Part shown: positions 1 through 64,000 of the stretch, in pieces
Layout of the letters: each line of letters starts with the position of its first letter
How positions within the stretch are numbered: the first letter of the stretch is position 1
Source: Mustelus asterias
Lineage: Eukaryota
DNA length: 64,000 bases
Direction of reading: 5' to 3'
NCBI RefSeq assembly: GCF_964213995.1
Contig: NC_135824.1
Span: forward strand, 52,762,001 to 52,826,000
The notes under the pieces: generated by a model
Database searches by the model: none
Told to the model about the DNA's origin: nothing
The model's input: the letters and a program-made list of their open reading frames with translations, nothing else
Program-made: the position numbers and the translations under genes

Positions 1-191
1 TCTATGTGGGATCTTACTGCGCAAACATGTAGCGCAATCACCTGGATTACAGAAATGAGTACACTTCAACAGAGATGATGCCTTTGCTGTGATAACCGTG
101 GCGTTGAACCAGTGTCACACAAACTCCCGACTACATTCGTTCAGAAAGTTGCACAGGTGTTGACCTAAGAATGACGCAGAGGGCGTTAAGA

Positions 192-527
192 AGATTTTAT
201 GTGAGCTTGTGGCAGCTTTGTACCGTTGTGCTTTAGTTGCGACGCAGAAATAGGTCGCAAAGTCTGTCAGGCTGGGACTGTTCAGTTGCAGGGTGAAGTT
301 GTTGCTCCCAGCATCAAGTTGGGTGGCGAAACGCGGCTGGAAATCGGGCCCACAGCCACCGTATCCGCTGCAAATCCACTCTATGGTGGCTCCCTGCTCC
401 CTGTACCAGAACATTGTGTAAGAGCCCTTACTATCTCCTACCAAATTGCAGAACAGACTAAGGGCCTGTCACGGTCTGAAAGAAGCCGCAGGTGGGAACT
501 GGGCTACGATGGGTGCCGCCCGAACCC
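192..527 (-). pseudogene. V1: Ig/TCR V segment pseudogene, di-cysteine CDR2 family (V exon 231-527, RSS 192-230)
   Basis: Acceptor tttag at 528; reads (G)VRAAPIVAQFPPAASFRP*QALSLFCNLVGDSKGSYTMFWYREQGATIEWICSGYGGC...DFATYFCVATK with in-frame TGA at 469-471; degenerate RSS cacaacg-23bp-ataaaatct. Confidence 0.88.
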
Positions 528-2201
528 CTAAAGCAGATTTAAAGAAAGAAAAACGGCTTAGAACAGTCGAATGATGCAGAAAAGAGGCCTTTCGGCCCAT
601 CATAATATACTTAGTTCTTTGAAATTGCCATCAAATTACTCTCACCCTCCGTCTTTTGCACGTAGCCCTGAAAATCCCCTCAACTGCGTATCTATTCCAT
701 TTATAACTTTATTACGTCTTGCAGTCATTAATAAATTCGCGTAATTCACCGTATTTCGCTGTTGGCAGGGAATATTTGAGGCGAAAACACTTACAATACA
801 TCCAGTGCGCCACCAAAAAGCTGAGGAAGATGACGGGCATTCTAGGTGAGAAATCTGTTGCCTTTCTGATGAGGTAACAAGGAAGGATAATGAGTTACCA
901 GTAAAATGACCCCATTCAACGGAAATGCAACCGGATGCAATCGAACTGCGCCTGAAGATCGGCCAACCAATCGTGTGCCTGGGCCACACAGGTCAGCAGT
1001 TTGAGCACATAAGGACCATATCATTTGCTTCTGCTTGTTATTTTGCGAAATCGTGGGTCAGCACAGAAGGCGATCCCCGATATCAGAGGGTCACTTCCGG
1101 CCTGGCAGTGTAAGCAATGTTTGTCTCTCAATGTATCGCTCGGAAGGAAAATATTAGCTGGGCTTTGCATTGGTTAATTGTGGGTTCTTCCTCTGTAGAT
1201 GCAGGCTGCCGCCCTTCCTTCACTACAGTGTTGTATGAACTTTCAAAACATAGCAGCAAAGCACATAGAACAGAGAAAGTGCACGAGCTTCTTGCTTGAT
1301 GCAGAGAGGTATTGAACACAAAAGCGGGAGATTGCAAAAAAATATTTATAAAGTTCTCATTGGCCAATATCTAGATTATTGTGTCCAGTTCCGGTCGCCA
1401 GAATTTAGGACGGATGTCAGAGTCTTTGAGAAGACGTAGAGGGGGCTTATAACAATTGTTCCGGGATGAGGAAATTTCACTACAAAGTTAAATTGGAGCA
1501 TCTCGGATTGCTGTCCTTGGAATGAAGGGGATTGAAGAGAGATCTGACCAAAATGAGGACAGGTTAAGATACGATCGACAAAGGAAACGTACTCCCGGGT
1601 TAGGTGGATTGGCCGAGCAAAATTGTCCCTTCATGTCAGGAAGACTAGCGAGGGTAAATGTATGCGGTTATGGGGATAAGGACTGGGTGGGATTGTGGTG
1701 AGTGCAGACTCGATGGGCCCAATGGCTCACTTCTGCACTGCAGGATTCTATGATTCAATGTTCTATGATTAGCTGATGGTTCGAGAACGCGGGAACGCAG
1801 ATGCAACACTTTTTTTTGCGAGGGTGCAGTTACAGCGGGATTATGAGGAGAAATGCTATGGCGCAGCGGATGGTAATAGGTTGGAACACGCGGCCTCCAG
1901 GGTGGTTGAAACTGAGACAATCAACTCAAAAGAAATCGAGTTGACACTGAAGGGGAGTACAATGCAGAGCTACAGGGATATTGCGGGGGAATGGATCTAA
2001 TGAGCTTGTTCTGGAGAGCCAGTGTAGATTTGATGGGAGGAATAGTCGCCTTTTGTGCCGGAATGACCTGTGATTAGCACGCTGCAAAGATGAGCCGTCT
2101 TGGAAAGGTAACGTTTCTACACAAATAGAATCTCGCTCATTCTCTTACTGAGCTTTGCATATCACGCCGGTGGGTTTGAACGCATCTGGGAATGGTGTGG
2201 A

Positions 2202-3741
2202 CGTTTTTGTATTAGTCTGCAGGAGGGCTGTGCCTCTGTGTTAAACTAGCTGCGCAGTAATAGGTTGCCGAGTCTATCAGCTTGGAGTCTCTCAGCTGGA
2301 GGTTCAAGCGGTTGTTGGTGGGGTCATGTTGCACCGCGAAGCGCTGCTCAAAAGCTGTGTCACAGCTGCCGGATTCACGGCACATCCACTCTATTGTCTT
2401 CCCCTGCTGCCTGTACCAATGCAATGTGTAGCTGCTTATGCTGGCTCCCTCCAACCAGCAGCTCAATTCGAGAGGCTGTTCCTGTAAAATAGCGGCCGCG
2501 GCTGGAGACTGGAGCACAGTGGGTGCAGCCCAAACCCCTGGAATAAATTTTAAGGACAATTAGATTAGAAGCAGATCTTTAAAACGTTAACAGGCAATTG
2601 TAGAATTTGTCAGTAGAGAAGGAGACGATTCGGCCAATAACATCGACAAGAACTGCCTATTAGGACTGTGGGCCTAATGGCTACACGACTATAAGACCAT
2701 AAGACATAGGAGCAGAATTGGGCCACTCTGCCCATCGTGTGTGCTCCGCCAATCAACCGTGACTGTTATTTCTCTCATCCCCATTCTCCTGCCTTTTCCC
2801 CATAACCCCTGATCCCCTTATTAATCAAGAACCTGAACCCTCGGGACACGGGAGCAAATCCTAGCACGTCAGTTTTTTTTCGGAACTTCAATGAATAAAT
2901 ATTATTCACTTCAAATATATATGGAAAGGAAAGATAGTCTCAATAATTGTTGCCATTCGAGCATTGGTGATTGTTGATAGAAACCTATTTTGTTCCCGCT
3001 GAGTCGGAAATGCAGCCAGCATAATCAAGGACCCCACGCAGCACGGACATACACTCTTCCACCGTCTTCCGTCGGGAAAAATATACAAAAGCCTGAAAAC
3101 ACTCACCAACAGACTCAAGAACATTTTTTTCCATGCGATCATCAGACTTTTTTGAATGGTCCTATCATATATCAAGCTGATCTTTCTCTTCATCCTACCT
3201 GTAACTGCAACATTATATTCTGAGCATGTTCCTTTCCTTGTCCCCTATGTACTCTACGAACGATATGTTTTGTCTGTATGGCGCGAAATATTGTAACCCA
3301 ATATATGTTACAATAATAATCAAATCAAATCAATGCTCCTCAGGGAAGGAAATCTACCGGCCTCACCTGGCCGGGCCTGCATGTGACTCTGGATCCAGGA
3401 TATTTGACCCTACTGCTCTCAAGACAAGTTGGGATGGGCAACAATCGCCTGCATGGCGAGCGGCAACCGAATTCCATGAAATCATTTAAAAGGCCAATTA
3501 CGCTAATTTGCCGCAGTTCTGACCCAATGCCCTCCGAATCCGCCCCTTCCACACCTGTGAGCATTGATGCAATTTCGTTTCGAAAACGTATATGGAATAT
3601 GCGACCCATTTGAGCATAATTTCTATTCCCCGCTTCCACTGTTGGTAAAAAAATAGATTTCGCCAACCAGCACTTACAACCAATCCAGTGTCCGAGAGAA
3701 AAGGTGACCAAGATTGTGGCAGTTTCGGCTGAGATTGCCAT
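2202..3741 (-). CDS. V2: apparently functional V segment, di-cysteine CDR2 family (probable leader 3678-3741, V exon 2241-2537, 23-RSS 2202-2240)
   Basis: Open V exon with C23, WYRQ and DSATYYCAAS; RSS cacagag-23bp-acaaaaacg; candidate 64-nt phase-1 leader MAISAETATILVTFSLGHWIG with gtaagt donor (leader assignment less certain). Confidence 0.85.
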
Positions 3742-5831
3742 CGCCTTTCTCAGGAGCTGAGGAACAGAGGCACTTAACGATAAGACGGCGCTTGTGAAAT
3801 TACTCGTCTGGCATTACAAATGCCACAAGTTATGACGAACTGAACCGAATACTTGGTTGGCCAATCATGTGGCTGAATAACACATTGTCGGCAAATAGAA
3901 CACACGGGGATCATTTCCGCTGGGAGCACTGTTTCTTTTGCAAGTTTTTCCATGTCCCCCTTCCCTGCTTTTTCTCGTTCCTACATCATTCCTTGTCTTC
4001 CTTTCTCCTCCTTTCCACCTACTATCGCCTTATTGATCATCGTTCAGAGATGAATCCATTCAGTAGTCAATGAGCATGCGTGGCGCAGCATTGCCATCTG
4101 TTGCTTTAGAGGCTGTGTGAGGCTGAGGAAACACAGCACACCAATCTCGCAATTGTTACGTTCAGAGCACGTCTACGGGCAGTGCATCTGTCGGGTGAAT
4201 GCACTTGCATCTTTATCCAGCAATTCTTTTTGTTCTGCGATTGACACTTACTCGGATTGCCAAGGACTTCTCCCACAGGAAACATGTGTTAGGCTTTGGA
4301 AAGGCCGTATTGCTCTGGCAAACGTATTTAAGAACGGAGGGAGATAGACAACAGGGGACCACAGGCCAGTTAGCCTGACACCTGTTATTGGAGAAATCCT
4401 GCGATTTACAGAAACATAATGGCATCAAGCAGCGTCTGCGCGGTTTTGTAAAACAAAGTTTCGTTTGACAAATGTATGAGTTATTTGAGGATGTGAGGAC
4501 GAGCAAAGTGGATAAAGGGCAACCACTAGACGTAGGGTGTTTTGATTTCGAAAAGTAATTCCATAGGTGCCGCAAATAAAATGTCCGCACAGCAGAACAG
4601 CTCATGTTGTTGTTTACTTTCTCTCTGCTGCGTTTATTTATTGCTTTATCCGTCTTAATTATCTTTCGTTGCAGCTGGACGGGAACAATGCAGGGTCCTG
4701 CCATGAGCACTTACTTTTGACGTAGATTCTGTTTAATTATTTGTGCAGGTGTCACAAGTGGGGAGGCGATGGCCTCGTGGTATTTTCGCAAGACTCTTAA
4801 TCCAGAAACTCAGCTCATGGTCTGGTGGACCGGGTTCGAATCCCGCCACAGCACAATTTGAATTCACTAAAAAAATCTACTGATGGCCCTGAAACGATTG
4901 TCGGAAAACCCACCTGGTTCACTAATGTCCTTGAGGGAAGGAAATTTACCTTTCTGACATTTAAGTGACTCCAGAGCCATATGGTGGACTCTCCAATGCC
5001 CTCCAAGGACACCTGTAAATGCTGACCCAGCCAGCGACGCTCATGTCCCACGAATAAATAAAAAAATCCGCTCGCCCTGCCAAAGCGCCAAATGTATTAT
5101 TTAACCGGTCCGACCCCTATATTGCCTTTTCGCACCCATGCCCCGCTTCACTGGCTCAAAACCTATTCCAGCCCTAACATTTCCCAGCGTGTTTTTGAAA
5201 CTCAAGCTATCTTTGATCTGGAGCCCGGGTTTCAAACCCGGAGGGTATCGGAAATTTCGAGCATGCGGATAATGGTTGTGAACTGCGCATGCGTAGAGCC
5301 GCTTTCTAACTTTCTTTGGGGACCGGTGCACCTTTGTATAACAATGAACCGTGCGGAGATGGGGCAGGGAGAGAGCCCAAAACAAAGTCCCAGGTAGGGA
5401 TAGAGACTGGGGATAGAAACAGATCCTGACGAAGCTACAGCAAAACGAAGGAGCAGAGAAACAGCTATGAGTAACAGCTTTTAAGGGACGTGGGCTTGAA
5501 AGAAGCTCGGATGATCAAAGATTAATCAAGAGAAGGTCTGAAGGTCCAACAGGTAGCTGAAGTTTGATTACTCCATTGGGGCAGATGTAACCCTTTTTGG
5601 AGAAGTTGTGTTTTGCTTGGCACAGCGGAAGATCAGGATCTGGGGTGTGAAATTGGTGTTTGAGTGTAGACTGGCGAATTCACTGGAATGGAATCTTGAG
5701 TTGGGATTGAAACCTGCAAAACGAATTGTCCTTGAAGCTGCCCAAATGCGAGCGAATCTTGGAGAGAATGCCCAAGGCAAGATCTTCAAATGTGTAGATT
5801 GGGAGCCGACACGAGAGAAGCTGACGATGAG

Positions 5832-6170
5832 GGCGGCACGGTAGCACAGTGGTTAGCACTGCTGCTTCACAGCTCCAGGGTCCCGGGTTCGATTCCCGGC
5901 TCGGGTCACTGTCTGTGTGGAGTTTGCACATTCTCCTCGTGTCTGCGTGGGTTTCCTCCGGGTGCTCCGGTTTCCTCCCACAGTCCAAAGATGTGCGGGT
6001 TAGGTTGATTGGCCAGGTTAAAAATTGCCCCTTAGAGTCCTGGGATGTGTAGGTTAGAGGGATTAGCGGGTAAATATGTGGGGGTAGGGCCTGGGTGGGA
6101 TTGTGGTCGGTGCAGACTCGATGGGCCGAATGGCCTCCTTCTGCACTGTATGGTTTCTATGATTCTTTCT
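5832..6170 (+). mobile_element. HE1-type tRNA-derived SINE, full length, young
   Basis: A/B-box head ggcggcacggtagcacagtggttagcac...gggttcgattcc; ctatgatt tail; atgag flanking duplication; absent from the copy B site at ~22417-22421. Confidence 0.9.
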
Positions 6171-8378
6171 ATGAGTGAGATTGGTTGGCTCGCCGTGCTT
6201 ACTGATGTCTTGGTGGTTTGTTGAGAAATCCACGAACACTGTCTTGGTCGCATCGGCTATTTATGGTATAGGTGTGGAGTTCGACAACAGTTGACAATAA
6301 ACTGTCAACACCGAGGGTCAGCCCACCATGCTCAATCAACCCAACTCACAAATCCCCGGAACACGGGAGAAAACCATTCGCGTGTTTCTAATGTGTCTCC
6401 CCACTGCAGGCGTATGGAACATAAATTGTAATTTTTAAAATCCCTTTGTCCATATGCAGTAACGTTTAATTTTGCAGTTTAAACACCACGGGATCTTTGT
6501 GACTTTATTCACTGAGCAAATGCCTTGAATGTCAAACCTTGTCTACTTTAAACTCAACGTCATTGATCTCTGACTAATAGCCTGGTGGTCTGGCCAATGA
6601 TTGTAACAAGCTGTACAGAGGAAATAGAGGCAGGAGAATGCAATTTGTCTCTCTGAGTATCCCCTGCCATTCCATAAGATAGCAATTGAGAATTCACCAT
6701 ATTGGCATGGAGTTTGAGTCATACGAAGGCCAAAATAGGCAAAATAGACTTTCCTCCGTAAGTAACATTATTGGACCAGACAGGTATTTCACAAACCAAT
6801 AATAGAATAATAAACATTACTGAAATTACCATTATTATGTAGGTTTAAACAATGGAATTCAAATTTGACCAATAGCCTTGGAGGATTTAAACCCTAGTCC
6901 ACCAGAGAATTAGTCTGGGTCTCTGGATTGCCAGACCAGTGATATTATCATCCCACCATCACCTCAAGGTTGCCGCACTGATTACAGGTATGATAGACTT
7001 CAGATTTGTGAATGGCCTTGTTATTTTTCCAGAAGAAAATGTCGAGTGGATACTTGAGGAAATTGTTCAGAAGTGGACAGAGTCGATCAGAAGATATTAT
7101 ATCCCCCAAGTTCAAGGGCTATTCGGGATGGAAAACAGTCGCCCATATCCCATCAAAGAATCAACCTGTACCATCTCCAATGCCTTCATATCTTTTTCAA
7201 CCTGTTTGCCCAAGATTGGACAGAGCAGTCCAAAAGAAGCCAAAAATCTTCTAGATATTACTTATTCCTTGTCTGGACAATCAGTTCCTTTGTCGTTAAG
7301 CGGAAGAATAGGTCGAACTTTTTGGAAATTGTGCTTTTAAGATATTTGAGTACCAGCGGAGGTTTCCGGTTCGTTTGTTTATCATTAACCTGGAACCTCT
7401 CCTCAGTAGCGCTCGTTACACGCATTGAGACTTCAACCAATATGCTTCTGGCCAGGAGTGTAAATGATACCAACTGAGCCACGGTTGACCCTCAGAGTTA
7501 GCAATGTATAGGATTAATGGGCATTCCAACGTCCATTTGCAAGCACGGCCGGGTGCCGGGTGATTTGATAGAAGCTCCCCATTCTTCCAAGAAGGAGGCC
7601 ACGAGATCCATCGTTCCCGAATTATCCATTCTCCCTTATTACTTTTCTGAAAAGTAACTGCTTATGGAATCATAGAATTACAGAATCCCTACAGTGCAGA
7701 AGGAGGGCATTCAGCCCATCAGTTCTGCACCGACCACAATCCCACCCAGACCCTATCCCCATAACCCCATGCATTTACCCAAGCGAGTCCCCCTGACACT
7801 AAGGGGCAATTGAGCATGGCCAATCCACCTAACCCGCACATTTTTGGACTTCACGATGTATCTGATTCAATAGTGAACGCGAGTGTTAATTTCACGCAGT
7901 AGAGTTACATCAAAACCATCCCTTTCCTAATAAAAGACCCTCATTATTGTAAATAACTTTCGTTCTTATATTTTCCCTGCTTTGGGAAAAGCAATCCCAG
8001 TTCCGCTAGTCTCTCCATGTAACGAAAGATGCTTCACGCTGGTACCTTTCTGATCAATACCCCTTACTTTAAGCAGAATAATTGCATCTTCTCATATCTA
8101 ACCAGCTAACTGACATGACTGGTAACATTCCGGGAAATCTCTTCTGCTCTTCTACTCTTTCTGTCGTTCCTTCCTAGTTTGTTAAATTCTGGCTTGCTTT
8201 CGTTCTTTCTTTCTATTTTTCGTCCACACTTCCCTGCACTGCTTCTTTCTTTCAATCTTTCCAGCTTTAATCTGTCGTTTTCACGCTCTCCTTGTTAAAA
8301 GGGCACGCAGTCTGTAAAATAAACCCACACTGACGCAATGGTTTCATTCACAAGTGTTTCCTGTTGCCTTTGTTCAAC

Positions 8379-8946
8379 AGTTTTTGTTGAACTGTTCCAT
8401 CTCTCTGAGTCACTGTGAAGACTCCAGGCGCAATAATACACGGCCGAATGATTCACCCGCAGGCTGGAGATTCCAGGTTGAACTCGGAGCCAGTCGGTCG
8501 CTTGGCGGTGAAACTGTCCACTGTCCCCTTTGGATTCACGTCTTGCACAACTGCGGAGTGAAACATCAACTGGGGCTCCTTGCCGGGGTGTTGCCTGTAC
8601 CAGAACCTCCTACCAGCGGTGCTGCCCTCCACGGTGCATTTCAGATCCACTCCGTCCCCGGGATGTTTCGAGACAGCAGCGGGAAACTGGAGGAAATTCT
8701 CTGAGTTCACGCCTGAGTAAAGTACGGGGAGAGAAAGAAGTCAATAAGCAGAGACATTCCCGTAGTGGGGAGAGCGAAAAGGGAATGAATGATAAGGGCG
8801 ACAAAGGCAACAGAGAGACAGAAAGTGAGGAAGATGGAGGGTGGGGGGGGGGGGGGGGGGGGGGGGGGGAGGGGGGGGGGAGCACGAATTTCTGAGTAAA
8901 TATTCTTACAATGAAATAAAATCACCAAGCCCAGGACCAGGTACAT
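8379..8946 (-). pseudogene. TRBV: V3: TRBV30-like V pseudogene (leader 8910-8946, V exon 8418-8712, RSS 8379-8417)
   Basis: 37-nt leader MYLVLGLVILFH; 1-bp deletion in FR3 near 8469 frameshifts before YYCAWS; RSS cacagtg-23-acaaaaact. Confidence 0.9.
8839..8880. repeat. Poly-G tract in the V3 leader intron (interrupted version at 25069-25123)
   Basis: Direct observation. Confidence 0.9.
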
Positions 8947-9078
8947 CTTTTGCTTGACACCTCCCGCCGAATAACGGAAGAAATTAATCCAGGAGCGCTG
9001 AGTCTGGTGAGGAGCCAATCAGGTGTTCTAAACCACTGAGGAAACGATCAAGATCGCAAGGTAATGAGGACCATTTCG

Positions 9079-9105
9079 ACACGCCCCTTCCAACCAATCA
9101 AAATT
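9079..9105 (-). promoter_or_regulatory. Putative V promoter module (GGGCGTGT Sp/KLF box plus CCAAT box) ~110-180 bp upstream of the leader ATG; similar motifs at ~13763 (Sp/KLF box only), ~35468-35497, ~37808-37836, ~45624-45650
   Basis: acacgccc/acacgcct followed by ccaatc recurs upstream of V3, V5, V6 and V8 while flanks differ. Confidence 0.55.
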
Positions 9106-9239
9106 TATATAATTGATAATTTCCTATTGCCCTTCCTATATTTGCTACGCAAATGCAATTAAACCCAACTTCATAATAGCCAGAAGTGTATTTACCGATT
9201 TAATTATATTTGGATCGTTTCCATTTGATCGTATGGGCA

Positions 9240-9520
9240 GCACGTTGGCACAGTGGTTAGCACTGCTGCCTCACAGCGCCAGGGACCCGGGTTCGATTCC
9301 CGGCTTAGGTCACTGTCGGTGTGGAGTTTGCACGTTCTCCCCGTGTCTGCGTGGGTTTCCTCCGGGTGCTCTGGTTTCCTCCCACAGTCTGAAAGACGTG
9401 CTGGTTAGGTGCATTGACCCGAACAAGCGCCGGAGTGTGGCGACTGGGGGAATTTCGCAGTAACTCCATTGCAGTGTTAATGTAAGCCTTACTTGTGACG
9501 AATAAATAAACTTTAACTTT
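9240..9520 (+). mobile_element. HE1-type SINE (alternative-tail subfamily); paralog ~25490-25760
   Basis: tRNA-like head plus ...gtaagccttacttgtgacgaataaataaac tail; ends approximate. Confidence 0.8.
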
Positions 9521-9527
9521 AAAATAC

Positions 9528-9800
9528 GTAACAGTTTCGATGGGCTGAATGGCTTTGCTTGTTCCGATGGAACTGGCTGGGGGGGATGCTCTTGAGATTG
9601 GTTGAATTACATTGGTCTTCCGTGTAACAGCCTCGGGAAGGGCTAAACGTCTCCCCCCTTTTCCTTTGTATCAGGCTCGATTGGGGATGCATGGTCACCT
9701 CCTCTTCCTTTGTAACAAGTTCGAGGGGCTGAATGGCCTCACCCTCTTCCTTGGTAGCAGGCTCGAGAGAGAGAGCTTGAGTAGCCTCATCCTGATCCGT
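9528..9800 (+). repeat. Degenerate ~45-bp tandem repeat (gtaacagcctcgaggggctgaatggcctcctcctgttcc); also ~25770-26040, ~40340-40480, ~45770-45940, ~53540-53720
   Basis: Repeated units resembling the CR1 3' terminal motif. Confidence 0.65.
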
Positions 9801-11094
9801 CGACATACGTTTTCAGTCACTGAAGTCTCTGCTTGTCAAAGAACGCCCCTTTCTCTCCCTGTGGGGAAAGAAACCGCTGGCAGTGGATCAAGAGAAAATC
9901 TTGTGTTATTCTCCCCTTCTTTCTATGTACCATTTGGTCATTGGTTCATTCTTGCCTTGTCCCTTTGCTTCTTCCTAACTTTCCTCCCTGCTTAAGCAAG
10001 TCGTTTTGTCCATCTCATTAGTAACGCACAACTGGATTGTAGAATTTCTAACACATTCCTCCTCCTAATGGACGAGGAGTGACATTTCTAAGTGACATTT
10101 AAAAAATAACTGGAAACACTCAGCAGGTCAGGGAGTCTCTGTGGAGAGAAAAACCGAGTTAATAGTTCAGACCAGTGACATTTCATCAGAACTGATATTT
10201 CTTTCTCCCTCATCTGGTTATCCGGCTCCACAAATCATTAAAAACCAATAGGACAAAAAGGATCATGAAATGTTTTCCAAAGATAAATTTTGCATCCAGG
10301 AAACTGGAATACAGTTCCAAAATGGAGGAAGTCCTACTTGAGTTGTTACAGAACTCCGGGCAGCTGGAACACCTCGTTCAGTTTTAAGCAGCACATTTAG
10401 CAAAGGTGATTGGGGCTTAGAGAGAATGCACAGTGGAATATACTGAATAATTTTGGGGCTTAAAGAGTTAAATCATGAGGACAGTTCATAAAAGGTTGCC
10501 TGCACTCCGCTGAGTATAAAGAATTAAGGAGTGAACTCATTTAGTTATTTTTAGCCCGTTTCAAAATGGTTGATAATGTGGAAATAACAATATAATTTCC
10601 TGTGGTGCAGTCGTCCAGATCAAAGACGGATAATCCCAAAATTAAAGACAACGTCTTCAGACCATAACACCTGGGGAAACGAAAAGTTTAAAATTTATTT
10701 ATGATGTGGAGATGCCGGTGTTGGACTGGGGTGGTTAGAGCAAAAAGTCTCACAACACCAGGTTAAACTCCAACAGGTTTATTTGGAATCAAGAGCTCTC
10801 GGAGTGCTGCTCCTTCCTCAGGTGAATGTTGATATGCGCGATCTTCTTGGAGGTCCTCTCCTCTTTGAGACGGCGGTTTGCCGTGTCAGTAGTAGCCATG
10901 ATGTGGGGATGCCGGCGTTGGACTGGGGTGGGCACAGTAAGAAGGCTCACAACACCATATTAAAGCCCAACAGGTTTATTTGGAATCACGAGCTTTCGGA
11001 GCGCTGCTCCATCCTCAAGTGAGTGACACACTCACTTTGACTCTAACCTGGTGTTGTGAGACTTCCTAAAGTTTAATTGTGAGCGTTACAAATA

Positions 11095-11366
11095 TTAACT
11101 CTGCAATGAAGTTACTGTGAAAACCCACTAGTCGCCACACTCCGGTGCCTGCTTGTGTACACAGAGGGAGTATTTAGCATGACCAATGCACCTTAACCAG
11201 CACGTCTTTCAGACTGTGGGAGGGAAGCGGAGCACCCGGAGGAAACCCACGCAGACTCGAGAAGAACGTGCAGACTCCACACAGACAGTGACTCAAGCAC
11301 GGGAATCGAACCCGAATCCCTGGCGCTGTGAGGCAGCAGCGCTTGTCACTGTGCCAAGGTGTGCCG
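11095..11366 (-). mobile_element. HE1-type SINE; paralog ~27310-27575
   Basis: Reverse complement of the SINE head and body; ends approximate. Confidence 0.75.
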
Positions 11367-12057
11367 TTCAAATTCAAATGATAATTCTGAATTTGAAAGC
11401 TACTGTCAGTAATGGTGCCCATGAAACTATCACGGTATATTGTAAATACCCACCTGGTTCACTAATGTCCCTGTAGGGAAGGAAATCTGCCGTCCTCACG
11501 ACCGACACGTCACTCCGGATCCACAGCAATGTGCTTGACTTCTAACTGCGCTAATGGTCTATCAAGCCCATCATTTCAAGGGCAATTAGTTATGGGCAAC
11601 AAATCCTGACCTTGCCGTCGGCACCCACATTAAACCAAATATTTAAAAAAACGTCTTTATTCAAAAGGTAGTGGAAGTGTGGAACATCCACCAGATACAT
11701 CACTGTCTTATGCTCACGGTTTCCTCAATGATTTGTGATGAAGAGTTAAACGGACTCGAAACGTTAAATATTTTTCTCTCACGACAGATGCTGCCAGACC
11801 TGCTGAGGCTTCCCAGCTTTCTCTGTTTTGCTCCTGAACTATTTGTTTTGCTCAGAATCAAATTCACCCACACGTGGAAACCAGCTCCCTCTGCTGACTG
11901 AATTTGCTCACTCCCTCAGCAACAGGATGTACTGAAATTCGACTGCAGCAGCATATCCTTCTATTTCTCTCTTCCACGTGTCTTTATGCAACTTCTCCTG
12001 AAAAGCAAATACGCTACTCACCCCAATCCAACTTCGAAGCAGCGAGGTTCGCAATCC

Positions 12058-12780
12058 ACATTCTTAAGAGTATTGATAGGCAGAGGGAACTGGGTGTACA
12101 GGTACACAAGTCACTGACAGTGGCAACGCAGGTGGAGAAGGTAGTCAAGCAGGCATACGGCATGCTTGCCTTCATCAGTCGGGTCATTGAGTTTAAAAAT
12201 TGGCAAGTCATGTTGCAGCTTTATAGAACCTTCGTTAGGCCGCACTTGGAATATAATGTTCAATTCTGGTCGCCACGTTACCAGAAGGATGTGGAGGCTT
12301 TGGAGAGGGTGCAGAAAAGATTTATCAGGATGTTGCCTGGTATGGAGGGCATTAGCTATGACGAGAGGTTAGAGAAACGTAGGTTGTTCTCACTGGAACG
12401 ACGGAGGTTGAGGGGCGACCTGAGAGAAGTGTACAAGATTATGAGGGGCATGGACAGATGGATAGTCAGAAGCTTCTTCCCAGGGTGGAAGAGTCAATTA
12501 CTAGGGGGAATAGGTTTAAGGTGCGAGGGGCAAGGTTTAAAGGAGGTGCACGAGGCAAGTGTTTTACACAGAGGGTGGTGGATGCCGGGGGAGGTAGTGG
12601 AACGAGATACGAAAGTGACATTTATGGGACGTCTTGACAAATACATGAATAGGATGGGAATAGAGGGATACGGTCTCCAGAAGGGTAGGGGGTTTTATTT
12701 CAGCCGGGCAGCATGGTGGGTGCAGGCTTGGAGGGCCAAAGGGCCTGTTCCTGTGCTGTAATGTTTTTGATCTTCGTTCT
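12058..12780 (+). mobile_element. CR1-type LINE 3' fragment; paralog ~28276-28997
   Basis: ...LYRTFVRPHLEYNVQFWSPRYQKDVEALERVQKRFIRMLPG...LFSLERRRLRGDL, typical CR1 ORF2 C-terminus plus 3' UTR. Confidence 0.88.
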
Positions 12781-13106
12781 TTGTTGTAAAAACAATTTCT
12801 ACACAATTCCCAGTTAAATGTATGAATGCCGATCTTTTATTTATGAGGCCTTGTGTTGGTCTTTCACTAAAGTGAAAATATGATCCCTCTGTCTAATCCA
12901 TTCAACCTCCAAATTATCTATCAGGTCCACTTCAAACTTCTCTTCAGTCGAAACGAATATGGGCAGTCTTCCCAATAAGTTACAATCCCTCAGTTCTGGT
13001 AACCCTTGACTTTTATTGTCAATAACATGTTCACTCGACAAGACAACATGGTGAGGCGAATCACCGCGCAGAGTTGTCAGCGAAAGCTGTTTCCTGCTGC
13101 CTTTGG

Positions 13107-13621
13107 GGTTTTTGTTGAGCTGCTCCATCTCTCTGAGCCACTGTGACTACTCCAGGCGCAGTAATACACGGCCGAGTGATTCGCCAGCAGGCTGGTGGCA
13201 TTCAGCTTGAACTCATTGATATTCGGTCTCACGGCGGTGAAGCCGTCCATCGTCCCTTCTGATTTCACGTTTTGTGCAGTTATAGAATAAAACATCAGCT
13301 GCAGCCCCCTGCCCGGAAATTGTCTGTACCAGTACATGTTACCGCTACTGGCTCCCTTAGCGTCACAATCCAATTTCACTCCATCCCCAACGAGTTTGGA
13401 GACAGCGGCGGGGGTCTGATCGATCTGCACTGAGTTCACATCTGGAAAAGAAATGGGGTGGGCAGGAGGTTAATAAATATTGAAATTCTGGTGGTGAAAC
13501 AGCAAAAGGAAATAAAAGAAAACACTTGAGGGAGAAGGAAAGGAAATCATGAGAGATTGTTGTCCAGAGAAAAACATGACTTACATTGAAATAACACCGC
13601 GAGGCCTAGTAACACATACAT
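13107..13621 (-). CDS. TRBV: V4: functional TRBV30-like V segment (leader 13585-13621, V exon 13146-13441, RSS 13107-13145)
   Basis: Leader MYVLLGLAVLFQ, gtaagt/ccag splice sites, open exon ending YYCAWSS, consensus RSS cacagtg-23-acaaaaacc. Confidence 0.93.
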
Positions 13622-14355
13622 CTTTAATGTTAACCTTTTGTTGTGTTCGAAAAATATGCGGTAAAACTAGAGACCAGTAGTCTGGTGAGTCAACCCGGCG
13701 TCTGTCAAATCATTGAGAAAACCTGAAGGGCCAAAGGGAACCCCACCCTCCCTGGCAGAAAGACACGCCCTATTTCTATGATTCGCTGAAAGTGGGAGCA
13801 GGAAATGCCAAAAGGGGCAGAAACAAATGAAGCGAGTGTGCAAAGAAAACGGATAAAATATGAGCGAGAGATTCAGCAGGTCTGACAGCACCTATGGAGA
13901 GAGAATAGGGCCAACGTTTCGTGTCTGGATGTCACCATCGTCCGCTCTGAAAAAGGGCAATCCAGGCTCGAAACGTTGGTTCTATACTCTCTCCGCAGAT
14001 GCGGTCAGGCCTGCAGAAATTATCCAGCATTTTCTGCTTTTGTTTCAGATTCCAGCATCCGCAGTATTTTCCCTTTGGACAAAATGTGACATCGCCCTAA
14101 GCAATTTAGAGTGGCGCATCTTCTAACTGGCGAGAGGATCTGTGGCGAAGGAAAAGAATTCAGCGCCCTAATTAACTAAAACCAGGCAGGCCTGGACAAA
14201 AAGGAATTCAAATTCTAATCGAATGCTCGCATTTGCGCCACGGAAACTGGGATATCAATGCGGCGAAGTTTCCTTAAATTGTAACTGAACTCTAGAACAC
14301 TGGGCTCAGATCTGGGAAGGCACATCCAAACCAACGACATAACACCCACATCCAG

Positions 14356-14645
14356 GGGCGGCACGGTGGGCACAGTGGTTAGCATTGCTTCCTCACAGCG
14401 CCGGGGTCCCAAGTTGAAATCGCGGCTTGGGTCACTGTCTATGTGGAGTTTGCACGTTCTTCCCGTGTCTATCTGAGTTCTCTCTGGGTGCTCCGGTTAC
14501 CGCCCACAGTCCGAAAGATGTGCTGGTTCGGTGTATTGGACATGCGAAATTCTCTCTCAGTGTACCCGAACAGGCGACGGGTGGATTTTCACAGTAACTT
14601 CATTGTAGTGTTAATGTAAGCCTACTTGTGACACTAGTAAATAAA
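14356..14645 (+). mobile_element. HE1-type SINE; paralog ~30638-30925
   Basis: ggggcggcacggtgggcacagtggttagc head; ends approximate. Confidence 0.75.
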
Positions 14646-15199
14646 GAAGGATGTAGGGATTGCTAGGAAGGATTGCAAAATAGATTCACCAGCATGATAT
14701 GGGGGCTTGTTTTACAATCCCGGGCGTCGCTGACAAGGGCACGAAATGTTGCGCATCCCGAATTGCCCTTAAAAAGTGAGTGGTATTCCAGAGGGCAGTT
14801 AAGAGTCAACCACATTGATCTGACGTCAAATGCTTTTACAATAATCGACAATTATTCCGCGGTCACCATTACTTAGACCGGCTTTCAATTCCAAACTTCG
14901 TTTTTTGTTAATTCAATTCAAATTCCATTGGCTGGGAAGGTGAGTCCTGAACATTGCCCGCAAGAGCCCGAACTGCTGCACTAGTCGCCCAGTGACAGTA
15001 ATACTACACCACGGGCTGCACCGACATCAACCAAGAAATCATAAAGACAAGTTCCTTCAGCTTGTCTGCCTTCCCTTGTGTTCAGGAGGTTGAGGGAGGG
15101 GTGAACTGATTTGCATTTTTAGTATTTTAGAAGGAGAATTTGAGGTCAACTGAATAATGTACTGCAGAGTTGGGAGACAGCACCATACACTGTCACAAT

Positions 15200-15518
15200 T
15201 AGAATCATAGAAACTCTACAGTGCAGAAAGAGGCCACCTGGCCCTTCGAGTCTGCACCGACCACAATCTCACCCTGGATCTACCCGCTAATCCCTCTAAC
15301 CTCCGCATCTCAGGACATTTAGGGGCAATTTTAGCATGGCCAATCAACCTAACCCGCACATCTTTGGACTGTGGAAGGAAACCGGAGCACCCGGAGGAAA
15401 TCCATGCAGACACGAGGAGAATGTACAAACTCCACACAGACAGTGACCCAAGCTGGGAATCGAACCCAGGTCCCTGGAGCTGTGAAGCAGTAGTGCTAAC
15501 CACTGTGCTACCGTGCCG
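15200..15518 (-). mobile_element. HE1-type SINE; paralog ~31483-31821
   Basis: Full SINE on the minus strand; ends approximate. Confidence 0.8.
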
Positions 15519-15654
15519 CAATAAGGGCCGAACCATTCAGAGGGGAGGTCACGAAACATTCCTTCACACAAACGGTAGGGGAATTCTGGAACACTTTCCC
15601 CCACAGAGAATGGTCGAAGGCTGATGCTCAATTGGACATTTCAAGACTAAGATT

Positions 15655-15885
15655 CATAGAAGAAATCATAGAAACCCTACAGTGCAGAAGGAGGCCATTC
15701 GGCCCATCGAGTCTGCACCGACCACAATCCCACCCAGGCCCTACCCCCACATATTTTACCCACTAATCCCTCTAACCTACGCATCCCAGGACTCTAAGGG
15801 ACAATTTTTTAAACCTGGCCAATCAACCTAACCCGCACATCTTTGGACTGTGGGAGGAAACCGGAGCACCCGGAGGAAACCCACG
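15655..15885 (-). mobile_element. 5'-truncated HE1-type SINE present only in copy A
   Basis: Absent at the paralogous site ~31951-31960. Confidence 0.8.
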
Positions 15886-16789
15886 CTGGTATAGGTTTCT
15901 TGGTTAGTGCGTTGAAAAATGTGGGCTAAAGGTGAGCGAGTATCGATCAGCTATGATCTCATTGTAAAGCATTGCGGTAATGTCACTCGACTGGTAATCC
16001 AGAGCTTAATGTTCCTCGGGATATGGGCCCATATCCAACCACGGCAGTTGGTGAAATTTCAATACAATACATTAGTACCTATCTGGAACCGTGAGCAAGG
16101 AAACATCAAGCTGATTGCCACCTACTGCCAGCAACCCACTCTGCAATGATAAATCAATTCTCATCCATGTCGGAATGTCTGTTGGCATTCTCAGTCTGGC
16201 AAGAGCGCTCACTGCAACCTGGATGGGGATTTTCAAATCCCAGCAACATTGCAGCTTGGTAGCACCTTCATTGGCCCAATCGGAAAGATCATAGCTGATA
16301 GGCTGAAGCTGCAAGAGGTGTTGAGAGGACCAATAAGAGAGCCAAGCCTATTCGACTTAATCCTTACCAAGTCACAATACTAATGGATTGCAAAAAGATC
16401 TGGTGGATCAAAACAGAGCATCCATGAGGCATGGTGGGTCACCGGCAGCAGTAGAATGCTGCCGGTGTAGGGTGCTATGGCTTGCTGAACTGTGCATGAG
16501 AAAGCTTGGTGGGAGTGCAGTGCTGAGGTGTCACTCCCTACGTACCAAAATGTCCAGTGAAATGTTTTCACCTTTAATGAACACGAGTAAAGAGTTGCTC
16601 TATGTGGGATCTTCCTGCGCAAACATGTAGCGCAATCACCTGGATTACAGAAATGAGTACACTTCAACAGAGATGATGCCTTTGCTGTGATAACCGTGGC
16701 GTTGAACCAGTGTCACACAAACTCCCGACTACATTCGTTCAGAAAGTTGCACAGGTGTTGACCTAAGAATGACGCAGAGGGCGTTAAGA

Positions 16790-17125
16790 AGATTTTATGT
16801 GAGCTTGTGGCAGCTTTGTACCGTTGTGCTTTAGTTGCGACGCAGAAATAGGTCGCAAAGTCTGTCAGGCTGGGACTGTTCAGTTGCAGGGTGAAGTTGT
16901 TGCTCCCAGCATCAAGTTGGGTGGCGAAACGCGGCTGGAAATCGGGCCCACAGCCACCGTATCCGCTGCAAATCCACTCTATGGTGGCTCCCTGCTCCCT
17001 GTACCAGAACATTGTGTAAGAGCCCTTACTATCTCCTACCAAATTGCAGAACAGACTAAGGGCCTGTCACGGTCTGAAAGAAGCCGCAGGTGGGAACTGG
17101 GCTACGATGGGTGCCGCCCGAACCC
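16790..17125 (-). pseudogene. V1-B: duplicate of V1 pseudogene (V exon 16829-17125)
   Basis: Identical to V1, including the TGA at 17067-17069 and the degenerate RSS. Confidence 0.88.
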
Positions 17126-18791
17126 CTAAAGCAGATTTAAAGAAAGAAAAACGGCTTAGAACAGTCGAATGATGCAGAAAAGAGGCCTTTCGGCCCATCA
17201 TAATATACTTAGTTCTTTGAAATTGCCATCAAATTACTCTCACCCTCCGTCTTTTGCACGTAGCCCTGAAAATCCCCTCAACTGCGTATCTATTCCATTT
17301 ATAACTTTATTACGTCTTGCAGTCATTAATAAATTCGCGTAATTCACCGTATTTCGCTGTTGGCAGGGAATATTTGAGGCGAAAACACTTACAATACATC
17401 CAGTGCGCCACCAAAAAGCTGAGGAAGATGACGGGCATTCTAGGTGAGAAATCTGTTGCCTTTCTGATGAGGTAACAAGGAAGGATAATGAGTTACCAGT
17501 AAAATTCAACGGAAATGCAACCGGATGCAATTGAACTGCGCCTGAAGATCGGCCAACCAATCGTGTGCCTGGGCCACACAGGTCAGCAGTTTGAGCACAT
17601 AAGGACCATATCATTTGCTTCTGCTTGTTATTTTGCGAAATCGTGGGTCAGCACAGAAGGCGATCCCCGATATCAGAGGGTCACTTCCGGCCTGGCAGTG
17701 TAAGCAATGTTTGTCTCTCAATGTATCGCTCGGAAGGAAAATATTAGCTGGGCTTTGCATTGGATAATTGTGGGTTCTTCCTCTGTAGATGCAGGCTGCC
17801 GCCCTTCCTTCACTACAGTGTTGTTTGAACTTTCAAAACATAGCAGCAAAGCACATAGAACAGAGAAAGTGCACGAGCTTCTTGCTTGATGCAGAGAGGT
17901 ATTGAACACAAAAGCGGGAGATTGCAAAAAAATATTTATAAAGTTCTCATTGGCCAATATCTAGATTATTGTGTCCAGTTCCGGTCGCCAGAATTTAGGA
18001 CGGATGTCAGAGTCTTTGAGAAGACGTAGAGGGGGCTTATAACAATTGTTCCGGGATGAGGAAATTTCACTACAAAGTTAAATTGGAGCATCTCGGATTG
18101 CTGTCCTTGGAATGAAGGGGATTGAAGAGAGATCTGACCAAAATGAGGACAGGTTAAGATACGATCGACAAAGGAAACGTACTCCCGGGTTAGGTGGATT
18201 GGCCGAGCAAAATTGTCCCTTCATGTCAGGAAGACTAGCGAGGGTAAATGTATGCGGTTATGGGGATAAGGACTGGGTGGGATTGTGGTGAGTGCAGACT
18301 CGATGGGCCCAATGGCTCACTTCTGCACTGCAGGATTCTATGATTCAATGTTCTATGATTAGCTGATGGTTCGAGAACGCGGGAACGCAGATGCAACACT
18401 TTTTTTTGCGAGGGTGCAGTTACAGCGGGATTATGAGGAGAAATGCTATGGCGCAGCGGATGGTAATAGGTTGGAACACGCGGCCTCCAGGGTGGTTGAA
18501 ACTGAGACAATCAACTCAAAAGAAATCGAGTTGACACTGAAGGGGAGTACAATGCAGAGCTACAGGGATATAGCGGGGGAATGGATCTAATGAGCTTGTT
18601 CTGGAGAGCCAGTGTAGATTTGATGGGAGGAATAGTCGCCTTTTGTGCCGGAATGACCTGTGATTAGCACGCTGTAAAGATGAGCCGTCTTGGAAAGGTA
18701 ACGTTTCTACACAAATAGAATCTCGCTCATTCTCTTACTGAGCTTTGCATATCACGCCGGTGGGTTTGAGCGCATCTGGGAATGGTGTGGA

Positions 18792-20331
18792 CGTTTTTGT
18801 ATTAGTCTGCAGGAGGGCTGTGCCTCTGTGTTAAACTAGCTGCGCAGTAATAGGTTGCCGAGTCTATCAGCTTGGAGTCTCTCAGCTGGAGGTTCAAGCG
18901 GTTGTTGGTGGGGTCATGTTGCACCGCGAAGCGCTGCTCAAAAGCTGTGTCACAGCTGCCGGATTCACGGCACATCCACTCTATTGTCTTCCCCTGCTGC
19001 CTGTACCAATGCAATGTGTAGCTGCTTATGCTGGCTCCCTCCAACCAGCAGCTCAATTCGAGAGGCTGTTCCTGTAAAATAGCGGCCGCGGCTGGAGACT
19101 GGAGCACAGTGGGTGCAGCCCAAACCCCTGGAATAAATTTTAAGGACAATTAGATTAGAAGCAGATCTTTAAAACGTTAACAGGCAATTGTAGAATTTGT
19201 CAGTAGAGAAGGAGACGATTCGGCCAATAACATCGACAAGAACTGCCTATTAGGACTGTGGGCCTAATGGCTACACGACTATAAGACCATAAGACATAGG
19301 AGCAGAATTGGGCCACTCTGCCCATCGTGTGTGCTCCGCCAATCAACCGTGACTGTTATTTCTCTCATCCCCATTCTCCTGCCTTTTCCCCATAACCCCT
19401 GATCCCCTTTTTAATCAAGAACCTGAACCCTCGGGACACGGGAGCAAATCCTAGCACGTCAGTTTTTTTTCGGAACTTCAATGAATAAATATTATTCACT
19501 TCAAATATATATGGAAAGGAAAGATAGTCTCAATAATTGTTGCCATTCGAGCATTGGTGATTGTTGATAGAAACCTATTTTGTTCCCGCTGAGTCGGAAA
19601 TGCAGCCAGCATAATCAAGGACCCCACGCAGCACGGACATACACTCTTCCACCGTCTTCCGTCGGGAAAAATATACAAAAGCCTGAATACACTCACCAAC
19701 AGACTCAAGAACATTTTTTTCCATGCGATCATCAGACTTTTTTGAATGGTCCTATCATATATCAAGCTGATCTTTCTCTTCATCCTACCTGTAACTGCAA
19801 CATTATATTCTGAGCATGTTCCTTTCCTTGTTCCCTATGTACTCTACGAACGATATGTTTTGTCTGTATGGTGCGAAATATTGTAACCCAATATATGTTA
19901 CAATAATAATCAAATCAAATCAATGCTCCTCAGGGAAGGAAATCTACCGGCCTCACCTGGCCGGGCCTGCATGTGACTCTGGATCCAGGATATTTGACCC
20001 TACTGCTCTCAAGACAAGTTGGGATGGGCAACAATCGCCTGCATGGCGAGCGGCAACCGAATTCCATGAAATCATTTAAAAGGCCAATTACGTTAATTTG
20101 CCGCAGTTCTGACCCAATGCCCTCCCAATCCGCCCCTTCCACACCTGTGAGCATTGATGCAATTTCGTTTCGAAAACGTATATGGAACATGCGACCCATT
20201 TGAGCATAATTTCTATTCCCCGCTTCCACTGTTGGTAAAAAAATAGATTTCGCCAACCAGCACTTACAACCAATCCAGTGTCCGAGAGAAAAGGTGACCA
20301 AGATTGTGGCAGTTTCGGCTGAGATTGCCAT
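18792..20331 (-). CDS. V2-B: duplicate of V2 (probable leader 20268-20331, V exon 18831-19127, RSS 18792-18830)
   Basis: V exon identical to V2; same RSS. Confidence 0.85.
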
Positions 20332-23300
20332 CGCCTTTCTCAGGAGCTGAGGAACAGAGGCACTTAACGATAAGACGGCGCTTGTGAAATTACTCGTCTG
20401 GCATTACAAATGCCACAAGTTATGACGAACTGAACCGAATACTTGGTTGGCCAATCATGTGGCTGAATAACACATTGTCGGCAAATAGAACACACGGGGA
20501 TCATTTCCGCTGGGAGCACTGTTTCTTTTGCAAGTTTTTCCAAGTCCCCCTTCCCTGCTTTTTCTCGTTCCTACATCATTCCTTGTCTTCCTTTCTCCTC
20601 CTTTCCACCTACTATCGCCTTATTGATCATCGTTCAGAGATGAATCCATTCAGTAGTAAATGAGCATGCGTGGCGCAGCATTGCCATCTGTTGCTTTAGA
20701 GGCTGTGTGAGGCTGAGGAAACACAGCACACCAATCTCGCAATTGTTACGTTCAGAGCACGTCTACGGGCAGTGCATCTGTCGGGTGAATGCACTTGCAT
20801 CTTTATCCAGCAATTCTTTTTGTTCTGCGATTGACACTTACTCGGATTGCCAAGGACTTCTCCCACAGGAAACATGTGTTAGGCTTTGGAAAGGCCGTAT
20901 TGCTCTGGCAAACGTATTTAAGAACGGAGGGAGATAGACAACAGGGGACCACAGGCCAGTTAGCCTGACACCTGTTATTGGAGAAATCCTGCGATTTACA
21001 GAAACATAATGGCATCAAGCAGCGTCTGCGCGGTTTTGTAAAACAAAGTTTCGTTTGACAAATGTATGAGTTATTTGAGGATGTGAGGACGAGCAAAGTG
21101 GATAAAGGGCAACCACTAGACGTAGGGTGTTTTGATTTCGAAAAGTAATTCCATAGGTGCCGCAAATAAAATGTCCACACAGCAGAACAGCTCATGTTGT
21201 TGTTTACTTTCTCTCTGCTGCGTTTATTTATTGCTTTATCCGTCTTAATTATCTTTCGTTGCAGCTGGACGGGAACAATGCAGGGTCCTGCCATGAGCAC
21301 TTACTTTTGACGTAGATTCTGTTTAATTATTTGTGCAGTTGTCACAAGTGGGGAGGCGATGGCCTCGTGGTATTTTCGCAAGACTCTTAATCCAGAAACT
21401 CAGCTCATGGTCTGGTGGACCGGGTTCGAATCCCGCCACAGCACAATTTGAATTCACTAAAAAAATCTACTGATGGCCCTGAAACGATTGTCGGAAAACC
21501 CACCTGGTTCACTAATGTCCTTGAGGGAAGGAAATTTACCTTTCTGACATTTAAGTGACTCCAGAGCCATATGGTGGACTCTCCAATGCCCTCCAAGGAC
21601 ACCTGTAAATGCTGACCCAGCCAGCGACGCTCATGTCCCACGAATAAATAAAAAAATCCGCTCGCCCTGCCAAAGCGCCAAATGTATTATTTAACCGGTC
21701 CGACCCCTATATTGCCTTTTCGCACCCATGCCCCGCTTCACTGGCTCAAAACCTATTCCAGCTCTAACATTTCCCAGCGTGTTTTTGAAACTCAAGCTAT
21801 CTTTGATCTGGAGCCCGGGCTTCAAACCCGGAGGGTATCGGAAATTTCGAGCATGCGGATAATGGTTGTGAACTGCGCATGCGTAGAGCCGCTTTCTAAC
21901 TTTCTTTGGGGACCGGTGCACCTTTGTATAACAATGAACCGTGCGGAGATGGGTCAGGGAGAGAGCCCAAAACAAAGTCCCAGGTAGGGATAGAGACTGG
22001 GGATAGAAACAGATCCTGACGAAGCTAAGGCAAAACGAGGGAGTAGAGAAACAGCTATGAGTAACAGCTTTTAAGGGACGTGAGCTTGAAAGAAGCTCGG
22101 ATGATCAAAGATTAATCAAGAGAAGGTCTGAAGGTCCAACAGGTAGCTGAAGTTTGATTACTCCATTGGGGCAAATGTAACCCTTTTTGGAGAAGTTGTG
22201 TTTTGCTTGGCACAGCGGAAGATCAGGATCTGGGGTGTGAAATTGGTGTTTGAGTGTAGACTGGCGAATTCACTGGAATGGAATCTTGAGTTGGGATTGA
22301 AACCTGCAAAACGAATTGTCCTTGAAGCTGCCCAAATGCGAGCGAATCTTGGAGAGAATGCCCAAGGCAAGATCTTCAAATGTGTAGATTGGGAGCCGAC
22401 ACGAGAGAAGCTGACGATGAGTGAGATTGGTTGGCTCGCCGTGCTTACTGATGTCTTGGCGGTTTGTTGAGAAATCCATGAACACTGTCTTGGTCGCATC
22501 TGCTATTTATGGTATAGGTGTGGAGTTCGACCACAGTTGACAGTAAACTGTCAACACCGAGGGTCAACCCACCATGCTCAATCAACCCAACTCGCAAATC
22601 CCCGGACCACGGGAGAAAACCATTCGCGTGTATCGAATGTGTCTCCCCACTGCAGGTGTATTGAACATAAATTGTAATTCATTTAATCCCTTTGTCCATA
22701 TGCAGTAACGTTTAATTTTGCTGTTTAAACACCACCGGATCTTTGTGACTTTATTCACTGAGCAAATGCCTTGAATGTCAAACCTTGTCTACTTTAAACT
22801 CAACGTCATTGATCTCTGACTAATAGCCTGGTGGTCTGGCCAATGATTGTAACAAGCTGTACAGAGGAAATAGAAGCAGGAGAATGCCATTTGTCTCACT
22901 GAGTATCCCCTGCCATTCCATAAGATAGCAATTGAGAATTCACCATATTGGCATGGATTTTGAGTCATACGAAGGCCAAAATATGCAAGGGTGTTAGACC
23001 TTCCTCCGTAAGTAACATTATTGGACCAGACAGGTATTTCACAAACCAATAATAGAATAATAAACATTACTGAAATTACCATTGTTATGTAGGTTTAAAC
23101 AATGGAATTCAAATTTGACCAATAACCTTGGAGGATTTAAAGCCTAGTCCACCAGAGGATTAGTCTGGGTCTCTGGATTGCCAGACCATTGATATTATCA
23201 TCCCACCATCACCTCAAGGTTGCCGCACTGAATACAGGTATGATAGACTTCAGATGTGTGAATGGCCTTGTTATTTTTATAGAAGAAAATGTCGAGTGGA

Positions 23301-24629
23301 TACTTGAGGAAATTGTTCAGAAGTGGACAGAATAGATCAGAAAATATTATATCCCCCAAGTTCAAGGGCTATTCGGGATGGAAAACAGTCGCCCATATCC
23401 CATCAAAGAATCAACCTGCACCATCTCCAATGCCTTCATATCTTTTTCAACCTGTTTGCCCAAGATTGGACAGAGTAGTCCAAAAGAAGCCAAAAAATCT
23501 TCTAGATATTACTTATTACTTGTCTGGACAATCAGTTCCTTTGTCGTTAAGCGGAAGAATAGGTCGACCTTTTTGGAAATTGTGCTTTTAAGACATTTGA
23601 GTACCAGCGGAGGTTTCCGGTTGGTTTGTTTATCATTAACCTGGAACCTCTCCTCAGTAGCGCTCGTTACACGCATTGAGACTTCAACCAATAAGTTTCT
23701 GGCCAGGAGTGTAAATGATACCAACTGAGCCACGGTTGACCCTCAGAGTTAGCAATGTATAGGATTAATGGGCATTCCAACGTCCATTTGCAAGCACGGC
23801 CGGGTGCCGGGTGATTTGATAGAAGCTCCCCATTCTTCCAAGAAGGAGGCCACGACATCCATCGTTCCGGAATTATCCATTCTCCCTTGTTACTTTTCTG
23901 AAAAGTAACTGCTTATGGGATCATAGAATTATAGAATCCCTACAGTGCAGAAGGAGACCATTCAGCCCATCAGTTCTGCACCGACCACAATCCCACCCAG
24001 ACCCTATCCCCATAACCCCATGCATTTACCCAAGCGAGTCCCCCTGACACTAAGGGGCAATTGAGCATGGCCAATCCACCTAACCCGCACATTTTTGGAC
24101 TTCACGATGTATCTGATTCAATAGTGAACACGACTGTTAATTTCCCGCAGTAGAGTTACATCAAAACCATACCTTTCCTAATAAAAGACCCTCATTATTG
24201 TAAATAACTTTCGTTCTTATATTTTCCCTGCTTTGGGAAAAGCAATCCCAGTTCCGCTCATCTCTCCATGTAACGAAAGATGCTTCACGCTGGTACCTTT
24301 CTGATCAATACCCCTTACTTTAAGCAGAATAATTGCATCTTCTCATATCTAACCAGCTAACTGACATGACTGGTAACATTCCGGGAAATCTCTTCTGCTC
24401 TTCTACTCTTTCTGTCGTTCCTTCCTAGTTTGTTAAATTCTGGCTTGCTTTCGTTCTTTCTTTCTATTTTTCGTCCACACTTCCCTGCACTGCTTCTTTC
24501 TTTCAATCTTTCCAGCTTTAATCTGTCGTTTTCACTCTCTCCTTGTTAAAAGGGCACGCAGTCTGTAAAATAAACCCACACTGACGCAATGGTTTCATTC
24601 ACAAGTGTTTCCTGTTGCCTTTGTTCAAT

Positions 24630-25190
24630 AGTTTTTGTTGAACTGCTCCATCTCTCTGAGTCACTGTGAAGACTCCAGGCGCAATAATACACGGCCGAAT
24701 GATTCACCCGCAGGCTGGAGGATTCCTGGTCGCTTGGCGGTGAAACTGTCCACCGTCCCCTTTGGATTCACGTCTTGCACAACTGCGGAGTGAAACATCA
24801 ACTGGGGCTCCTTGCCGGGGTGTTGCCTGTACCAGAACCTCCTACCAGCGCTGCTGCCCTTCACGGTGCATTTCAGAACCACTCCGTCCCCGGGATGTTT
24901 CGAGACAGCAGCGGGAAACTGGAGGAAATTCTCTGAGTTCACGCCTGAGTAAAGTACGGGGAGAGAAAGAAGTCAATAAACAGAGACATTCCCATAGTGG
25001 GGAGAGCGAAAAGGGAATGAATGATAAAAGCGACAAAGGCAACAGAGGGACAGAAAGTGAGGAAGATGGAGGGGGACGGGGGGTGGCGGGGAGGGGGGGG
25101 GGGGAGGGGGGGGGGAGGTGGTGGAGCACGAATTTCTGAGTAAATATGCTTACAATGAAATAAAATCACCAAGCCCAGGACCAGGTACAT
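24630..25190 (-). pseudogene. TRBV: V3-B: TRBV30-like V pseudogene (leader 25154-25190, V exon 24669-24944, RSS 24630-24668)
   Basis: Net 20-bp deletion in FR3 near 24727 causes a frameshift; RSS intact. Confidence 0.9.
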
Positions 25191-28100
25191 CTTTTGCTTG
25201 ACACCTCCCGCCTAATAACGGAAGAAATTAATCCAGGAGCGCTGAGTGTAGTGAGGAGCCAATCAGGTGTCCTAAACCACTGAGGAAACGATCAAGATCG
25301 CAAGGTAATGAGGACCATTTCGACACGCCCCTTCCAACCAATCAAAATTTATATAATTGATAATTTCCTATTGCCCTTCCTATATTTGCTACGCAAATGC
25401 CATTAAACACAACGTCATAATAGCCAGAAGTGTATTTACCGATTTAATTATACTTGGATCGTTTCCATTTGATCGTATGGGCAGCACGTTGGCACAGTGG
25501 TTAGCACTGCTGCCTCACAGCGCCAGGGACCCGGGTTCGACTCCCGGCTTAGGTCACTGTCGCTGTGGGTTTGCACGTTCTCCCCGTGTCTGCGTGGGTT
25601 TCCTCCAGGTGCTCTGGTTTCCTCCCACAGTCTGAAAGACGTGCTGGTTAGGTGCATTGACCCGAACAAGCGCCGGAGTGTGGCGACTGGGGGAATTTCG
25701 CAGTAACTCCATTGCAGTGTTAATGTAAGCCTTACTTGTGACTAATAAATAAACTTTAACTTTAAAATACGTAACAGTTTCGATGGGCTGAATGGCTTTG
25801 CTTGTTCCGATGGAACTGGCTGGGGGGGATGCTCTTGAGATTGGTTGAATTACATTGGTCTTCCGTGTAACAGCCTCGGGAAGGGCTAAACGTCTCCCCC
25901 TTTTCCTTTGTATCAGGCTCGATTGGGGATACATGGTCACCTCCTCTTCCTTTGTAACAAGTTCGAGGGGCTGAATGGCCTCACCCTCTTCCTTGGTAGC
26001 AGGCTCGAGAGAGCGCTTGAGTAGCCTCATCCTGATCCGTCGACATACGTTTTCAGTCACTGAAGTCTCTGCTTGTCAAAGAACGCCCCTTTCTCTCCCT
26101 GTGGGGAAAGAAACCGCTGGGAGTGGATCAAGAGAAAATCTTGTGTTATTCTCCCCTTCTTTCTATGTACCATTTGGTCATTGGTTCATTCTTGCCTTGT
26201 CCCTTTGCTTCTTCCTAACTTTCCTCCCTGCTTAAGCAAGTCGTTTTGTCCATCTCATTAGTAACGCACAACTGGATTGTAGAATTTCTAACACATTCCT
26301 CCTCCTAATGGACTAGGAGTGACATTTCTAAGTGACATTTAAAAAATAACTGGAAACACTCAGCAGGTCAGGGAGTCTCTGTGGAGAGAAAAACCGAGTT
26401 AATAGTTCAGACCAGTGACATTTCATCAGAACTGATATTTCTTTCTCCCTCATCTGGTTATCCGGCTCCACAAATCATTAAAAACGAAGAGGACAAAAAG
26501 GATCATGAAATGTTTTCCAAAGATAAATTTTGCATCCAGGAAACTGGAATACAGTTCCAAAATGGAGGAAGTCCTACTTGAGTTGTTACAGAACTCCGGG
26601 CAGCTGGAACACCTCGTTCAGTTTTAAGCAGCACATTTAGCAAAGGTGATTGGGGCTTAGAGAGAATGCACAGTGGAATATACTGAATACTTTTGGGGCT
26701 TAAAGTGTTAAATCATGAGGACAGTTCATAAAAGGTTGCCTGCACTCCGCTGAGTATAAAGAATTAAGGAGTGAACTCATTTAGTTATTTTTAGCCCGTT
26801 TCAAAATGGTTGATAATGTGGAAATAACAATATAATTTCCTGTGGTGCCGTCGTCCAGATCAAAGACGGATAATCCCAAAATTAAAGACAACGTCTTCAG
26901 ACCATAACACCTGGGGAAACGTAAAGTTTAAAATTTATTTATGATGTGGAGATGCCGGTGTTGGACTGGGGTGGTTAGAGCAAACAGTCTCACAACACCA
27001 GGTTAAACTCCAACAGGTTTATTTGGAATCAAGAGCTCTCGGAGTGTTGCTCCTTCCTCAGGTGAATGTTGATATGCGCGATCTTCTTGGAGGTCCTCTC
27101 CTCTTTGAGACGGCGGTTTGCCGTGTCAGTAGTAGCCATGATGTGGGGATGCCGGCGTTGGACTGGGGTGGGCACAGTAAGAAGGCTCACAACACCATAT
27201 TAAAGTCCAACAGGTTTATTTGGAATCACGAGCTTTCGGAGCGCTGCTCCATCCTCAAGTGAGTGACACACTCACTTTGACTTTAACCTGGTGTTGTGAG
27301 ACTTCCTAAATATTAACTCTGCAATGAAGTTACTGTGAAAACCCACTAGTCGCCACACTCCGGTGCCTGCTTGTGTACACAGAGGGAGTATTTAGCATGA
27401 CCAATGCACCTTAACCAGCACGTCTTTCAGACTGTGGGAGGGAAGCGGAGCACCCGGAGGAAACCCACGCAGACTCGAGGAGAACGTGCAGACTCCACAC
27501 AGACAGTGACTCAAGCACGGGAATCGAACCCGAATGCCTGGCGCTGTGAGGCAGCAGCGCTTGTCACTGTGCCAAGATGTGCAGTTCAAATTCAAATGAT
27601 AAATCTGAATTTGAAAGCTACTCTCAGTAATGGTGCCCATGAAACTATCACGGTATATTGTAAATACCCACCTGGTTCACTAATGTCCCTGTAGGGAAGG
27701 AAATCTGCCGTCCTCACGACCGACACGTCACTCCGGATCCACAGCAATGTGCTTGACTTCAAACTGCGCTAATGGTCTATCAAGCCCATCATTTCAAGGG
27801 CGATTAGTTATGGGCAACAAATCCTGACCTTGCCGTCGGCACCCACATTAAATCAAATATTTTAAAAAACGTCTTTATTCAAAAGGTAGTGGAAGTGTGG
27901 AACATCCACCAGATACATCACTGTCTTATGCTCACGGTTTCCTCAATGATTTGTGATGAAGAGTTAAACGGACTCGAAACGTTAAATATTTTTCTCTCAC
28001 GACAGATGCTGCCAGACCTGCTGAGGCTTCCCAGCTTTCTCTGTTTTGCTCCTGAACTATTTGTTTTGCTCAGAATCAAATTCACCCACACGTGGAAACC

Positions 28101-29391
28101 AGCTCCCTCTGCTGACTGAATTTGCTCACTCCCTCAGCAACAGGATGTACTGAAATTCGACTGCAGCAGCATATCCTTCTATTTCTCTCTTCCACGTGTC
28201 TTTATGCAACTTCTCCTGAAAAGCAAATACGCTACTCACCCCAATCCAACTTCGAAGCAGCGAGGTTCGCAATCCACATTCTTAAGAGTATTGATAGGCA
28301 GAGGGAACTGGGTGTACAGGTACACAAGTCACTGACAGTGGCAACGCAGGTGGAGAAGGTAGTCAAGCAGGCATACGGCATGCTTGCCTTCATCAGTCGG
28401 GTCATTGAGTTTAAAAATTGGCAAGTCATGTTGCAGCTTTATAGAACCTTCGTTAGGCCGCACTTGGAATATAGTGTTCGATTCTGGTCGCCACGTTACC
28501 AGAAGGATGTGGAGGCTTTGGAGATGGTGCAGAAAAGATTTATCAGGATGTTGCCTGGTATGGAGGGCATTAGCTATGAGGAGAGGTTGGAGATATTAGG
28601 TTGTTCTCACTGGAACGACGGAGGTTGAGGGGCGACCTGAGAGAAGTGTACAAGATTATGAGGGGCATGGACAGATGGATAGTCAGAAGCTTTTTCCCAG
28701 GGTGGAAGAGTCAATTACTAGGGGGCATAGGTTTAAGGTGCGAGCGGCAAGGTTTAAAGGAGGTGCACGAGGCAAGTGTTTTACACAGATGGTGGTGGAT
28801 GCCGGGAGAGGTAGTGGAACGAGATACGAAAGTGACATTTAAGGGACGTCTTGACAAATACATGAATAGGATGGGAATAGAGGGATACTGTCTCTAGAAG
28901 GGTAAGGGTTTTTATTTCAGTCGGGCAGCATGGTGGGTGCAGGCTTGGAGGGCCAAAGGGCCTGTTCCTGTGCTGTAATGTTTTTGATCTTCGTTCTTTG
29001 TTGTAAAAACAATTTCTACACAATTCCCAGTTAAATGTATGAATGCCGATCTTTTATTTATGAGGCCTTGTGTTGGTCTTTCACTCAAGTGAAAATATGT
29101 TCCCTCTGTCTAATCCATTCAACCTCCAAATTATCTATCAGGTCCACTTCAAACTTCTCTTCAGTCGAAACGAATATGGGCAGTCTTCCCAATAAGTTAC
29201 AATCCCTCAGTTCTGGGAACATCCTTGCGAATATTCCCTTTCACCTTTTCCAGTGTTCCTCAAACTAATCGGTCATTTTCATTGTAACCCTTGACTTTTA
29301 TTGTCAATAACATGTTCACTCGACAAGACAACATGGTGAGGCGAACCACCGCGCAGAGTTGTCAGCGACAGCTGTTTCCTGCTGCCTTTGG

Positions 29392-29903
29392 GGTTTTTGT
29401 TGAGCTGCTCCATCTCTCTGCGCCACTGTGACTACTCCAGGCGCAGTAATACACGGCCGAGTGATTCGTCAGCAGGCTGGTGGCATTTAGGTTGAACTGA
29501 TTCATATTCGGTCTCACGGCGGTGAAGCCGTCCACCGTCCCTTCTGAATTCACGTTTTGTGCAGTTGTAGAATAAAACATCAGCTGCAGCCCGCTGCCCG
29601 GAAATTGTCTGTACCAGTACATGTAACCGCTACTGGCTCCCTTAGCTTCACAATCCAATTTCACTCCATCCCCAACGAGTTTGGAGACAGCGGCGGGGGT
29701 CTGATGGATCTCCACTGAGTTCACATCTGGAAAAGAAATGGGGTGGGTAGGAGGTTAATAAATAGTGAAATTCTGGTGGTGAAACAGCAAAAGGAAATAA
29801 AAGACACTTGAGGGAGAAGGAAAGGAAATCATAAGAGATTGTTGTCCAGAAAAAAACATGACTTACATTGAAATAACACCGTGAGGCCTAGTAACACATA
29901 CAT
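29392..29903 (-). CDS. TRBV: V4-B: functional TRBV30-like V segment (leader 29867-29903, V exon 29431-29726, RSS 29392-29430)
   Basis: Open exon ending YYCAWSS, consensus heptamer and nonamer, canonical splice sites. Confidence 0.93.
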
Positions 29904-32379
29904 CTTTAATGTTAACCTTTTGTTGTGTTCGAAAAATATGCGGTAACACTCGAGACCAGTATTCTGGTGAGTCAACTCGGCGTCTGTCAAATCATTGAGA
30001 AAACCTGAAGGGCCAAAGGGAACCCCACCCTCCCTGGCAGAAAGACACGCCCTATTTCTATGATTCGCTGAAAGTGGGAGCAGGAAATGCCAAAAGGGGC
30101 AGAAACAAATGAAGCGAGTGTGCAAAGAAAACGGATAAAATATGAGCGAGAGATTCAGCAGGTCTGACAGCACCTATGGAGAGAGAATAGGGCCAACGTT
30201 TCGTGTCTGGATGTCACCATCGTCCGCTCTGAAAAAGGGCAATCCAGGCTCGAAACGTTGGTTCTATACTCTCTCCGCAGATGCGGTCAGGCCTGCAGAG
30301 ATTATCCAGCATTTTCTGCTTTTGTTTCAGATTCCAGCATCCGCAGTATTTTCCCTTTGGACAAAATGTGACATCGCCCTAAGCAATTTAGAGTGGCGCA
30401 TCTTCTAACTGGCGAGAGGATCTGTGGCGAAGGAAAGGAATTCAGCGCCCTAATTAACTAAAACCAGCCAGGCCTCGAAAAAACGGACTTCAAATTCTAA
30501 TCGAATGCTCGCATTTGCGCCATGGAAACTGGGATATCAATGCGGCGAAGTTTCCTTAAATTGTAACAGAACTCTAGAACACTGGGCTCAGATCTGGGAA
30601 GGCACATCCAAACCAACGACATAACACCCACATCCAGGGGCGGCACGGTGGGCACAGTGGTTAGCATTGCTTCCTCACAGCGCTGGGGTCCCAAGTTCAA
30701 ATCGCGGCTTGGGTCACTGTCTATGTGGAGTTTGCACGTTCTTCCCGTGTCTATCTGAGTTCTCTCTGGGTGCTCCGGATACCGCCCACAGTCCGAAAGA
30801 TGTGCTGGTTCGGTGTATTGGACATGCTAAATTCTCTCTCAGTGTACCCGAACAGGCGACGGGTGGATTTTCACAGTAACTTCATTGTAGTGTTAATGTA
30901 AGCCTACTTGTGACACTAGTAAATAAAGAAGGATGTAGGGATTGCTGGGAAGGATTGCAAAATAGATTCACCAGCATGATATGGGGGCTTGTTTTACAAT
31001 CCCGGGCGTCGCTGACAAGGGCACGAAACGTTGCGCATCCCGAATTGCCCTTAAAAACTGAGTGGTATTCCAGAGGGAAGTAAAGAGTCAACCACATTGA
31101 TCTGACGTCAAATGCTTTTAGAATAATCGACAATTATTCCGCGGTCACCATTACTTAGACCGGCTTTCAATTTCAAACTTTGTTTTTTGTTAATTCAATT
31201 CAAATTCCATTGGCTGCCAAGGTGAGCCCTGAACATTGCCCGCAAGAGCCCGAACTGCTGGACTAGTGACCCAGTGACAGTAATACTACACCACGGGCTG
31301 CACCGACATCAACCAATAAAGCATAAAGACAAGTTCCTTCAGCTTGTCTGCCTTCCCCTGTGTTCAGCAGGTTGAGGGAGGGGTGAACGTATTTGCATTT
31401 TTAGTATTTCAGAAGGAGAATTTATGGTCAACTGAATAATGTCCTGCAGAGTTGGGAGACAGCACCATACACTGTCACAATTAGAATCATAGAAACTCTA
31501 CAGTGCAGAAAGAGGCCATCTGGCCCATCAAGTCTGCACCGACCACAATCCCACCCAGGCCCTACCCCCACATCCCTACACATTTACCCGCTAATCCCTC
31601 TAACCTACGCATCTCAGGACACTAAGGGGCAATTTTAGCATGGCCAATCAACCTAACCCGCATATCTTTGGACTGTGGAAGGAAACCGGAGCACCCGGAG
31701 GAAACCCACGCAGACACGAGGAGAATGTGCAAACTCCACACAGATAGTGACCCAAGCTGGGAATCGAACCCAGGTCCCTGAAGCTGTGAAGCAGTCGTGC
31801 TAACCACTGTGCTACCGTGCCGGAAGTAGTGCCGAACCATTCAGAGGAGAGGTCACGAAACGTTCCTTCACACAAACGGTAGGGGAATTCTGGAACACTT
31901 TCCCCCACAGAGAATGGTCGAAGGCTGATGCTCAATTGGACATTCCAAGACTAAGACTGGTGTAGATTTCTTGGTTAGTGCGTTGAAAAAGTGGGCTAAA
32001 GGTGGGCGAGTATCGATAAGCTATGATCTCATTGTAAAGCATTGCGGTAATGTCACTCGACTGGTAATCCAGAGGTTAATGCTCCTCGGGATATGGGCCC
32101 ATATCCAACCACGGCAGTTGGTGAAATTTCATTAGTACCTATCTGGAACCGTGAGCAAGGAAACATCAAGCTGATTGCCACCTACTGCCAGCAACCCACT
32201 CTGCAATGATAAATCAGTTCTCATCCATGTCGGAATGTCTGTTGGCACTCTCAGTGTGGCAAGAGCGCTCACTGCAACCTGGATTTGGATTTTCAAATCC
32301 CAGCAACATTGCAGCTTGGTCGCACCATCACTGGCCCAATCGTAAAGATCATAACTGATAATCTGAGGCTGCAAGAGGC

Positions 32380-33780
32380 GTTGAGAGGACCAATAAGAGA
32401 GCAAAGCCTATTTGACTTCGTCCTTACCAAGTCACAATACTAATAGATTGCAAAAAGATCTGGTGGATCAAAACAGAGCATCGATGAGGCATGGTGGGTC
32501 ACCGGCAGCAGTAGAATTGTATACAACCACAATCTGCAACCTCACTCTCCCATTACCATCCAGCTGCATGATCATTCCGGGAGTTTAATGAAGCGTGTAG
32601 GAGGGCCTGCCAAGATCAGCACCTGGCATAGGTTAAGTGAGGTGTCAACCTGGCGAAGCTACAACACAGGATTACTTGCACGCCAAATTGCGAACCAGCT
32701 TTAAAGTACAGAACTTAGCGAACCCACAACTGACGGATCTGCTCTGCAATCCTGCTCTGCAACCTATCACGAATGCTGGTAAGACAATCGAACAGATAAC
32801 GGGAGAAGGAGGCTCCACTAACATCCCCTCCACAATGATGGGGAGGCCAGCCAATTCCGTGCAACAGATCAGGCTGAATCATTCGCAAAAACCTTCATCC
32901 AGAAGTACCGAGAGGAAGATCCATCACGTCCTCCCCAAAATGTCCCAGCGTCCCAGCAGCCAATTCCCTTCACTGCATGTAATATCAAGAAACGGCTGAA
33001 GGCACCGAATGCTGAAAAGACTATGAGCCCTGACAACATTCTAGCAATCAAGACTTGTGCTCCAGAACTAGTTGCTCCTCTGGCCAAGATAGTCCAGTAT
33101 AGCTTCAGCACTGGCATCTATCCAGCTATGTGCAAAATTGTTCAGGTAAGTCCGGGCAACAAGAAGAAGGACAAATACAACCAAAATAATTACTGTCCCA
33201 TCTATCTATTCTCAATCACCAGCAAAGTGATTGAAGATGCCGTAGAAAGTGCGACCATGCGCTACTTTCACAGCAATAACCAGTTAACCCGCACACAGAA
33301 TGCATTCCTTAAGTTCACTCAGATTCTGTTTTTATTACAGTCTTGATCCAAGTATGGGTACAAGAGATGAATTCAAGAGGTGAGTTGAGTGTGATTGACC
33401 TTGACAATTGCCTGAGATCAAGAAGACTGGCGAAACTGAAGTCAATGGAACTAGGGAGAATCTCTTCACGGCTGGAGTCATACCGAGTACAAAAGGAAAC
33501 GCTTGTAGCTCAGCCATCTCAGTCCGAGGCCATTGCTGCAAGTGTTCCCCGGGCCAACCATCTTCAGCTCCTTCATTACTCCGCCTCCCTCCATCATAAG
33601 GTACGAAATGGGGATGTTCACTGATAATTACACAATGTTCCGCACCATTCATGACTTTTCAGTTACTGAAGCATTCCTATAGGCAGCAAGATTTGGACAA
33701 CATTGAAGCCTCGGCTGACGAGTGGTACGTAATATTCGCGCCTCACAAGTGGCAGGCAATGACCGCCTCCGAAGAGAAAT
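32380..33780 (+). mobile_element. Decayed LINE (CR1/L2-group) RT fragment
   Basis: SPDNILAIKTCAPELVAPLAKIVQYSFSTGIYP...NYCPIYLFSITSKVIE; many stops; ends approximate. Confidence 0.75.
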
Positions 33781-34863
33781 AATCCTTCAGTTCCTCTGTT
33801 CCAATTAAGCCGTGTTCTCGGAATCGATGTGTTTATTGGTGCCGGAGCGCCCTCATCAGGCGTTGTGGGGAAAGACAATATAAATTCTGTATAAATTGTT
33901 TTCTTCGGTCTTTTTTTCCCCATCGTTCCCCTATTCCTTTTTATATGCCTCATCCAGAACGTACTTGACCTCTCCCTGACAACCAGCGTCAACTGAATGT
34001 GTTCCTCACTTCAGTACAAGATGGGTAGCTGTTTCACTGTATCAGCATACCTTTCTATTGCTTTCTTTTTTTTAAATATTAATTCATTCGTGGGAGATGG
34101 GCGTCACTGGTGGGCCAGCAATTATTGCCCATCCCTAGTTGCCCGAGGGCAGTTGAGAGTCAACCACATTGCTGTGGCTCTGGAGTCACATGTAGGCCGG
34201 ACCAGATATGGACGGCAGATTTCCTTCCCTAAAGGGACATGAGTGAACCAAACAATCGACAATAGTTTCATGGTCATCAGTTAATTCTTAATTCCAGTTA
34301 TCTTTTATTGAATTCAAATTCCACCATCTGACGGAATTCGAACCCGGGTCACCCAGAGCATGAGCTGAGTTTCTGTATTAATAGTCCAGCGATAATACCA
34401 CTCGGCCATGACCTCCCTCTTTATCCAGCTTCCACCGTAAAAACATCGGTGCTACTCGCCTCAAACCACACCTAGTGGCAGCGAGTTCCACACTCTCAGA
34501 CTTCCTGTGTTAAGACTCTCCCTAATTCGCAGTGAAATTTATGAGTAATACATTTCATTTACCAAGTTTCGTTTTGACCTTCCACTCAAGTTCTCTATAT
34601 CTGACCTATCAACCCCCTGTAAGAAGTTCATGACCTCTATCAGGTAGGACAAGTCCCGTCTTTCCTGATAATGTAAAATTCTCAGATCTGATAGCATCTC
34701 TGCTAAATTTCATTTTCACCTTCTCCAGCGCTCCTGAAACGAATCACTTACTTTCCATTCTAACGCTCCTTCCGATTGTCCAAACCATCTTCGCTCTGCA
34801 AAGGTGAATCACAGTGGCTCCAAACACCCCCGCAGTTTTGTCCGATCATCCTGCTGCCTTTGG

Positions 34864-35359
34864 GGTTCTTGTTGAGCTGCTCCATCTCTCTGAGTCACTG
34901 TGAAGACTCCAGGCGCAGTAATACACGGCCGAGTGATTCACCCGCAGGCTGGAGGAATTCAGGTTGAACTTGGAGCCACTCGGTCTCTCGGCGCTGAAAC
35001 TGTCCACCGTCCCCTCTGGATTTACGACGTTGGTACCTACGGAGTAAAAGATGACCTCCGGCCCCTCTCCCGAGTTTTGTCTGTACCAGTACAGGTTCGG
35101 ATTACTGGTCCCGTCCACAATGCACGTCAGGTTCGCACCCTCCCCAGGAAATTTGGAGACCGCGGCGGGTGTCTGACCAATATTCTGCGAGTCCACTTCT
35201 GGGAAAGAGAGAGGGAGAGGAAGTCAGTAAATGAGAACATTGTGAGCAGCGAAGAGAGAAAAAGAGGACAAACAGTGAAAGACAAGATTATTAATGATTA
35301 TTCTTTGAAAGACGTTTCTTACGGTGAAACCAGACGATTAGTCCCAGCAACAAATGCAT
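34864..35359 (-). CDS. TRBV: V5: functional TRBV30-like V segment (leader 35323-35359, V exon 34903-35198, RSS 34864-34902)
   Basis: Leader MHLLLGLIVWFH; exon contains GTSNPNLYWYRQ...FYSVG...YYCAWSL; RSS cacagtg-23-acaagaacc. Confidence 0.94.
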
Positions 35360-36624
35360 CTTTATTAGGAATTTCTCTTTCGGTAAAAAAGGTGTAACAG
35401 CAAGAGTTGTGTGAGGACCCGCTCTTTTTATATAATTGAGAGAAACAATGTGATGTTGCAACGTTTTACACGCCCTCTTCCTCGGTCAAACCAATCGGAA
35501 TGGCTGAGCTGCTAATTACCAGTGATTGACAGGATTGACTGCGGTTACATTCTCAGGAACTGCATCCGTCACTCCGCATTTAACCTAACTCAATAATCTG
35601 AACTATAATTGATCGGATCTGGGTTCCCCAGAAACCTCACCGAATCCAGATTTACATTCACCATGTGACAATTGCCTAAGCAATTGAACCACATTGCTCG
35701 AGAAAAGGCCTTCAGAAGCCAGACGCAGAGAACGCAACATGGGGAGTTACACATCACCATTGGCTCATTATTTTGCCCTATGATGACCAAGAGGATTGAA
35801 TGGTCCCGCCCTGAGAGAGGCCCCATTATATTCAGGATGCAGTTAACTCATGCTCCCTCAGAGGCGCCAATCAATGAAATCGGTTGTGAAAATTCGCAGA
35901 CGTGGAGTTCTGTGTATGGGTGAGCTTGTATCGCATGTATCTCTGTTTGTCTCTCTCCCTCTGTCGTTCCCTCTCTGTCCCACACGTCACTCTCTGCTTC
36001 TCTTTCTTTACGTACCTTCTCTCTGCCTTCCTTCAAAGTAAGGTTTAATAGTCATGAGTAAGGCTTACATTAACACTGCAATGAAGTTACTGCGAAATTC
36101 GCCGAGTCGCCGCACGCCGGCGCCTGTTCGGGTCAATGCACCCTAACCAACACGTCTTCCGGACTGTGGGAGGAAACCGGAGCACCCGGAGGAAACCCAC
36201 GCAGACACGGGGACAACGTGCAGACTCCACACACCCAGTCACCCAAGTCGGGAATCGAACCGCTGTGAGGCAGCACTGCTAACCACTGTGCCACCGCGCC
36301 ACCGTACCTCCATTTCTGTCTATCAATCCATCTCACTCACCGTCCTATCCGCCCCCCTCTCCATCTCACTCGCTTCACCTTTCTAATTCTGTGTCTGCCA
36401 GTCTTTCTCTTTCTACATGTCTAGTTGACTTCTTGCTCGCTCTCTCTCTGCATCGTTCTCTTTTTCTTCGTCTTATTCGTGCGCGTTTTCTTTGTGTCTC
36501 TCTCCGCTGTGTTGCCATCTCTGGCTTGTTCTGTCTCCCTTCTTCAATCCCTCTCTCTCCATTTATCCGCCTGTCGTTCCCTTTTTTGTATAACTTGCCT
36601 GGTTGCTCTCTCTTTCTGGTCTCC

Positions 36625-37658
36625 GCTTTTTGTACGACGCATCTCGCCTTTTACTGCGCTGTGCCTTACTACAGGCGCAGTAAAAGACGGCTGAACGTGA
36701 CAGATTGGCCGACGTCAACAGAAAGAGCATGTCGCTGGGCCTCCGGGCTGTAAAGGGCTCCTTGGTGTACGGAGTAACGTCTCCCTTGGCGATAGAAAAG
36801 AACAGGGCTTCGGGTTGCGAGTCGGGATACTGGCGGTACCAGTACAGATAGCTGTAGCTGGATTCGTTCAGCACACAGCTCACCTGGAATGGCTCACTCC
36901 CCGACACCGTCAGAGACACCGGGTCCTGTTCCACAAAAGAGCTTCTGTCCCCTGTGAAACACAGAGTGAGATTCAAACTCAGAATATAATTAAATACTAT
37001 CTTCCTGTATATAGATGTGTTTCCTACCCGCTATCTCTCCTCCTTTCTCTATCTCTTCACCTCTGCTTACTCCCTCTGCCTATGTTTCTCCTTCTCTCTA
37101 TATTTCTATGCCCTCCTTTTCTCTCTCTGCCATTTAGTCTATTTTCTTCCGTCTGTTTTGTTTCCTCTATCGATGTTTCCTTTACTATCTCTCTTGTATC
37201 ATCTCACTCGGTATGTACATGCTCCCCCTCTCTTTCTCTCTCTGCCTCTGTCTGTCTCCATCTCCTCTGCCCTGTATCTCTCCCTCACTCTCTATTAATT
37301 CCTCAGTCTCTATTAATGTTTCTTACTTTCCCCTCAGTATGTCTGACTCTCTGTTTCACTGCCTCAGAAACGCCGTTTTTCTCTCTATCCCTGTACCTTT
37401 AAATCCCTATTTCTGCCTTCCTCTGAATATCGTGCTCTCGCTCCCAAACCCATTATTCCTGCAGCTGTCTCTCTCTCTCTCTCTCTCACTATCTCTCCTC
37501 TCATCCTCCCTCGCTCTATATTTATCTCATTCCCTCGCTCCAGGAACACAAACTGCGTTGAAAGTAATCGGGTGCTGACCGGAGCTGCTCTCCACACTCA
37601 GACAATGAAGGACGATTGTCAGACACACGGCTCCACGGTCCAGCAGTCTCAAGGCCAT
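36625..37658 (-). CDS. V6: divergent TCR V segment, apparently functional (leader 37580-37658, V exon 36664-36951, RSS 36625-36663)
   Basis: 79-nt phase-1 leader MALRLLDRGAVCLTIVLHCLSVESSS with gtcagc donor; exon ...YLYWYRQ...SAVFYCACSK; RSS cacagcg-23-acaaaaagc. Confidence 0.85.
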
Positions 37659-50294: not shown

Positions 50295-50727
50295 CCTTTA
50301 CTTTGAGCTTGTCTTGTAGTCGGGGAATGATTGAAAACAGGAGAGAACAGGCCTGGTGCGAGTGAATCCATCTCCTTTTAGATCATTGAGGCCCCGAATA
50401 AATGATGCAAATGTGCACACGGCCCTCCCTCGCTGATGGAAATGATTGGTTGTAAGTGGAGCCGATAAGAACATGAGGTTTCTTGGGGCCGGTGACAGAG
50501 GAAGCGAGTGGGCAAAGGAGTGGCAGCTGCAGTTTATCATAGAATCCCTACAGTACAGAAGGAGGCCGTTTGGTCCATCGAGTGTGAACCGACCACAATC
50601 CCACCCAGGCTCTATCCCCTCATTTACCCTGCTAATCCTCCTGACAGTAGCGGCAATTTAGCATGGCCAATGCACCTAACCCGCACATCTTTGGATTGTC
50701 GAAGGAAACCGGAGCACCCGGGGAAAA

Positions 50728-52422
50728 TACTGTGAAATACTGAGAACCCGAATGCTGAGAGAGGCAAGGGAGGGAATTGCTGGGGCCTTGAGAGAAATAT
50801 TCGTATCCTCACTGGCTACAGGGGAGGTACAGTAAGAGTTTTAGCAACACCAGGTTAAAGTCCAACAGGTTTATTTGGCAGCAAATTTGGTATTTGCTAC
50901 CAAATAAACCTGTTGGACTTTAACCTGGTGTTGTTAAAACTCTTACTGTGTTTACCCCAGTCCAACGCCAGCATCTCCACAACATGACTACAGGGGAGGT
51001 CCCAGAGGATTGGAGAATAGCCAATGTTGTTCCTTTGTTTAAGAAGGGTAGCAATCCAGGGAATTACAGGCCGGTGAGCATTACATCAGTGGTAGGGAAA
51101 TTATTGGAGAGGAATCATTGAGCCAGGATTTATTCCCACTTGGAAATAAGTGGATCTATCAGTGAGAGGCAACATGGTTTTGTGAAGGGGAGGTCATGTC
51201 TCACGAACTTGATCGAGTTTTTCGAGGAAGTGACGATGATGATTGATGAAGGTAGGGCAGTGGATGTTGTCTACATGCACTTCAGTAAGGCCCTTGCCAA
51301 GGTCCCTCATGGCAGACTGGTGCAGAAGGTGAAGTCTCATGGGATCAGAGGTCAACTGGCAAGGTTGATACAAAACTGGCTCGGTCAAAGAAGACAGAGA
51401 GTAGCAGTGGAAGTGTGCGTTTCTGAATGGAAGGCTGTGATAAGTGGTATTCCTCAGGGATCAGTGCTGGGACCTTTGCTGTTTGTAATATAAATAAATG
51501 ATTTGGAGGAAAATGTAACTGGTTTGATTAGTAAGTTTGTGGACAACACAAAGGTTGGTTGATGAGGACCATCGGAGGATACAGCAGGATATAGATCAGT
51601 TGGAGACTTGGGCGGAGAGATGGCAGATGGAGTTTAATCTGGACAAATGTGAGGTAATGCATTTTGGAAGGTCTAATACAGATAGGAAATATACAGTAAA
51701 TGCCAGAACCCTTAAGAGTATTGATAGGCAAAGGGATCTGGGTGTACAGGTACACAGGCCACTGAAAGTGGCAATGCAGGTGGAGAAGGTAGTCAAGAAG
51801 GCATATGGCATGCTTGCTGGGGTATTGAGTTTAAAAATTGGCAAGTCATGTTGCAGCTTTATAGAACCTTAGTTAGGCCGCACTTGGAATATAGTGTTCA
51901 ATTCTGGTCGCCACACTACCAGAAGGATGTGGAGACTTTGGAGAGGGTACAGGAAAGATTTACCAGGATGTTGCTTGGTATGGAGGGCATTAGCTATGAG
52001 GAGAGGTTGGAGAAACCTGGTTTGTTCTCACTGGAGCGACGGAGATTGAGGGGAGATCTGATAGAAGTCTACAACATTATGAGAGGCATAGACAGAGGGA
52101 TAGTCAGAAGCTTTTTCCCAGGGTGGAAGAGTCAATTACTAGGGGGTGTAGGTTTAAGGTGCGAGGGGCAAGGTTTAAAGGAGATGTACGAGGCAGATCT
52201 TTTACACAGAGAGTATTGGGTGCCTGGAACGTGTTGCCGGGGAGGTCGTGGAAGCGGTTACGATAGTGAGTTTTAAGGGGCGTCTTGACAAGTACATGAA
52301 TAGGATGGGAATAGAGGGATATGGTCCCCGGAAGCGTAGGGGGTTTTAGTTAAGCCGGGCAGCGTGGTCGGTGCAGGCTTGGAGGGCCGAAGGGCCTGTT
52401 CCTGTGCTGTAATTTTCTTTGT
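50728..52422 (+). mobile_element. CR1-type LINE, 5'-truncated and decayed, nested in a SINE
   Basis: QHGFVKGRSCLTNLIEFFEEVT, GIPQGSVLGPLLF and RPHLEYSVQFWSP motifs with frameshifts. Confidence 0.9.
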
Positions 52423-54439
52423 AACCCACGCAGACACGGGGAGAACGTGCAAAATCCACACAGAGAGTGACCCAAGCTGGGAATCGAACCCGGGTCTGTG
52501 GCATTGTGAAGCAACAGTGCCACCGAGCTGCCCCGAGTTTAACGTGGACAGATTCTAGATCACAACTTTCAGCATAAGGAAGAGAGACGAGAATGTCTTC
52601 TAACTAGTGAGAAGCGAGGAACCCCGGAGCTGCAAAGGATTTAGTTATCCAGCTCCACAAACCATTTAAAACAGGTAAACATATAACATAGAGGAGTAAT
52701 AGAAAGCGAACCTTTGCTTAAGTGGAGCTGGAATGTAACACGGAGGAAGCGGCACTACAGTTGTTGACAGCCGCAGGTAGACTTCTTTCAGTTCTGGGCA
52801 GATCATGTCAAGGAGGACGTTTTAGACATGGAGAGAATAAAAAGTGGATTCGCCAGAATAGCATTGGGCTAAAACGGTTCAATCATGAGGACAGTTTGCA
52901 TAAGCAGTCTTTCAGTTTTGTTGCTGATTCGATTGAACCATGTTCCAGACACCAGCGTTTCACGGTTCCAGCACGCCCCTGCTGCCTGTGTTGCAAGGAA
53001 GAGCAGGTAATAAAATCCGCAGCTGTTTCCCATTCTGTTTTCTGTTCTTTATTTATTTCTGTTATTCAATTTGCTGTTCTATCTCAATATTTCCTTCTAT
53101 TGCTTTCCCATTCAGTTCTGCAGCTCCCACTTAAAGGCATCGGTGATGTTTCCCTCAACTACTCGGTGGCTCTGATCTCCACATTGTCACTGCTCTTTGG
53201 ATAAGACTCATTTCGAATTCCCGGTTGGATTTTCCCCAGCTCAATCCTCTCAAACCCCTTTCATAATTACAAAAAAGGACGATTCCCAACCTTCATTCTC
53301 CAACGGAAACGAACAAGTTCGGCATTTCCTGATAGGTTGAACAAGCAGACCTGTTAACATTCTAGGTAACTTTTTTATTTTCATTTTCACCAATTCTTAA
53401 TCTAACAACTGCATTTTATTCTTATAGTCAGAAAGCACATCAGGATTATTTCCAAATTTCTCTTCAGTGTTTCCTCATTGCAACTAACCATATCTAGAAT
53501 GGCAATTATCCACAATGAATTGTAATTTAATCATATCTGGATGGCCCCCTCTTTTTCCTCTGTGACAGCCTCGAGTGGGGCTGAACGGCCTCCCCCTGTT
53601 CCAGTGTAACAGCCTCGAATGGGCTCAACGGCTTCCTCCTGTTCTGGTGTAACAGTCTCGAGTGGGACTGAATGGTGTCTGTATAATAGACTCGACAGGG
53701 ATTGAATGGCCTCCTGTTCGTGTCAAAGATGTTTCAGGTACATGGTCCGAGCGCACCCTCCTGCAAAGTGTGAAGAAACACGCTGATGTTACCTGCGATT
53801 GCCGGAGGATAACGTGAAACAGGAATTCTTAGTGGTGTATATCCGTTGGGAATATCGTGAGGAACAATGTACAATCCAGCGAGGAACCAGTCCAGTTTTT
53901 GTGTCAGCAATTATTGAAGTGTATTTATTAATGTAAAAGAAAATAAAAAATACTCAAGAAAGACTAATGTACACCATGACATTTAAGTGTAATAATGAAA
54001 TTAAACGTATCGTTTTCACTGAAGTTACATCTTGTTCTCAAAATATACCCACATTCCCTGAACTCACTGACACACCCCTTTTCCCAAACAACGTCCAATT
54101 TAGTAACTCGGCCCGTCAGCTCTATGCTGGTAACTTTAAGGACCTGGTAAAATGCAAAATTATTCATTTTCAAAGAAGTAAAGAGAAGGCAGATTATTAT
54201 GAAATGGGGAGAGACTGCAGTGCTGCAGCACAAAGGGACTTGGGGATCCTTGTTCATGAAACCCAGAAAGCAAGCATACAGATGCAGAAAGTAATAGGGG
54301 AAGGCAAATTGAATGCTAGGTTTTACTTCAAGGGAGCTGTACAAGCTACTAGTGAGGCCACATTTAGAATGCCGTGTATAGTTTTGGCCTCCTTATTTAA
54401 AGAAATATATATTATCTTTGGAGACAGTATAGAAGAGGA

Positions 54440-54800
54440 CTAAACAGGGTAGATGCGGGGAGGATGTTCCCGATGGTGGGGGAGTCCAGAACCAGGAGTC
54501 ACAGTCTGAGGATTCAGGGTAGGCCATTTAGGACGGAGGTGAGGAGACATTTCTTCACCCAAAGAGTGGTGAGCCTGTGGAATTCATTACCACAGGAAGC
54601 AGTTGATGCCAAAACATTGAATGTATTCAAGAGGCGGCTGGATATATAGCGCTTGGGGGCAGATGCGATCAAAGGTTATGGGGAAAAAGCGGGATTAGGC
54701 TATTGAGTTGGATGATCAACCACAATCGTAATGAATGGTGGAGCAGGCTCGAAGGGCCAAATGCCCTCCTCCTGTTCCTATCTTCTATGTTTCTATGTTT
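54440..54800 (+). mobile_element. CR1-type LINE 3' end; near-identical piece at ~60345-60703
   Basis: agggtagatgc...FFTQRVVSLWNSLPQ...cctatcttctatgtttctatg tail. Confidence 0.75.
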
Positions 54801-56343
54801 ACTGAGGGACTGCCGTATGAGGAAATATTAAACAGGTTGGGTTTGGACTCCTTGGAGTTCAGAGAAATGGAAGGTGATATGATTGAAACTTAGAATTTAA
54901 ATAGATTCTAAGGGGGTTAGACAGGGTAAAGGTTTAGGGATTAATTGCACTCTTCCACACTGGAATGCTGCATACAGTTCTGGTACCCTTGCCTAAAATG
55001 GATATAGTAATATTGGAGGTAGTCCAAAGGAGATTCACTAGACTAATTCCTGGGATGAGTGGGTTGTCTTATCAAGAGAGACTAAATAGTCTGGCTCTGT
55101 ATTCGTTGGGGTTCAGAAGAGTGAGAGGTGACCTTATTTAAACATACACGATCCTGAGGGAGTTTGAGAGGGTAGATGCGAGATGTTTCCACAAGTGGGA
55201 GCGCCTTGAGCAAGGGGACATAGCTACAAGAGAAAGGGCCGGTCATTTAACACTAATGTGCATAGAAATTGCTTCTTGCAGAGGGTGGTGAATCTTTGGA
55301 ACTCTTTGCCCCAAAGGGTAGTGAAGGCTGGATCATTAGAAGTACTTAAAGTGAAAGTGGATGAATATTCGATAGATCGAGGTAGAGGGTTGTGGGGAAA
55401 TGGCACAGAAAAGGAGCTGAGGCCGGCATAGATCAGCCATGATTGTATTGAATGGCCGGAAAGGCTTGAAGGGCTTGCTGGCCGCCTCCTGCTTCTATTT
55501 CTTGTGTTCTCTTGGGAGAGGACAGAGTCGTTGAATAAGAGTGCGCTCATTTAATACCGATCTGAGGAAGAATTTATCTCAAGGTCTGGTGGATCTGTGG
55601 AATTCTTCAGCCCAGCAAGCTGTGGAGGTCAAGTCCTAGACATTTTCAGGTTATTTATTAGTCATAAGCAAGGCTTACATTAACACTTCAATGAAGTTAC
55701 TGTGAAATCACTAGTCGCCACACTCCGGCGCCTATTTGGGTTAATGCACTTAACCAGCACGTCATTCGGACAGTGGGAGGAAATCGGAGCACGCTGAGGA
55801 GACCCACGCAGACACGGGGAGAATATGCAGACTCCGCGCAGAGAGTGACCCAAGCTGGGAATTGAACCTGGGTCCCCCCTGACACTGTGAGACAGCAGTG
55901 CTAACCACTGTGCCACCATGCGACCCTTTTTCAAGGCTGTGATCGAGAGGGTTTTAATCAGTTGGAGAATGAAGGGTTACGGGGTTAAGGCAGGAAAGTG
56001 AATTTAGTGAGTGTTAGATCAGCCATAATCTTATTGAAAGCTGACGCAGGCCTCAACGGGCTGAATGGCCCACCACAGTTCCTATTTCTTCTGGCTCTAG
56101 CAGATCTCACCCCAGTCTTCTGTATTCCATTGGTGGATATCGGAAGCCACTGAGCCTTCCCTGCTAGTTTTAAAGTCTCAGTTCTGACGTCAGACATTAC
56201 CGATCTTCCTGTGCTCCTCTTGCACGGTGCCTATATCTAATCATTACTCTTCGTTTCACGATAAATTTCAACCTGCAAAACCGACACCGGTAGAACCAGT
56301 TTTCTCATTCGCAGCTGTTTCCTGCCGCCTTTGGGGTTTTTGT

Positions 56344-58586
56344 TTTTTTTTTCGAACAGAAATCAAAATACAAAGGAAACTTAAAAACATCAAATTAAAA
56401 TGTGATTATTAGGGTCAATAATGCACCCCAACCCCTGCAGTGCCCAGCGGGCGCGGAAAGCGTCAACCTCGCCCGTGGGCACCGCATGCTCCCTCTCCAG
56501 GGACACCTGGCCGCGAACGTAGCCGCGGTAGAGGGGAAGACAGTGAGGATGGACAGCCCCCTCGATCGCCCGCAGCCTGGACCGGTAAATGGCGCGTTTC
56601 GCCAGGCCCAGGAGCAGGTTCACGAGGAGGTCGCCATCCCGACCCTCCCCTCTCCGCACCGGGTGTCCATAGATCAGGAGCGTGGGACTGAAGTGCAGAC
56701 AAAACATCAACAAAAGGTTCTTTAGGAAAACATAAAGGGAGTGCAGCCTAAGACACTCAACATAGACATGGTCCACGGACTCCACAAGGCTGCAGAAAGG
56801 GCAGTCTTCGGAGCCCGTGAACCAGTGAATCCTACGGTTGTGCGGAACTGCTGCATGCATCACCCTCCACCCCAGGTCCCCGACGTAATTGGGGGAGATC
56901 CCTCCATAGAGGGACCTCCAGTGGGGACCTCCGCCGCCCGGCGGCAACAAGGCCCGCCAAGGTGTATCCGGGCGACAGGCGAGGAGGCAGTAATGGAGGG
57001 TGTGCAGCAGCAGCCCGCACAGGAAACGCCTCCGCGCGGTAGAAAAAGGCACGGAGGGCATTTCCGCGAGGCGGCTCAGGCTGTGGGGCACCTCACCCAG
57101 GGGAGGGGGCTGAGGCTTTGGGCCAATGCGGAATTCCGCCCGAACAGGGGAACGCTCGGGCGGGATCCCACTGCACGCCTGCGCCGTCTCAAGTTTGCGT
57201 GCAGTTTCGGGGCCGAGCACGACCGTCCTAAGGTCTAGGATGGCTTTGGCCGCGCGCCAGACGGACGTCCCCGTGCGCTCAGCCAGCACGCGGGGACTCA
57301 TCCAGCCCGCCCCTCTGCCATCGAGCACGTCCCCGATTCTGGTCACCCCGGTGTCCACAGCCCTCCTCTCCGCCAGCCACCTGAAGTTATACGGCTGGAG
57401 GAGCGGATTCCTGAGCAGCGGCTCTCGCACGAGAGCCGCTACTCCTGACGGGGGAGAGCTGCGTCACGAGGCGACCTTGTTCCAGACAGTGAGGAGGTCC
57501 TGGTAAAAGACGGGCAACTCCTGCAGGGCGGTCGGAGCACGCCCCAGTTCGATATGCAGGAGCTGCACGTCATAATTGAGGCCGTGCCACTGGCGGAAGA
57601 AATACGTCGCCATGGCACACCACTGTGGAGGGGGCTCAACGTAAAGGTACCTCTGCAGGGCCTGGAGGCGGAAGGTCGCTATCTGAGTGCGGAGGCACAC
57701 CAGACCTTGTCCACCCTCCTCAAGCGGGAGATACAGGACCGCAGCAGGGACCCAGTGCAGTCGATTGCCCCAGAAGAACCGCACGAGGGTTCTCTGGATA
57801 TCGGTGACAAAGCCAGGGGGAGGGGTCAAAGGGACCAGCCGGTACCACAGCATGGAGGTGACCAGCTGGTTTATGACGCGAGCTCGCGCCCCGTAGGACA
57901 GCACTCGGAGCAGTCCTGTCCAGCGACTCAGGCGGGCGGAGACTTTGGCCTCCAGCTCCCGCCAGTTCGCCGGCCAGGATTCCTCGGCTGGGCAGAGATG
58001 GGCCCCCAAGTAGAGGAGGTTGGTCCTGCTCCAGGTGAAAGGCCTGAGCTCCTCCGGAAGGGGGTCCGTCTCCCAAGGACCGACAAGGAGTCCGGAGCAC
58101 TTGGCCCAGTTGATCCTGGCGGAGGACGCGGCGGAGTACACCGCCTGGCATTCTCGCATCCTCCGCAGGTCAACCGGGTCCGTGAACATGAGGAGCACGT
58201 CGTCGGCGTAAGCTGACAGGACCACCCCTACGTCCGGTCCGCGCAGGACCAAACCTGACAACCTCCTCCGCAAGAGGCGCAGGAATGGCTCCACGCATAC
58301 GGAATACAGTTGGCCGGACAAGGGGCAGCCCTGCCGTACTCCTCTCCCGAAGCGAAGGGGCGCCGTCAGGGACCCGTTAACCTTAATCAGACACTCTGCG
58401 GCAGAGTACAGTAATCGGATCCGGGCGACAAAATGCGTCCCGAACCCGAATGCCCGCAGAGTCCCGAGTAAATACTCGTGCTCCACCCTGTCGAACGCCT
58501 TCTCCTGATCTAATGACAAGAAGGCGCCCGACAGACCAGTCCTCTGGGTGTGATGTATTAGGTCCCGGACCAGGTGGAGATTGTCA
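56344..58586 (-). mobile_element. 5'-truncated Tx1-clade (L1-Tx1) non-LTR retrotransposon: ORF2 RT plus C-terminal zinc-binding region
   Basis: LSLDQEKAFDRV, GVRQGCPLS and YADDV motifs; CPFC...ESVDHVYVEC; ORFs 57464-58594 and 56390-57430 are in frame, separated by one TGA; GC-rich; short 3' UTR and poly(A) at 56344-56352. Confidence 0.93.
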
Positions 58587-59125
58587 TGCTCCATCTCTCT
58601 GAGTCACTGTGAATACTCCAGGCGCAGTAATACACGGCCGAGTGATTCACCCGCAGGCTGGAGGAATTTAGGTTGAACTCATAGTCCTTCGGTCGCTTCG
58701 CTGTGAAACCGTCCACCGCCTCATTTGGACTGACATGGTCTTCACTGTTGGAGAAAAACATCTGCCGCAGCTCCCTCCCCAGGTATTGTCTGTACCAGTA
58801 CATCCTGAGAGTACTGCTCCCCTCCACAGTGCAGTTCAGTCTCACTCTCTCCCCTGGAGATTTGGAAACGGCGGCGGGAGTCTGGCGGATAGTCTGCGAC
58901 TTCACATCTGTGGAAGAGACAGAGAGAGGAGATCAGGAAATTGGAACACTCTGGGTGGTGGAATGAGAGGAAAGAGAAAAAGAGAAGAAATTGAAGTGAA
59001 ATAGAAAGAAAGAAAGCAAGAGAGAGGTCAGCAAGTGGAAAGGAAAGTTAGATGTTGAATAAGAACTGTTGTTGGAAAAGTTCCTTACGGTGAAACATGA
59101 GGAACAGAGCCAGCAACAGATACAT
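58587..59125 (-). pseudogene. TRBV: V10: TRBV30-like V, open frame, RSS split by a retrotransposon (leader 59089-59125, V exon 58612-58907, heptamer 58605-58611; orphan nonamer at 56335-56343)
   Basis: Leader MYLLLALFLMFH; YYCAWSI; only 18 bp of spacer remain before Tx1 sequence begins. Confidence 0.92.
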
Positions 59126-59506
59126 CTTCCCCTTCAGCTTCCCTTTTAAACAATCTTTCTCACTGGAGAGAAAACACTCAAATTGCAATGCTCTTCCTCC
59201 CTACTTTTTGATTGACAGCCCGGCCCCACCCACGGACGGAAGCCCCGCCCCTTCCTAGCCCCGCCCCGCATTCCCTAATTGGTTTATGTGCAGTTGGCAG
59301 CAGCAGGAAGTTGCAAAGACACATTGAGGGGTTGATGGAGAGGGGAATATGTGGAGGAATCACAGCTCAGATCCACGGAACAATCCCGGCGGTTTAGTGG
59401 GGAAATTCCGAAGCCAGACTGTATAAACATGGATTACATTTCCCTCAATGTAGAAAATGGAGGGTGATTTAATTCAACTTAAAGTTAAAGTTTGTTTATT
59501 AGTCAC

Positions 59507-59614
59507 TTTTTAAAATACTTTTCCAGTTCAATCAAATCAAGTCCAATTCAGAGTCTCAACAAGTCGAGACATTTCCGATCCAAGCTGACAAGACAGGGTA
59601 TGCAACCCCTGTCT
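59507..59614 (-). mobile_element. 5'-truncated second copy of the U2-headed element 3' region, inserted in a SINE tail
   Basis: Reverse complement matches 46170-46284; tcac TSD at 59503-59506 and 59615-59618. Confidence 0.8.
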
Positions 59615-61476
59615 TCACAAGCAAGGCTTACATTAACCCTGCAATGAAGTTACTGTGAAATTTCCCTAGTCGCCACATTCCCGCGGCTTTTCGGGTCAAT
59701 GCCCCTAACCAGCACATCTTTCAGACTGTGAGAGGACACCAGAGCACCCGGAGGAAACCCACGCAGACAGGGGGAGAACGTGCAAACTATACAGACAGTG
59801 ACCCAAGCCGGGATTCGAACCCAGGTCCCTGGCGCTGTGAGGCAGCAGTGCTCACTATCGTGTCACCCATATTGTTGAGGGCTTTTGATGGACAAACTGT
59901 TCCCTCCGCTGGGAGACCAACAACTGAGAATAATCCGATAATTCGAGTTAGCAATGAGAGGTGAAGTTGTTGAAACAAATAGGATTGATTTGACGGGGTA
60001 AATAGTCAGATGATGTCTCCCTTCAGAGGGAATCGAGAACTCGGTATCCGTTCAAGAAGGAGCCGCCCAGTTCAGAGGCAGATGAGGAGGAAGTTCTTTG
60101 CTGATGATGAATATTTGGGCTCTTCACGCGTAGATCAGAGGGGCTGGCTCATGGGATATAGTCAAGGCTGATATAGATTTTGAATAAAGGCAAAATACTG
60201 CGGATGCTGGATTCTAAAACAAAAACAGAAAATGCTGGCGAAATTCAGCAAGCCTGACAACATCAGAGGAATGGCGGGACGGTGGGGGGAGGGGGGGGGG
60301 TGCGGGGGAGGATTCCATAGAGACTCATAAACGTCTATCAAGATTAGACAGGGTAGATGCAGGGAGGATGTTCCCCGTGGTGGGGGAGTCCAGAACCAGC
60401 GGTCACAGTGTGAGGATTCAGGGTAGACCAGTTAGGACGGAGGTGAGGAGATATTTCTTCACCTAAAGAGTGGTGAGCCTGTGGAATTCATTACCACAGG
60501 AAGTAGTTTTGATGCCAAAACATTGAATGTATTCAAGAGGCGGTTGGATATAGCACTTGGGGCGATTGGGATCAAAGGTTATGGGAAGAAAGCAGGATTA
60601 GGCTATTGAGTTGAATGACCAACCATGATCGTAATGAATAGCGGAACAGGCTCGAAAGGCCAAATGGCCTCCTCCTGCTCCTATCTTCTACGTTTCTATG
60701 TTTCATCTGTGGAGAGAGAATAGAGCCAACTTTTGGAGTCTGGGCTCTGATGAAGGGTCATCCCAAATCGAAACACTTCTTTTGAATTTTTAGGGGGTAA
60801 ATGGTAATGGTTTCGGGATGGGTGCAAGCAGGAATATGGGGTAAAGGGCACAATGAGATCAGCAATGATCCTATTGAATAGCGGCCCCAGCTCGAGGGGC
60901 CGAGTGGCCTACTCCTGTTACAAAGCAGTTTATGTCTTCCTTGGCGATATCAGATTCAGACTCGACTTCCACGAATTTAGAAGTTTGATCGAATCAAAGA
61001 GTTTGAGATTAATACGGTAGTCACAAGCTCTCAACACGGTAGCACGGTGGTTAGCACTGCTGCCTCGCGGTGCCCGGGACCTGTGTTTGATTCCCGGCTC
61101 GGGTCACTGTCTGTGTGGAGTTTGCACCTTCTCCCAATGTCTGCATGGGTTTCCTCTGGATGCTCCAGTTTCCTCCCACAGTCTGAAAGACGCGCTGGTT
61201 AGGTGCATTGACCCGAACAGGCGCCGGAGTGTGGCGACTGGGGGAATTTCACAGTAACTTCATTGCAATGTTAATGTTAAGCCTTACTTGTGACTAATAA
61301 ATACACTTTAACCTCATCCTTGTTAATCTACCGCCAGTGTATTTGCATTCATTCTCTCGGTTTTATGTTTATCGAGTGTCCTCTGGTTGTACTAAACATG
61401 TTGATTCTGCCAGGAGGTTGCACATGAGGCACCTCCTAGTTTTGTTCATTCACAGGTGTTTCCTGCTGCCTTTTGG

Positions 61477-61945
61477 GGTTTTTGTTGAACTGCTCCATCT
61501 CTCTGAGTCACTGTGAATACTCCAGGCGCAGTAATACACAGCCGACTGATTCACCCGCAGGCTGGAGGACACCAGGTTGATCTTAGTGGCACTCGGTCGT
61601 TTCGCTGTGAAACCGTCCACCGCCCCCTGTGGGCTCACACTTTGTACAGTTGGGGAGTGAAACATCAGCTGCGGCTCCCTCCCCGGGTCTTGTCTGTACC
61701 AGAACATCTGAGGGATGCTTGTGCTTCCCAGGTTGCATATCAGTTCTACCCCATCCCCGGAAATTTTGGAGACTGCGGCGGGAATCTGGCGTATGGTCTG
61801 TGAGTTCACAACTGAGGAAGAAACAGGGAGAGGAAGGGGTGAAGAAATTGGGAAATTCCAGATAGTGGGGAGAGAAAAACGTGTAAAGGAAGCTGAAGCG
61901 ATACTTACAGTAAAAATGGATCATCAGACTTAGAAACAGAAACAT
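61477..61945 (-). CDS. TRBV: V11: functional TRBV30-like V segment (leader 61909-61945, V exon 61516-61811, RSS 61477-61515)
   Basis: Leader MFLFLSLMIHFY; open exon ending YYCAWSI; consensus RSS. Confidence 0.93.
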
Positions 61946-62646
61946 CTTTCCATTGAAAGTGGCCTCTTAACAATTTCACAGAGAGAGCGCAGAGGTGAAC
62001 TGCTTTTTCCAAATAACTGACTTCAGCATGAAGGAGCAGCGAGATTTTAACATCCCCCCACCCCCACTCTGCCGTGGCCAATCAGAATCCAGGTGGTTGA
62101 CAGTGAGGAAAGGCTGCAGCTGCTCCACCGCCAACCACCCCCCCTCCCCCGCCCCCCCCACCCCCCCACCCCCCCAACCCAGCCCCAAACGGGCTATTCG
62201 GCTTGAAGAGGATCAGTAAACCTGATGTCTGGGAGGCGGAGTCAGGAAATATTAGCGACGGGAGGTTGTTAATGATAGGGGTCTGTGTACTCATTATGCA
62301 TACTCAATCAAGATGAGGGTGTGTGTGTGTGTGTTCAGTGTGTGTACTCAGTGTGGATATGCAGTGAAGGTGAGGATAGCGCAGTGGTTAGCACTGCTGC
62401 CTCACAGCACCAGGGACCTGGGTTTGATTCCCGGCTTGGGTCACTGTCGGTGTGGTGTTTGCATGTTCTCCCCATGTCTGCGTAGGTTTCCTCCGGGTGC
62501 TCCGGTTTCCTCCCACAGCCTGAAAAACGTGCTGGTTAGGTGCATTTACACGAACAGGCACCGGAGTGTGGCGACTAGGGGGATTTCACAGTAATTTCAT
62601 TGCAGTGTAATGTAAGCCTCACTTGTGACTAATAAATAAACTTTAA

Positions 62647-63240
62647 GTGTGTGTACTCAGTCAAGGTGGGGATGTATGTGCTAATATTGTGTACTCGGTG
62701 TGTATACACAGTGAAGGTGAGGGTTTATGCATTCTGTGTGTATACACAGTCAAGGTGAGGATGTATACTCTATGTATACACAGTGAAGGTGAGGGTGTAA
62801 GTATTCTGTGTGCATACACAGTAAAGGTGAGGGTGTGCACTCTGTGTGTACACAGTGAAGGTGAGGGTGTGTACTCTATGCATACACAGTGAAGGTGAAG
62901 GTGTAAGTATTCTGTGTGCATAGACAGTAAAAGTGAGGGTGTGTACTCTGTGTATACACGATGAAGGCGAGCGTGTGTGTACTCTGCATGCATACACAGT
63001 GAAGGTGAGGGTGTATACTCTGTGTATTCACAGTGAAGGTGAGGGTGTGTGTTCTGTGTATGTACAGTGAAGATGAGTGTGTGTATTCTGTGTGCATACA
63101 CAGTGAAGGTGAGGGTGTGTACTCTGTGTATGTACAGTGAAGGTGAATGCCTGTACTCTATGTATACACAGTGAAGGTGTGCATATTTCGTCAACGTGAT
63201 GGTGTGTACTCTTTGTATACAGAGAGAAGGTGAGTGTGCT
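62647..63240 (+). repeat. Minisatellite, ~34-39 bp unit (tacacagtgaaggtgagggtgtgtactctgtgta)
   Basis: About 15 degenerate tandem units visible; explains the low-complexity ORFs here. Confidence 0.9.
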
Positions 63241-63662
63241 GGAGGTTACAGCAGCGCAAGTGAATATCTAAATATTTCTTAAATATTACCAGAGTTTCTG
63301 ATTCTACCATCCTTTCAAGTAGTGAGTTCCATACTTCCACCATCCTTTGGGTGAAAAAGTTTCTCTTCAGCATACGGATATTGATCTGCACTCAGAGCCC
63401 TGGAAACCTCAGAGAGAGAGAGAGAGAGAGAGAACGACCACATCTCCTCTTCTCTCCATCATAAAACCAGAGGAATAAAAGTGAAAACGGAAGGTGAGAA
63501 AAGACTCGATTTTGGCAGCAAGTACTCTGTCAGCAGTGTGTGTGTGAGAAAGAGAGAGAGAGAGAGAGAGCAGAGATTGTTAAATGTGTGAATGTGGAGA
63601 GGGTGGATGGGATTTAATATAATCGAAGCGAGTTCAATTCACTGTTTGAAGAATTGTTTAAT

Positions 63663-63771
63663 GCTGGGGACACCCAGTTGATCTGGGAGTCAGTGTCATC
63701 GCTTGGAGGTAAACCCGTGCACCATTCCTTCTGGATTACCACACTGCTGGTGCTGGAGTAAAACAGCAACT
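63663..63771 (-). pseudogene. Relic fragment of a TRBV30-like V (CDR2 to FR3)
   Basis: LLFYSSTSSV, then after a frameshift NPEGMVHGFTSKR, matching family motif LMFYS...NPEGTVDGFTAKRP; no RSS, C104 or leader seen. Confidence 0.7.
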
Positions 63772-64000
63772 TGGTTTGGACACATCCCCATCCCATGTAA
63801 CCAATCAGAATTAATAAGATTAATTGGCAATTTCTCTTTTTGTACTGGCTAATCATGAATGCAATAACTGCATGCCTGATGGGGCCCAAGTGCATAACCA
63901 ATTTGGTCGTATCGCTAACAAACAGAGAATGCTGGAAGGCTCAGCAGCTCTGGCAGCCCCTGTAGCAAGAGAAACAGTTAACATTTCAAATCCATTTGTT

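Follow-up and report, generated by a model that had tools for sequence, protein, structure and literature searches.

Two V segments, here called V1 and V2, lie among T-cell receptor (TCR) beta V segments in the 64,000-nucleotide stretch of Mustelus asterias DNA analysed here (the window), and both combine two additional cysteines with framework features that recall antibody heavy chains. The question that this locus raises is what kind of V segment they represent; an earlier note on this DNA had proposed an Ig-like V lineage used on TCR beta, with a stapled CDR2 implying a non-classical ligand. Our answer, to which we give a probability of roughly two in three, is that V2 is an intact TCR-beta V segment, that the family is a shark branch of the TRBV6 type, and that the two cysteines form a predicted disulfide at the base of CDR2.

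Of the two paralogues, V2 is intact and V1 is dead. The V exon of V2 is open and scores 40.3 bits with the V-set profile PF07686; it is flanked by a good 23-RSS and preceded by a leader exon (Table 1), which is conserved among V2a, V2b and V2c. The V1 of the window is a pseudogene, because it has an in-frame TGA and a poor RSS; beyond the window, at G000:C24:52746211-52746504, there is an open copy of V1, which has the same poor RSS. The earlier note was right that both of its quoted motifs and the C-x5-C spacing occur in V1 and V2, that both genes have 23-bp spacers and a common (minus-strand) orientation, and that they are divergent, being ~50% identical. The extent it gave, 192..2537, is too short, as both leader exons had been overlooked, and the TGA and poor RSS of V1 had gone unreported.

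Table 1. Features of V1, V2, their second copies and the D-J-C unit. Plain numbers are positions in the window; the prefix C24 marks positions on the contig that carries it.
Feature	Position	Strand	Details
V1 degenerate 23-RSS	192-230	-	CACAACG-23-ATAAAATCT
V1 V exon	231-527	-	pseudogene; in-frame TGA at 469-471 in FR1
V1 extra Cys codons	370-372 and 352-354	-	same pair as V2
V1 leader exon	795-840	-	15 codons + 1 base; GTAAGT donor
V2 23-RSS	2202-2240	-	CACAGAG-23-ACAAAAACG
V2 V exon	2241-2537	-	open frame; Cys23/Trp41/Cys104 present
V2 extra Cys codons	2380-2382 and 2362-2364	-	five residues between
V2 leader exon	3678-3741	-	21 codons + 1 base; GTAAGT donor; splices in frame to V exon
Second V1 copy	16829-17438	-	leader ATG 17438; same TGA; RSS heptamer at 16828
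Second V1 copy, V exon	16829-17125	-	
Second V2 copy	18792-20331	-	leader ATG 20331; V exon identical to V2
Second V2 copy, V exon	18831-19127	-	
Second V2 copy, 23-RSS	18792-18830	-	
Tandem duplication	1..22421	.	each ~16-kb unit carries V1, V2 and a pair of TRBV30-like Vs
D segment	C24:52670260-52670312	+	core GGGACAGGGGG; 3' 23-RSS
C1 exon	C24:52685861	+	

The window holds 15 V segments, all of them (15/15) on the minus strand; the neighbours that end in CAWS we take to be TRBV30-like. V1 and V2 recur 16.6 kb along the window, an additional copy of each that had escaped the first reading, and the two units as assembled (1-5831 against 16599-22421) are 99.4% identical; two further tandem units lie just below the window. 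Four sequencing runs over positions 150-4700 cover introns and exons alike and contain no V-D-J joint, which is the behaviour of genomic DNA and is silent on expression.

The survey of the locus covered the window itself, the 200 kb that precede it and the 80 kb that follow it on the contig. The D segment is followed, on the plus strand, by eight J motifs with 12-bp spacers wherever an RSS is readable, by the C1 exon and by a transmembrane exon with the conserved Lys, so that the D-J-C unit spans C24:52670260-52690640. Its C exon is 37% identical to the TCR-beta-type C of the sole protein P0145 (E 7e-19), whose 'beta' label is read from its sequence, the database name being 'Ig lambda-like'; the TCR-alpha C of P0113 gives no match (E 0.06). 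The D core GGGACAGGGGG is the same as that reported for reptile TRBD (PMC11754216). No further D, J or C was found in C24:52826001-52906000, and over ~200 kb on the lower side and 140 kb on the upper side the TCR-beta unit, on the strand opposite to V2, is the single D-J-C found. Of the features that mark a TRBV segment, V2 has the D-beta/J-beta/C-beta locus, a leader exon, a V exon in open frame with Cys23/Trp41/Cys104, and a 23-RSS; the V1 of the window has the locus but, with its TGA and weak RSS, not the complete gene structure. NAR-TCR V segments are part of a dedicated V-D-J cassette that precedes a supporting V-delta; there is no D or J near V1 and V2, and the nearest D is D-beta, 94 kb from the V2 RSS.

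All Vs found 3' of C on C24 are inverted, on the minus strand. Since V2 lies 3' of C and is inverted, we infer that RAG would join it to D-beta-J-beta by inversion, which is also how the 3' TRBV of amniotes are joined according to PMC11754216. In lying 3' of C-beta in opposite orientation, V2 resembles the 3'-inverted TRBV of the human TRBV30 type described there. Most of its neighbours end in CAWS and are TRBV30-like, whereas the cysteine family forms a separate lineage within the same block.

In a genome protein search, 12 family copies appeared among 150 scored matches, eight of them on C24, two on C22 and one each on C69 and C73, all in TRB loci. The four V2 copies on C24 comprise three that are fully open and one with a stop just past CAAS; of V1 there are three full-length copies (one open, two with the TGA) and a truncated one. 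C22 carries one broken V2 and one broken V1, while C69 and C73 have one stop-bearing copy each. Both cysteines are retained in every copy where the region is present, and W..C-x5-C occurs in 5 of 80 non-redundant Vs of the genome, all five being family members. As a separate observation, the genome has three TRB loci; in the two further ones, C22 and C69, it is likewise the inverted block that carries the family. There is also a second, divergent D-J-C-beta unit, and the C-beta exons number four.

Beyond this species, a search of 1.84 billion representatives gave one true member among the 150 best listed: Scyliorhinus torazame GCB66420, which is 57% identical, open, and keeps both cysteines. 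A word-limited protein search with V2 and the family alignment (longer lengths) as queries yielded no homologue, and three proteins with the catshark protein as query; such a search could miss a rearranged shark beta chain behind another cluster representative. In the literature we found no shark TRBV family with the cysteine motif and no multiple shark TRB loci, and primary shark papers may hold an earlier description; in nurse shark six beta V families are given, with their alignment as a figure (PMC5931798). Short-CDR2 TCR-beta Vs as such are already known.

The relationships of the family were examined with two sets of trees, which rest on 88-100 columns and in which unnamed rows were assigned to groups from motifs and RSS. 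The first comprised 55 genome rows, drawn from 93 candidates (80 after removal of near-copies, with 25 thinned from crowded clades); the second comprised 77 rows, 44 from the genome and 33 outside rows picked for their resemblance to V2, with teleost proteins as stand-ins for trout TRBV6 itself and with named TAILV and NTCR-V absent. In the 55-row tree the family is an isolated clade (100/99). In the 77-row tree it is again supported (100/92), with GCB66420 grouping with the C69 copy at 100/90, and is sister to TRBV6-like Vs plus one paddlefish V at 87/59, inside a 21-row short-CDR2 clade at 92/93. Dropping the CDR2 columns and using a mixture model raises the union with TRBV6-like Vs to 95/88, the bootstrap being not fully settled, while the union with alpha/delta-type short Vs collapses (44/25 and 43/55).

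Ranking database matches with the family profile places V domains of paddlefish, gar, bowfin, turtles and songbirds, and also of eels, tarpon, anchovy and sole, nearer than VH. On both short-CDR2 profiles all six family rows (6/6) score above their VH profile score; for V2 the values are 83.5 and 78.5 bits, against 70.9 for VH. Mean identity is 38.7% to teleost TRBV6-like Vs, 32.8% to alpha/delta-type short Vs, 31.3% to VH and 25.5% to conventional TRBV. When the gar V P0087 is searched in the genome, the V2 copies come out on top at 67.5 bits, the next family reaching 59.8; with the carp TRBV6-like P0156, VH (50.8 bits) is slightly above V2 (48.1). The TCR-gamma candidate was discarded, as the shark TRGV rows group in a clade apart and have the lowest scores. 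A fold search over 48,161 chains returned only generic V domains (Z 8.7-9.8) with no class signal, and the Atlas feature search, with TCR gamma and alpha clusters at the top at 0.95-0.96, was non-discriminating.

The family has a CDR1 of 8 residues and a CDR2-IMGT of 3 by alignment to light chains, a long CDR1 with a short CDR2. This type has a counterpart in salmonid TRBV6, said to have been first described by Boudinot in 2002. In fused gene models the teleost TRBV6-like domains take turns with ordinary TRBV domains; the one of sole P0145 is modelled with the TCR-beta-type C. We treat the sole and eel proteins as TRBV6-like because their CDR1/FR2 and FR2/CDR2 motifs match those of trout TRBV6, SM.SYTM.WYRQ and PVEFL.KEY, which come from our translation by eye of the genomic sequence in supplement 3 of PMC10464911. 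According to that paper, trout TRBV6 has a CDR1 of 9 aa and a CDR2 of 3 aa, and salmonid TRBV6 is expressed but scarce, with an unusual mode of recognition proposed. Salmonid TRBV6 (IMGT TRB1V6-1; PMC10464911) shares with the shark family the TCR-beta locus, the long CDR1, the 3-residue CDR2-IMGT, the xMxSYTMxWYRQ motif and the CAAS end. It differs in having two introns in the V exon and a single copy, whereas the shark family is tandem-expanded and lies in a 3' inverted block; IMGT 52 is Trp in the shark family and Phe in TRBV6, and neither cysteine occurs in the teleost TRBV6-like genes, whose corresponding stretch is 2-4 residues shorter.

The other group of relatives consists of short-CDR2 Vs of alpha/delta type (bowfin XP_066577245, gar, paddlefish, turtles, songbirds; Atlas TVA4/TVAZ2), which have the 13-residue Cys-Trp gap of the family, the same length of 12 residues between IMGT 54 and the conserved Arg, and the best profile scores; in the trees they do not group stably with the shark family. 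They are apparently used on TRA/D, to judge by gene models only (TRAC in P0113; neighbouring TRAV/VH domains). At the two positions of the extra cysteines Tyr is usual (5/9 and 8/9), one base away from Cys; flycatcher A0A803W207 has Cys at both, and one paddlefish protein at the first. We found no literature linking TRBV6 to these avian and holostean Vs. We consider the family likely to be the shark branch of an old TCR V lineage with a long CDR1 and a 3-residue CDR2 that includes trout TRBV6.

This reading has to be weighed against one closer to the earlier proposal, in which an IgH-derived (VH/TAILV-like) segment entered the TCR-beta locus early in sharks and then lost five CDR2 residues. 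Sharks do use IgH V on TCR delta (PMC12227049), and the family shares with the IgH V, TAILV and NAR-TCR V found on shark TCR delta and alpha chains a VH-like FR1, FR2 and FR3, the CDR1 length and the 23-type spacer (PMC12227049, PMC6795676). The Cys23-Trp41 gap is 13 residues and is accompanied by an EW motif, as in VH (the gap being shared with VL too), against 10-12 residues in other shark TRBV; the best non-family matches in the genome and in the PDB, where sequence searches are dominated by multi-domain antibodies, are VH (38% identity and 48 bits in the genome); and a sister relationship to VH is not rejected in the AU test, either with 77 rows (p=0.46) or with 55 (p=0.37). Yet VH is monophyletic at 100/99 with the family outside it in both 77-row trees, the AU test rejects a position nested with shark IgM-type VH (p=0.037), and the TCR Vs of ray-finned fish, turtles and birds are nearer. 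Unlike shark IgH V, the family spans only 12 residues between IMGT 54 and the conserved Arg, where 12 VH rows have 15-17, so that it is 3-5 residues shorter there than any of them. The Trp at the Kabat-47-like position, which the earlier note had read as heavy-chain-like, is present but not diagnostic of IgH, occurring in the 77-row alignment in 2/10 TRA/D, 2/4 VL and 5/9 short-CDR2 alpha/delta-type Vs. No copy lies on IgH or TRA/D contigs among the 150 best matches; the V segments of shark IgH, TAILV and NAR-TCR type belong to the TRA/D complex or are linked with it (PMC12227049, PMC6795676), whereas the cysteine family occurs in TRB loci only. Descent from antibody heavy chains is, in our view, unlikely; of the proposed Ig-like lineage on TCR beta, the placement in a TCR-beta locus is supported and the IgH ancestry is not.

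Slightly less probable again is that the family is a fast-evolving, shark-only offshoot of TRBV whose likeness to TRBV6 and avian Vs is convergent through CDR2 shortening, and whose cysteines stabilise the fold with the class of ligand unchanged. Deep V-gene trees are weak, and the AU tests do not reject a grouping with conventional TRBV (p=0.30 with 77 rows; p=0.51 with 55, where the tree so constrained is 1.1 lnL better); short or absent CDR2 has also arisen repeatedly, as in salmonid TRAV3 and bovine TRAV (PMC8559430), and the cysteines are at framework positions. Against this, the TRBV6-like link becomes stronger when the CDR2 columns are left out, conventional TRBV has the second-lowest identity to the family, and the CDR1 length is unlike that of 20/20 other shark TRBV rows. 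We consider it very improbable that the family is a dying relic, rarely or never rearranged, whose open frames survive only through recent tandem duplication. It is true that 7 of 12 copies are broken, which also fits a little-used family, that the RSS is weak in every V1 copy, that repeats have swollen the V2 intron to 1.1 kb, and that V2a and V2c differ by 12 replacement changes to 1 silent. However, V2b, V2c and V2d each have a leader, splice sites, an open frame and a good RSS, dN/dS between V2 and the open V1 copy is ~0.35 (0.31-0.39, a rough value with dS near 1), and the S. torazame homologue is open.

The earlier note had placed an extra pair inside a short CDR2; the pair is real and CDR2 is short, but the cysteines flank the 3-residue CDR2-IMGT. 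In ungapped alignments they match I48 and L54 of light chains, and A49 and Y59 of VH. We take them to be IMGT 54 and 67, presumably cross-strand, inward-facing neighbours in the V domain. An AlphaFold model with a pLDDT of 84.8 has a strand at 48-54 and an isolated bridge at residue 59, compatible with a 53-59 pair; it is the one confident model of five, the other four having a pLDDT of 38-63. Their likeliest role is to form a predicted disulfide that staples the CDR2 hairpin at its base, and not to touch the ligand. When V2, V1 and the catshark protein are compared, 37/93 columns are invariant, so that two given columns would both be invariant ~16% of the time; conservation of the cysteines alone is thus modest evidence of selection. 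In the literature we found no germline disulfide at the CDR2 base of a TCR-beta V.

We suggest that a Cys54-Cys67 bond, from strand C' to C'', would replace the usual hydrophobic contact there and would stiffen the minimal CDR2, and that antigen contact would move to the long CDR1 and to CDR3. A beta chain carrying V2 would pair with TCR alpha, and its docking on an MHC or MHC-like ligand would probably be non-standard; standard peptide-MHC docking is considered unlikely for CDR2-less Vs (PMC8559430). A non-classical ligand for the family may be inferred in this sense, because the short CDR2 is common to TRBV6 and not because of the cysteines.

A more far-reaching speculation, which we regard as rather unlikely, is that a single TCR V lineage with a short CDR2 goes back to the earliest jawed vertebrates. 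Sharks and teleosts would employ it on beta, and holosteans, turtles and birds on alpha/delta, and it would be the mark of a conserved, unconventional subset of T cells whose CDR2 is not used to read classical peptide-MHC; sharks would have locked this CDR2 hairpin with a germline disulfide and kept the lineage in all three TCR-beta loci. If the kinship with TRBV6 is true, an apparent exception to the idea that TCR beta excludes VH segments (PMC12227049) vanishes, and the odd TRBV6 of trout would be an old TCR V type that sharks have too, not a teleost quirk. V2 would then be a concrete gene for testing how universal germline TCR-MHC docking via CDR2 is, and may give a handle on whether innate-like T cells date back to the origin of jawed vertebrates.

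The Mustelus asterias genome (G000) holds three TCR-beta loci, one on each of the large contigs C24, C22 and C69, each of which has seven to eight J segments. The C exon on C22 is 79% identical to that on C24, and the C69 exon 52%; the C22 and C24 loci are collinear, with DNA identity of about 80%, and numerous V segments of the C22 locus are broken. Five residues ahead of the first canonical Cys, the C-beta exon on C24 carries an extra Cys, and this extra Cys is missing from the C22 and C69 exons.

Coordinates of the TCR-beta loci and associated features
Feature	Position	Strand	Content
TCR-beta locus	G000:C24:52.56-52.84 Mb		D, J, C
TCR-beta locus	G000:C22:53.03-53.19 Mb		D, J, C
TCR-beta locus	G000:C69:30.42-30.67 Mb		D, J, C
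C-beta exon, C24	L013:3861-4199 (L013, the C24 stretch holding it; G000:C24:52685861)		
TRBV30-like V expansions	G000:C24:52565000-52660000 and 52716000-52838000		either side of D-J-C
TRBV30-like V, two copies	window 8417-8704 and 24668-24936		
Second D-J-C unit, inverted	G000:C69:30597290-30607500	minus	D, one J, C exon, TM exon
Compared stretches	G000:C73:7056900-7145000 and C69:30593700-30680000		second D-J-C unit, downstream Vs
Retrovirus-like ORFs	G000:C73:7067600-7075100		gag/pol/env

On C24, TRBV30-like V segments (ending CAWS) are massively expanded on both flanks of D-J-C, and five inverted Vs also lie 5' of D. Two copies of one TRBV30-like V in the window have frame-breaking FR3 deletions that differ between them, while its other two copies, which lie below the window, have open frames; this speaks for the tandem units being real. 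Both positions of the shark C-x5-C pair are also Cys in a flycatcher alpha/delta-type V with a short CDR2 (P0129, UniRef A0A803W207), where the pair apparently arose independently.

The second D-J-C unit on C69 has a divergent D core, a C exon sharing just 38% identity with the other C exons, and a TM exon that contains the conserved Lys. It faces three inverted Vs, among them the C-x5-C pseudogene, and may explain the origin of the 3' inverted TRBV; it recalls the squamate TCR-epsilon story (PMC11754216). A 96-99% copy of the unit and its downstream Vs is present on C73, the similarity ending short of the main C-beta, and both copies are near contig ends. Long retrovirus-like ORFs are inserted in the region between the TM and C exons on C73 and are absent from the C69 copy. 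The C73 and C69 copies may represent a sex-chromosome pair or a haplotig.

We found no report of three such TCR-beta loci in the literature searched, and they are possibly of greater interest than the C-x5-C V family itself.

What the first reader, a model, noticed from the sequence alone, without database searches (positions are those of the whole stretch)
56335..58611. Tx1-clade retrotransposon inserted inside a 23-RSS spacer, separating heptamer and nonamer by 2.26 kb
Seen: V10 heptamer plus 18 bp of spacer (58587-58611), then 2243 bp of Tx1, whose poly(A) abuts the intact nonamer acaaaaacc (56335-56343) and the family's usual 3' flank. About 5 bp of spacer (gttca) are lost and no TSD is visible. 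The element is young (one nonsense codon in ~730) and the V ORF is still intact. Established: many Tx1-clade elements are sequence-specific for multicopy targets. Inference: either poly(A) priming on the T-rich nonamer strand by chance, or a preference for RSS-like or nicked sites, which would be a new way transposons edit immune repertoires.
Basis: partly seen in the sequence, partly recalled or inferred. Interest (0 to 1): 0.7.

Follow-up and report, generated by a model that had tools for sequence, protein, structure and literature searches.

The report
Retrotransposon breaks shark T-cell gene signal
A piece of a very common jumping gene landed, most likely by chance, inside the cut-and-paste signal of one shark T-cell receptor gene segment and probably switched that segment off; this is ordinary gene decay, not targeted editing of the immune system.

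Summary
A 2.24-kb fragment of a Tx1-like LINE splits the 23-RSS of a shark TCR-beta-like V segment, putting heptamer and nonamer 2261 bp apart; the V ORF is intact, no cryptic RSS replaces it. Corrections: 4 bp (5 if one A is counted) of spacer are lost, the 5' junction has 2-bp microhomology, and the 'poly(A)' looks like a private 8-9-nt A-run: in three public runs other copies continue at that base into a shared 30-nt hairpin. RSS targeting is not supported. Public contigs show a family of order 10^3-10^4 copies with a 5'-truncation gradient, and in run X1 the A-run/nonamer junction lies on one single-copy contig. The nonamer's T-rich strand is a natural priming site (8 of 160 such sites in the window), the window is full of repeats, and 3 of the 12 other Vs are damaged by ordinary mutation. 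An intact V ORF is expected by chance (P about 0.86). Closest named relative: Xenopus Tx1L (57%). No genome was held, so no target-site logo could be built; a mild enrichment at nonamers, or specificity for a different repeat, remains open.

The parts
59089..59125 (-). Leader exon of the V segment (ATG ... phase-1 GT donor)
   Evidence: 37 nt, donor GTAAGG, splices in frame to the V exon
58612..58907 (-). V exon, TCR-beta-like, open frame with C-W-C hallmarks, ends YYCAWSI
   Evidence: V-set E=4e-14; best single-domain hits are TCR V-beta chains; 66% to a Chiloscyllium punctatum protein
58605..58611 (-). RSS heptamer CACAGTG
58587..58604 (-). First 18 bp of the 23-bp spacer; its last 2 bp (58587-58588) are a microhomology shared with the element
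   Evidence: paralogous spacers; X5 loose end behind 58588 continues the element frame
56390..58588 (-). 5'-truncated ORF2 of a Tx1L-related LINE: RT, spacer region, C-terminal CxxC-H-C knuckle; one internal stop at 57464-57466; endonuclease and ORF1 absent
   Evidence: the knuckle is read from the sequence, Pfam gave no hit for the C-terminal half
56353..56389 (-). 37-nt T-rich 3' UTR remnant, no AATAAA-type signal; other copies continue from 56353 into a shared 30-nt hairpin
   Evidence: loose ends before 56353 in X3 (10 contigs), X5 (2), X10 (6)
56344..56352 (-). A-run of 9 nt (8 added plus possibly the spacer's last A); private to this locus in X1; 4 bp of spacer missing, no TSD
   Evidence: record 1 ends 30 nt past 56352; joints with GAAC between
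56335..56343 (-). Orphaned RSS nonamer ACAAAAACC
56006..56334 (-). Unique 3' flank of this V; about 90% identical flank in another species is not followed by the element
   Evidence: records 1 (X1) and 9 (X10)

Best explanation
A copy of an abundant, dispersed shark LINE of the Xenopus Tx1L lineage retrotransposed in the germ line into a TCR-beta V 23-RSS without targeting it. Inferred steps: the strand carrying the nonamer's T-tract was nicked at the T-tract/purine step; its 3' end paired with a short A-run and primed reverse transcription; the family's 3' hairpin segment was skipped or lost, leaving 8-9 A; synthesis stopped inside the RT region and the cDNA joined the upstream spacer through a 2-bp microhomology, deleting 4 bp and making no TSD. 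Shown: the anatomy, the deletion, the microhomology, the abundance and the private junction. Consequence (inferred from the 12/23 rule): the V can no longer recombine and is a new pseudogene with a still-open ORF, one of several dead Vs in this cluster.
For: Anatomy. Abundance and 5'-truncation gradient: X1 depth 363,786 (56465-56565) and 31,473 (57576-57676) against 13.5 in the unique flank; X10 119,827 and 34,056 against 9.9 (ratios; summed depth is only an order-of-magnitude guide). Private junction: record 1 (depth 13.5, 0 differences) runs unbroken through nonamer and A-run and stops exactly 30 nt past 56352, where 18 contigs of three runs carry another continuation (k=31 overlap is recalled). 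Chance: RSSs are 0.82% of the window but 8 of 160 T-tract/purine sites; 23 SINE copies, 5 CR1 pieces, 47 repeat segments outside V exons; expected RSS hits for this family 0.005-2.4 over assumed genome sizes, RSS numbers and copy numbers. No cryptic rescue: best nonamer 4/9, best heptamer 3/7. P(open V ORF at the element's stop density) 0.86. Other Vs damaged: frameshifts at 8417 and 24668, CCCAGTG heptamer at 49823. Target-site truncation is reported for SINEU elements of crocodilians (PMC4494074, passages); microhomology at 5'-truncated L1 junctions (PMC2912911, passages); L1 consensus TTTT/AA (PMC1950540, passages).
Against: No genome was held, so no second insertion site with both flanks was seen; dispersal is inferred from depth. 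The nearest named relative, Tx1L, is site-specific, and crocodilian Tx1 families mostly have targets. The shared 30-mer could be a target rather than 3' UTR. Only 24 of 2056 loose ends were visible. The site reads T-tract/G with an interrupting G, not TTTT/AA. The 5' junction is not spanned by any listed contig.
Confidence: 0.65

Rival explanations
1. The family is sequence-specific, but for another multicopy repeat: the shared 30-nt hairpin after 56353 is its target, the element normally ends there without a tail, and this copy is an off-target insertion. Still chance with respect to the RSS.
For: Same 30-mer follows the element in X3, X5 and a second species X10; no AATAAA or family poly(A) at this point; the RT groups with Tx1L, which inserts into the transposon Tx1D, and Tx1-Mar families insert into Mariner-N4_AMi.
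Against: The 30-mer folds into an 11-pair-type hairpin starting at its first base, -17.0 kcal/mol in the element's sense (0 of 1000 mononucleotide shuffles as low), as a LINE 3' UTR stem-loop would (recalled); no common 5'-side flank among the listed loose ends; the 30-mer is absent from the window at 3 mismatches, so it is not the local SINE; this copy does carry an A-run.
Confidence: 0.19
2. Endonuclease-independent capture: an RNA or cDNA fragment patched a pre-existing germ-line break in the spacer, with the A-run as filler.
For: Shortened at both ends, no TSD, small target deletion, microhomology: features listed for non-classical L1 insertions (PMC1920257, passages).
Against: That paper's criteria also require no poly(A) and divergence from the TTTT/A site; here an A-run faces a T-tract, as in ordinary priming. 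The break is not at the RAG nick position.
Confidence: 0.1
3. The family prefers RSS nonamers (or RSS-like, RAG-bound DNA) and repeatedly removes V segments from shark repertoires.
For: One clean hit at the spacer/nonamer boundary of a multicopy sequence; relatives are target-specific; nonamer strands are 5% of T-tract sites in the window.
Against: Thousands of copies against hundreds of RSSs; junction private in X1; 0 of 12 other RSSs in the window hit; 0 of 24 listed loose ends RSS-like; element-free form of the flank in another species that also has the family at high copy.
Confidence: 0.04
4. Assembly artefact joining a repeat between two halves of an RSS.
For: No listed contig spans the 5' junction, and none laid carries this V's own letters at six V positions.
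Against: 3' junction bridged with 0 differences in X1; the two sides rebuild one RSS minus 4 bp with a microhomology, which a mis-join would not do; the tool states that its filter removes records.
Confidence: 0.02

Closest known systems
Xenopus laevis Tx1L (Tx1 ORF2, YTX2_XENLA) and turtle/sturgeon relatives
   Same: 57% identity over 99% of the RT half, turtle copies 55-58%; 46-49% over the whole fragment; same open clade in a quick tree (SH-aLRT 87).
   Different: Tx1L inserts at a fixed site in Tx1D (passage); this copy lies in an RSS, has no TSD, and its family is very abundant. The downstream Tx1L target letters AGTT quoted do not follow the nick on the priming strand here.
Target-specific Tx1 families Keno (U2), Kibi/Koshi (microsatellites), Tx1-Mar (Mariner-N4_AMi)
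   Same: Same clade; TSD, target truncation and blunt sites are reported for crocodilian SINEU.
   Different: The flanks here are neither structured RNA genes (0 Rfam matches in the window) nor microsatellite nor transposon.
Mammalian L1 5'-truncated insertions (TPRT at T-tracts)
   Same: A-run against a T-tract, 5' truncation with microhomology, dispersed high copy number.
   Different: Different clade; no TSD; A-run short and placed upstream of the family's usual continuation.
Non-classical, endonuclease-independent L1 insertions (Sen et al. 2007, PMC1920257)
   Same: 3' shortening, no TSD, target deletion.
   Different: An A-run is present and the site is T-rich.
V pseudogenes with open ORF and defective RSS
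   Same: Intact coding region made unusable by its RSS (listing of PMC212687, PMC2212273; 12/23 rule is established knowledge).
   Different: Cause is a 2.2-kb LINE in the spacer; no such case appeared in the listings.

Membership tests
Tx1 clade non-LTR retrotransposon | LINE-type RT closest to Tx1 members | tested here: met
   RVT_1; best named full-length hits Xenopus Tx1 ORF2 57%, turtle 58%
Tx1 clade non-LTR retrotransposon | RT phylogeny groups with Tx1L | tested here: inconclusive
   Quick tree only (37 rows; 33 chosen from 125 stored proteins, all biased to Tx1-like hits, 3 distant outgroups); clade with Tx1L, turtles, sturgeon SH-aLRT 87, not starred
Tx1 clade non-LTR retrotransposon | N-terminal APE endonuclease and gag-like ORF1 | not testable with these tools
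   Lost by 5' truncation; relatives P0007, P0008 carry PF03372
Tx1 clade non-LTR retrotransposon | C-terminal Cys/His knuckle | tested here: inconclusive
   CxxC...H...C visible in the translation; no Pfam hit
Sequence-specific Tx1 family | More than 20% of copies share a flank type (criterion in PMC4494074) | tested here: inconclusive
   A shared 30-mer follows many copies but may be 3' UTR; no genome
RSS-targeting element (proposed) | Recurrent insertion at RSS nonamers | tested here: not met
   Junction private in X1, 0 of 24 listed loose ends RSS-like; 0 of 12 other RSSs hit; weak enrichment not excluded
Classical TPRT insertion | Target-site duplication | tested here: not met
   4-bp deletion instead
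Classical TPRT insertion | 3' A-tail paired with T-rich target | tested here: met
   9-nt A-run abuts nonamer, though apparently not at the family's usual end
Non-classical (EN-independent) insertion | 3' truncation and no TSD | tested here: met
   (3' truncation depends on the 30-mer being UTR)
Non-classical (EN-independent) insertion | No poly(A) and site unlike TTTT/A | tested here: not met
   A-run present, T-rich site (criteria)
TCR-beta V segment | V-set domain closest to TCR V-beta, leader exon, 23-RSS | tested here: met
   shark origin
TCR-beta V segment | Linkage to D-beta, J-beta, C-beta | not testable with these tools
   Not in the window; no genome
Functional V segment | Heptamer and nonamer 23 +/- 1 bp apart | tested here: not met
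   2261 bp apart; best cryptic nonamer 4/9

The most novel reading that the evidence does not exclude
This Tx1L-related family primes preferentially on RSS nonamer strands, so that LINE insertion at the spacer/nonamer boundary is a recurrent, germ-line route by which shark Ig and TCR V segments are switched off, with polymorphic filled and empty alleles shaping individual repertoires.
Probability: 0.04. Interest if true: 0.7.

Novelty: new member of a known kind. Interest (0 to 1): 0.2.

Why it matters
As it stands it is a tidy example of V-gene birth and death: a LINE kills a V segment through its RSS while the ORF stays open, so ORF-based annotation would wrongly count it as functional. It also flags an abundant shark Tx1L-related family with a conserved 3' hairpin whose target preference seems undescribed in the listings seen. 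If insertions were enriched at nonamers, transposons would be a directed force on immune repertoires; the evidence gives that low odds.

Tried and rejected
No whole genome held, so no copy census or logo. Second copy in the window: none by blastn or tblastn. Other copies with flanks: exact 24-nt scan and protein scan of metagenome contigs empty; viral contigs empty; genome contigs gave 20 loci of distant (29-47%) L1/Tx1-like sequence in MAGs, used only as outgroup (3 of 20). Accessions of P0121, P0122, P0048, P0045, P0125, P0123 could not be looked up, so P0048 could not be tied to a named family. No RNA holder listed: expression and repertoire use untested. Zero depth of X3 and X5 over the unique flank is uninformative. 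Christensen et al. 2000 (Tx1L target) not held. Careful tree did not finish; quick tree used. RAG nick as cause rejected on position. The 4-mer AGTT of the Tx1L target occurs at the 5' junction on the non-priming strand; rejected as chance. Cryptic RSS rescue rejected. TCR-beta promoter decamer (motif recalled) not found upstream of this V. First leader coordinates were wrong and were corrected. Earlier findings: none. Paper searches (listings only) showed no title or abstract start on a retrotransposon inside an RSS spacer or on shark Tx1 targets; the library lacks most subscription papers. Supplementary target figures of PMC4494074 were not read and may bear on the identity of the 30-mer.

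Full report
Setting. The window holds 13 minus-strand V segments with 23-RSS. The V in question is a V-set domain whose best single-domain solved relatives are TCR V-beta chains and whose best named relative is a Chiloscyllium punctatum protein at 66%: a shark TCR-beta-like V cluster. D, J and C are not in the window and no genome was held. Leader (59089-59125) and V exon (58612-58907) splice to an open 111-codon frame.

Observation. The insert is one ORF2 frame of 732 codons with one internal stop, starting inside the RT. It is 57% identical to Xenopus Tx1 ORF2 and 55-58% to turtle copies over the RT half, and 74% to an unnamed ENA protein over 619 residues. A quick tree joins it to that protein (99) in an unresolved clade with sturgeon, Tx1L and turtles (87). 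It works like an L1/Tx1-type LINE; membership of the Tx1L lineage is likely but not firmly resolved.

Junctions, from contigs of 4 of the 22 listed runs. The 3' junction is bridged in X1 by a 377-nt contig with no difference; X1 may be the source sample, so this argues against a mis-join but is not independent support. No listed piece spans the 5' junction, and at six V positions every laid contig differs from the window, so this V's own contig was not among those laid. Empty-form joints (56344 to 58587) carry GAAC in X10 and GAGC in X3; they may be paralogues, but they fix the loss at 4 bp. An X5 contig matches 57833-58588 with 10 differences in 756 nt and continues in the RT frame, so 58587-58588 is a 2-bp microhomology. 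In X10, another species, a contig matches the unique flank over 336 nt (32 differences) and leaves 23 letters unaligned beyond 56344: the flank is not followed by the element there. In-window paralogues share only 47 bp of this flank, so this is probably the empty orthologue; orthology is not proven. An X1 joint of the empty form with 63 letters on its short side could be a paralogue or a diverged empty allele, so fixation is undecided.

The 'poly(A)'. Loose ends before 56353 in X3 (10 contigs, agreement 0.97), X5 (2) and X10 (6, 0.93) show that other copies continue at exactly this base into a shared GC-rich 30-mer. X1 record 1 ends 30 nt past 56352, the overlap expected if the graph branches there (k=31 recalled); being unbroken and single-copy in depth, it implies that no other X1 locus has an A after this exact end. 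The 30-mer folds at -17.0 kcal/mol in the element's sense, beginning at its first base (0 of 1000 shuffles), is absent from the window, and no poly(A) signal precedes the A-run. Either the copy lost a 3' hairpin (skipped in reverse transcription, cut from the RNA, or deleted later) or the hairpin is the family's real target. The data do not separate these.

Targeting. Summed contig depth over the element is 2,300 (RT) to 27,000 (3' end) times the unique flank in X1 and 3,400 to 12,000 times in X10. The tool warns that this is no copy number, but the order of magnitude and the 3'-to-5' decline indicate thousands of mostly 5'-truncated copies, more than there are RSSs (hundreds to about a thousand; assumed). 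None of 24 listed loose ends (2032 hidden) is RSS-like and none of the 12 other RSSs is hit. Chance is enough: RSSs are 0.82% of the window, which has 47 repeat segments outside V exons (inflated by a 16-kb tandem duplication), and nonamer strands make up 8 of 160 T-tract/purine sites. Over assumed genome sizes, RSS counts and copy numbers the expected number of RSS hits for this family alone is 0.005-2.4. The break is 18-22 bp from the heptamer, not at the RAG nick (established knowledge). Against this: Tx1L and many crocodilian Tx1 families are target-specific (PMC1950540 and PMC4494074; passages and section 15 read), and I saw no second complete insertion site.

Mechanism and effect. Most likely target-primed reverse transcription at the nonamer's T-tract with 5' truncation, microhomology joining and 4-bp target loss (inferred; parallels). 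Endonuclease-independent capture fits three of the features in PMC1920257 (passages) but not the A-run at a T-tract. The split RSS has no cryptic replacement, so the V should be unusable; not tested in RNA. Its open ORF is no sign of use: at the element's stop density an ORF of this length stays open with P 0.86, and the element itself decays neutrally (8 of 11 listed near-fixed differences non-synonymous; 414 rows of that table hidden). V loss is routine here: frameshifts at 8417 and 24668 and a CCCAGTG heptamer at 49823. X1 also holds a V about 90% alike (record 8), closer than any in the window (at most 77.5%), which may cover the loss.

Novelty. Nine paper searches (listings only) showed no report of a LINE inside an RSS spacer, but insertional loss of a V segment by an abundant LINE is an expected kind of event. 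Verdict: real, most likely chance; new member of a known kind; interest 0.2. RSS targeting about 4%.

Noticed in passing
window 1-15652 and 16599-31956: Recent tandem duplication of about 16 kb (95.9-99.4% identity) that copied three V segments (2240/18830, 8417/24668, 13145/29430).
   Followed up: partly
window V segments with heptamers at 8417 and 24668: The duplicated pair is frameshifted by different lesions (a 1-bp loss versus a 20-bp loss near the 3' end), i.e. apparently broken independently.
   Followed up: partly
window 49785-49823: V with open ORF but heptamer CCCAGTG (CAC broken); probably non-recombining.
   Followed up: no
window 36625-37000; 2202-2600 and 18792-19200: Two further V subfamilies (ending YCACSK and YYCAASL), about 52% identical to the main subfamily, with different RSS spacers.
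   Followed up: no
window, e.g. 55641-55930, 59615-59867: 23 copies of one SINE (resembles shark HE1; name recalled) and 5 CR1-like 3' pieces in 64 kb.
   Followed up: partly
loose ends at window 56353: A conserved 30-nt hairpin follows this Tx1 family in two species; the two differences between species fall in the loop and at the loop-closing position. 3' UTR or target unknown.
   Followed up: partly
P0125: A Carcharodon carcharias 'KIF25' model contains a stretch 38% identical to the element's C-terminal region: exonised or mis-annotated Tx1 sequence.
   Followed up: no
L001-L020: Bacterial MAG records carrying eukaryotic L1/Tx1-like RT genes, several in tandem at about 8.8-13 kb spacing on single contigs (L004/L012/L018/L019; L009/L016/L017/L020; L013/L014): probable host contamination, possibly a tandem or site-specific array.
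   Followed up: no
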